NCBI GenBank assembly: GCA_964187785.1
Contig: OZ076409.1
Span: 22,446,001 to 22,510,000, forward strand
DNA from: Amphiscolops sp. MND2022
Lineage: Eukaryota
Length of the DNA: 64,000 nucleotides
Reading direction: 5' to 3'
In this document: piece by piece, positions 1-64,000 of the stretch
Position numbering within the stretch: position 1 is the stretch's first letter
Layout: each line of letters starts with the position of its first letter
The notes under the pieces: generated by a model
Databases searched by the model: none
What the model saw: only the letters and a program-made list of their open reading frames with translations
Told to the model about the DNA's origin: nothing
Translations under genes and position numbers: made by a program

Positions 1-2108
1 GAACCTCGCAGCTCATCACAAGGGAATGCATACAGAACTGGTCAAAAACATTCATTGTAGACAACAGTCGGCAAGACGTCCGTTCAGAAACCCTCCTCAT
101 GGATACCAAACAGGTTTTGGAAGAAAAGGTTCACATGTTCATGAGTGAGCAATCAATAGTGCAAACAGAGGAGATCTTGAAGTACACCTTGACGGAAACA
201 AGGAAAGAGTATAGAAACTCAGCATTCGCATCAAGCAAACAATCTTCGGAAGAATTGAATGTGAAATTGGAGTTGGTGCAAGAGAGTGCAGAAGTTTTCA
301 CCGTACAACAGGACATACAGCAAGGGAAAATATTCGAAGTGATGATGTTTCATGACAGTACTCTACTTCTTGAAGAAGGAAACAAATGTTTTGAATTCCA
401 CAAAAGTTATGGATTTGTGCATGAGCAACAATTTGCACTGCTTGATGATTGTAGTGAAGAAGCAATGTATCGAAAGCTATGCCATGTTGCAGCGAAACAT
501 GACAAACCCGTTGAATGCAATGCCAAAGGTGAAACACGTACCATGATTGCAACCTTTGGAAAGAAATTTGATTTTGACTTCAAAGTAAGCCTTGTAGAAG
601 AAACTATCCCGAGTAATAACGATGTGTGGAACCCTCGGCTTGGGAATGGAAACTCTGGGATGGACGCGGTGGCACAGGCTAACGGCATGGATAAAACTCA
701 ATTGAGCAAGGGCCACTGCAAGCGACCGAAGAAACGAGCTTGGAAGTTTGAACATACCTCAATCCTATTACATGGAATGGTCGAATGTGTTCAATTGACA
801 ACTGGCATCCTATATGCAAAGATTGTGATAGATGAATTTGCAGATGAAATATCGCTAATGGAAACGCGATTGGGTTCTTCAAAAGCACAAACAACAACAA
901 GTTCGGAAAGTGGGCCTTTCATAGGGCCGGCTGTATCACGGGAAGAAATGATGATGCAACTTGAATTCTTTGGAAAATGGAAAAACGAAGAAGTTAGACA
1001 ACTAGAAGTCAATGATTTGGTTTGGATAGTGGATGACAATGTGGAAAGAGCACACGACAAGATGGGCAGAGTGTTAGAAGTCTATCATGGAAGCGATGGG
1101 CGAGTGAGATCAGCACTGGTGAAAACGGAAGATGGAAAACTAAAACGACCAGTAGTGAAACTGGCACCCATGTTCTACGAAAGTGTTTTTCAGGAGAAAA
1201 ACAGGGCCGGCAATGTTGGCGCCAGTCATCAGAAAGCAGAGAAAGTCAATTTGGAACATGCTGATTGAGAAACAAGAACTTAAAACTCTTCGAAACTTAG
1301 ATGAAAATTTGAACGAAAACCTCACCTTGCTAAATCGAAACCCCCCCAGTCGGGATTTTCTCTACAACTATTAACCATAGAGACTTGAAACTTGGCACAC
1401 ATATGCAAGTACATAATACGCCCCCATTATAACCCCCATTACCCCTCACATGTGTAGTATTCAAGGTCATTGAGACAAAAATGTAAACATTGCTATTTAC
1501 CCTTCTGACCACATTAGAATGCAGCTCTGTTGAAATTGATGATATTTACATAGTGTAAACATGCTTCTGAGCCCACCTGACCAACATGCCAAAACCACCA
1601 CATTCTTTGTTTACATTGCCAATAACTTTAATAATTCACTTAAATGTCATTTATTTATACAACATATTTCAACTGATATTTGCTTATATTTACTGTAGAA
1701 TTGTAAACCATATGTATACCATTATTAGATAGAGATTTTCTCCACTGAATAGCTATAGTCAAGTTGGGTCTCAGGACCGCGAGACTAATTAATCAACTTC
1801 TCAATCTTCACAACTTTTCGCTAGAGTCAGAGCTACTAAGTAGCTACTCTCATAATAGGAGAGCCGGAGCGCGTGAAGATACTGTGAGGGAAGTGTGTAC
1901 GGATCACATCGGATCCAAATCAGTGCAAAGAGGAATCGTAGGAGATTCCACGGGTCACATCGGACCCATCAAGCCAAAAGATACAGTCCTTTAAAACAAG
2001 AAACCAGGAATTATTTAGTAACGGTCCACAGTACTAAGCAACGGATCAGGGCGGCGTAAAGTTTGTCAAGCCTCAGCGCAGGATAAGGGCAAGCAGCCGT
2101 TACACAAC
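1..2108 (+). mobile_element. 3' part of a Bel/Pao LTR retrotransposon (end of pol plus probable 3' LTR from 1214)
   Basis: ORF ends in the Bel/Pao C-terminal domain (LEVNDLVWIVDDN...MGRVLEVYHGSDGRVRSALVKT...LKRPVVKLAP, DUF5641-like). A purine-rich tract (gagaaaaacagggccggcaa) is followed by TGTTGG at 1214. The right end of the LTR (~2108) is approximate. Confidence 0.8.
99..1268 (+). CDS. Bel/Pao pol C-terminal ORF with eroded integrase region and DUF5641-like tail
   Basis: 389-aa open frame, probably open from before the window start. WKFEH...LLHG resembles the Pao integrase WKFNPP.APHHGG motif. The stop codon lies inside the putative LTR. Confidence 0.7.
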   Translation: MDTKQVLEEKVHMFMSEQSIVQTEEILKYTLTETRKEYRNSAFASSKQSSEELNVKLELVQESAEVFTVQQDIQQGKIFEVMMFHDSTLLLEEGNKCFEFHKSYGFVHEQQFALLDDCSEEAMYRKLCHVAAKHDKPVECNAKGETRTMIATFGKKFDFDFKVSLVEETIPSNNDVWNPRLGNGNSGMDAVAQANGMDKTQLSKGHCKRPKKRAWKFEHTSILLHGMVECVQLTTGILYAKIVIDEFADEISLMETRLGSSKAQTTTSSESGPFIGPAVSREEMMMQLEFFGKWKNEEVRQLEVNDLVWIVDDNVERAHDKMGRVLEVYHGSDGRVRSALVKTEDGKLKRPVVKLAPMFYESVFQEKNRAGNVGASHQKAEKVNLEHAD

Positions 2109-2109
2109 C

Positions 2110-2900
2110 CAAATCCGGAGATTCTAAACGCTATTCCAGTGAAACACGGTGTTGTTAGATCTTATTCTACCAAACGTCTACCAAAATAGAGGGTTTTAGA
2201 CATTCTTCAACAAAAATAGTAACTTAAAAGTTATTCCCGAAAAAGTTATTTAAGACGTTATTCAACCAAAAAACGCAGATTTTGGACAATATTTCAGTGA
2301 AAAACCGTGTGTTTAGATCCTACTTTATCAAAATACAGTTATTTTAGACGTTATTCCATGAAGATAGTCATTTTAGACTTTGTTCCAAAAAAAAGTAGTT
2401 TTAGACGTTATTCCACAAAAATAGTGATTTCAGACACCAGACAATAATTCATCCAAAAACAAGAATTTCAGGCGTTATTCCAGTGAAATACGGTGTTTCT
2501 AGATCTAATTCTATCAAATACTAGTGATTTTAGACGTTATTTCACACAGATATTGATTTTAGACGTTATTCTAAACAGTGAATTTAGACGTTATTCTACC
2601 AGAATACAAGGATTTTAGACGTTATTCCAGTGATATACGGTGATTTTAAAACTTATTCCACCAAAAGACAGTTAGTTTAGACGTTATTCCACAAAAAACG
2701 TGATTTTAGATCTTATTCTACCAAAAACGGTGGTTTTGGACGTTATTCCAGTGAAATACAGTGTTGGTGGATCTAATTCTACCAAAATACAGTGATTTTA
2801 GACGTCATTCCACAAAAATAGTGATTTTAGACGTTATTCCGGAGAAAAGTTATTTTAGACGTTTTTCTACCAAAATACGGTGATTTTAGATGTTATTCCA
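2110..2900. repeat. Minisatellite array of ~30-33-bp units (gtgattttagacgttattcc...)
   Basis: The core ttttagacgttatt recurs many times at roughly 31-bp spacing. Confidence 0.9.
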
Positions 2901-3039
2901 ACAAGTATTCAAAACTAGACCATTTCCATCTAAAATATTTGACAACCTTCCAAATCTGGACCATTTTCGTCTAAAATATATGAAAATCTAACCCAAAATC
3001 CATAGCCCGAAATCTAAACCAAAATGCCACCTATCTAGC

Positions 3040-3098
3040 CGCTTCAGGAAACGCGATGCCAAAAAGCGTCTTTAATGCTACCCGGGTCATTAAGGTTA
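3040..3098 (-). repeat. Terminus of a DNA-transposon-like repeat family (same family as 63053-63125)
   Basis: Reverse complement taaccttaatgacccgggtagcattaaagacgctttttggcatcgcg matches ttacattaatggcccgggtagcattaaggacgcttcttggcaccgcg at 63053. Confidence 0.65.
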
Positions 3099-3626
3099 CA
3101 GACTATTTATTCTGATGTTATTCAAAAAAGAAACAAAACGGTTGCAGAAAACCTTGAACGAAGTTTTGGTCGAACTAACACTTCGCATTTTTTGTAAGAG
3201 TTTTGCAAAAATGTTATCAGACTATTGTAAAAAGTGTTCAACATTTTAACAAACATGCAAAATTTGCAATTCTTTTACAAATTTGTAAGATTCTTGTAAG
3301 AAAAGCATAATTGGTAAGAATTTCGGCCGAATTTTGCAAATTTTCTGATTTCGGAAAACTGGGGCAAATACGAAAATCTTTTTAAAATTTGAACTTTAGT
3401 GGGATTCAAACTTACTTGCTTTTGATTTTGAAGCCCGCACTGAAGCAACCACTAGCTTAACTGAATGGCAACAGTCGCAAAGATTTCACGATTTGTTCGG
3501 TAAATCGAAATTTTGGTTGTTTTCACATCAGTTTTTGTTTCCTTCTGTCGCTCTCTCAGTTTAATAATTTTTCAGTCATAGAACCAAACGTTCATTTTAC
3601 ACTGGAATTAACAGGAACTCTCAATC

Positions 3627-4230
3627 ATGGAGGAAATTCAAAAAGAGAACTATTTCGATCTTGATTCCAGTTTGGGCACAATAAGGGGTTATGTTGTGGA
3701 AGCTCCTAACGGCTCCAAAGTTACCAAGTTTCTTGGGATCCCTTTCGCTCAACAACCGGTGGGCAATCTCCGTTTCAAACCTCTGCAGCCCTTGATTCTT
3801 CCCCTTGGAACTCCCGAAACACCTTTCCAGGCTCTCAATGTTGGGAAATCCAGCATCCAATCTGTCGGCGATCCCACTGCAACCACGTTACCCGTGGGTG
3901 AAGATTGTATATATCTCAATATCTTCGCCCCACTTGAAAACATCGCGACTCCTGACAAGGGCGTCTTTTTCCACATACACGGAGGTGGATTTTTCCAAGG
4001 TAGCGGAAGTGAGCCGCTTTATGACATGGTCAGTTTTGTGGAACGTCATAATTGTGTAGCCGTGAGCATTAATTACAGGCTAGGGATACTTGGTTTTCTG
4101 AGCATGCCACCACTGATTGAGGAGAATTTGGGGCTCAAAGACCAGCAAGTGGCTCTGCAATGGGTTCACGAACATATAAAGAGCTTTGGCGGTGATCCCA
4201 ACAAAATTACTCTGTATGGTTGCTCAGCAG
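3627..4230 (+). CDS. Carboxylesterase type-B (cholinesterase-like fold) copy 1, coding exon 1
   Basis: FLGIPFAQQPVGNLRFK, EDCIYLNIF, HIHGGGF oxyanion hole, INYRLGILGFL, NLGLKDQ, FGGDPNKITLYGCSAG. GTAAGT donor at 4231 (phase 1). Confidence 0.95.
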
Positions 4231-4663
4231 GTAAGTCTTGATCTTAATCTCTTAACCTTGAGCATGCTATTAAATTTACGAAGTTTCAAGAATTATCCAA
4301 ACTTCATTCTGAATAATCAGCAACACCTTTTACTACGTTTTTCATTGTCCACCTCGTTAAGTTTTACAAATGTATATATTTTTCTCGTTGGAGATTTTCT
4401 TGCAAAATCGTCTTTACAACAGCACAAAATGTGTTTACCCATTTTCAGTTTCGGTTTTTATTTGACCTAAAGACTCAGTAATTGCAACCATGTATTGTAA
4501 AAACTTATATTGATCTTATATTACAATACTTATAAAAAACTTGCATCCAAAGGCTTCAAAAAATAACAGGACTTTTTCTACTGTGCTTTGATTTTGTTGA
4601 CCTTAGCTGCATTTTCTGGTACCTCTTTTAACTGCAATTCATGCTTTATTTTTGAAACTTTAG

Positions 4664-5078
4664 GCAGCGCTAGTTGTCATTACCACTGCTTGAACAAAAC
4701 CAGTATTGATTTATTCGATCGAGTCATCTTGTCAAGCGGAGCAGTCAACCCGTTATGGGGATACACGTCTGGAAAAGAACGTAAACGGAGAACCGCCTTT
4801 ATCCTCAAACAACTTGGCTGCCCAGAAACTAACAACCAAGAAGACATTGTCGAGTTCCTTTTGTCTTTGGATTCGTCAAAGTTCGGAAACTTGGACTTCA
4901 CTACACAAGAGACCACGAAGGCAATACCATTGCCAGCGACGTCATTCATGGAAACCCCTCCCTCGTTGGTACCCTTGAAAAAGAAACCCATTCTGATTGG
5001 TTTAACGAGAGAGGAAGGACTAATATTCCTTCAACTTTTCTATCCGTCTAAATCGAATGAAAGCACGGCGCTAACCAA
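4664..5078 (+). CDS. Carboxylesterase copy 1, coding exon 2
   Basis: TTTAG acceptor ending 4663 restores GCSAG-SAS in phase. LFDRVILSSG and IGLTREEG (catalytic Glu). GTTAGT donor at 5079, conserved in copy 2. Confidence 0.9.
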
Positions 5079-6289
5079 GTTAGTAAATTTTTACCCAAAA
5101 CCTTGCACACCTCGTGTCTCTGATTGCAACTCAGCAAGTTTCAAAACATGCTAGGGCCGCTGCGACACAACCTCGTCACCAGTGGGATAAAGCGGTCACA
5201 AACGGAAACTGGAAAAACCAAAAATCTGCAATCTGTCTTATTTGATTTTTTGGTCCCGATTTCTTGATTTCAGAGGCATTAAATCCATAATTCGTGAAAA
5301 GCATGCAACCTTATTCAAGTGTTTCCTTTACCATACGGTCAGCTAGTGCCTTCAAAAGCTTGCAGAAACTAAATTTTGCGAAATAGGTACGAAATCGTAC
5401 TTACGTACATTTGGGGTTAAATTATGTTTGGCTCTTTTTTTCTTACACACGATACAAAAACTGAAAGTTTACTTGATGAATCAAAATGAAAAGATTTTTT
5501 AGGAACTTCTGGAACACTTTTAAATTCTTTTTTATGGAGCTGTAGAACTCCAAACAATCAGTTACCTTTTTGCCAATTTTGGTGTTTTTAAACTATTGTA
5601 CGCGTGTACTGGAAGTAAAGTAAAATTCATTATATCAAATCACGACAGGGAAAGAGGAAGCTGCTCGTCAAGTTCCTGACTTTGAGAACCCGAGAAAAAG
5701 TTATAACTATTGTCCTAAAATATGAACCTAATTGTTCGCATTATGATACGGTGTTTGAAAAATTTTGGCAATTTCGTAGCAAACTTGATACCTAAAATTA
5801 CGAAAATGATACTCCTCTGTTGCCCCTACTTAGATCGAAGCGAGTACGGTTTGTAACATATGATTTAATACCTTTTTGTGGCATACGCTACAATTTTATT
5901 GGGAACGGATCAGATATCGATAACCTATTTTAGGTTTAACGCAAAAAATTTCCAAGACATTGCTTTTCAAGTTCTTTGCTTTTGATGTTCGCAAACTTTA
6001 TGGATGCAAAATAAATAGAAATGAAGACACATTCTAGAAAAACGGATTTTTGCGACCAACTCTTGAAAAAAAACGGATTTTTGTGCGTCATGCACATTCA
6101 CACAAATTTTTCGCATGACGCAATTTCGCATGAAAAGCGGTGTCGGCCAATGCAACTTCTTGGTTCTGATAGAGATTCGGCACCATTTTCTCACGTCAGA
6201 TCGTTGTGAAATCTATTTGAACTTGTTTTCTAAAATCGCGTAGATGATTTCTTAGCTGAGATATCCCTTTTGCTCGCATTTTTTAGGTA

Positions 6290-6530
6290 TTGAATACCAA
6301 AAATCGAAAAATACCGGGTCCGTCATACGCTAATGCCTTGTGGAGCGTGTTACATATATGGAGATTTGACGAATTTATCAACAAAACTGTGTGCACTTTA
6401 TGCGGTCATGGAATCATCGCTTTTCTGCGTCAAATCTCAAGTACAGCATTGATAACCACCTCAATTCGAAGAAACATCAACGTCTGTTTGAAACGAATGC
6501 CAAAAGGCAAAAACTATTGACCGACACGTC
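6290..6530 (+). pseudogene. Frameshifted zinc-finger fragment (BED/CGGBP1-like, hAT-transposase-related) in esterase intron
   Basis: VCTLCG in one frame continues as SASNLKYSIDNHLNSKKHQRL in another, giving a CxxC...HxxxxxH pattern. Confidence 0.5.
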
Positions 6531-6544
6531 GCCTACCCAGGTAG

Positions 6545-6760
6545 ACCATCATGGCTTATTCATGGCTTCTTTCCATGATGATGGTTTTTTCATAGCATTA
6601 CATTAGGATCACGACTAGTCATCCACAGTGACTCTTATTACATTCGAATCATGGCTAATCGTCCATGGCAATTTTCGCATTACATTTGAATCATGGCTAA
6701 TCATACAAAGTGATTTTCATCACATTCGAATCATGGCTAATCATCTATGAGCATGGCTCT
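6545..6760. repeat. Short tandem array, ~41-bp unit (acattcgaatcatggctaatc...)
   Basis: The gaatcatggctaatc core occurs at ~6646, 6688 and 6728, with degenerate flanking copies. Confidence 0.75.
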
Positions 6761-7779
6761 GATGAGAACCCATAATTCATCCATGAAGATTTATGACAGA
6801 AAGCTAAGTTTTGATCTCCAGTGAAGGTTATAGCAAGTCTGCAATAAGTTATGCATTTCATCATACACCAGTTAAGAGCGTTCCAATGGAAGGAATTTTG
6901 TTTACAACAAAGATTGCAGCGATTCTATGGGATAGTTTCAAAATATGAAATTTTCTAAAATAGATACTTCTAAAATATGTTTTCAAGTCTAGTTGTTGAA
7001 TCCGGTTCATAACATTTTAATATATAATTAAACCAATTGGGTACAGATTGACATATCGTTTGTTAGACGTGGAACTACTAATTTCAGACCAACATTCCTC
7101 TATTTCAGTTGTTTAATGGCATCAGTAAAACAAATTATTTGACGGTTTAGGCCTTTCCATGGTTGCCTATATTTCCATTCCAGGAAGGCCATGGCATGTA
7201 AACCTGGATCATTGTATTTTAAAAAGATACAAAGTTAGTATCAATTCCTAGATTGGCTGGAACAAGTTTTTTACCGTAAAAGTGACTTTGGTTTGATTCG
7301 ACTCGTCACGACAGGACAAGAACTTTTTCGGAAACAACATCGAATACTCAGATTATGCGCGCTGTTTTCTTTTTTTAATTGGTAAAAGTTTGTTTCAATT
7401 TGGATATTTCAATTCGGAAACATATCGAGCTCACATACTCATGCTTCCAAACGTTACACCCTAATCACTAAGCCAAAGAGCACTGGAATCTTGAAAATTT
7501 TGAATCGTGCGGAATTTGAGCCAACGACCTCGCGCTCTCAAACTTCTCACTATATCCTCTAGGCCAACTTGCATTTGCGTTCTAGCTTTCCAGTAATTCC
7601 TGGCAGAAACTGTTGGGAATTTTTTAAAAACCAACTGATTGAAAACTAATGTGTTTAAATTTTCTCATTGAATGAAGAACAGAATGAAAATTTGATCATA
7701 TTGAAGTCTTCGCGTGACTACGAGAAGATAAAGGCTTGTGGTCAAATGCTTGTGATGATGGAATCATTTGTTATTTCAG

Positions 7780-8275
7780 AACTCGCCGAACTATGTCTGA
7801 CGCTTTCGGGGAAGTGTTCTTTTTCGGGCCTGTGCGGCGTTTTTTGGAGGAATTAACAACCCAACAAAAAGACTATCCGCTATTTGCGTACGTCTTTGAC
7901 TACACAACAGATACCAGAGGAAAAGATGTTCTATGTTCCTCGTTCTTGCCTGTTGGGATTGGAAACTTCCACGGTTTTGATTTAGCGTTTTTCTTGAACC
8001 AACTCGGACGAAATTCTCCTTATGTCGACAACGTAACCGAGGCCGACATTCGAGTGAACTCAGCAATGGCTGAAATGGTAGAAACCTTCATGACTCAAGA
8101 TGTTGATAGCATCAACCTCGAGAGATACTCTGCGGAGTCACAAAAGGTCAATAAAGTCACCAAAAATGGAATTGCTACTGAATGTTTCGATTTCAAAAAC
8201 TCCGTATACCACCTACCTATGCCTAAGCTTGCCTTTAGTTCTCTATTACTGAAATTGTTTCCCAATAAACTCTGA
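7780..8275 (+). CDS. Carboxylesterase copy 1, last coding exon
   Basis: TTTCAG acceptor, phase-compatible with exon 2. GEVFFFGP, LFAYVFDY, GNFHGFDLAFF (catalytic His). Stop at 8275. An intervening exon cannot be excluded. Confidence 0.85.
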
Positions 8276-10623
8276 ATATCTAAACCGAATATTATCATAA
8301 CCTCCCTGGTTGGAAGTTTTTGTAGGTTACCAAGATAATTTTTCATAATTTTATAAAATTCTCAAGGAACCGTCCATGCCTTAAAACTTCACTGATTCAA
8401 TTTAAATTTGTCAAGCTCCCTATAAGATGCATCCTAAACTTGGCGGCAATTCCGAGCCGCGAAGTTTTGCAGGTTTCCAGAAGACGCCGATCTAATTTTG
8501 AAAGCAGCTGAGAAATTCATCAATTTTACCGCCATTTCAATGCAAATAAACTTCGGTCACAGTATAACTTTCAAAGTAGCGCCATATTCAGCGTGCTATT
8601 TGACTAACGGTGTTTACATAGGGTACTTACTTGACAAACTTACGCGGGAAAACAAAGTGATCGCGGTGGTGAAAAGTGGAAACGTTTTCAGTTTTAACTT
8701 AAATAGTGAAAGCTGCATAGTATTCCCATGAAATGTTTCCATGCATGTTCCCTGAATTTCCATGTTTTATTTAAAAAATTAGCCGGCTTATTTTGAAGGT
8801 GCCTGTAAAACTTCTCGGCAACTTCGACTAGAGCTGAATTTGAAGGAAGAAAGACATTTTCTTTTTCTCATGCAACAGTAGATTGCGTTAAAATGACAAA
8901 AAATGAAATTATCAACTTGGTAATAACTACAGAGTCTTCTATTATAATGAGTTGATTCTGACAAGGAATTTCCAGACACTAATACTGCACTTTACATGTC
9001 CTTTAACTCAGCATAGGTTCTATGTTCGAAAGGGGATCACACAAACATTGCTATCTAGGCCCATGGCTGTGATATAATAAAAACAACAGAACACTGACAT
9101 ATTACAAACAAATCTGGGCATTCACCTATTACGGATTCCAATTTCTATAACGATTGTTTACTTCATTTCGATGTTATATTGCAGATGTTATATTTAAAAC
9201 AAAATGGAAATTCAATTCTTTCAATCTTTGGTCGAAAACAAGAAACATTGAGATTAACCACGAGATTTTGCTCATTCGTTCAAAATCTGCGAATGTTTTC
9301 TCAAAAACGCCAAAAAAAGGTCGATTCGAGAAAAATTGCTAAGGTTCCAAGACATTTTTAGGATGTTTCATCATCATGGACACGTCATGTTTCAAGATAC
9401 CTTACGATTTCAAATTTCAAACTAGTGTATCTTACGTGTCAAAAGAAATGCTAAGGATAATTTTTGATCATTTGAAAAAGTGAAAGTTGAATACTTCAAA
9501 AGGCAAGGTTCAAAAATTTTCGACCTCCCACCTCGCAGTAGGTGTCTCAGACAATCTGAGTCACCGCAGTGCAAAATGATGAAATTGTGGCACAATGACT
9601 ACACAATTATGGAACACTCTGTCTTTCGAAATGCGTTCTGAAAAATCCTACATTGCCGAAATTATCACCACAGAGAAACGCGCGATTTCTCACTAACGTG
9701 AAAATCACACAGGTGAAACGAACAAATCGAGGAAAAAAGTCACAGAGCCGAAAAACGGCATCTAAAAATTTGAGGAATTTTGAAAGAAAAATTAAATGTG
9801 TTACATATTTACTCCAGTAAAAAACCCATAAACTAAGAAAATGTGCAAAAAGCGGGCTATGCAAGAAAATAGCTATTTCAATTGTTCAAAGTAGCTATTG
9901 TTTCTCCTAAATAGTCCAATTTTTCCTCCCATTGGCACCCTTCTTAAGAAACGTATCAACAGAAACACTGGTATTGAGCAAAAATGTTCATTCCTTTTTA
10001 CAAAAAAAGGTGGAAAATGACAAAAATTGTGAAAACAGTATTGTCGTACAGAAAAACGAAGTTTTATACAGAAAAACGCTAGATAAATCAAAACCAACCA
10101 AATCAATATTGACCATCGTCGTTTAAACTTTCGAAAAGGATAGACGAACAAAATATGAACTTTGAGAAAGTTTGAGCCAGGGTTTTAACATCGCTATTAT
10201 TTTCGCTAATCGCTAGACCGCTAATTTCAAAATCTCTATTTCGCTGAAATACTTTTACTTCAAACTATTGAAAGTTTGTCTTCAAGTATATTTTAAAATT
10301 GAATGATAATGTAATTCAGTTTTTTTGCGAGAAAAATCTAAAATTTTTTTATACTTCGTGAGTTTTACAAGGGCAAGAGTTGGATTTTTTCAAATATCAC
10401 TTTGAAACTCCCTGAACATTCACAAGAATTTTTGAATTAGGACAACCTTTATTTGCCGCTAATTTGAATTGGTAAGAAAATCGCAAAAAAAAGAATCGGC
10501 GCGGACGCCAAGTTTAGCTGCGTGAAAACTCTGAGCTGTTCCAGCTGTGATCACAATTGTCTTCTTGAACCGCAAATAATGGCTGAATTAACTATGCGAT
10601 TAAATTCTTGTTCGCTAAAAAAG

Positions 10624-11137
10624 TGATAGAAAGTCGTGACGTCTCAACAGTTTGGACTTTTTGGCCGTTCTCTTTCCTATTGTTAGTCATTTTCTCAGTA
10701 GAGGATCTAACCATTGATGTCAATTAACCAATTTGGCGATTCACATCCATAAACCTCTGTTAATTCTTGCTTTCTCATGTTCTCTTTCTTGATTTGCGTT
10801 ATATGTTCCATTATCATCAGTGAAACAGTTGTTAGTGTAAAGGTTAGGAAGACTAGAGTTACTCTCATCATCACTAAACGTATCCACTCTCGCTTGTTCA
10901 CTTTCGTTAGTTCTATTAGCCTGGGATCTTGTGATAACCATAGAAAGGAAAACTGATTGAGTTAATGTTGTGTTTTGATGACGTAATAAAGGTGAGTTAC
11001 TAGAAAGATTGAAATCAAGTTAGGACTATTAAAATATTGTGGACAACTAATACGACTGAAGGTCAAGGTTACAAATTCTCTACTGTTTTCTATCTACTGC
11101 GGACCTGTCACATCAACTTTTTTAATTGCGTGGTAAT
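10624..11137 (-). repeat. 3' LTR of element B, distal part
   Basis: Matches 30508-30980 (e.g. tattgtggacaactaatacgactgaaggtca) and encodes the same MVxTxSQAN peptide start. Confidence 0.85.
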
Positions 11138-12787
11138 TGTCGCGATCAACCCTACAGTCTAACGAACTAAATGAGCCGTCTTGTGATCTGGGATGATTGT
11201 TAAAATCTATCGAAGTAAGCTTTTGAACGTTTCGCCAAGCACTTTGATACTTTTTACTTTCGGTGGTCCTGCTCAGTCTACTGGACCTGTGGTACACTTC
11301 TTCCCGAGTCACAGGATTTTGACTACATAAAGTCTTTTGGATATTTGGAAGGATTTTGTCGTTAATTGCTGAATTTATAGTTTCAACTATTTGGGAATTT
11401 AATCCCTTCTTAATTGTCCTATTTTGTTGGAAACTTCAGAATTCACCAGTCTCATGGTCTCAATAGTAGAATTACTGTTTTCCCAACTATTTGAATTCAA
11501 AAGTGATCTGAAATCTTCGCTATTTTTAACTACGTCCACCCTGGTCCTGTTGGACTCGAGGTCCACTTCATCATTTCTATCACCAGAATTAATTTCTAGT
11601 TCATTTCTTGGGTTTGTACCAAGGACTATGTCTAGATTTTCTGTATCAGACATCAAGTCTACTTGTCAAGAGCGTCTTTCTTTGGCTCTTTGTATTCTAG
11701 TTGAAAGCATTGAAAAAACTTCTGCTCAAGCAATAATGTATTGCTCATTGGATTAGTATTGAACTGAATCAAATGTAGTAGTGAACAGATATGGTAATAC
11801 AAATGGTATCTGTAATGAGGATAATGGGAGTATTGGTCAGTTCTGATAACTGCAGTATTTAGCACGTGATTGTGAGATTTGAATGTTGTAGGATGTATAT
11901 CAGCAAAATAATGATCCTGTGGTCTACATGACCCTTGTATATATAGAAGCCACAGCATGACATTCAAAAATATGGAAATCATGGTGTTAAAATCAGTCAT
12001 TTGTCCCTGACGTCACAATGACGTTATGTTCATAAGACTAAAAATAACGTCAGGTTTGGTAAATGAACCCTGGAGGCTGACATTTCTATTGCGTCACTAT
12101 GATGACATACTAAATATAGTAACATTACTAGAACTGAAGGTTTGAAATAGAGTGGGGCGAAGAAACAGCGTCATGCCTTTTAAGTCTAAAGCTTCCTTGA
12201 CAGCACTTGAGATTTCGTTTGTTTACATTAATACAAGCTGATACAAATACTGCATGTAAATTCATGTTTTGGACCAGCGGTCCAAACGACTAAATGCAGC
12301 TAAGTGAATTAGCGCATAAATGCATGAATGATTGAATGAGCACTGAAAGTTGATTGGTCAATAAAGTAAAAGGACCACCCGTCGAATTGACTAGTTAAGG
12401 CGCCAATTCGAACGCGTTCCTTTTCAACTTTCCAGTTACTTTTTTACTAAAAAGTGATATTTTTACAGCAAATTCAAAGCTTCTAGCTTCCTGGTTTACA
12501 TGTCAAATAGATACGAATCATAATAAATCAATGAATGAACTAGAATTGTACTATATGCTGCATCTTAAGCACAGGAAAACAATTTTACCTAAAGGTCGCA
12601 CTTGGGCGAATGGACCGACGGTTCGTAAACTTTTAAAATTGTAAAAATGGACAGTTTATAAAGACTAGATGTTCACAAAAGTTGTTCAAACGTGGACTGA
12701 CAGTCCACGTGGCTTCTAGAGGCAAAACTCTTCTATCGTTTGCCATCACTTGGTACAAATTTTTATCGCAGGCGGCAGCCTGCGACA
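11138..12787 (-). repeat. 3' LTR of element A (~1.65 kb)
   Basis: Co-linear with 19887-21523. Confidence 0.9.
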
Positions 12788-15700
12788 GTTCCCTGGGTAC
12801 GAGAAAAAATGAGCCCGCTCGCATCCCATCACGAAAAGCATCTATTCTGCGTTGTCTTGTTGTGTAGGATTCTCCTGCCCGGTCGATTAATTCACTTTTT
12901 AGCTAAGAATCAGAGAAACTTCCTTGGCTGTAAAGTGTGCTAACATGAGACCCGTTGTCTTTACAGCCGGATAGGACCACAGCCATCAGAGAAGTGCAGA
13001 GACATTTCAACATTATGTATATTCAGAAAGAGTTTCTTTGCAATTGTCGAAAGTTTAAGTGAGTCGACTGATCGGTAGGACGTAATGGAGATGAATGTCG
13101 ACCTTAGGCAAGGAGACCTTAGGTCAACAGTTACAAATTTCGCGGGAAACTTCAGCAGGGGAAACTGATAATATACTTTTTGAAGCTTTCCCGAAAGGTA
13201 CTTCAAGTGGTTACGTTAACAGCGAAAGTGTTGTTGATTGCTAGTAAAGGTGTTTGCTAGCACTAGACTGCCATCAACACTCAACTACAAAACCCATCGG
13301 TCCGCTCAGCCAACTTTGACTGCTGAGCGAATCATATCCTTTCAATGAAAGAATGAATTTTTCTGAATGAAAATAATAAAACACGGCGAAAATTAATGGA
13401 ATGTTCTATAATTTGTAAAAGATGGAAAAGAGATGAACGAAATAAGGATAACATGATCAATAAATACACTGTGTATTTCACTGGCAGGTTCTGTAACACA
13501 ATAAAACTCTGATAATTACGCTATTGTGAGACGTAATTATCTTATAGTATATAGAAATGTACGTAGAGTCTTCATTGCCACGACGTCCGACAGAATGTAA
13601 TTAAGTAAGCAATAATAGCAATCAAGTAATTAACCGTCTTCGGTAAGTCAAGTCTTTCCAATCTGCTTGAGTAATAATACAAAGAGACTATCAGTCAATC
13701 TGACGTAAGGCATAGTAAACCAGTTGGTTCAATAGCTTCTAGCAAACGCTTTACATTCTAATTCCGGCATTATTGAGATTCGAATTCTTCTATTGTAATT
13801 TCGATTACAATTCTACTATTATTCCAATTGTCTTCCTGCATCAACCTTGTTGTTTGGTATTTACTGGGGCAATTGTGGTGAAATTTCAGCTTCTTAGAAT
13901 CGTCGGAACAGAATTGCATTCTTTGGACTGCCAGTCTGTCCAACCTACTTCGACCTAAATCCAAATTCGTCTTGAAGCTAATTCCCGATCCCCGATTTCA
14001 ATTCAACAGCAATCTACGTGGTTTGCAGGCGCTAGTATCCAAATCCAACAGCTGAAACTTAAAGTTCAAATTCTGCTTGCCATTTTAGACAAACATCAGA
14101 TTGGTTCTTCAAAATATTTTGTCAATTTTGAGCTGGATCAGGGTTTCCCATTGACTAAGTTTTTACTTCCTCCATCGTGGAATATTCAACCATAGGTATG
14201 AACATTGGAGTAAACTTGCATCCGGAAGACTTTCAAACGGGATAAGATGGATTTTTATAGTGGAAGTTGATCGCATGAATTTATTCCTTTCCGTTTAGGC
14301 AAACAAATGAGTGGCCAACCAATTCAAGAATCGCTTGAGGAAACAGAGAACAGGCCCCAACAAATACCGAAATTGAAGTCACCGAACGCCCTGTAGACAC
14401 AAGGTCCATAACTGATTTGTCCTCAACTAGCGACCCAAAAAGTTGTGGGGCATACTTCACGCGGAAGATGGAGTTGTTCTTTGTGGCCTTTGTATTGTAC
14501 GCCACTAAGTCCCTTTGTCGACGGGTATATATTGCAAACGAAGTCAGAATATTCCAAGTAAAAATACATGTCCTTGAGGACAGATAGCAAGAAAGGGACT
14601 TCGCAATATAATATTCTGACTAGTATCTGTATTCTTCAGTGTGGTTGCGGGTGGGGTTAGGGCGAAGGTTAGGTTGTATTTTCATCACCTATGACCTTTT
14701 TCTACAATCATTTCATCATTTTCGCTTTCTAATACTTCGGGCACGACAGTATCGCTTCCCCTGAAGGTGTTTTATCATCAGGACTTACTTCGTTGTCACT
14801 TCCATGCGTCATTTGATCAGAAAGAAGCACGTGATTGTGAAATTTGAATGTTGTAGGATGTATATCAGCAAAATAATGATCCTGTGGTCTACATGACACT
14901 TGTATATATAGAAGCCACAGCACGACATTCAAAAATATGGAAATCATGGTGTTAAAATCAGTCATTTGTCTCTGACGTCACAATGACGTTATGTTCATAA
15001 GACTAAAAATAACGTCAGGTTTGGTAAATGAACCCTGGAGGCTGACATTATTATTGCGTCACTATGATGACATACTAAATATAGTAACATTACTAGAACT
15101 GAAGATTTGAAATAGAGTGGGGCGAAGAAACAGCGTCATGCCTTTTAAGTCTAAAGCTTCCTTGACAGCACTTGAGATTTCGTTTGTTTACATTAATACA
15201 AGCTGATACAAATACTGCATGTAAATTCATGTTTTGGACCAGCGGTCCAAACGACTAAATGCAGCTAAGTGAATTAGCGCATAAATGCATGAATGATTGA
15301 ATGAGCACTGAAAGTTGATTGGTCAATAAAGTAAAAGGACCACCCGTCGAATTGACTAGTTAAGGCGCCAATTCGAACGCGTTCCTTTTCAACTTTCCAT
15401 TTACTTTTTTTTACTAAAAATTGATATTTTTACAGCAAATTCAAAGCTTCTAGCTTCCTGGTTTACATGTCAAATAGATACGAATCATAATAAATCAATG
15501 AATGAACTAGAATTGTACTATATTCTGCATATTAAGCACAGGAAAACAATTTTAACTAAAGGTCGCACTTGGGCGAATGGACCGACGGTTCGTAAACTTT
15601 TAAAATTGTAAAAATGGACAGTTTATAAAGACTAGATGTTCACAAAAGTTGTTCAAACGTGGACTGACAGTCCACGTGGCTTCTAGAGGCAAAACTCTTC

Positions 15701-17700
15701 TATCGTTTGCCATCACTTGGTACAAATTCTTATCGCAGGCGGCAGCCTGCGACAGTTCCCTGGGTACGAGAAAAAATGAGCCCGCTCGCATCCCATCACG
15801 AAAAGCATCTATTCTGCGTTGTCTTGTTGTGTAGGATTCTCCTGCCCGGTCGATTAATTCACTTTTTAGCTAAGAATCAGAGAAACTTCCTTGGCTGTAA
15901 AGTGTGCTAACATGAGACCCGTTGTCTTTACAGCCGGATAGGACCACAGCCATCAGAGAAGTGCAGAGACATTTCAACATTATGTATATTCAGAAAGAGT
16001 TTCTTTGCAATTGTCGAAAGTTTAAGTGAGTCGACTGATCGGTAGGACGTAATGGAGATGAATGTCGACCTTAGGCAAGGAGACCTTAGGTCAACAGTTA
16101 CAAATTTCGCGGGAAACTTCAGCAGGGGAAACTGATAATATACTTTTTGAAGCTTTCCCGAAAGGTACTTCAAGTGGTTACGTTAACAGCGAAAATGTTG
16201 TTGATTGCTAGTAAAGGTGTTTGCTAGCGCTAGACTGCCATCAACACTCAACTACAAAACCCATCGGTCCGCTCAGCCAACTTTGACTGCTGAGCGAATC
16301 ATATCCTTTCAATAAAAGAATGAAATTTTCTGAATGAAAATAATAAAACATGGCGAAAATGGTTCTGTAACACAATAAAATTCTGATAATTACGCTATTG
16401 TGAGACGTAATTATCTTATAGTATATAGAATTGTACGTAGAGTCTTCATAGCCACGACGTCCGACAGAATGTAATTAAGTAAGCAATAATAGCAATCAAG
16501 TAATTAACCGTCTTCGGTAAGTCAAGTTTTTCCAATCTGCTTGAGTAATAATACAAAGAGGCTATCAGTCAATCTGACGTAAGGCATAGTAAACCAGTTG
16601 GTTCAATAGCTTCTAGCAAACGCTTTACATTCTAATTCCGGCATTATTGAGATTCGAATTCTTCTATTGTAATTTCGATTACAATTCTACTATTACTCCA
16701 ATTGTCTTCCTGCATCAACCTTGTTGTTTGGTATTTATTGGGGCAATTGTGGTGAAATTTCAGCTTCTTAGAATCGTCGGAACAGAATTGCATTCTTTGG
16801 ACTGCCAGTCTGTCCAACTTACTTCGACCTAAATCCAAATTTGTCTTGAAGCTAATTCCCGATCCCCGATTTCAATTCAACAGCAATCTACGTGGCTTGC
16901 AGGCGCTAGTATCCGAATCCAACAGCTGAAACTTAAAGTTCAAATTCTGCTTGCCATTTTAGACAAACATCAGGTTGGTTCTTCAAAATATTTTGTCAAT
17001 TTTGAGCTTGATCAGGGTTTCCCATTGACTAAGTTTTTACTTCCTCCATCGTGAAATATTCAACCATAGGTATGAACATTGGAGTAAACTTGCATCCGGA
17101 AGATTTTCAAACGGGATAAGATGGATTTTTATAGTGGAAGTTGATCGCATGAATTTATTTCTTTCCGTTTATGCAAAAAAATGAGTGGCCAACCAATTCA
17201 AGAATCGCTTGAGGAAACAGAGAACAGGCCCCAACAAATACCGAAATTGAAGTCACAGAACGCCCTGTAGACACAAGGTCCATAACTGATTTGTCCTCAA
17301 CTAGCGACCCAAAAAGTTGTGGGGCATACTTCACGCGAAAGATGGAGTTGTTCTTTGTGGCCTTTGTATTGTACGCCACTAAGTCCCTTTGTCGACGGGT
17401 ATATATTTCAAAAGAAGTCAGAATATTCCAAGTAAAAATACATGTCCTTGAGGACAGATAGCAAGAAAGGGACTTCGCAATATAATATTCTGACTAGTAT
17501 CTGTATTCTTCAGTGTGGTTGAGGGTGGGGTTAGGGCGAAGGTTAGGTTGTATTTTCATCACCTATGACCTTTTTCTACAATCATTTCATCATTTTCGCT
17601 TTCTAATACTTCGGGAACGATAGTATCGCTTCCCCTGAAGGTGTTTTATCATCAGGACTTACTTCGTTGTCACTTCCATGCGTCATTTGATCAGAAAGAA
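11861..17700. repeat. Near-identical tandem duplication (11861-14825 and 14826-17700)
   Basis: Identical ORF translations recur at ~2967-bp offset. The second unit lacks ~93 bp (13396-13488 equivalent) at ~16360. Confidence 0.95.
11938..12015 (-). promoter_or_regulatory. Putative LTR promoter of element A: TATA box and CRE palindrome
   Basis: TATATATA at 11938-11945 and TGACGTCA at 12008-12015, upstream (on minus) of the LTR-borne ORF. Both are retained in all three LTR copies. Confidence 0.45.
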
Positions 17701-17890
17701 TTTCTTCGGTCTCATCTCGTCCTGTGGACTGAAGGTCCACATCAGTCAAATATTAATCAGAGGGTCCTGAATGATCCTCTGGACTGCTAGTATGTCAGCA
17801 TTAGCTCCATTAGGTAAATTTAGTTAGTTTGTAATGAAAACAGTGAAATCACAAAGATTAGTTTCCCAAGTAATAACATATAAAGTATCC

Positions 17891-20464
17891 TGTGGGCAAC
17901 ATGCGAACCCCTTCTCAAGGTATAAGGATGATCTGTGAAATTGTTCACATGGATCATAGTTCGACCTTGAGTCAATGTGACCAAGGCAGCACAAAACGCA
18001 ACATCACCATCCTCAAGGAGGGTAGTGCTCGGCTGAAATATGGCTGTGACCGTAGTGTCTGCATACATTTGGGAATTTATGGAGATCAATTGCCTGCCAT
18101 TTGGGGGAATTGTGATATCCTCCTTTGTACTGATAGGCTCCATGACATTGGTATACTTGTGATCCGCTGACTTTAATTGCATCGAAAAAGGGGAAATTTA
18201 GGACTCCTTGTCTCATATCCAAAAAAAGTTTTGTTCCGCTGAAGGAACGAGAGACCAAATGACGAATTGTGGGCTTTTGCATAACTATGAAAAATTCGTA
18301 GAAATCTTTATCGCAGACTTCAATTTTCAATCCGACAGTGCTCTTTGGATTTTCCAACTGCCCAATTGCAACCATTATTTGGAAGTTGGGAGCTGGGCCC
18401 TCTTTTATAAACGACTGAGGGGCTAATAATTGAATTTTACGTATATCAGTTTCTGGGATCGCGCTACAAGGCCATCTAATGTAAGTTCGCCAAATTGCAT
18501 TAGAAGATAGAGCTTTCGCCGTTTATACTTGAGTCCAAGATTGGTAGTCAGCGGTACGTGGTCCGGGACCTCCATTCTCGTGATGAGAGTATCGACATAT
18601 CGGGCTTCGACGGCTGTTGTCAAAGAGACTTGTGGTCCAGTTTTTGGTGTCACATCTGCTGGTTCATGTTGATCCGGCAGAAGCGGCAGAGTGTGGATTA
18701 ACTGCCATGGGTCAACTAACGCATTTGTTAGTGTCTGGTTCAGGGCCTGATCGATTTGAGAAGAATCAGGCTCTATTTTAATGTCTGGTTTGTCGAAATT
18801 AGTATTGAAAAATAAATGATGCTGATTGTAGGTGTGTGTGTCACAATGAGGGTCAAAACTGTAGTCAGGGTCATTGTGGTAAGAATTGCAGTCATCTATA
18901 AGGGGTATGGAACGAGTATGGTGCGTAGTCGTATTGGTCCGTCGGACCGATGGTCCACCAATTTTTGCAAAATTGATGGGATGGTCTTCATTTGCTGCTG
19001 CCAGTCAACTGAAGCCGTTTCCCTGAACGAAGAGTAATATTCTGTATAATATACAGTAGCTGCCTCAGAGATTATGTACTGTCTGATTTGAAGTTTGTCA
19101 TTATTCTGGATTCGTGGCCAATCTAGTTTTTAGACTTTTAAGAATAGAGTTTGTTGTCTTGGTGTTGATATCACCTTGGCTAGTAGACGCATAGTCTGTT
19201 TTGGAATTTTCGAGTATTGAGTTTTGGGTTTAAAATGGACTGCTGTCCCTTTCCAACGCCGTTCGGCCTGGTGGTTCGTTTTGTCGCATGTGGGACTTTT
19301 CGGATATTTCTTCTTAGCAGATTGTCCATCATTGCTCTTCACGTTGGCTTGCTCCTTGCGTTTAAGCTTCCGAATGTCGTCGTTGACGTGACCTGGTGGT
19401 TTTTTGCAGCAGTTGCAAGTGGCCAGGGGCGAGAAGTCCAGTCCTCGGCCGCGATGTGGATGGTGCCGAGGTCATGGTATGAACGGGTAGATCGTCTTTT
19501 TTCTCAAGGCCGTTTAGTTCTTGCCGTGTTGATATTTCAAAAATTTTTGCGCAATAACGATTGAAAATGGTTTATCTTCATCGTTTTGCCATGTTGAGTT
19601 GCATGTTTCATCATAGTATAAAAAATGTCTGCAAAGCGTTCGAATTTTTCTGATTTGCCATCAAACGTCAGTAATGATTTGCTATTCATTCCGACCAACA
19701 CGTCTGCAAGGCGTCTGATGGGGTCTGAGTTGTCATGGTTGACACTGGTCTCTGGGACCGAAGGGATATTTTTCGAAGACTGACCGTGTGGGGGGTTTTG
19801 ATTCCGTGTGCCAATTCGGGAGTGCATGGGCGGTCCAGTAGGAAATTCAGGAACCGTACGAGGGGTTGGGTTGGCTCCTGTCACCATGTCGCGATCAACC
19901 CTATAGTCTAACGAACTAAATGAGCCGTCTTGTGATCTGGGATGATTGTTAGAATTTATCGAAGTAAGTTTTTAAATGTTTCGCCAAGCATTTTGATGCT
20001 TTTTACCTTCGGTGGTCCTGCTGAATCTACTGGAATTGTGGTACACTTCTTCCCGAGTCACAGGATTTTGACTACATAAAGTATTTTGGATATTTGGAAG
20101 GATTTTGTCGGTAATTGCTGAATTTATAGTCTCAACTATTTGGTAATTTAATCCCTTCTTAGTTCTCCTATTTTCTTGGAAACTTCAGAATTCACCAGTC
20201 TCATGGTCTCAATAGTAGTTTCACAATCACTGTTTTCCCTACTATTTGAATTCAAAAGTGATCTGAAATCTTCGCTTTTTTAACTACGTCCACCCTGGTC
20301 CTGTTGGACTCAAGGTCCACTTCATCATTTCTATCACCAGAATTACTTTCTAGTTCATTTCTTGAGTATGTACCCAGCTTTCTGTCTAGATTTTCTGTAT
20401 CAGACATCAAGTGTACTTGTCTAGAGCGTCTTTCCTTGGCTCTTGGTTTTCTAGTTGAAGGCAT
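17891..20464 (-). pseudogene. gag-protease-dUTPase-like remnant of element A
   Basis: MPSTRK... start in the LTR. LTFDGKSEKFERF..., KINHFQSLLRK, degenerate knuckles. KLYLLMQFGELTLDGL (protease region). DITIPPNGRQLI...HVNNFTDHPYTLRRGSHVA (dUTPase-like spacer). Confidence 0.75.
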
Positions 20465-21523
20465 TGAAAAATTTATTGCTTATTGGATTTGTTTTGAACT
20501 GAATCAAATGTAGTAGTGAACAGATATCGTAATACAAATCGTATATGTATTGAGGATAATGGGACTATTGGTCAGTTCTGATAACTGAAGTATTTAGCAC
20601 GTGATTGTGAGATTTGAATGTTGTAGGATGTATATCAGCAAAATATTGATCCTGTGGTCTACATGACCCTTGTATATATAGAAGTAACAGCATGACATTC
20701 AAAATTATGGAAATCATGGTGTTAAAATTAGTCATTTGTCCCTGACGTCACAATGACGTTATGTTCATAGGACTAAAAATAGCGTCAGGTTTGGGTAAAT
20801 GAACCTTGGAGGCTGACACTATTATTGCGTCACTATGATGACATACTAACTATAGTAACATTACTAGAACTGAAGGTTTGAAATAGAGTGGGGGGACGAA
20901 ACGGCGTCACGCCTTTTAAGTCTAAAGCTTCATTGACAGCACTTGAGATTTCATTTGTTTACATTAATACAAGTTGATACAAATACTGCATGTAAATTCA
21001 TGTTTTGAACCAGCAGTCCAAATGACTAATTGCAGCTAAGTGAATTAGCGCATCAATGCATGAATGAATGAATGAGCACTGAATGATGATTGGTCAATAA
21101 AGTAAAAGGACCACACGTCGAATTGACTAGTTGAGGCGTCAATTCGAACGCGTTCCTTTTCAACTTTCCAGTTACTTTTATACTGCAAATTGATATTTTT
21201 ACAACTAATTCAAAGCTTCTAGCTTCCTGGTTTACATGTCAAATAGGTACAAATCATCATAAATCAATGAATGAACTAGAATTGTCCTATATTCTGCATC
21301 TTAAGCACAGGAAAACAATTTTAACTGAAGGTAGCACTTAGGCGAATGGACCGACTGTTCGTAAAATTTTAAAATTGTATAAATGGACAGTTTATAAAGA
21401 CTAGATGTTAAAAAAAATTGTTCAAACATGAACTGACGGTCCACGTGGCCTCTAGAGGCAAAACTCCTCCATCGCTTGCCATCACTTGGTACAAATTCTC
21501 ATCGCAGGCGGGAGGCTGTGACA
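19887..21523 (-). repeat. 5' LTR of element A (~1.64 kb)
   Basis: Co-linear with 11138-12787; followed by the PBS on the minus strand. Confidence 0.9.
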
Positions 21524-21528
21524 ATAAT

Positions 21529-21780
21529 GACACCTGATTGAGTTGGTTGGTAGTTACACTGCGAATTATCACTTCATTGAAGATCGGTTACTGCAGTTAC
21601 CCTAGGTACCATGTTATTGAATATGTAAAGTATACGGAACTACATGTTAATGTTAACTAGGTGAAGGTTGGTTAAACCGGTCGATTTTTACGCAATGGTA
21701 GTTTAGAAGAAATTGAATTTGATAATCCAGGCGACTGAGGCGTGTCGTCGTTTAAATACTTCATGCTTTTTAGCATGACA
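21529..21780 (-). repeat. 3' LTR of element B, proximal part
   Basis: Matches 30981-31070 and 31317-31491 (taccatgttattgaatatgtaaagtat), with an internal segment absent. Confidence 0.85.
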
Positions 21781-24700
21781 TTCCTTTTTGCTTGAAAAAG
21801 AGTGAGTCGGTAGGAAAAAACCTTCAGTACTAGTGGTTACTGATTGGTTAAGCATCTGGCGGTGCACTTGGTGTAATTGGGAGAGTGGTCGTCACTGCTT
21901 GTATTTGCTGCAATGAAAAATTCTAGTAAGGTATTGATCTCTGGCGTCTGTGGCGGTATATATAGATTGTTCGTCAATGGCTACTGAGTGTAATGGTGTT
22001 ACTTTCCGGGTGATTCATGGCTAGTTAGTCGGCTCATACACCGTGGTGTAATCGTGTTCCGCTTTGCAAATAGTATTAACTAGTTGCTCTGAGTAGCGGT
22101 TATGCTTCTTGGCTGCATCATTCAGATGATGGTTCTGATTTGAGCAAACATCAAGTTGGTGAATGACGGCTGAGCCTTCGTGACGTCTCAGTAGTGAAAG
22201 TAAATAAAGCAGAAGTTAGAAGTTAGAGAAAGTCAAGTGGCTGAAAAAGCCACGTCATCTGGTCGTGCGCGTTGGTGGGGAGTAAAGTAAAGAGTATATT
22301 GGTTGATTAACAGTTTCGCAGCATACGAATAACTGTCAACAACGTGTCAATTGAGATAATTCAGCAGTCACACAACAAACGCCGAAAGGTATCCGTCATT
22401 GTCATCAACTTTATTTTGCTATCATTCCTTTGACCCTTTCGAGCACGGGATTCCTGTATTCCTTGGGTGTGTGGATTCTAAGCGGGAATATCAAAACGTT
22501 TTCTTGGTGCAAAATGTTTTTGATTTCTATTTTAAACTGCAGAGGTGAGGTGAGCGTGGTTGGCGACGTAAAATCGTCGTCTCGAAAAAATTTCCGATTT
22601 TTGAAAATTTTTGTCTGCTGGATGTTGTCTCAAATGGGGAGCAAAAATAACGGTCGCCTCTTTTTGTGAGTATTAAAACCCTTTATCAAAAGATAAATGT
22701 GGTTGATCAGTCCACATCACCGTGACGCAAAGGCCTTGAGTTTGGTACCTGATTGTCGTCGTTGTCCTATCCATTACTGTATTATCGTTAGTTATCCTTG
22801 TTTCTAACTGACGTTTGATTTATGTCAGTTGATTCAACACTATATCCGGAATCGTCTACAGTTTTTTCAGTGTTCTCCAGTTTGCTCGAGTCAGCACGAG
22901 ATGATTAAGCATTATGTCGCAGGTGTCGGACACTATTGGTGACGAATTAGAGGGAGTCGATGCCGAGATAGTGGGAGAGAACAAACCTCCTGTCTTTTGC
23001 CGTCTGGCTAATCGTATTCCAACATTGTCTTAAGAATTTCGTGAGTGTGACTGGTTTTGATTTCTTTATTTGCCTTTCTTTTGCTTTGTTTTGTGTGCGG
23101 AGTCACCTGTACTTGCTATCGGAATGTAGTCGTCCATTGCACGGCATCTTCATTGTGCTAAACTGTCAACACCAGCGCATTTGAGTTGTGGGTAATTCCT
23201 TTACGATAATTCATTAGTTCCGGTTGTCTGAGGTACAACTGTTTATTGTTTCAGAAAATGTAAATATGATGGAACTACTTGACCATCTCTGACCGTTCCA
23301 CAGGGTTGATACAAGACTTTCGCAAAAGGTTGACACCGAAGAGCCTTCGGTGTTGCGCCGTTTGGACGCCTTTCTCAGTAGTTAACTGGTAAGTCGGAAT
23401 TTCTGTACCATTAGCTTGATTTGTTCATCCACATAAATAAAACATTAAATTCTGGATCAGAATAAGTACCTTAATGCTCATATTTATCCCTTGTAGTAAA
23501 CATTTAGCAACGTAATGCTCATAGAGTAGTACGTTGCTGAATGTCTACTACAAGGGATAAAGTGTCGTTCCTAGTTAGGCAGATTCAAGTGTAAGAGTTT
23601 CGTCACAGTAATCTCTTGCAGCGATGATGGAGAGGCTGGAAAATCAAATTGCTGGCTTCGTCAAGGCGGCTGTGGAGTCAACTTTAGGACTTGGGACTGT
23701 CGAGGCACTCACGGTCGACGTCTTCATGCGACGTCTGCAAGAGGCAATACGGAGGTATCCGTTTGCGCATCAACTTTGTCACCAAGTGTTGACGTAGTGC
23801 CGGCTGAGCAGTTGGTGCCTTGACGTAGCCCATCTTTGGCTCGTGGTGATGCAGCGGGTTCTGTCAGGTCTTGTTCTCTGGTGCCCTCAGACTTTGGAGT
23901 CAGTGTGTCTAACACTCCAACAGTGGCCATCTCCAAGAAACCTCGTAAGAACCTCTTAAGATCACATGAGGGGTTTCAGAGGAAAAGGGTGTTAATTCTA
24001 CTCGTATTTGGGAGATATGAACTAGAACCAGTATGACCGTTTAATTTAGTTGTTACGGTTTTGAACGTGTCTACTAAAGGGGGAGACTATTTACATTGGC
24101 AAAAGTACAAAAACTGGTTTTCGTGTAATTTTTGTTGGATCTAGTTTAGCACCAAAACGTGCTTTTTTGGCTGGGTAATTCCATTTATTCCGGTCAACTC
24201 AACCTGAGTTGAATATGCAGAAATTGTAGGACACTTTTTTTTACCATATCTTGTTGTTTAATTACATAAATTGCATAAAATATCAGCGAATAAAAAGTAG
24301 ATTATATGTATTTTGCGTTGCGGAAGTGATAATGACGACTAAAGGCATGCCTGGTTCTTGGTCATCTTGAACCTAATGTTTGTTTGTTTAATTAACCAGT
24401 GATGGTATTTGATTTTTATTTCCGCTCTACTAGAGCGAGACGACAGTGAGTAGCCGTCGTCACCAAGCATTGATAGCGGTTTAAATAGTTTTGGAAAAGA
24501 AACTATTCTTCGGTAAGATATGTTTCAAGTTTACATTCTACTTGTATTTTAAGCAAAAGTAGAACATTCCCATCGTGTGTTTTCATTCTGTTTTTTCAGT
24601 TAATGATTTTATATTGCATGAAGTTAAGTAATGCTTGCTTGACTTGGAGCTTGTGTACTAAGAATTTTTGATGAGTTTTCGGGTTTTGTGCACTCCTGAG

Positions 24701-25079
24701 GTTATTTATTTTTAGTCGCATTGTTGCGCAAAAGGACTTGAACTTGGCTGCTTATACTAGCTTGGTCATTTTGATTGACTACAGAGTCTTCACTTGGATT
24801 GTTTAGCTATATGTTTATTTCGGGTTCAACGTCTGAAACTTCAGGACGTGGTGCAGTTTGTTTGCGGTAGATTTTCTGGAATTGGTCGTTTTGTTCTGGA
24901 ATTGAGAGTTGTGTGTGTTCGTACTAGATAGAACCGTAAGCAGAGTTTTAATTTCTTCGCGTTCGGTAGTTTTGATCGAAGAATACAGCTTGCGGAATAT
25001 GTTCATTGGAGTGACTTTGGTCATCGGCCGAGCGCGGGTCAGCGTAAAAACGGTTTCAATCTTTCTCAATGTCCGATAT

Positions 25080-28000
25080 AGGTGCGTTTGGGGTGAATGG
25101 ACGGATTCGCATCCTGTGAACGCACTGTGTTCGGGTAGTGCATACTTCTGATAATGTAATTAAAGTTGGTTAGGACCTTACCTACCTTGAAAAAAAAAGA
25201 CTTCCCATTTGAAACTGTTGAAGCTAATTTTGTCGGATTTTTTGGTGATTTTTGGATTGAGAAAGAATGAGAAGTCGTTGACTTTTAATGGTAACGCTTG
25301 AGGCTTACAGTCGTAGTCTTTCTTTTCTTTGTGGTAAACTTGTACGGTGTTATCGCTAACTTGTTCATACTTCTCGTTCACTTGGTCGACAAGTTTTGAC
25401 AGATCAGTTTTGTTTGTCTCAGTTGTCATTGTGTTACTGAATTTCAGGTCTAATGCGTTGCACGGTACTCTTCCGTGGAATACTTCACTCGGTGTACATT
25501 TCAATGATTGGTACTAGGTAGTATCATGTGCCATGACAGCAATATTGACCTACTTATCCCATTGGTGGTAGTCAGCAGAAACGTTAAGTTACAAAATTTG
25601 CTTTAGTTTCTGGTGTGAACGTTCAACCACCCCTATTTTTTGGGCATGATTTACAGTGGCGTGTTCAATTTTGATTCCGACTGTTTTCTATATTTAGGAC
25701 AATGTTTGGGATGTGAAGGCTGTGCTTTTGTCGGTGATGATTGTTTTCGGAACGTAGACATGTTGGGTGAAAATTAGCATGGAAGCACTCACGAGGGATT
25801 TCGTGTCAGGTTTTCTGAACGGAACAGCAAACAGATAACGTGAGAAGTAATCGCATGCAGTCAGTATGTGCGTAAGCCTGTTAGAGTTGGGTAGTTCGAT
25901 TACTAAGTCTTTCTCCAGTACGTCTTCAGGGCAATTACGAGGACCATAGATATTTTTCTAGTGTTGAGGTGATTCGTTTTGGGTCAACAGGTTTAGCTTT
26001 AATGCAATCCACACATTTGTTGACGTATTTTAGGACATGTTTGCTCAGATTAGGTATTTAATACCGCTTGCGGAGTTCTAATAGCATTTTTGATGCCCAG
26101 GGTGTCCCTGCATGGGGTCGCCATGCATCGTCCTGAATATGGACATGGTTGTTTCTGGGGGAACTACGATTCATTTGCAGAACTCTGCCAGTGTTATTGA
26201 CAAAATTTCTGTACAACTCCTTGTTGACTACTTCCAGGCCTTGTTTGTTTTTTAGAAGTTTTGAAAAAAGGATATTGGAAAATTTACGTGGTCAGGTAAA
26301 GGTTCGTTTTTTGCCAAACTGCTGACCATTTTTTCGACATCTTGGGCACTTAACTGGTCTTGGACTATTTGCAAATCCATTTGCGGTCATACCTGATTCA
26401 CCAAGTTTGGGTGGTGACGTCTGGTGAACAACCTCGTCAACATGATGTAGGGAACGGCTCCTGTTAGGACAGGCTCGAGGTGGGTGCTGATGATCTGCAT
26501 CATTTGGGCACGTTCTTCGTCATGTTAACATTGCTTGGCGGCAAGGGAATGCAGTAGGGCCTGCATTCGTGTGATGTCGTCAGAATTCTTGACCTTTCCC
26601 GGTACTTGTTCTTTTCTTCGTCATAGTGTTCTTCGTCGTAATCTTGTTTCGTTGTTTTTGCAACTCAATCTCAATGGGATGAACAGGGATCTTCTTCAAC
26701 TTCAGTTGGATCCTGGCTTGGGGGCTGATGTCAAACCGCGACGGGTAGTCAGTATCTGGGTTTTTTACTCCGAGCACATAGGCGAGCACGAATACGAATT
26801 GGAGCGCTTGATCTCAATGATTCAAAATCTCGTGTATTCTTCATTGAGAAACACATACCCTGTTGCGTGTTCGCTGGCATCGCACAGGATGACCAGTTGT
26901 TTGTCAGGAAGTAGAAATCGGAGCAACAGTTTCTCTGCTCATGCCAGGTTTTCGTTTTTTTTCAAAGATTGATTCCTTGTGGATTCGGGTCAGTGCAAAT
27001 TTGACGTTTCTCTGGAGAAGCTTATACAAAAGAACAAGTATTTCAGCTAGCTTCGGGTTGTGTTGTCCGAAAAATTGCACGAATCTAATGTTTCGTTGAA
27101 ATGTTTTTATGGATGTTGGTAATTTCAGATTTTAGAGGAATTTGTCTATTCGCTCTCCGAGATGTGCGATTCATTTAGTAGTGATGCTGCGACCCAAGAA
27201 TTCAATCTTCGGGTATCCGAACGCACACTTTGAAACCAAGAGCTTCAATCCTGCCTTGCGAATCTGTTCGAAAACGGCTTCGACGTTTTGTATTAATTCG
27301 TCGACATTTTTGGCATTAATCCCGATGTCATCTACTCATTGGACTCACGCCTCTGCTTTTACGAGTGCATCAAAGTACTCTCGGATTGTTCTGTTGAATG
27401 CAGACAGTGATCTATTCAATCCTTTTGCAAGCCGAAGGTAGGCAAACGTCCTGCTCTCACAATTGAAAGCAAGGTGCTGAATAGAATGCTCATCGGCCAT
27501 CTGGAGGCAGCGGTAAGCTTGTGAGCCATATGTTGGGCTGTGTCGGCTCTTGTCGTGACAGGGTGGTGGTGTTGGTTATGCTCGTTCTTGAGGAGGTGGG
27601 TGATTCATCTCAACTCGACTAATATCCGTAGCTTGCCATTCAGCTTCCATTGAGCAAATGTTGAAGAGGAATATTGGCTGTACGGCAAGGTGGTGATGAT
27701 TCCGTACTCTCGCATCAGCACTACTTTGACCAGCAGGTAGTCATTTAAGTTGGTTGGGGTAGGCAAGCTCTGTGCGTTAATATAATCGTGTGGTTTCGGT
27801 GTCATCTTGATTTTTAAATCGGTGTTGATGCCTATAGCAAGCCGGTGTCGTGCAAAGATGGTATGCTATTTGACCAGTAGGGCTTCAACCATTTGCCGCT
27901 GTTGCTCGTTTCGGATTGAGTTGTCCCTAAAACTCCTAATTAGTTACGAGAGTGGTGTCAAGTTTTTCGAGTTCTCTGAATCGGATAATTTTGTCAAATA

Positions 28001-28870
28001 TTCGACGCTCAATTTTATTCAACTTGCCAGGATCTTCGCATGTGTCTCGAGTGTCGGCTACCATCGTTGTCATTTGTGGAGTTGGGGTCCTGGAACAACT
28101 GATTGATTACGTTGTCCGCTTCGTCTGCAAAATTGGAGATCAGCTTCAGTTGCTCGTTTTTGATGGGTTGCCCATTCTTTGCTTGGTTTGGTGTCAATAT
28201 TCTGAACACTGGAATTGTCGGGTTTTGGGGATCGTAATCGTATGATCCTGGTGGTTGGTAATTCGGACATGGCTCTGCTGGTCCTGTATCTCAGACTTTC
28301 ATGGGGACACTAGTAGCTCTGTCTTGCGTTCAAAGGCTGGGAACGCTTCTACAGTGCCTGTTACTGTGCCGATGGATGTCTTTTTCTGTGGTGTCTGGAA
28401 CGAAAATTTGTTGTTTGGGTAAGACGACTGTTTTCTGCGAATCTGTGCGTTACAACATCTGTAATTTGATTTTCTGTTGTGGGTTTCAGTTGTAGCGTAG
28501 TTTCTGGGAATCTTACAATGTTGTTCGCCAGTTCTAAAGTTACAGAGTATTTTTTCGAAGAAAGACGTTCCAATCAGAACGTTTCTCATTGACGGTAGGA
28601 TCAAAAATGTTTCTTCAATTATGTCCCCCTTTGAAAAAATGAAGGTTACTTGCTTTCGGACTGGAACTATACTCCCGTTGGCTATTTGGACTTCGAAGTC
28701 CGGAGCAGGCTTTCTGCCAGTTGGGCAGCTGAATGTGCCTGCAAAATTCGTTTCTGTTCATTCTCTGACATAGCGCTCTGGATTGCCCCTGTGTTCAACA
28801 GTCCTTGGTTCTTGTTTTCCCGGAGCGGTAGAGGGACGTAGAGCATCTCATTTCTTCTGTCAAGTTGTAG
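25080..28870 (-). pseudogene. pol of element B (protease, RT, RNase H, integrase; many stops and frameshifts)
   Basis: LLNTGAIQSA (D(T/S)GA-like protease). Q*VDDIGI (YVDD-like RT, ~27320). LVILCDASEHATGYV (RNase H, ~26880). HGDPMQGHP, LTACDYFSRYLFAVP and TDKSTAFTS (integrase). Confidence 0.9.
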
Positions 28871-29249
28871 GGTAGCTCCAAGTGGTCTGATGTTCATTGG
28901 TTTTGGTTGGCAATTTTGCTTGTGGTTGCTAGGTTTTGAGTTGGGTAATTCCTGTTGCTTCTCAACTGTCACTGGTTTTTGGTTTCATTTCTTGTTGGTT
29001 TGGGTTCAATTTAGTCAGGGATTCAGTTGGAGTAAAGTCGTCAGTCGTGAAGGATGTCTTCACCAGGCGAAGGATGTGGTAGTTATTGTCTGGGACTTTG
29101 TGTACATAGTATTTGATTGAAGTTTTAGTTCTTTTGTCAGAATGGTGCCGACTTTCAAACGTCTTGGTCTTCGAAATGTAGTGACATTTAGTTTGTTGTG
29201 CGCACTTTTGGTCTGGGTTAGTTGAGGATGACGTTACATCACAAGTTTT

Positions 29250-30785
29250 TTGAATTGGAGTCCAAGTCATCATTGCACTCCACGTCATAACAGTCGTTGT
29301 GGTCTTCGGTCTGGGTAGGCTGGTTTGTTTCCGGAATGATTTGGGTTATTGGTTGGCTTTTATTGTAGGACTGTTTGAAGTCTCGACTGAACTATCGATT
29401 TTCCGTAGTTGACAGTTTATTGTATGGTACATTCCGGTAGGCGGAAGCTCCTTGAATCCTCTCCCTGCAGTCGCGTGCGGAATGTCCCACTCTTTCGCAA
29501 ATTTGACACCAGTTTCGGGTTGTATTTTGGTTTGTCCTGTTGTTGTTGTTGTCGTTGGTTGTGATTATCTGATTGGGGCGCCATTAGATTTCGGTGTTGC
29601 TTCCGTTTGCTTCATTTCTCAGTAGTTTACCGCATTCAGTCCACTTGTGGCCAGTAATACTGCAGTATCGGTAATTTCCGTCGAATTCGCGTTTAACTTC
29701 CTTCGTGGCGTTTGATATGCCCGTGTTGCTGGTCGCTGTATTTGGTTGAGTACCGTATTGTCCTTCTGGGTAATTTTGCTCTTGGTTTATAGGTTGCATA
29801 CCTTAAGTGCCAGGGAGCAGTTGTGCGTTATGGCACCTGCGTTGGACGAACGTTTTTATTTCCTCCGATGATGCATCTTGTTTGCCGGCAATGGTAAGTT
29901 CGTTTTGGATTTGGAAGGGTAACTTGGCAAACAGGAAGGGTTCTGCAATGTCTTTTGTCCTTTTTTCGTACGCCTGTTTAGCTGTATTTTCAACTTAGTC
30001 AAGAAGTCTGTAAATGATCCCGTCCTTGGATCACACCTCATTTGGTCAAATTTGTACTTTGCCTTTTCTCGGAGGTCTTCTTTATCGTATTCTTTGTTGA
30101 ACGTTTTGGATGTTTGTAATGGTTGTTTTGGTTGTTAAATTCACAGTTTGTCAAAACTCGATGGCGTTGTCTTTGAGGAGGCTCTGAACAAAAATTGAGT
30201 TTCTGCTCTTCGGTCAGTTTGTGTAAGTGCGGCCTAAAATGGGTTTTGAGAAGATGCTCGAATTCGTTGTACTTCTCGCAATTTTCTCTATACAATAGAA
30301 CTTGAGTGTGGAGTATTTTGGGTTGTAGCACTCCATCTGTCATTGCTGACCTCATGTTCTGTATTACCGTCATGACGTCATCTATTTGTGGTTCGTGGAA
30401 TTGTTGAGGAGTTCCTCTTCGCTGATGTATGTTAGGAGTCGAGAGGGTTCTGCGTGGCTGAAGTAGATTAGAAGTTGGTATTGGATTCGCCGAGACTCCT
30501 TTCACCATGTCAGAACGTCGTGACGTCTCAACATTTTGGACGCTTTGACTGTTCTCTTCCCTATTGTTAGTTATTTTCTCAGTAAGGACTTTAACCATTG
30601 ATGTGAATTCACAAACTTGGCGATTCATATTCATAAACCTATGTTCCATTATCATCATTGAAATGGTTGTAAAGGTGAGTGTAAAGGTCAGGAAGATTAA
30701 ATTTACTCTCATCATCAGTGAACGTAGCCGTTCTCACGTATTCTTTTTTGTTGGTTCCATTAGCCTGAGAACTTGTGTTAACCAT
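29250..30785 (-). pseudogene. gag-like ORF of element B (frameshifted)
   Basis: Starts with an ATG at 30785 inside the LTR. YNEFEHLLK...KLTEEQKLNF. Intact zinc knuckle WCQICERVGHSARDC at ~29465-29512 and a degenerate one at ~29640-29680. Confidence 0.8.
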
Positions 30786-31491
30786 AAAGAGGAAAACTGA
30801 TTGAGTTAACGTTGTGTTTTGCTCAAGTTTTTAAGTTGCAAAACAAGAAAGATTGAAATCGAATCGGAAATTTTGTAATATTGTGGACAACTAATACGAC
30901 TGAAGGTCATGGTTGCAAAATCTTTACTGTTTTCTATCTACTGCGCAACTGTCCCATCAACTGTCTTAATTGCGTATTAATGACACATGATTGAAAGCGT
31001 CTATTTTAGTTGGTGGCTAGTTAAAATGCTAATTATCACTTCATTGACTACTGGTTACTTCAGTCGTCGTTCATTAGTATAATAGCACTTTCGCGCTGGT
31101 GTATATGATTGAACTTCGACTATCACAGGATATGCTAATTGACAACAAATGGTAGTAGTAGTTACTAATGCTACAGCACGTTCTCATATGATTGGTAATA
31201 ATTTCAAGATTTCGTCGACGCCATTTTATTCTTTTATGTATTATGGGTAACAAATAACTGTTCAGCGTACAAAATGTATGATGGATAAAAAATGACTGTT
31301 GAAGATACAAATCCATTACCATGTTATTGAATATGTAAAGTATTCTGAGCTGTATATATATGTTAACTAGGTGACGACTGGTTAAGCCCGTCGTTCTTTA
31401 ACGAAATGGTAGTTTACATGAAATTGTGTTTGATATTCTAGACGACTGTGGTGTATCGTCGTTCAAATACTTCATGCTATTCGGCATTACA
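30508..31491 (-). repeat. 5' LTR of element B
   Basis: Homologous to 10624-11137 plus 21529-21780. TG...CA ends, adjacent to the PBS. Confidence 0.85.
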
Positions 31492-32409
31492 GAAAGGTAT
31501 ACGTCTTTTTTACAACTATTGAAAAACGTTCCTAATTTTGAGTTGAAAAGACCTAATGGCTCTGCAATATGTTCAGAATAAATTATGACAAACGCGTACA
31601 GTATACATGCAGCCTAAGAGAAATATTCACAGTAACTAGTCTAAAATTATCTAAATGATTCCTTTCTTTTCATTCCGACAATTTCAAATGGAACTTGCAA
31701 CCAGGCTCCGGATTTTTATGTAAACTCATACATAATTGCTATTTGTCACACGATTTACAGAGAAGAAAAAGTGATGAAAGAGTATTCTCCAAATTGAATG
31801 GTTTGACTTTACGGGATGTTCTTCTTATAACTAGACAATCTTCATGGTTTGTAGCAGTGTTTTTCACGCCAAAACTTTTTTGAGTTTCAACAAATTCCGA
31901 TGTGTTTGGAGAGTGAACCAAGTAATACAGCGATCACGGAAGTTATCGACCGAATGGACATCAAGCTCATGGATGAAATAGCGTTTTGGCTGCTTATCCG
32001 GATTTTTAAACGATTTTCTCACGAATTTACTGGTGTCACTCTGTGATGAATTTGATAATCTGGAGAAAGTTACCGAGGAAAACTTGATGCTTTGACTGAA
32101 AATTCTGATCGACAAGTTCAGGAGAACAAGCACAAGCTCCGAAAAGAAAGCCACTTAAGATTACATTTGAAAACTTGAAACACCATTCATGTGTCTGCTG
32201 GTACATTACTGCAAATGAAGAAAACCAAAAACTTTTTCAAAAAATTCCTGCTATTACGCATATTTCATTTTCGCGCATTTACCGCAAGAAAATCCATGCC
32301 CTGCTTGCAATTTTACTTGAATTCAATTTCAATCGCACCTGTTTCATAGGATGAGCAGGAGGAATGGAACTCGATTCCCACACTAGACAAGTTTTCCAAG
32401 TTGAACTTT

Positions 32410-32948
32410 AACAAACCGGGAACGGCCCAAGTTGGCGTCCCGCTCAAGGTTTAAAAAAATTTTAATATGTTTAATATTTAAAAGGGCACTATTGTTAAAA
32501 AGTCATCAATTTTACAGTGCCAAAAATACCCTAAAGGATACGCATAAGACTCTTCACCCGACTGGAGACAACCGAAAACCCTTAAAAAACGGAAACTTGA
32601 GGGAAAAGGTTTTTAGGAATGTCTCCGGTAAGTCGTATAGTGCCGAAAACCCTAAGGAGTCCTCCATTCTGCAAAACGTTTCGTTTCTCGGAAAAACTGG
32701 AGAGAGACTTCGATTAGAAAAACAAATTTAAAAAATTGTATGACAATACGCCGATCTTTAAAAAACAAAATTCAGATATATCATGCTGGGCCCATTGGAA
32801 GGAAGCCCATTGGCTTTTTGAAATTCAAATTTGTAGCAAAATGTCAAAAAATTGAAGAGGCACCCTTTGGAGACATTAAAAAACATTTCAAAAAATTTTC
32901 ACAAAGTCAAAATAAAAAGCACAAAAAAATTGGTCGAGTGCGAGTGGG
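32410..32948. repeat. Interspersed repeat family (aacaaaccggg start; gtcgcatagtgccgaaaa motifs); further copies at ~50930-51630 and 53998-54430
   Basis: Shared start at 32410 and 53998. Shared ggtaagtcg(c/t)atagtgccgaaaa at ~32627 and ~54388, with similar motifs near 50983 and 51098. Confidence 0.65.
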
Positions 32949-34736
32949 TGTCGCAAGCATTACGATCATCAGTATGATCATCGAATTGACGACTGTGTGT
33001 TTGCCTACTTCTCACATCATTCCTGGCCTTTTCACTCCGCAGACCTTCGGAATCCACTTCCGGTCTCTCAGACGGAACGTCCCATCCATTTTTGGTCATT
33101 TGTCCTGAACCGGCCCTAATGGCATTTTGAATCTGTGGTAAAACTTGATTGCTAATGACATCATTAATGGCCCTCTGGATTTGAACACTAACCGAGTTCA
33201 TCATCTCGTCCATTTCCCGAGAAATTCAAGAATTCAGTTCACTTGACAGTTTATTAATCTCAGCACTTGAATTCGCTGTTGCTGAATTATGGTCAAAATC
33301 GGCACTGATACCTGAGTTAGTTACTCTCTGGTTCATGTGTACGTTCTCTTCATCATTTTCAAAACCATTACTAGTGACACGTTCAGGCCTTCTAGCTAGA
33401 TTACTACTTAAGCTTTCTTCTCTCCCTCTTGTGTTAAAATGATTTTTACCAAGCATTATATCAAAGTTTTCGATGTCAGAGAGCGAGCATTTCTAAACCT
33501 CTTGATTTCCTGGCTTTCTCTTGCTTTCTAGTAGTAGACATTGAGATTTCAGGTTGAAATATTTTAATTGGTGATCTAGTTCCGCAGTCTAAAAAAGCGT
33601 AACAAATACTGTTGGATTAAAACAATTGTGTCCCTGCCAAGGAAAACACGGGTATATATACTTCCGGGAGGGTGACAATTTTCCACAAACTTGAAATATT
33701 TACTAAACACAACATCAAAGTACTTATCTCCTGACATCAAGTCACACCTTTCCACAAAGGGTAACGTGAGTGTCATATTTAAATAAGCACCCTAATAGAA
33801 GGAAATTCCGGACATTGATATGCACTAAAGAACGCAACGTAAAACAAGCAATCACTTCAGGAATGTGAACATTTTACAAAGCAACTCGAGTACAAATTAC
33901 TGGCATGCGTCGCCACGTGAGAAATATTAACTAAGAGAACACTAATTTTACCTAGTATAACGGCCTAATATGGACATTTGCCCTAATATTGCATCGTAAA
34001 TAATGGTCTAGATTGGTTCAAAGATTAGTAGCTTTGACATATCTGGCACAATATCGTTTAGCATCTTTCAGGGTTATCAGATTATATGGTGCAACTAAAC
34101 TGAGAGCAACTAACAGTGAACAAAAGAAAGCAACGTCATTACATGATTAGACCGGAACAGGCCATTTGACTAATTCTAATTTAACAGCAGTAAAGGCGGG
34201 TGAATGATATGAGCCCAGAAATGGTTATAAAAACAGCTAGGTAGTTTGTACTGAGACAGAATTCATTATTAAAGGCACAAACAATCAAGTATTACTTGAT
34301 TATAAGAGTAGTTACCTTTCTCACTGCACTTTACTTTGAAGGAGGCCGAAACCGGCCTAATGACTGAAATATCAAGTAAGAAGAGTAAAGTTGCGTCATC
34401 CAGCCTTACTCGGCCAGTTTAATAAATATGCACTGAGTACATCTATGGAGTGATTTGATTGGTTGGTTAATGTATTGAGAGCTACATCGCCGAGACAGGA
34501 CGTTTCCGCATTTGAACACGTTTCGTTTCTGCGATTGAATTGCTCTCAATTTATCACAGCATCTTTCCAATTTTCATATTTACACTTACAGCGTTTGAAT
34601 TTAACAACTGCTTGATTTGGATATTTCTAAATCGTAATATTTCAACAGACTAATAAGAATACAAATGTAGCAACGGTGTTTTAACATAATTCAACTGACT
34701 AATTTTACTGTTTTAGTAGTTTTACAAGTTTGTGTT

Positions 34737-35515
34737 TCAATAAATAGGTAAGGTTCCGAGTGTTATATCTTGACCAGCAGTTAAAGTCGTATAATTGGTG
34801 CCATCACAGGCGGCAGCCTGCGAAACTGCGGGTTCTATAAAAAGTAAACTACCTGCATTCATTCCGTTAATATAGGCTTCACGCCTCAGCTTCGTGATGT
34901 AATTTGGCTCGCCGTGCGGTGTTGATCGATCCATGTACCATCTGACATTTTCGTCTTTGCTTTCGTCTATTGCCTTTCCGCACACCATGCAACTGGTACA
35001 TCTCTGCGTGCTTAAATTGTCGTAGGGGCGTGATTTCTGAATGTGAAAAGATGCCCTAAATGTCTTACTGGCTTGTGGAATCAGTGGGGTTTCACTCGAT
35101 GGGCCCCTCTCTTGTGGGGCAGTGACCATGGGGTTTCCGCAACTGGCAAGATGGTTTTGCATAGTTGGAGCCTCTGAAGAGCGTTCTCCTTCTTGGGAGC
35201 GAAACAAAGCTCCTCGTTGGAATGCTCCAGTCCAAGTTTGGGAGTAACGCTCACACCCGGCCCTCTTGTGCTAGGGCCTTGTTCGTCTTCATCTTTCTCA
35301 ACAATCATAATTCTTCCGCCATTTATTATTGGGCTCGCGTGAAAATCTCTTTCGATCCTTTCTATCAAGCGCTCTGTTTCAGTTGAACAGTCAGAGTCCC
35401 ACTCGTCTGATACTTCTCCACTCTCATCACTGGAGATAAATATTACCGACTTGCTGGAAAGATCAGAGTCTAAGTCGTCGTTGAATAATTTTCTGGAGGC
35501 GGTATGTTTCTGCAT
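34737..35515 (-). pseudogene. Accessory ORF of element C (acidic N-terminus, CxxCxxC, SQAAACD motif), one frameshift
   Basis: Overlapping ORFs 35081-35515 and 34737-35207. Homologous to 12633-12900 and 15600-15870 of element A. Confidence 0.6.
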
Positions 35516-37098
35516 GATAAGTTTTTTTTAGCAAATTTTGATTTATCTGATACGACTGAGTTTGTGCGAAAATTTAAGAAAAATAAATTTATTGAATTGT
35601 TGAAAAGAGCCGAGTTGTTCTTTTCCCGGCTATTCGTATTTGGCCGTTGATTTTTCGGTAAACTATCCTAATCCGACAGAAAAATTCCTGAATGGATTTC
35701 TTCGGCGGTAACTGGTCTTTGAATCCTCACTTCCACCCCCATTCTCATCTCCTTAAGTGGAGGAGAGAAGAGTTTTAAGGTTGTTATCATCAAATACCTT
35801 CATCTCAAGTGGGAAATCAACTGTTCGCCTGACGGCCATTAACGGCTCGCGTCGCTAACTTCTCCTAAGATGGCTTCAGTCAATCAAAATCGTTTAACAA
35901 TGAATGAAAAAGTGAATGAATAAAATGACATAAATGGTAACTAAAATGACCCAAAACGACAAAAATTTTAACTAAATGGTAATATTGGTAACGAAACAAA
36001 GCAATAAAAGCAACTAGGCAAATGGCCATTGATGGTTTCTAAATAAGTAAGTTGCAAATGGTGAAGAATGTTCTGTACGATTCGCTGTCAGACTCCGTGT
36101 ACAGTTTTGAATAAGTAAATAGCCACATAATATTAGTCTGGTAATTTCTTCAGCCACGAACTCCAAATTTCAATTTTAACTGTTGTCTTTCCAATTCCTT
36201 TATCATTTGCATTCTTCTTCAGATATATTCTTCTTTGTCTGGATTTATTCAACCCGCTTCTATCTTCCCTTGCCTCCAACTTTGTTGTGAACCTCAAATC
36301 ATTCTGGGTACCCCAGGTCTTCTTCATCCTTAGCCCATTTCGTCCAACATCCCAAGCACTATCAAAATCGATCAGCCTACTGAGGACTGTTTCCCGGAAG
36401 ATTACGTCACTGCAAGAGAATGTCTTTCAACTCAGGATGGTTCAGGTTTCATAATTTGAACTATTTAACTTGATCAGATCTAACTTTTGTTCACAAAGCG
36501 CTTCTTGTTTCCGTTTTTGAACGTGTCTTTCAAATTCAAGAGTCACTTCCGGAAGATTTTTATTGCGGCAAATAGATTCATTTCCAGGAAGCTTACCGCC
36601 AAGTTTAAATTGTTTTCGTTCACAGAACTAAAACCCCGAGACCGACGTAGTAACAAGTTCGCCAGTGACCTCTCCACCTGCTTCCGCAGACACAACCATC
36701 CTTGATCCCCAGACCGTCGCTGACCTTCTTTCTTAACTCTCCCCGAAGTGCTGATAGTGAACAGGACGTCAACGCGTATGCTGATGCGAAAGTCCAGAGT
36801 ATGGAGTCTGTGGGGCTTTCGTCCGATGCAGGGCAAGCTGCACTCGCTGCTGAAACGGAATTAGAAATCCAACCTGAAGAAGTGGCCGGTCAAGGCCTTC
36901 CGCCAGTGACAACGTTGCGGTCGAGTACCCCGATTCCAGTAACAGACGGATGGGCGGCAAGTACCAGCTCGGCTGCCTTAGAATCTGGTTTACGGATTGT
37001 TGACACTTCATCCTCACAATTGCCAGAACTTCTACCGGCGCCATGCCAGAATCCTGAAGGGACATGTGCGACGGTCGTCCAGACTGATGATGACAATG

Positions 37099-38811
37099 TA
37101 TGAAGTCCCTGCTTTGCCAAGTGCTGACCCAAAGGTACGTTTCCTCATTGATCTGAGTGAGAGTGAAAAAACTGCCGAGGAGGCAAGCAACACCGGACAT
37201 CTGCAATTATACGGCAACATTCTCAACATGTCGGAGTCATGAACTGTGGCTGGGGATGAATCAACCTCGCAAGTTGCCGGTCCTTCGCATCAGGGTTACA
37301 TTGCTACCACCTCCAGAGGGATGTAAGACAACCACCCCGAATAATCAGGAAGGGCCAGGGCAATCCTTAAAACTTATTTTGACGAGACCCGAGCTTTTAA
37401 ACTACCCCCAGGCCATTCCACACTGGCTTTTACCGAGCTACATGTATAGCATTTGTTACGAGTCCTCACAGATGAAACGCTCCAAATGTCCTACGATACC
37501 AAGGAGAAAATGATTCTCGATGTAGTGAGAGGTAAGGCTACTACAACTCCATCCACGACAGCGCACTTCTACAAGAGGGCTAGAGCTTCTACCCCCTACA
37601 GGGAGCTCTCTAGTGATTCCAGTGAGGCAGATGGCGGAGGTGACTCGAACGTTGACACACATGGCCCACACTCAACGGATCTAGGTGAAGTATGCGATTC
37701 CTCGTCATTTGGAGCGACAGCGTCGGGGAAATGGCCTTGATTTCTGCCGCCTTAAAGTCGGGACCCAAAGTTGACTCTCTTCAACCAACTAGTCCAAGGA
37801 CCTCTGCCGGACACGTTGAGGAAAAATCCCCAGAGACAGACCATAGCAGTCAGGATATAACCCTCTCTGAAGTAGGGGAACAATCACTGGACTCTGCGTC
37901 TAAGAGGAAAGGCAAGCCCAAGAGACAGCAGCAACGTTGAGTTCCAATGCGCAAGGAGTTCTTTGCGAAGATAGGATGGACAAGGTCCTTCATTTCTGGT
38001 CCTGCAGACCCCGTCCACAATCCGCACATGGTATGGTGACATGAGGGTGAACACAATTTCTCGATCAAAACTAAAGGCTCCTTTGAAATTCTTCGGCATC
38101 ACCGGAGCGAAAAACATCTGAAACGTGACCAGCGATGGAGGTACGAACACCTCAGGAGTGTTGATCGGTCACCGGCAAAATACAGCACCGAGTTAGAGGC
38201 CGTAATGGGAAGGCGCTGACGAAGATATAATTGGCGAAGAAATTACCAAAATTCATCAACGTCGAATTAGTAGATATGGGCGAACGCTTCCCCTTCTACG
38301 ACGACTTCGTCAGAGGCCGTACGACTCCCCTCATCACGCCTGAGTCACGAGCCCGCACCCAGTTATGCATCGTCTCAGATTTCCGTCAAACTCAAGGAGA
38401 TTTGTCCATACTCCGAAACTTATGGGCACGGGTCAGTTCCTTCACCGACCACCAGGCTGCTCTTTGTGATTTCGACTGGGGTGAAAAACGGATATCTGTA
38501 AGTATCTTTTCGATTGAACCTGTTTGTTGCCATCTGATTTCAAGTCATCTGATTGGGTCCTTAGCGTTTTGTTTCCATTCCAGGCCATATTCCAACACCT
38601 TTTCAATTGCGCGATGAGTGACATCGCTGAGCAGGTTACCACAGAGCAGTGCTTTGGTCTTGAGTTTGAGGACAAGGGAGCCAACAGAGTCATGTCCCTG
38701 CGCTTTCGGAAGAATACAGAACTAAGCCGTGTCTTGATTTGCCGCAGTGGGTTGCCCTCTACAGAACTGACCGGAGAGTTGGGATTCCTTGCGCGACTCC
38801 TCTCGGCATTA
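37099..38811 (+). pseudogene. Antisense ORF in element C with a degenerate BED-like zinc finger
   Basis: A chain of + strand ORF pieces. From 37947: MRKEFFAKIGWTRSFISGPADPVHNPHMVW*HEGEHNFSIKTKGSFEILRHHRSEKHLKRD, consistent with an ancestral WCxxC...RHxxSxKH. Confidence 0.55.
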
Positions 38812-38859
38812 CAGTGCCAAAAGTGGGTATTTTGAATTTTTCAGCGGATTTCACTGGAC

Positions 38860-39190
38860 GGCAGTTTTGGAAAGCGTGCAGCGTAATCCACTAACAAATG
38901 CTGTTACGTTGCAGTCGATTCCACTTTTTTGGCGATTTCTCTTTAGTGAAATTCGCTGCGAAGCATTGGATTCCACTTTTAAATACATTAAACATTCGGA
39001 TCTCGCAGTGGATTCCACTAAACACTGTCGTGGATTCCACTGAACGCTGCAGTGGACTCCACCGATGGCCGCAGTGGAATCCACTATTAGCTCCAGTGGA
39101 CTCCACTGCAGTGTTTAAGTGGAATTCACTGAATTATTTCAATACCAACCCACAACAACTAACAACCATCGAATAAAAGTGGAGTTCATG
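38860..39190. repeat. Array of 13-bp palindromes AGTGGAHTCCACT with 22-bp period
   Basis: Copies start at 39007, 39029, 39051, 39073, 39095 and 39118, with degenerate copies at ~38864, 38913, 38966 and 39178. Confidence 0.9.
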
Positions 39191-40029
39191 TACTTCAGTG
39201 CCTGAAAGTTCTTCCTTCACGAGTTCAGTTTTGAGAATGAGAAACAAATTTAGAATCAGCAAGTGTCACAAAAAGAAGGATTCAGAATTTCTCCATTTGG
39301 CAAATTATTCCCAGAGAATTTTTGTCAATCAAGCACCTCTTTACCGCTCTAGTTTGACTGTTATTTTTTCATTCTTTGATTGAATCATAGTGGGCATCAA
39401 ATTTTCACACACAGTTCTTGCTAGTTTCCTAGTTATACACACATACCTTTATGTATAACTAGTTATCAATTTTAATTTACCTCATGGTGGATTCCAAAAT
39501 TTGGTTCCAGAAAACTCACGTCAAGCATTATTCTAGGCGGTTTGCAACGGAGACCTTATCAATTCTACCACCATTCTACAAATTCAAATTTTTTCATCTA
39601 ATAAAATATAAAGTAGCGTCATATCACTGTTAGTCAAAATGGGGCTATTTTTGGTTTTATTACATCAAAAAAGTGGACATTGAATTTCACACACAGCCCT
39701 TGCGTGTATTTTACGTACAACTAGTCTCCATTTTTCAAGTACCTGAAGGCGGATACCAAAATTTCAACTTGAATTAGAAGCTGAATGATGAATGAAAATC
39801 AACCTATTGCTCTCAATCAACTCCTCATCTAAATTCAGGTGAAAAGACGTTACAAGGTTTCACTGAAAACGTTATTCACGGTGTTTTATTTCGGTTCGGT
39901 ACTACGAAAAACAAACATTTGTACTTGTAGCAATCAGTGTTTAAATACAAAATCGCAATTAAAAAAAAACGAAAGGAGTGAAAAAATGAATACACAACAA
40001 CGAAAAGATGAGTGTTTTGTAAACGGAGT

Positions 40030-41998
40030 GTTCTGACGATTCCATCAGTCAAATATCGGTTGAGAAATTTCACGTTCCTGGAAAGTTGATTAGCAATGGG
40101 GCCTTTGTAATCAAAACGGAGCTGCTCAAATGGTAGAATATCACGTGTAGCTCGGAAGACTACAATTATTTTGCCATTTTGAAACAAGTCGATCACTGTG
40201 GGCTTCATGTTGGCGCCGTTTGATTTCAATTGCGAGTGGTTGGCAAGGCGTCCAGGGCGGCGATTATTTGGGTGAAGGAAGCAAATCTCTTTGGAGGCAT
40301 CAATGATTCTTCTAGAGGCGCCACTTTTAACCTCCAGAACGAACTCTTGCTCCATACCTTCTTTCTCGAGGACCTGGCTCAATGACACGTTCAAATACAC
40401 CTCGCAATGGTATTCCATTGAAATGTCGTCCTTTGAAAATTTCTGTGTGGCCATCACACATCTCCGAAATTTCGAACTTTTGGCTAAACAGATTCCAGGC
40501 CACAGCTGCGTCTCTCATCGTTGCGACAACATAAATTGTTCTTCATACGGCAAATTATGGGCAAGTCCAGCATACCGAATTCCTCTGCTCTCAGGTACCT
40601 GCGAGGATTTTCTATTTGACTGGATCTTAGAGAGAATCAATAACTGCGCTGTCACGTCCTGGCTCTTATCCTTCAGCGAAGTCCACTTTTGTCCCTGAAA
40701 AAATGCCGCCACTCTTGACTCAAGACAGTTGTTAGCAACTTTCCCAGAAGCGTGTTCAAAGTATAGCAAGGCCCTGGCTAACTAGCGAGTGTACCTTTGC
40801 TGGTCTCGGCGAGCGCGAACAGCGTTTCTCACCTCGTCTTTGTCGAAACCTTCAATATTCGAAAGAACCAAATCCATTGCATGTTTCAGCTTGGCGATTT
40901 TGAAGCATGGGTCTTTCGAAAGGGGCATCAGTTTCAATGTATTTCGATCTTTTCTTTCTGCTTTTTTGCTTGGAATGAAAAGATCCTAACAGATTTAACG
41001 CAATAGTCGGTTTTACCAATTGAATTCACAAAGAATAACTTTGTATTAATTGGACGTTTGTCGACCTTTTCGTATCGAACAATGGCTAACTTGGTGTGAT
41101 TGGAAACAAAAATGGCCGAATGTGTGTAAAATATACTTTCAATGCTTCAACAGGATTTCCGGATACTTTGTGAACTGTTCGTTCCGCTAATCCAATTGTG
41201 TGTTCCACACAGAGATTGAAGGCGTAGCTCAGTGAATTTTCTTTGTGATCCATCACGATTTGCACAACTGAGTGTACCGAGACATTCCGGATGGAACTTT
41301 CAAGCATATGTGGTACCGCACAATAGAACAAGGTTGTAATTACGCATCGAAAGAGTTCCAACTTAGCTTTTTGTACTAGTCCCACGTTTTCTGCCAATGC
41401 CTGCACATGTTTAGTCAACGTGCTTTCGTACACGTTGTTGTCAAAGTAGGTAGCCTTCGCGCATTCGGATTGGCTGTTACTGAAATTATCCTCACTGCAC
41501 TGGGAGTCAAATGGAAGATTCCCGGGTGGCTCATTGAGCTGGGGTGACACATTGGTCCCGGGCACATTGTTCTGGGGTGGCAAGTTCTGGTGAGGCAGTA
41601 AATTCTGTGACGGGGGTCCTGTTGCAATAGGTTCTCAGGCGGCAAAGGAATCTGAGTCAGATTGTGAGCATTCTGCAGTAAATTTTCTAGAGCTTCTATG
41701 GGCGTATGTTCAATCAAGTGCTCGATCCCATCGGAGTTCATCATTCTAGTTGCACTGAAGAAACCCTTTCGGGGCCGATGGAATTGGCGAACAAGCTGGA
41801 GGACAAAACATGGCTGCTTTATTGAGGAAATCTGGCGGCACATTCCAGTCGGTAGATCGTCGATGTGAGTATTGCACATGTGTAGAAGTCTGGGATGGAC
41901 ACAAGAGTGTTGATTCGAGATTTTAAATTTTGTCAGGCATGCTGGTTTTATTCATGAACCTAGGAGCACAAATGTTGACAGCGGATTTCGCTGAATGA
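40030..41998 (-). pseudogene. Long decayed ORF ending in a SETD8/PR-Set7-like SET domain (left copy)
   Basis: QLWPGICL...RCVMATQKFSKDDISMEYH, IIDAS, PGRLANHS, VVFRATRDILPFEQLRFDY are the SET signature motifs. Upstream frames are linked by stops and frameshifts. Confidence 0.85.
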
Positions 41999-42429
41999 AT
42001 CAAAATTATGATGTAAAAAGAAATGACAATTTTGTTAATAATTTTTTTTGATAAAGCGTCATTTTACTTTTTAGCAGGGATTCGATTTCACCTATTGCAC
42101 TTCACGGTGACTAATACAAGAACTTCAACCAGTGAGCGTTATCAGGTTTATTACGGTGGTTGAGTCCTTTCGGGACTCAAATGCATTTTCAATTATATTA
42201 CCACTCACGAGATGAGTTTAAAAACTAATTGCTAGTATGAATTTTCATTGATTGACCGCTCGAAATGGAATGACACCTTCTTTTAGGACCATCATTGTGA
42301 AATTAGCCTTGTTTTCGCCTAGTTTATGTGTTGACACCTGGTAATCACTTCCTACAAATTTGAATAATTTCTGCTCAGAAGAAGCTCACGTGTTTCTTCC
42401 CGTTGAAGTCAACTTTAAACTCCACTACA

Positions 42430-43190
42430 ATGCTTCTGCAAACTTTAAATGTATATGAAATTGTCCAAATCCTCGACCCTGAAAGCTATATTTGGGCGTC
42501 TGCGAAGATAATAGCGTTCATAAGTGATTGGTCTCTGAAAATCCAATGGATCGACTGGAACAATCGTCTGCAGAATTTCCCCTAGGATTGCTTCCTATCC
42601 CAAACTGGTGGAACATTAGAAAATGCGACATTCGCAACCAGTCATGTCGAAAAAACGTTATAAACCCCTGTCGTAGAACTCAAACCGACTGCAAAAAAAA
42701 AACGAAACCTGTGATATTCAGGCTACCCGATTGTGCCTGTGTGGGGCATTGTTTTATTGATTCCCATGGATAAATCAAAACAGGAACTATTTCGACGAAT
42801 GACCCATTTACCCATGAGTGTGTCGTGGAGATGGACGAAATGTTTAGATTTATCCCCTATTGCTATTGGAAGAACTCAGTGGAATACACCCATGTTCACG
42901 ATGAGAAAGCAGAAGACGACGAGGAAGCTGAAGAGACGAGGCAGGAATATCGGGAAGAACCAAAACAGAAAAGACCTAAAACACAAATACCTGAAATAGA
43001 CTTTTCAACATTGATCCCGCAAACCGATGTTGATGTCAAACTAAGCTATGTACCATGTGTCAATGGAATTTGTCAAAGAGGATCCATTATTACTTTGTCT
43101 GGAATGAAATTCAAAGTGAAAGGTTTGTACTACAGTGCAAAGATGTTGAAAGTTGAAACCTTTCGCAATAATGGCATCCATGGACGATGA
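42430..43190 (+). pseudogene. Divergent ORF with Tudor/Agenet-like N-terminal pattern (frameshifted)
   Basis: LNVYEIVQILDPESYIWASAKIIAFISDWSLKIQWIDWNN resembles the royal-family pattern (VE.lD...W..AkI......V.f..W). Continues through 42528-42773 and 42825-43190. Confidence 0.45.
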
Positions 43191-43333
43191 AGACTGGGAA
43201 CTTAGATGCCAGTAAACATTAGTTCGTTAAAGATCTCGGACTTTTTAAAAAACGTGGAAATCAACTTTTCACTCTTGATAATGATGTTGATAGAACGTTT
43301 GCAGTCTTTTCTGCAATTAAGAGATGTGTTGGT

Positions 43334-43744
43334 TTGTCGTTCAAGAAATCCTCAACTGTGACAAACATTATCCCTGCAACAGAGCTCACAAAACGTGTCT
43401 GTGGGTTCAAGTCGAACTCAAGCAGAGAAAACGTAAAATTTTCAATAGAAGTTGAAACGAGAAACTTGCGAAGCTACTACAGCTTAAATTTAATATTGGG
43501 CCAGAACTGGGACATCATTCCATATACGCTTGAAAATGAGCCTGCCACATTTATCAAGACTTTGAACTTCACGGAACATCGCGACTTTATGATGTTCTCA
43601 ATCAGGTGCCGCATAACTACAACTGAAGGCCACTACAAAAAAATCGAAATCATCGACAAAACTTTAGGCAAAACATTCAACATGCGCACACTGAATACTT
43701 TGTTGACCAATAGGGGTAGAATTTTTGGTATCCACGGTGAGTAA
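43334..43744 (+). CDS. Uncharacterised 136-aa ORF in the spacer of the inverted repeat
   Basis: Open frame with globular-like composition. No recognisable motif. Confidence 0.3.
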   Translation: MSFKKSSTVTNIIPATELTKRVCGFKSNSSRENVKFSIEVETRNLRSYYSLNLILGQNWDIIPYTLENEPATFIKTLNFTEHRDFMMFSIRCRITTTEGHYKKIEIIDKTLGKTFNMRTLNTLLTNRGRIFGIHGE

Positions 43745-44986
43745 ATGTGCGATTACATCTTCAAAAAACGTCTGTTTTGTTACCCCAATTAAATTGAATG
43801 GTATTTTATTTTTGTTGGTAATGCACTGATAAAGTTCTTTTTTCTTAACTCGATTGTTACAGTAATATTGTCCTTGTTACAAAAAATGATGTCAAAATAC
43901 TTTTTTCACTTGTTACTACTTTCTTGAAAAATTCTCTCCAGTAGATAATTTCAATTAGTTCAAACTGTTCCACATACGTATTAAAGAGTTGCTACTTTGG
44001 TTTTTGCATTTTGCAAAATTTCGGTACAAACGTTCTACTAAACCTAAATGCATCTAGCCATAAACAGTAAATGGATTTGACCAACATATGCAAATACAAT
44101 GACAGTGGATTCCACAAACAAATGCTTAAACACTTGTAAACCAATTAAAAAGGGGTACATTCAGTGAATCATTAGTTCTAAATTGACTTACGTTTCTATT
44201 GCAGTGGATTCCACTATTCTGGAAAGTATTCTTCATCCACGGGAATCAATAAAACAATGCCCCACACACTCACAATCAGGTAGCCAGAATGTCACAGGCT
44301 CGTTTTTTTGCAGTCAGTTTGGATTCTACGAAAGGGGTTTGTAAAGTTTTTTCGACATGACTGATTGCGAATATCGCGCTTTTCTAATGTTCCACCTGTT
44401 TGTGTCAGGACGCAATCCTAGGGGAATTTCAAGTTTCTGCAGACGATTGTTTCCGTCGATCCATTGGATTTTCAGAGACCAATCACTTATGAACGCTATT
44501 ATCTTCGCAGACGCACGAATATAGGTTTCAGGGTCGATGATTTGGACAATTTCATATAAATTAGGTGGAGTTTAAAATTGACTTCAACGGGAAGAAACAC
44601 GTGAGCTTCCCCTGAGCAGAAACGATTCAAATTTGTGGAAAGTGGTTACCAAGTGTCAACACATAAACTAGGCGAAAAAGAGGCTAATTTCACAAGGATG
44701 GTCTCAAAAGAAGGTGTCATTCCATTTCGAGCGGTCAATCAATGAAAATTCATACTAGCAATTAGTTTTTAAACTCATCTCGTCAGTGTTAACATATTTG
44801 AAAAGGCAATTGAGTCCCGAAAGGACTCAACCACCGTAATAAACCTGATAATACTTACTTGTTGAAGTTTTTAATTTAGTCACCAAGAAGTGCCATAGGT
44901 GAAATCGAATATCTGCTAATTAGTAAAACGACGGTTTATCAAAAAAAATTAATAACAAAAATGTCATTTCTGTTTACATCATAATT

Positions 44987-46920
44987 TTGATTCATTCAGC
45001 AAAATCCGCTGTCAACATTTGTGCTCCGAGGTTCATGAATAATTCCAGCATGCCTGACAAAATTTCAAATCTCGAATCAACACTCTTGTGTCCATCCCAG
45101 ACTTGTGTCCATCCCACACCTGTGCAATACTCACATCGACGATCTACCAACTGGAATGTGCCGCCAGATTTCCTCAATAATGCAGCCATGTTTTGTCCGC
45201 CAGCTTGTTCGTCAATTCCATCGTTCCCCGAGGAGGGTTTCTTCAGTGCAACTAGAATGATGAACTCCGATGGGATCGAGCACTTGATTGAACATACGCC
45301 CACAGAACCTCTACAAAATTTACTGCAGAATGCTCGAACTCTGACTCAGATGCCTTTGCCGCCTGAGAACCTATTGCAACAGGACCCCCCGTCACAGAAT
45401 ATACTGCCTCACCAGAACTTGCCACCCCAGAGCAATGTGCCCGGGACCAATGTGTCACCCCAGCTCCATGAGCCACCCGGGAATCTTCCATTTGACTCCC
45501 AGTGCAGTGAGGATAATTTCAGTAACAGCCAATCCCAAGGCGCGAAGGTTACCTACTTCGACAACAACGTGTACGAAAGCACGTTGACTAAACATGTGCA
45601 GGCATTGGCAGAAAACGTGGGACTAGTACAAAAAGCTAAGTTGGAACTCTTTCGATGCGTAATTACAACCTTGTTCAATTGTGCGGTACCACATATGCTT
45701 GAAAGTTCCATCCGGAATGTCTCGGTACACTCAGTTGTGCAAATCGTGATGGATCACAAAGAAAATTCACTGAGCGACGCCTTCAATCTCTGTGTGGAAC
45801 ACACAATTTGATCAGCGGAACGAACAGTTCACAAAGTATCCGGAAGTCCTGTTGAAGCATTGAAAGTATATTTTACACACATTTGGCCATTTTTTGTTAC
45901 CAGTCACACCAAGTTAGCCATTGTTTGATACGAAAAGGTCGACAAACGTCCAATTAATACAGAGTTATTCTTTGTGAATTCAATTGGTAATACCGACTTC
46001 CGCGTTAAATCTGTTGTGGATCTTTTCATTCCAAGCAAAAAAGCAGAAAGAAAAGATCGAAATACATTGAAACTGATGCCCCTTTCGAAAGACCCATGCT
46101 TCAAAATCGCCAAGCTGAAACATGCAATGGATTTGGTTCTTTCGAATATTGAAGGTTTCGACAAAGACGAGGTGAGAAACGCTGTTCGCGCTCGCCGAGA
46201 CCAGCAAAGGTACACTCGCTAGTTAGCCAGGGCCTTGCTATACTTTGAACACGTTTCTGGGAAAGTTGCTAACAACTGTCTTGAGTCAAGAGTGGCGGCA
46301 TTTTTTCAGGGACAAAAGTGGACTTCGCTGGAGGATAAGAACCAGGACGTGAGAAAAGTGACAGCGCAGTTATTGATTCTCTCTAACATCCAGTCAATTT
46401 GAAAATCCTCGCAGGTACCTGAGAGCAGTGGAAATCGGTACGCTGGACTTGCCCATAAATTGCGGTACGAAGAATAAATTATGTTGTCGCAACGATGTGA
46501 GACGCAGCTGTGTCCTGGAATCTGTTTAGCCAAAATGTCGAAAATTGGGAGATTTTCAAAGGACGACATTGTAATAGATTAACATTGCGAGGTGTACTTG
46601 AACGTGTCCTTGAGCCAGGTCCTCGAGAAAGAAGGTGTGGACCAAGAGTTCATTCTGGAGGTTAAAAGTGGCGCCTCTAGAAGAATCATTGATGCCTCCA
46701 AATAGATTTGACCCCTTCACCCAAATATTCGCTGCCCTGGACGCCTTGCCAACCACTCGCAGTTGAAATCAAACGGCGCCAACATGAATCCCACATGATC
46801 GAGTTGTTTCAAAATGGCTAAAAGATTGTAGTGTTCCGAGCTGCACGCGATATTCTACCATTTGAGCAGCTCCATTTTGATTGCAAAGACATCATTGTCA
46901 ATCAACTTTTCCAGGAACGT
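44987..46920 (+). pseudogene. Second (inverted) copy of the SET-domain ORF
   Basis: 274-aa open N-terminal part, then stops. PGRLANHSQLKSNGANM at ~46737-46790. Confidence 0.85.
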
Positions 46921-48237
46921 GAAGTTTCTCAACCGATATTTGACTGATGGAATCGTCAGAAAACTCCGTTTACAAAACACTCATCTTTTCGTTGTTGTGT
47001 ATTCATTTTTTCACTACATTCATTTTATTTTCAGTTGCGATTGTGTTATTAAACACTGATTGCTACAAGTACAAATGCTCTCTTTCGTAATACCGTACCG
47101 AAACAAAACACCGTGAATACCATTTTCAGTGAACCCTTGCAACGTCTTCTTCACCTGAATTTAGATGAGGGGTTGATTGAGAGCAATAGGTTGATTTTCA
47201 TTCATCATTCGGCTTGTAATTCAATTTGAAATTTTGGTATCCGTCTTGAGGTACTTGAAAAATGGAGACTAGTTGTACGTAAAATACACGAAAGAGCAAG
47301 TTGCTGCTCTGTACGTAAAACGCTCGAGCCTGAAAACAATCTAAAATTACTGAGACCGAAAAACATCCCAGTAAAACAGCTGTGGTTCCTGTTTTTCGCG
47401 ATAATAGGTTAACTAATTCATAACTCGCTTCATTTGGGGTATACTATTTCTTGGAAGTCTTGGGTTTCAGCTGTTTGAAGTCTACATTTACACACTAAGA
47501 TCTTGTTCCATGATCCATTGTTGAAAGATCAAAAAAAAGTCATCAATCAAAGTCAGAATTCGTTGATCATAATAGCTACTGATAATGATGTTCAATTGTT
47601 AGAGTTTTTACTGAGCTCGAACTTAATCCCTACAAACGATTCAATGCCGGTCCTCACTGAAGCTTCAGTTATGTTATTCGCTAGGCTATCCTTGCTAGAA
47701 GTGTCACTTTATATCGTCTCGGGTCAATAAGATTAGAATGTAAATGAAGGTCAGTGTAAAAGTCAATGTTTGAACTTCTCTCGTTTTTAAGGGGTTTGAC
47801 GCTGGAACACCGAAGACAGGAAGACGTAGGTTTAAGCAATCAAGACCCTTGTGTCCATGTTATCACAAATTAACTACGTTAGCTAATAATACAAAATGCA
47901 ACCGCAGTCGAGATGTTTTATTTAATAACTTTGTGAACTTACTAAATTTCAACAACTTCTGAAAGTGAACAACTCCGGTCGGCTGTTCACAGATAATATC
48001 ATAATATTTGTTGGTAACAACCAGGAAAAAAAGGAGAGAGAGAGAGAGAAGAATAATCAGTTTCAAATAAGGTTAGTTTTCACGGAGTTTAGACATGAAA
48101 TTGTAAAAACTAATGAATGATTTGATGAATTTTTGAATCGGAAAAATAATTTGAGCAGCTGTAAGCAGAAGCTGGATGCTTCAAATATTCAAAACATTGT
48201 AAAAATTATTTTATTGCAAACTAGTTGATAGTCGGTT

Positions 48238-48900
48238 CCCCAGAGAGGATCAAAGCGTTCAAAATTCTTCTAAAATTTAATTGTCAATCATTACCAAAGG
48301 GACCTGTAAGTTTATTACAAAAATTTAGTAAATAATTTCCCATGTTGAGCATTCCTTCAGAATCTCTACAGATTTGTGAGCCTTGTTCATTGAGGTTCGG
48401 TAAAGATCGTGCCACTGCTTCGGCAGGACGTATGCACGTACGCAAAGATCTTTAAAAATGTTCAAAGATCAAAGATTTTCTATACTAATTTACAATGAAC
48501 TTTTGGATTTTTGGGGAACTTTTTTGGAACGAATGTACTGCTTTTTTGGGCTTCTCCAAATACTTCAAAAAACTTTAGTTGACCACAGCTCAGTCAATTG
48601 AAACTTTCCATCACTCATAAATCTCGAGCAGGAAATCTCGTTCCATCTCGGGAATTGTTGTGAATGGAGAATATTCGCAATTGGTTGTACATTGAACCAT
48701 CTCACTTCAAGATTCCAGAAGTGGTTGTTGAACTTTGAAAGGGTTCGTTTGCCATGTTGGCAGGTTCTGTGTGAAACTAAAAATGTAGCGGTTGTCTGGG
48801 TTGCTAATGTAGTTTTCTACTACATTGGCAGTTGTTCTTTGTTTGTGCTATAGCTAGATAGCAAAAACTCTTGGACGAAAGTGATCTCGTTTTGATCAAA
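48238..48900. repeat. Degenerate relative of the 55239-56125 MITE
   Basis: 48535-48760 aligns with 55450-55680 (gctcagtca.ttga.act, gtggttgttgaactttga, ctcgtttgcc). Boundaries are approximate. Confidence 0.55.
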
Positions 48901-49149
48901 GTTACTAATATTATTGATTTGAAGAGAACAATGATTTTGAAGAGTCAAATTTTACTTAGGGTAAAGTCATTCAAAAACGATGGAAAATTTTCAATAATAT
49001 TTATGAAAGCATTCCGGCGTCAACTCATGGAAAATGGTACCAAAATATAATAAATATATTGATACTCAACGTACCGCGCCCCCCCTTGATCAACATCAAT
49101 TACACAAAAAGATCTTAATGCTATTCAGTTTGAAAATTTCTCAGTTTAT

Positions 49150-50900
49150 TAACTGGTGTAATCGTTTTCTGGTGATAGTTTAAACTTTAACTACTTTTGT
49201 ATTGTTGTTTTCGGAGAAAAACTCGTTGGTACATAGCTTCAATCGTATAAGTTTCGTTTTTTTTTTATCTTTTCCGATACAGCTTTCTCTGAAGTAGAGT
49301 CTCACTTCCTCAAATTTTTCTTGAGTTTCGTCTACTAAAGCACAACACGAAAAGAAAGAATTTCTTGATTCGTATTGTTTTCCAGAAGACATCCATTTAA
49401 AAAAAGTTTCACGTAGGAACACACCACGAAAAAACTCTCGGTATTGATTTTCCATCATTTTTTCCATCGTTGATTTTCTATCGAGGCACCTGCACCTATT
49501 ATCCTGTCGACTGGTTTAGAATCGTTAAATTTTGGGTCAATCAAGATAATGGTGGGAACATTCAGATGTTTACTCGGTACGCAATTTGTTTTGTGGTTGA
49601 AAATGTATGCAATTACACTGACTTGTTACGACCCACATTTCAAAAGTTTCACACGACCAACTTTGTCATCTTTTGCCTTGCCGCCGAAGCCACTCAATTC
49701 AAGTTTACGCCTTTTGTGTAGGTTCTATGCATCAGTACAAGTTTGTTTTGCGAATCAATTACCGAGACAATTGCAAAAGGAAGAACTGTTGTGTAACTTG
49801 ACTCTTGCTGAAGTGCTGAATTGAGTATCCTTCGTTGTGTGGCTATTTTCGATGAAGTGAACAGAAGCAGTTTCAGTCAGATCTAGGAAGGCGTTGTGTT
49901 TGTTGTTACAAGTTTGTCAAAACTTTTTCGACCTACAACTCTTGATACTATCATCTTCCTTCAAATAGTTGAAGCAAAGTACAAGTTCTTCAATCTTTCC
50001 TTGTCTTTCCTAAAGTTAAGAAAGACACGAAAGTTTGACATGTGTATATCCGATGCCTTTTTTAGACAGGAAAAGACTTCGAATCGGACTGACAGCTTTG
50101 AGACGTTTCTCTTTCCGCTCTTTTTTGGCATTAACCCACGAATTGCTCTTCGGATCGACATATTGCTTCTAATGCACAACGAACTTTCTCAGTTTGCTCC
50201 ATTGATTGCAAATTTCCATAATCATTTTTCAACGTCCATTCACGAGCAGTTCCAGTATCTATTTTGGCGAAAGGTATATGCAATCACAGGATGTCAGAAC
50301 ATTTTGGGTCGATACCTATATCACTAAAAACCATCCCATTTTTATTGATAACTCCAATGACTTTATTCAGACTCTGCGCACTGACTTTTTTATTGAATCA
50401 ATGTTGGAAACACCATTCAAATGCGCTTTCGCGATCAGAATTTCGTTATCGTATCGATCTTTCAGGAGTTGAATCGCTGCATCATGAAATGCTTCAGTTG
50501 TGGGCAAAAGAGAAAAAACGCGGTAAGCCTCTTCTTTCAAAAACTTTTTGGGATAATGAATCTCTTGTAATTCAGGTGCAGATTGCTGTTCTTGCACAGC
50601 TCCCCTAAACGTCAAATAAAATTTTCCAATCTTTATACTGACCATCGAAAGAAGGCAGTGCAATTCGAGGAAATCGAACATTGAACCGATGGATTGAGCC
50701 AGGTGATGATGTTTCGTCGACCTCAGATGGTTATTCTCTAAGCCACTTCTGATTGATTTTCAATAAAGAATGTTTCACCCTTAGTTTTCAACAAAAAATA
50801 GATTTTGGCCAAGGAGCCAACGTTGATGGGAACGATGATTGTACTTTAGACTTTCCATTTTCTATCGGGTATAGTGTCTATATCAACATGCCGGGAACAA
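49150..50900 (-). mobile_element. Decayed Bel/Pao gag(-protease) fragment
   Basis: FLKEEAYRVFSLLPTTEAFHDAAIQLLKDRYDNEILIAKAHLN is a DUF1759-like gag pattern. Confidence 0.7.
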
Positions 50901-51894
50901 TGTCAGGAGCAACATGCCAAGCTCAATTTTAAAAAAACAATGAATTGTATTTTGAATATGCGAAGTCACACACAAAGGTCTCATAGTGCCAAAAAAACAA
51001 AATTTTTGTGAGATCCCAAAACATTTTCACCGTGTCGAGATGTCTATAAAAACCAAAGAAAAAACTTGACGAAAAGGATATTTTCACTCGAAAAAGTTGC
51101 ACAGTGCCGAAGAACGGCATGTTTTTTCCACAGATTTTGAGAAACTCTAACTGGTCTCACAGATCCTTAACGTAACCAAAGATGTCCTTCTCAAGACTTG
51201 GAAAACATTTTTCTTGACAGATAATATAGGAAAAAAATGATTTATTGAAAAGACGTCTTCGATGAGTCGCATAGTTCTAAAAACGGTACTATCCCCAATG
51301 CTCGAAAAAGGCCATTCTGCTGCTAAAAATGAAGACAAGTTTTACAAGAAAAAATCAGCAAAAAGTCCAATAAAACCAAAACGAAACCGAAAAAAGACAC
51401 TTTAGTTTTTCGTCTTTTTCACAAGCAATGAAGGTTTTGTTTAGCCCGGTACTCTAACTACTCTGCTTCTTAAGCTCTATGACTCGGCCTGGAAATCCGC
51501 GTTAACTCCTAGGCAAGTTGGCAAAGGAATTGATATTATGTCATAGAACAAGTTAGCTAGTCAAAAGCGCACATTTCACGCTGACTGATGAGAAGAACAT
51601 TTGCCGTTGTAAAGGACTGTTTTTTAAAGCTCTGTTCAAAAATGGTAAGAGGCATAGTGTCATGCCGAATACCACAAAGAAATTTCACGACGACAAATGC
51701 CGGTCGTCAAGAACTTTATTCTTTTCCGCCCATATTTCATATGGGAAAGGAAAATATTTAAATCGAACGGGTTTTTTTTTACAAAATTTGCCAAGAATTT
51801 ATTTATATCAAAGCTAAAGGGTTTCACCCATAGAATTCAGCTCACATAAATTTAGCTTCGTGCGAATTGTATTTGTGGAGATTTCCGGACTTTT

Positions 51895-53200
51895 TTAGTT
51901 GACCCCAAGGACCCCAGAATGACCCCAAAAATAACTTAAAAATGACCCCAAAAAAATTGCATTTTTTTACGTTTTAATGCAATTTTTGTCGAGTTTCCGA
52001 TAAATGTCGTGGATTAGAATGTTGAAAAGATTCACAAAGACAAAAACTCGTTGTCCAGTAGTCGTTTATGAAGAGATAAATGCGGTTTTTTGGAAAGAAA
52101 AAGACCCAAAAATGACAAAGAAAACCAAAAATTTCCAGATTTTTAACGTTTTTAAGCAGTTTTTGTCAAATTTTCGATAGAATTCGTGGACTAGAATGTT
52201 GAAAACGATCAACATGGTACAAGGTTTGTTGTCCAGTAGGCGTTTCCGAAAAGATAATGGCTGTTTTTTCACTGAAAAAAGTCTCAAATTGACACCGAAA
52301 ATGACAAAAGTCCCTAAATTTTCCATTTTTCAAAGTTTCTACGCATTTCTCGTCAAATTTTGGAGACTTCGTGGATTGGAATGTTTTAAGGGGTCAACAA
52401 GGAAAACGTTGGTTGTCCAGTGACCATTTTAAAGAGTTTATTGCATTTTTCCAAACGAAAATGTCTCAAATTGACACCGAAATTGACAAAAAACACAAAA
52501 TTTTCCAACTTTCAAAGTAAAATTTTATGCCTTTTCTGTTAAAGTTTCACAGACTTCGTGGATTGGAATGTTTTGAAGGGTCAACAATGAAAAAATTGGT
52601 ACCTCCCGTAGTCTTTAATGAAGAAAATTGCAATATTCTGATTGAACAGGTCTCAAATTGACACCGAAATTGACAAAAAACACAAAATTTTCCAACTTTC
52701 AAAGTAAAGTTTTATGCATTTTTTGTTAAGGTTTCACCGACTTCGTGGATTGGAATGTTTTGAAGGGTCAACAATAAAAAAAATTGGTACGTCCCGTAGT
52801 CTTTAATGAAGTCATAATTGCAATATTTTGATTGAAAATGTCTCAAATTGACACCGAAAATGACAAAAATCCCAAAAATTTCCAATTTTCAAAGATTTCA
52901 TGCATTTTTTCCAAATTTTTACAGACTTCGCCAATTGGAACAATGAAAAGGGTCAACAAGGAAAAAAAGTGTTGTCTTGTATGCTTAGAAAAGAGATAAA
53001 TACAGTTTTTCAATAGGAAATTGTCCGGAATCGAGATCGAAAAAGACAAAATTTCGAAAAATTATCAAAGTCCTTTTTTCCACTTTTTGTCAAAATATCG
53101 ATAGACTTCGTGGACTACAGTGTTTAAACGCTTAAGGCGTGGGCAAACTTGTTGTTTCGGTGAGCCTTGGACAACTGAATATTTTGGAAAAACTGAAAAT
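51895..53200. repeat. Tandem array with ~180-190-bp unit
   Basis: tctcaaattgacaccgaaa at ~52282, 52464, 52650 and 52841. gacttcgtggattggaatgtttt recurs at the same period. Confidence 0.85.
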
Positions 53201-55238
53201 TTTCAAGTTTTTTTCACAATTTCAGGCAGTTTTTTGTTATTTTTTTGACCTACTTCCTTGCATAAAATGGTTTTAAACACTCAACACTAACTAATCCGGG
53301 TATCTCCAGTAGGCAATTTTCCTGAGATAACTGCATTTTTTGTTGGAATTGGTCTCAAAAACACCCAAAAATCCATGAAACAACAAAAAAGCACAATGTT
53401 TGACAAACTAATCCCATTTTTGTTCAAGCCAGAATTTGTTCAAGAGAAATTTCAATGACCTCAGCGTTTAAACAATAGAGTACTCAAAACGCAATTGTTG
53501 GAAAAATGGGCATGAAGTTCACCGAGTTTACAGCAAAGATGTCAAAGTTTCCGAACTTTCTTTATTTTCGACAATATAGTCCCAATTTTGGACACTTTCC
53601 TAAAACTTACTTCAATCAGAAATATCATAGGCTCAGGATTGAAACGTCTAGCTACCGGTAGTGTTCCGAAAAGATATCAGACAAGTTCATTTGCACAACT
53701 TTCAAATATTTTACTTGAAAACGTAAATTTCAACCTCACTTGGCCAATATTTGTTATTCAAAAACCTCCAAGCAAATTCACTAGATATGGAGTACATCTT
53801 CCTAAGAAAGATGTTTCGAGCTACTCGTGGTTTAGAATGGCGTAAACATTCAACAACAGCTAAACTCGGTGTCCAGTGGCTTATTTTTGAAGAGACATCT
53901 GTAGATTCATGTTCGAAAAGTTCCTCAAATTGACCCTAAAGTTGTCAAAACTATTTGCAATTTTTGACACTTCTGGTGAAACAATTTACAATAATATAAC
54001 AAACCGGGTTCGCCCAACTTTCCTAAATTTGAAACAGACCTAATTTCAAGCTTTTACCATTTTCCCTTTTACCATTTATGGCGAAACGAGTTTCAGCTCG
54101 CGAAACTGCTTTTCTCAAGCCGAAATGTGCTATGAAAGCAAGGGGTACATTTTGACCAAATGAAAGTTTCGGAAAGAGGTACAGAGTCGAAAAAAACTTG
54201 AATGAGGTATTTCCCACAATCAAGAAGAAAACTCATCAGTTCCACGTGATCAAAAGTAACAAAGAGGTCACCCTCAAGACTCGGGAAACTTGTTTCCTTT
54301 ACAGAAAAACTCGAAAACTAAAAATTTTGAAAATTGTTTCTAAAAAAATATTTTCAAAAAATTTTATTGAAAACTTTCTTTTTTCTCGGTAAGTCGCATA
54401 GTGCCGAAAAAACGAAAAGTGGCCAGCTCTCTGAAATGATAAATTAGGGGTTTCCTTTAAAATGGGGTACGATGAATCAAAGTTTTCTTTTCTTCGAACT
54501 TATTGGCATTTTTATAGTGCATTGGCTTATTCTTGAGCCTCAAACTTATGTAGTTGTAGAACAGTTCGGGGCGGAAAATATTCCGCTGCTCAGCGGGCGT
54601 CTTGTTTTCAATTCCATGTAAACCAGCTGTTTATGATTTATACTAAGGAAAGAACGACTGGCCTATCCAAAAGTCTTGTAACCATAGTTACTACTAGAAT
54701 CATTACTCGTTAATTAGTACGTGCTATGAAATTGAAAGACCAATGATATACATCAGTGCGGTAACAAGTGCGAAAGTGCATCATTCCTGTATCTGGCCAA
54801 ATTCTCCAGACCTAGTTTAGATACCGGATTGATTATTTTCCGTAGAAACGTCCACAAACGTTCGGATTCAATTTCACTTTTAAAAAAATCCCGAAACGTA
54901 ACGTCTACTGGATTGTTTCGGTGAAACATTTTTGAAAATCTTTGCACTTTTGACACTTTATTGCATCATTCCTGATATATTCATGTTTCTGACTGTCTAC
55001 GAGCTTGTTTTTGATAGCTTGCTCCAAAGAATCTGTAGTCAAGCCTCAGAACTGTGTTCTATTGATGATTCTTTCCACAACATTGGTTTTTGACTGAAAA
55101 TTTAAAAAAATTGACAAGAATAATTTCTGATACGATTTGGTTTTTCAAGGAATTTCGTCTTTTCCTAGACCTGTTCTGGTAGTGTAGTCTGCTGCTGCCC
55201 ATGTTTGGGTTCAGGTTTGTTGTCAAAGGTAGCGACAA

Positions 55239-56125
55239 CCCAGGTTTTCAATCTTTGCGAATCTGTAAATCTGCAGGATTTTTTCTGCAGGGTTCTGCAA
55301 AGATCGTTGCACTGAATCTTGAAGATCCATACAGATCTGCAAGATCTTTACAGAAGTGTGCAGATCTGCAAGATCTTTACAGAAGTGGGCAGATTTTCTT
55401 TGAAGATTTTTGCAGAAATGTTCTTCTGCAGCTTCTAAGGAACCAATGACTGCATTTTTGGACTTCTTTAACTACTTTATCAACTACTTTAGCTGACCCA
55501 GGCTCAGTCAGTTGATACTCTCGATCACTCAAAATTCTCGAGAAGAAAAATTTGTCCCCATCACGGTAGTTATGGTGACTGGAGAATGAGAGTATTGGTT
55601 ATACGCCGTAATTTATCCATTTCACTTGAACTTTCCAGATGTGGTTGTTGAACTTTGAGAAGCTCGTTTGCCTCATTGACTTCGTTTTGACGGATGAAAT
55701 TTGACATGTGGCAACCTTCTGGGTTGGTAGATGTGTTGATAAAGTGTTGTTGTTGTAATATTTCGGGAACATGGTTTGTTGGAGTAATTTTAATAATTTC
55801 TGGTAACTCGGAATACGTTATAGTAATTTACTGGTCATTGTTTGGACCTGTAAAGATCTGCAAAACTATACAGATCTGTACAGATTGCTGCAGAAAAATG
55901 TTTCATCATTTTGACATAAATGAGACTTCTCTCGAGTTTTAAACATTTTTATTATTCGTTTGACATTGCTGTTTAGTTTTTACTGTGTTTCTGATAAGGT
56001 CATTTTTCTTCGAATCTGCACATATCTGTAAAGATCTGCAAAAATCCTGCAGATCTGCACATAACTGCAAAGATCTGCAAAAATCCTGCAGATCTGCACA
56101 GATTCGCAAAGATCGAAAACCTGGG
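55239..56125. mobile_element. Non-autonomous TIR element (MITE), CACTA/EnSpm-like ends
   Basis: TIRs cccaggttttcaatctttgcgaatctgt / acagattcgcaaagatcgaaaacctggg. 2-bp TSD aa. Subterminal (tgc)agatctgca repeats. Confidence 0.85.
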
Positions 56126-56784
56126 AACATAGAAACTAAGAACTTTTTGTCGGAGTTTTTCAAGTCTTACCTCTTGATCATCCTTGATTGAACGTTTTTG
56201 GTTCTCTATTCCAAGCGGTTACTCCGCACGATCCAGGCGTTTTTTTTGCCCCAAAGCGTCCAGCAAAGGTCTGACTACTTAGCTTTTATGCTGAAACTTT
56301 TTTCCAAAAACATTTATAAAAATTTTTCTATTATACTGCAATTTTAAATGACCACTTCAGCCTTTCCTGTTGTATATTGTAGAAAATCAACAATCCGGGC
56401 AAACTACAAAGTTTTCAATTCCCAGCAAATTTGCTATTACATGAACCAATCAGCCGGAATTTTTTTCTGGATTATTTAGAAACTTTTACTTTCCTTAGCA
56501 AGGTTCAAATAATTAAGCCTTTCTGTCCCAGAATACGGAAACCTTTTTGAAAACCTGAACTTTAGTGGGATTCGAACTTATGAGTTTCTGCTTTGGAAGC
56601 CGCATTGATGCAACTACCAATTCAACTGAATGGCCACAGGCAAAGATTTCAAGACATGTTCGGTAAACCAATAAGTTGGTTGTTCTCACATCAGCGTTTG
56701 GTCTGTAGCTTTGTCAGTTTAATATTCTTTCAGTCATAGAATCAAAGGTCCATTTTACACTGAATTTAACAGGAACTGTCAGTC

Positions 56785-57388
56785 ATGGAAGAAACTCAAA
56801 AAGAGAACAATTTCGATCTTAATTCCAGTTTGGGCACAATAAGGGGGTATGTTGTGGAAACTCCTAACGGCTCCAAAGTTGCCAAGTTTCTTGGGATCCC
56901 CTACGCTCAACAACCGGTGGACAAACTCCGTTTCAAACCTCTGCAGCCCTTGATTCTTCCCCTTGGAACTCTCGAAACACCTTTCCAGGCTCTCAATGTT
57001 GGGAAATCCAGCATGCAAACTGTCGACAATCCCTTTGCAACCACGTTACCCACGGGTGAAGATTGTATTCATCTCAATATCTTCGCCCCACTTGAAAACA
57101 TCGCGACTCCTGACAAGGTCGTCTTTTTCCACATACATGGAGGTGGATTTTTCCAAGGTAGCGGTAATGAGCCGATTTATGACATGGTCAGTTTTGTGGA
57201 ACGTCATAATTGTGTAGCCGTGAGCATCAATTACAGGCTAGGGATACTTGGTTTTCTGAGCATGCCACCACTGATTGAGGAAAATTTGGGGCTCAAAGAC
57301 CAGCAAGTGGCTCTGCAATGGGTTCACGAGCATATAAGGAGCTTTGGCGGTGATCCCAACAAAATTACTCTGTATGGTAATTCAGCAG
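56785..57388 (+). CDS. Carboxylesterase copy 2, coding exon 1
   Basis: Same 604-nt length as copy 1, ~90% aa identity by hand count, GNSAG elbow, GT donor at 57389. Confidence 0.95.
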
Positions 57389-57829
57389 GTTAGGTTTTGC
57401 ACTGCTATCTGATGAATCATGCAAAATAGGGTAATAAATCATGCAGATAAGTTTACGAAGTTTCGAGAAACATCTAAATTCCATCCACTACGTTTTTCAT
57501 AGCCCAACTGCGTTAATGTTTCAAATTGTATGTATATTTCTCGTTGTTAGCTGGATGTTTTCTTGCTTATTCGTCTTCACAACAGCAGAAAAAGAGTTTT
57601 CATCTTCAGTTTCAGTTTTTGTTGGCCCAAAGAATTAGAAATTGCAACCATGTAACGTAGAAAGTTCTCATATTGATCCTGTAATACACTTCTGATTTAT
57701 AAAACTCGTATCTAAAGGCATCAAAAAGCAACAGGATTTTTCACTAAGCTTTGATTTTGCTGACCTAGGCTGCATGGTTCTTGTACAACTCTTGTACCTG
57801 GAATTCTTTCTATATTTTTGAAACTTTAG

Positions 57830-58244
57830 GCAGCGCTAGTTGTCATTACCATTGCTTGAACAAAAACAGTATTTGTTTATTTGATCGAGCCATTTTGTCA
57901 AGCGGAGCAATCAATCCGAAATGGGGATACGCGACTGAAAAAGACCAAAAAAGGAGAATCGCCTTTATCCTTAAACGGCTTGGCTGCCCAGAGACTAACA
58001 ACCAAGATGACATTTTCAACTTCCTTTTGACTTTGGATTCGTCAAAGTTCGAAAATTTGGGTTTGCGTATGGAACAGACCATGAAGGTGATACCATTACC
58101 AGTGACGTCATTCATGGAAACCCCCAACTCGTTGGTACCCTTGAAGAAGAAACCGATTCTGATTGGCTTAACGAGAGAGGAAGGACTTTTATTCCTTCAG
58201 TTTTTTCATCCGTCTAAATCAAATGAAAGCACAGCGCTAACCAA
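57830..58244 (+). CDS. Carboxylesterase copy 2, coding exon 2
   Basis: Same 415-nt length and splice sites as 4664-5078; IGLTREEG. The last exon is expected just past the window end because 63290-64000 aligns with intron 6990-7590. Confidence 0.9.
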
Positions 58245-58769
58245 GTTAGTACATTTTAACCCTATATAGACCAGGAAAGTTTCGAAGCCATCCGAAAATC
58301 TGGTTCTTTAACTCTAAACTGCAAAATCTCCAGAACTATTCGAGTCCGATAAACGATTTATTTTCGTTTGTGGCTTAGGCACACTGGCTCCGGACTTTAC
58401 GCCAAAAATCTGCACGCCGCGTGTCTGTGGTTGCAATTCACAGCATGCTAGGTTTCACAACATGCTAGGGCACACACAAGCAAAAGACTTATGAAACAAA
58501 AAGAGCATTTATGTGCGTCATGTAAAAACACATTCATGCACACTTTTCGTTGCAAATGACGCAATTTTGCATGAGTGACGGGTGTCTTCACAGGTTGACC
58601 GACATATTTAGGAATGATGAACCATACTCTGTCATGATAAAACATGATGATGTCTATGATCATAGTATGATTGAACATGCTCGAAATTTTCCTGAAATTC
58701 GATTACCACCTAGCGGTTAGTATTGGAAATCTGCGCGCATACTTGAATCATTCAATCAATGTTCTTTTA

Positions 58770-61700
58770 TATTAATGGTTCTGAATGGAATTTCATTTGA
58801 AATTGATGAGTCATTGGTTCAAATAATTGAGTTTAAATAATAGTTCAAAATTGTTAAAGATCATGCATGTATCTTGAATGACTATTTTCCTCCCGCATTT
58901 AGTAAATACTTTCACAGGTGTTTTTAATTTTCCCGCATCCTGTGTGTTTTAATTGTTAAACACAAGCTCTTTGAAAATATTAAATTATCCTTTTCTAAAA
59001 CTTTTTTTGGCCGATGCAGCGGCTTTGTCCGCTGTTAAAAGATAGTGGCTATCGGTGAGACATATTTGGGTCCGCCATGGAACCGTACCTTCGAGCTTTG
59101 GAATTTCGAAAAAAAGAAATCTTGGAACTTTGTACCACAAGTTGTCCTTACAAAAGTAACACTTCGGTTGTCAAGTACCTAATTATCAAGTAACTAACCT
59201 GCAAACCCGTCAACCTGTTAGTCTCAGCTTCATCCAGGATTGATCGTCATTCTCCGGTTAGCTCTTTCCATTTTACAACTTGAAGGCATTTTGTTCCTTT
59301 GTCGAACAAAAATTGGATTCCCTGATAGTTTCTGATCGACCTTCAGCTTACCCCTAGCAAAACATACATAACTTCACTCATGATAAATGTTGTCGGTTCA
59401 CTGGAACGAGCTTTACAAAACATGCATTTTGATGACCGAAAGCCGCTTCAAACCTATATCACAGCCATTCCGTCCTTGAGTTTGAACCCCTATGCTCAGA
59501 GTGATACGATCAAATTGTCGTTTCTACTGGATCATCGTAGCCTTAAAAAGACGATACAATTAGGTATTTGGCATGATATTCTGAACAAGTCCTTGACTCC
59601 CCATAAATCGAATACCAATCCAGCTCTTACCCCAAAAGAATGAGCAACTGAATTGCTGAGACATAAATCACGTATATCAGCCTTGGTCTATTGTGAACGT
59701 ATTGATGCATTTGATGATCTTCGTGATCAAGATTTCACTTTCATTCGAGTCACAGAAAATCGTTCTCGTAAAAGTCAGAATGATATTCCTCTTTTGAAAA
59801 TTCCCGAATTCATCAAGTAGCAAGTATTGAATTCAAGTCTTTGTTCGTTGTTTTGGTACATCGTAGTGCTTCCACACAGCCAGCCGCTGATGATAGGAAA
59901 CTTACCCGCATCAGAATTCGTCACTGGGGTGCTCTTACTAGGTTGGAACAGAAAGTTGATGAATTTACGGTCACTGTTGTTGACTCTTCATCTAAATTGT
60001 TTCAAGGTGAAGCTTTGCTCAAGACATTACAAGATACAACTTCAATGATTCGTGAACTCGATGTGGAAATTGAATTATTGTAGAAGATGTAGATGATTTA
60101 ACCGATGAACGGTAACACCAAACGGAGTTCGATGTTTCTGCTAGTGTTACCATCGCTAAGTTGTCTGCATTGATTGACAACTGGAAAAAGAACTTGATAG
60201 ACTTCCGCATGAACTTTCAATAAACCCTTCTTCATCGAGTTCTGCTAAATTGAGTAGAATGAAGCTCCCTAAACTTCAAATACCAACTTCGCTGGGTCAT
60301 ACACTAACTGGATGTGTTTTGGACCAGTTCAAGGCCTCCTTCGATTCTAATTCCCAAATCTCCAGTTCAGAAGGCTAAACTGTTTGAAAGCATGTGTTAA
60401 GGGTGATTGCTTGGTTCAATATCAATAATTGACGCAAACCACAACTTTGTTTTGACAATATTGAAAGATCGATATGAAAAAAGGATCACCATTCAAACTC
60501 ATTTGCAAGCAATTTGGTCGCAGCCAGGTTCAAAAACCGAATCCACTCTTGGATTGAGAAAACGTTTGGAACTTACCGAAGAGCATTTACGAACACTTGT
60601 TGAACTGGTCAACCAGTAGAGCATTGGAAAGCTATCTTAGTTTTTGTGCTCACAAACTGGACCCAGAGTCACGCAAGCAGTGGCAGCTGGATTATGCCGG
60701 CAAAGATGTTTTGTCGTGGGAATTATTGTCAAAATTCCTTGACACAAGAAGCCGCGCACTCAAATTGAGTGGCACACAGGTCATATCGCAAACAAGTGTG
60801 ACACCTCCCTGCAACCAAGGGAACCAAAATCTAAGCAGAAGTGTTCAGAATATTTCTGTTCAAGGCTCATCGTGTGAACCTTGCCAGGAGGACCATCGCC
60901 TTCACGCTTTTTCACAGTTAAAAGCAGTTTGTCTTGCTGAAAGACATAAATTGGTTAAAGGAAAAAAACTCTATTTTGACTGCTTCCAATCAGGACAATC
61001 GTCTAGTTCGTGTCCATCTACGTTCACTTGCCGAGAGTGCAAATGAAACGCCACACCCTGCATCATCTACCTCAGAACGAGCTCCCTGATCGACACACCA
61101 TTAACAAGACCTATTCAAGTAAGAATTCAACTTCCATCGAAATGGAATCTACAAAGCAATTCACCAACGGCCACTTTAGTGCTGACAATGAAAAGAAAAC
61201 TTTTTTTCTTTTTCTACATCTCTTGTAACGATTCGAAATTCATCGGGAGACGCAATCAAGCTACGCGCTCTCTAAGATTTTTATCCACAAGGAAGTTTCA
61301 TAACCGAAGATGTTGCAAAGACTCTCATGCTGCCAACTCAGCGCAGCCAAATAGATGTTTCAACCATGGTTTCTTCCCACTTTCAAAAGACTCGAGGTTT
61401 ATTGCCAGTGAAGTTGAATGACACTATCGTAGTTATTGTCCATTTCATACCAAAAGTCTCAAACGTCGTTCCTGATAAAATATCGACGATTCAACTATGC
61501 GCCAAGTTAACAACCTTAACTTAGGTGACCCTACTTTCTACGTTCCTAATGGAAAGTTGATCTTTTGCTTGGTGCAGATGCTTGAAAACAAAATAAAGGA
61601 TAACGGCTTGTGCATTCGGAATCCCATGTTCGGTTGGGTTTTGTCTGGTCCTGTGTTCTCGTCTGGATGTAACAATGTTGTGTCCCACATGACTACAACT

Positions 61701-63026
61701 CTAGATTGTGACTCTGAAAAAACTTCTTTTGAAATTTTGGAAAATACAAAAGTCCTTGAAAATAAGCACTTAACTTTGGATGAGCGTCATTGTGAAGAGC
61801 ATTTCGATAGTACTACAAGACGCAATGAGGATGGCCGTTTTGTAGTACAAAGGCCATTTAAAGAAAGATGGTCCCACTGTTTAGGTCTTTCGAAAGTGAA
61901 CGCAATGAGGCGTTTCATTCGTCCTGAATACACAATACACTTTGCGCAACAATGTTGATATTTTTCGAAAGTATCGAGCTTTCGTTCAAAAATATATTGA
62001 AGTTGGACTCTTGGAGAAGGTTCAATACGGGGAGATTAGTAATTCTCCAAACTTCTACTTGTCTCATCATTGCGTGCAGAAAGAAGATATTACAACCACC
62101 AAGTTTCGTGTTGTATTTGACGCTAGTGCTGAAACGACAACTGAATTTTCACTTAATGATCGTTTGCTAGTTGGTCCCAAACTTCAAGATGATTTGTTCA
62201 ATACTATTATACGATTTCATTGCTTTATCAAAAAACGTATCAGCAAGTTGAGCTGAATAAAGCCGATCGAGATTTTCATCGGAATTTTTGGAGATTTACA
62301 GCTGATGGTCCTGAAGAAAATCTTCCAGAAGAAGTACCCATTGACGTGCAAAAAGCTATATTGAGATATTTTTGTGTTGATGACTTTCTCACTGGAGCCA
62401 ATTCAATCAATAAAGCTCGAATACTCCAAAAGCAACTAGTGAAAACTCAAACGAGGAATCGATTTCCGCAATTGGACTTCAAACGAATCAAGCGTTATTC
62501 TCGACTTTCCGCCAGTGTACCGCGAAGCAAATGACAAGTTTTGAAGTTTTAGACGAACACCATACAAAAAAAACAAAGAATTGCCTCGTTTTCAAGGATT
62601 CCCACATCAAAAAAGATAACTTTGACGAAATGGTTTTGACCAAAAGACAAATTCTCAGCGACATTTCAAAGAATTCTGACCCATTGGACAGACGCTCTAG
62701 TTAATTCCTTCCCTGCGAAATGCGAAATCAAGGCAGGCGGTGTTATGTTCTGACTGGAATTTCATTTGAAATTGATGAGTCATTGCTTCGAATGAATGAG
62801 TTCATATATTAATTCAAAATTGTAAAAGATCATACACGTACCTTAGATGAATCTTTCCTCCCCGATTTTTGTTAATACTTTCACATGTGTTTTTAATTTT
62901 CCCGCATCCTGTGTTTTAATTGTTAAGCACAAGCTCTTCGAAAATAATAATTTTTCCTTTTCAATGCTTTTTTGGCCGATGCAGCGACTGGTCCACTGTT
63001 AAAAAATTGTGGCTATCGGTGAGACA
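58770..63026 (+). mobile_element. Decayed, internally deleted Bel/Pao LTR retrotransposon in intron of esterase copy 2
   Basis: LTRs ~58770-59062 and 62741-63026 (both end ggtgagaca). PPT-like aaggcaggcgg. Gag KLPKLQIP, HKLDPESRKQW and Cys/His knuckles. RT motifs YLSHHCV...KFRVVFDASA...SLNDRLLVGPKLQDDL and VDDFLTG. No integrase; TSD not resolved. Confidence 0.9.
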
Positions 63027-63289
63027 CCGTTGTTTCTCTTCTGTTATATGGGTTACATTAATGGCCCGGGTAGCATTAAGGACGCTTCTTGGCACCGCGT
63101 TTTCCAAAATCGCTAGATGGGTAAGGTTTTCGATTTTGAGCTTTTTGGTAATTTTTCAATCCAAAAATGAATATTATGGACTAATTATATTCATAATTCA
63201 TCGGTTCTAGTGTATCTAAATATACAAATTTTTTTACACCAATGCAATTTCTTGATTCGGATAATCATTCTTTCCCGTCAAACCAACTT

Positions 63290-64000
63290 GTTCAATAAGA
63301 TTCATAACATTCTAATGTTGGGTACACAGTTGGGTACAAATTGAGAGATTTTTGGACGTGGAACTACAAATTTCAGTTGAACAATTCTCTATTTTAGGTG
63401 TGTTCAAGATCATCAGTAATACACAATATTTGATGCGTATGCATTTTCATTCATGATCATCAAGGACCCATGAACCAAGGATGGAAAGCCATTGCATGTA
63501 AACCTGGGGGATTGCATGTAAACCTGGGGGATTTTATATATGAAGATACAATAGTTAGTATCAATTCCCCAACTGGTTCTGAAAATAAATGATACATTTT
63601 AACACAGTTGGAAACGTACAATGAAAGCTTGTTCTTCTTTTGTTATATCCGTTAAATCGGAAACCGGTTTTTTAATATAATTCGTTTAAAGAAAATAAAT
63701 TTTCTACATTGACTTGATTCGACTCGCTACGACAAAACAAGAAAGATTTCGGATACAGCATCGAAATTTCGAATATTTTTGATCCTTGATTTTCAATGTG
63801 GAACGTTGACTTCAATTTGGAAATTTCATTTCGGAAAAAAATTCGAACTCGCACTCCTGCTTCCAAACGTTGCACCCTAACCACTTATCCAAAGAGCCCT
63901 GGAAATTTGAAAACTTTTGGTTCGTGCGGAATTTGTGCCAACTACGTCATGATTTAAAACTTCGCACCCTAACCTCTTAGGCGAACTTGCAAATGCTTTC
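63290..64000 (+). repeat. Intronic sequence paralogous to 6990-7590
   Basis: Shared ttgggtaca, gacgtggaactac, catgtaaacctgg, agttagtatcaattcc, tgattcgactcg. Confidence 0.85.

Follow-up and report, generated by a model that had tools for sequence, protein, structure and literature searches.

According to the data obtained, region 38807–44238 of the window (the whole 64,000-nucleotide stretch of Amphiscolops sp. DNA analysed here) represents the left 5.4 kb of a DNA transposon of cut-and-paste type, 16–17 kb long, and is followed by an inverted duplication; the unit noticed previously (38812–44226) makes up about one third of the whole element. We give roughly an even chance to the explanation that this is a truncated copy of a transposon with a RAG1/Transib-fold transposase, whose SET, JmjC and Tudor-BAH-like cargo likely keeps the element's own chromatin permissive for expression and transposition. 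The terminal inverted repeats (TIRs), target duplications (TSDs), copy number, gene content, catalytic residues and selection between families B and C that underlie this explanation were observed, while the folds were predicted.

The left TIR, beginning CATTACAGTG, occupies positions 38807–38828 of the plus strand and was located by 103 exact left-end 30-mers in the genome (reversed control, 0), which moves the left end from the proposed 38812 to 38807. A presumed 2-bp target duplication, GG, stands before it at 38805–38806, as judged from the flanking repeat, which matches as far as 38804, and from the 2-bp rule of full copies; its right copy is gone together with the right end. Motif counting registered six copies of the palindrome GTGGA-H-TYCAC with a 22-bp period in the left subterminal cluster (39008–39130), and all eight matches of the window fall either here, within 39008–39119, or into a second cluster at 44105–44204. 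The sequence-only reading had placed the unit between two such clusters, and both do exist, but the right one belongs to an internal 183-bp repeat, in whose first unit (44073–44238, recognized by repeat comparison) the copy breaks, and does not mark the right end. The SETD8-like SET gene found by Pfam and profile search (40083–41955, minus strand) is broken by stops and frameshifts, and minus-strand SET motifs lie within 39879–40514 (Pfam SET E 1.5e-7, over the cut-off). As had been noted, a plus-strand frame starts head-to-head with it at 42430. This ORF2 (42430–43710), delimited by a structure model and frame comparison, is also broken and is predicted to contain a Tudor-Tudor-BAH-like part and a C-terminal domain without assignment; the supposed third ORF (43223–43744) turned out to be its frameshifted C-terminal part. 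The second decayed copy seen previously is a fold-back inverted duplication of 39696–42774, located at 44236–47293 on the minus strand with 91% identity between arms, which holds the 5' part of ORF2 and a second decayed SET gene on the plus strand (45035–46944). The window copy lacks some 11 kb of the element, in which the JmjC gene, the transposase and the right TIR would lie. Its left flank is a dispersed repeat matching up to the junction, the best copy of which elsewhere continues into an ORF resembling gag (DUF1759, E 4e-5, under the cut-off). To this extent the suggestion that the unit interrupts a retroelement is supported, but no continuation of the repeat beyond the element was found within the window.

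Full copies of family A, to which the window element belongs, measure 16–17 kb and have TIRs CATTAC...GTAATG. A 2-bp TSD was registered in each of the 15 copies of family A that retain both ends; they represent 13 independent sites, with a chance expectation of about 0.07 each, and none gave a 3- or 4-bp match. Over seven families it was registered in 26 of the 29 scorable copies, the remaining three having no matching TSD. The duplicated dinucleotides vary in family A (TT, AT, GT, TA, CT, TC, AA, TG, CG and GG), with no sequence preference seen. The 103 left ends bear out the idea of a mobile family. Because of the element ends and variable TSDs, both a tyrosine-recombinase element and a Tc1 element with TA duplications were rejected. 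Of the two proposed natures, transposon or virus-like element, the second is not supported: the TIRs and TSDs are of the cut-and-paste kind, transposase relatives numbered zero in viral contigs, and no capsid or polymerase ORF was seen in full copies of families A, D, E, W or V. The palindrome was counted in family A only, one full copy of which contains 22 motifs in 4 clusters. Four genes per element, encoding the transposase, SET, zinc-finger/JmjC and ORF2 proteins, are present in families A, B, C, D, E, W, V and Y, in shuffled order and in elements of 16–47 kb; TIRs were found in seven of these eight families, the ends of family Y not being found. Copies of V and W are 99.9% identical over 20–28 kb, and several families have thus been amplified very recently.

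The claim that no transposase is visible holds for the window copy only, as full copies encode a D-D-E enzyme with a predicted RAG1/Transib fold. Its structure model (pLDDT 76.5) retrieved RAG1, RAG1L or Transib as all of the best 39 Foldseek matches listed, i.e. those preceding Hermes; VIA Z was 15.0 to the RAG1 core (rmsd 7.7 over 467 aligned positions), 13.8 to BbRAG1L (rmsd 4.3 over 416) and 9.8 to HzTransib, and an Atlas search placed the protein with RAG1-family clusters at 0.91–0.94. This placement comes from fold and Atlas only, as sequence searches of Pfam (27 relatives, E 0.1) and PDB gave no transposase family; an EnSpm/CACTA enzyme of Transposase_21 type was likewise not indicated by Pfam in this search, and the fold lists contained no structure of EnSpm. 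Among 23 aligned rows, the catalytic residues are unchanged in every row covering them (D346 in 18/18, D426 in 20/20 and E724 in 23/23), and a conserved DxxH lies downstream of the second aspartate. No uninterrupted transposase gene occurs among the 20 copies of family A, the longest frame being 881 aa. Transposons of the Transib/RAG1-like type have 5-bp TSDs and CAC ends. Those found here share with them the best structural matches, but have variable 2-bp TSDs, which speaks against Transib membership, CATTAC ends, lost zinc-site motifs and a length of 16–47 kb with chromatin cargo; a RAG2-like gene was not seen in the element. According to the excerpts of Kojima 2025 (PMC12730594) used here, the CMCT clade comprises EnSpm/CACTA, Mirage, Chapaev, Transib, Plavaka, ESTA as well as Lanisha, together with RAG1. 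With it the elements have in common 5'-CA..TG-3' termini, a TSD within the 2–5 bp range, subterminal repeats and a D-D-E transposase of predicted RAG1/Transib fold with DxxH after the second D, whereas the BRCT-like C-terminus and the lack of a sequence match to Pfam or PDB transposases set them apart from the clade as described in these excerpts. ESTA, with its TA-specific TSD, was rejected, as the TSDs here vary in sequence. Two motifs that mark CMCT enzymes, C(2)C and H(3-4)H, were found in 0/23 and 0/23 relatives at the expected positions, which were mapped to RAG1 by spacing; a looser window gave 1/23 and 4/23, from other positions. Since these zinc motifs are missing, the transposase may belong to an undescribed lineage.

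In intact copies the SET protein has 644 aa, and its gene is intact in 5 of the 20 family-A copies. The gene was described as intronless, which is true for family A only; in sister families C, D and E it contains introns. In profile searches SETD8 was best (E 1e-15), followed by bacterial SET 4ldg (5e-13) and MLL (5e-9). In the SETD8/KMT5A subfamily, tyrosine at the product switch directs monomethylation. The proposed resemblance to the H4K20 monomethyltransferase SETD8 stands as to the closest match, but monomethylation as such is not supported: phenylalanine (FDY) occupies this position in all eight families, and such an enzyme would transfer two or three methyl groups, the probable target being H4K20. 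Host SETD8/PR-Set7 also shares the GRLxNH and FDY motifs, which occur together in six families, but lacks the CxxHP insert and the unique N-terminal domain. In families V and Y the 'NH' of the motif is replaced by NY, an observation that counts against the best explanation.

ORF2 (427–437 aa when intact, as in 7 of 20 family-A copies) can be assigned only with low confidence as a tandem Tudor plus BAH-like protein. Its model (mean pLDDT 54, pTM 0.30, best Z 7.4 at a tool threshold of 8) matches Tudor/Agenet at residues 4–71 and 82–153 and BAH at 190–276; within this pLDDT 54 model the two barrels align with Tudor structures over 50–56 residues at Z 6–7.2 and rmsd 1.3–2.4, and three tryptophans are kept in all six families with an aligned N-terminus. 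Neither Pfam (13 rows) nor PDB profiles gave any match, to Tudor or otherwise, and Atlas leads to Tudor/Agenet (0.83–0.88) stayed under 0.9. The royal-family reader proposed from the letters thus persists, with low confidence, as Tudor-like barrels in the predicted structure, but not in profiles. The top matches include the tandem Tudor of 53BP1. A link joins SETD8, H4K20me2 and 53BP1, and the transposase C-terminal tail matches BRCT in 5/27 relatives (best E 1e-4) and in structure (TOPBP1/BARD1, Z 5.1–5.3). With SETD8 as the closest SET, one can imagine that the cargo mimics the H4K20-methyl repair axis and influences not silencing but the repair of DNA breaks or the choice of targets, and so seals donor sites or places insertions. 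We consider this unlikely: SETDB1, Agenet, PHF19 and Spt5 KOW barrels score about equal to 53BP1, the variable TSDs betray no target preference, and the protein combining zinc fingers, JmjC and ELM2 is not readily explained.

That protein is encoded by a spliced gene and combines C2H2 zinc fingers with a KDM2-7-like JmjC domain. The JmjC exon profile matched the host KDM2/KDM7 enzymes KDM2A (E 3.5e-10) and PHF8 (E 2.6e-9) best, and the iron triad is intact (HxD in 8/8 families, distal His in 8/8), so that a KDM2/KDM7-like histone demethylase is predicted, fused, however, to C2H2 fingers instead of CxxC/PHD. The module proposed earlier, a writer and a reader, was incomplete in missing this eraser, although the putative SET writer and, with low confidence, the Tudor-like reader stand; with the JmjC gene in full copies, the predicted module consists of writer, eraser and reader. 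In family A the protein ends in an ELM2 motif (23.9 bits at a Pfam cut-off of 21.7), also discerned by eye in W. ELM2 in host proteins recruits deacetylases. In family A it would therefore repress rather than open chromatin, which counts against the permissive-chromatin reading. The joint travel of writer and eraser and the H4K20me3 reported on repeats, young DNA transposons included, in the part of PMC9406493 used here would also suit a self-limiting or timing switch, in which the element is kept repressed in most cells by its writer, eraser and ELM2, or in which these modify lysines of proteins other than histones, e.g. of the transposase. Such a switch seems quite improbable, because tblastn found no ELM2 in B–E and several families were amplified so recently.

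Comparison of families B and C suggests that the cargo genes are under purifying selection like the transposase: dN/dS was 0.07–0.08 for SET, 0.08–0.09 for JmjC, 0.14–0.15 for ORF2 and 0.12–0.23 for the transposase, ratios which are rough because dS is near saturation. Within families the values (0.3–1.5) are distorted by frameshifts. These values, the prevalence of broken copies (see SET above) and the nested Gypsy-like pieces in family D could be taken for passive, Pack-MULE-like capture of host fragments without benefit, or for duplication of a host pseudogene in the window. This is very improbable and already largely refuted by the retention of three genes, in differing orders, in eight families whose transposases are 27–52% identical to that of family A, by between-family selection as strong as on the transposase, and by two of eight metagenome contigs in which ORF2 relatives adjoin the transposase; no SET or JmjC was seen in these eight loci, but their length of 1.4–6.7 kb does not suffice to rule such genes out. 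The SET tree, computed without L227 (an ORF2 relative) and without the SET of element Z, unites the element SETs in a single clade (100/99). It lacks the host's own SETD8, which did not figure in the 30 SET loci retrieved from the genome. The transposase tree shows its groups (V,Y), (B,C) and (A,D,B,C) as well, so the two trees agree where resolved; the JmjC tree was mostly without resolution.

Under the best explanation, that of a cargo opening the element's own chromatin, the CATTAC ends would be the sites of cleavage by the transposase, the JmjC protein would recognize the palindromic repeats through its zinc fingers and so carry its demethylase domain to them, SET would add its two or three methyls, probably to H4K20, and ORF2 would hold the enzymes at nucleosomes carrying the marks; the whole kit may serve to evade silencing. 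A stronger version appears possible but doubtful: an undescribed RAG1/Transib-fold lineage, lacking CMCT zinc motifs and ending in a BRCT tail, would have possessed the complete writer-eraser-reader circuit for histone methylation since before its deep split and, with zinc fingers directing the circuit to the repeats of the element, would rewrite its chromatin and thereby escape host silencing. SET-encoding HarbingerS and MuDR transposons of Phytophthora are known (cited in PMC12730594); they too are DNA transposons with a SET methyltransferase gene, but their transposase superfamilies are unrelated, and the excerpted text mentions no JmjC or Tudor/BAH partners. Vandal/VANC anti-silencing and TET/JBP fungal transposons (PMC12730594, same excerpts) likewise rely on an epigenetic regulator of their own, and repeats could give sequence-specific targeting here as well; they act, however, on DNA methylation, whereas the kit described is predicted to write, erase and read histone lysine methylation.

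Transposon anti-silencing is known from a few plant and fungal cases that concern DNA methylation, and SET-bearing transposons from Repbase listings; no description of a transposon with writer, eraser and reader was found in the papers searched, though it could already be catalogued in Repbase or Dfam. If the explanation is true, a methyltransferase, a demethylase and a reader under selection in eight families provide a self-contained system for questions of transposon versus chromatin, and a transposase branch near RAG1/Transib with lost zinc motifs and 2-bp duplications is relevant to how RAG arose and how it works. Searches of the genome with Pfam SET and with a JmjC exon each returned >1,000 candidates, and such elements may therefore inflate chromatin-gene counts in annotations. 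The near-identical young copies of V and W offer direct test material.

The SET motifs, the head-to-head plus-strand ORF starting at 42430, the flanking palindrome clusters and a second copy, all reported by the sequence-only reading, are present in the window; the second copy is inverted. The unit turned out to be the left 5.4 kb of a longer element (family A), occupying 38807-44238 and broken at 44238 inside an internal 183-bp repeat, from which an inverted duplication folds back up to 47293. Identity to a reference copy is 87-93% for the window copy and 95-99.6% for the other copies. In the neighbouring dispersed repeat (33500-38806), gag-like Gypsy sequence is fused to an ORF whose zinc-finger signal is weak and which looks hAT-like by eye.

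Search of the 1.07-Gb genome with window positions 39100-44230 showed that the unit is multicopy, with near-full-length matches of 88-90% identity on at least 10 large contigs among the 27 of 214 candidates scored. The copies share a sharp left end at window position 38807, beginning CATTACAGTG, and the first 30 bases occur 103 times exactly in the genome against zero occurrences of the reversed control. When 20 copies were followed for a further 10 kb, the right end was reached in 15 of them, giving an element of 16.0-16.9 kb that terminates in the inverted repeat ...CAGTAATG. An exact 2-bp target site duplication (TSD) flanks every one of these 15 two-ended copies, and duplications of 3 or 4 bp were found in none of the 15. 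Since three share one common site, 13 sites are independent, with a chance match of about 0.07 each. A full copy contains 22 palindrome motifs in four clusters.

It had also been stated that no transposase is visible. This holds for the window copy, which lacks both the transposase and the zinc finger-JmjC genes, but full-length copies do carry a transposase. Its longest family-A frame has 881 aa, the full length being about 1,050-1,150 aa as judged from relatives. Pfam and PDB sequence searches gave no placement, and of 573 representatives collected by a profile search at E ≤0.001 none of the 10 checked was informatively named. The AlphaFold model (pLDDT 76.5) matched RAG1, BbRAG1L and HzTransib in Foldseek (best E 5e-7), with VIA-align Z-scores of 15.0, 13.8 and 9.8, respectively, and 9.1 for P element; an Atlas search gave 0.95 for unnamed clusters and 0.91-0.94 for RAG1 clusters. 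Residues D346, D426 and E724 are invariant at every covered position among 23 relatives. Because of these ends, duplications and fold, the element almost certainly moves by cut-and-paste transposition. Its termini and TSDs agree with the CMCT clade, whereas two zinc motifs that Kojima 2025 (PMC12730594) lists among the features of this clade, C(2)C and H(3-4)H, are missing at their positions in all 23 relatives. The element is therefore filed as RAG1/Transib-like, in no named superfamily.

The SET protein (644 aa) is intact in 5 of 20 family-A copies, and a profile built from 10 SET pieces of the elements put SETD8 at the top (E 1e-15; MLL 5e-9). Activity as an H4K20 monomethyltransferase, which the earlier reading named for SETD8, is not supported as such by comparison of the families. 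A tyrosine of SETD8 restricts this enzyme to the addition of one methyl group, and phenylalanine takes its place in 8 of 8 families, so that di- or trimethylation is predicted instead. In families V and Y the cofactor motif reads NY, not NH, which may impair their enzymes. The SET gene and ORF2 have no introns in family A (locus L004 and other copies), while introns are present in C, D and E (loci L069, L071, L077, L146-L150), which amounts to intron loss or gain inside one DNA transposon lineage. The zinc finger-JmjC gene has GT-AG exons, with splicing deduced from sequence. Its JmjC domain is nearest to KDM2A and PHF8, with the HxD and distal His conserved in 8 of 8 families; an ELM2 motif scores above the Pfam cut-off, and C2H2-like fingers (E 1e-3) fall below it. 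ORF2 (427-437 aa) is intact in 7 of 20 copies. The Tudor-like character ascribed to it found no match in profile searches, but a weak structure model (pLDDT 54) with three beta modules resembles Tudor/Agenet domains of 53BP1, PHF19, MTF2 and TDRD3 at residues 4-71 and 82-153 (Z 6-7.2), and BAH domains of EBS, Rsc2 and AIPP3 at residues 190-276 (Z 6.7-7.4). These scores lie below the decisive level of the tool, and the role of ORF2 as a reader of methyl marks is therefore a prediction.

The same four genes, in varying order, were found in seven further families, B, C, D, E, W, V and Y, with ends CATTAC...GTAATG wherever ends were seen; those of family Y were not found. Matching TSDs flank 4 of 4 copies of B (about 16-20 kb), 2 of 2 of C (about 18 kb), 2 of 3 of D (47 kb), 1 of 1 of E (18.5 kb), 1 of 2 of W (19.9 kb) and 1 of 2 of V (28 kb), counted without copies B4, C1, C4, E1 and E3, in which an end is missing, gapped or mutated. 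The 47-kb family-D element (L092-L089, L103-L106) moved together with several nested Gypsy-like fragments, three of its copies being about 99.5% identical. One family-B copy is a 6.3-kb deletion derivative keeping both terminal inverted repeats with SET and ORF2 alone between them. Identity is 99.9% for V copies and for W copies, and family D has many transposase frames that run through 1,175 aa without a break, which points to recent activity. In the SET tree, which includes six host SETs (host SETD8 not being among them), the element proteins group together in a single clade, and the groups resolved match the transposase tree on informal comparison, E and W staying without resolution. In metagenome data an ORF2 relative adjoins the transposase in 2 of 8 short contigs. 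One metagenome contig, L232, has a RING-finger ORF (4036-4512; Pfam, above cut-off) and an HMG-box-like stretch (2954-3631; by eye) between transposase and ORF2, so that cargo content may vary among relatives.

For the pair B and C, where dS is close to saturated, the cargo genes have dN/dS values of 0.07-0.15 and the transposase has 0.12-0.23; the raw pN/pS of the cargo is 0.24-0.28. As the cargo is retained and under selection, it very probably benefits the element. We favour, at about even odds, control of the element's own chromatin, where the zinc fingers of the JmjC protein would likely bind the palindromic repeats. The transposase has a BRCT-like C-terminal tail, and the cargo might, by mimicking an H4K20-Tudor-BRCT system, steer the repair of breaks or the choice of target, which we consider less likely; service as self-restraint, or action of the same proteins on non-histone targets, seems somewhat less likely still.

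PMC12730594 reports HarbingerS and MuDR elements that carry SET genes, and other transposons that carry TET/JBP or VANC genes; enlarged EnSpm elements of 16-20 kb with 4-5 ORFs are described for a red alga in PMC6431247, and PMC8245031 mentions Lanisha by name. No published element combining SET, JmjC and Tudor was found in the literature, Repbase and supplements lying outside this coverage. This is a real and probably undescribed DNA transposon variant, and its chromatin kit is unusually complete.

A second multicopy element of the same genome (L195:6935-9238, L196:438-1601, L196:5089-5997) has a SUV4-20-like SET domain that lies upstream of motifs resembling a tyrosine recombinase, both judged by eye and the latter without a Pfam match. 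A JmjC gene without introns, again of the HQDF type, is close by, which suggests another transposon class carrying SET and JmjC. Elsewhere in the window there are a 29-31 bp satellite (2109-2920), decayed pieces of Gypsy-like LTR retrotransposons, locally duplicated over 2.9 kb (10600-33200; by eye), a 187-bp tandem array (51933-53128), a MITE-like element that has inverted ends of 28 bp and repeats in its interior (55239-56125) and a BEL/Pao-like fragment (60558-62534; by eye). Two related carboxylesterase-like host genes with GGGF and GxSAG motifs (3544-8275 and 56702-58269; by eye) lie 53 kb apart and share 300-bp blocks of 84-92% identity.
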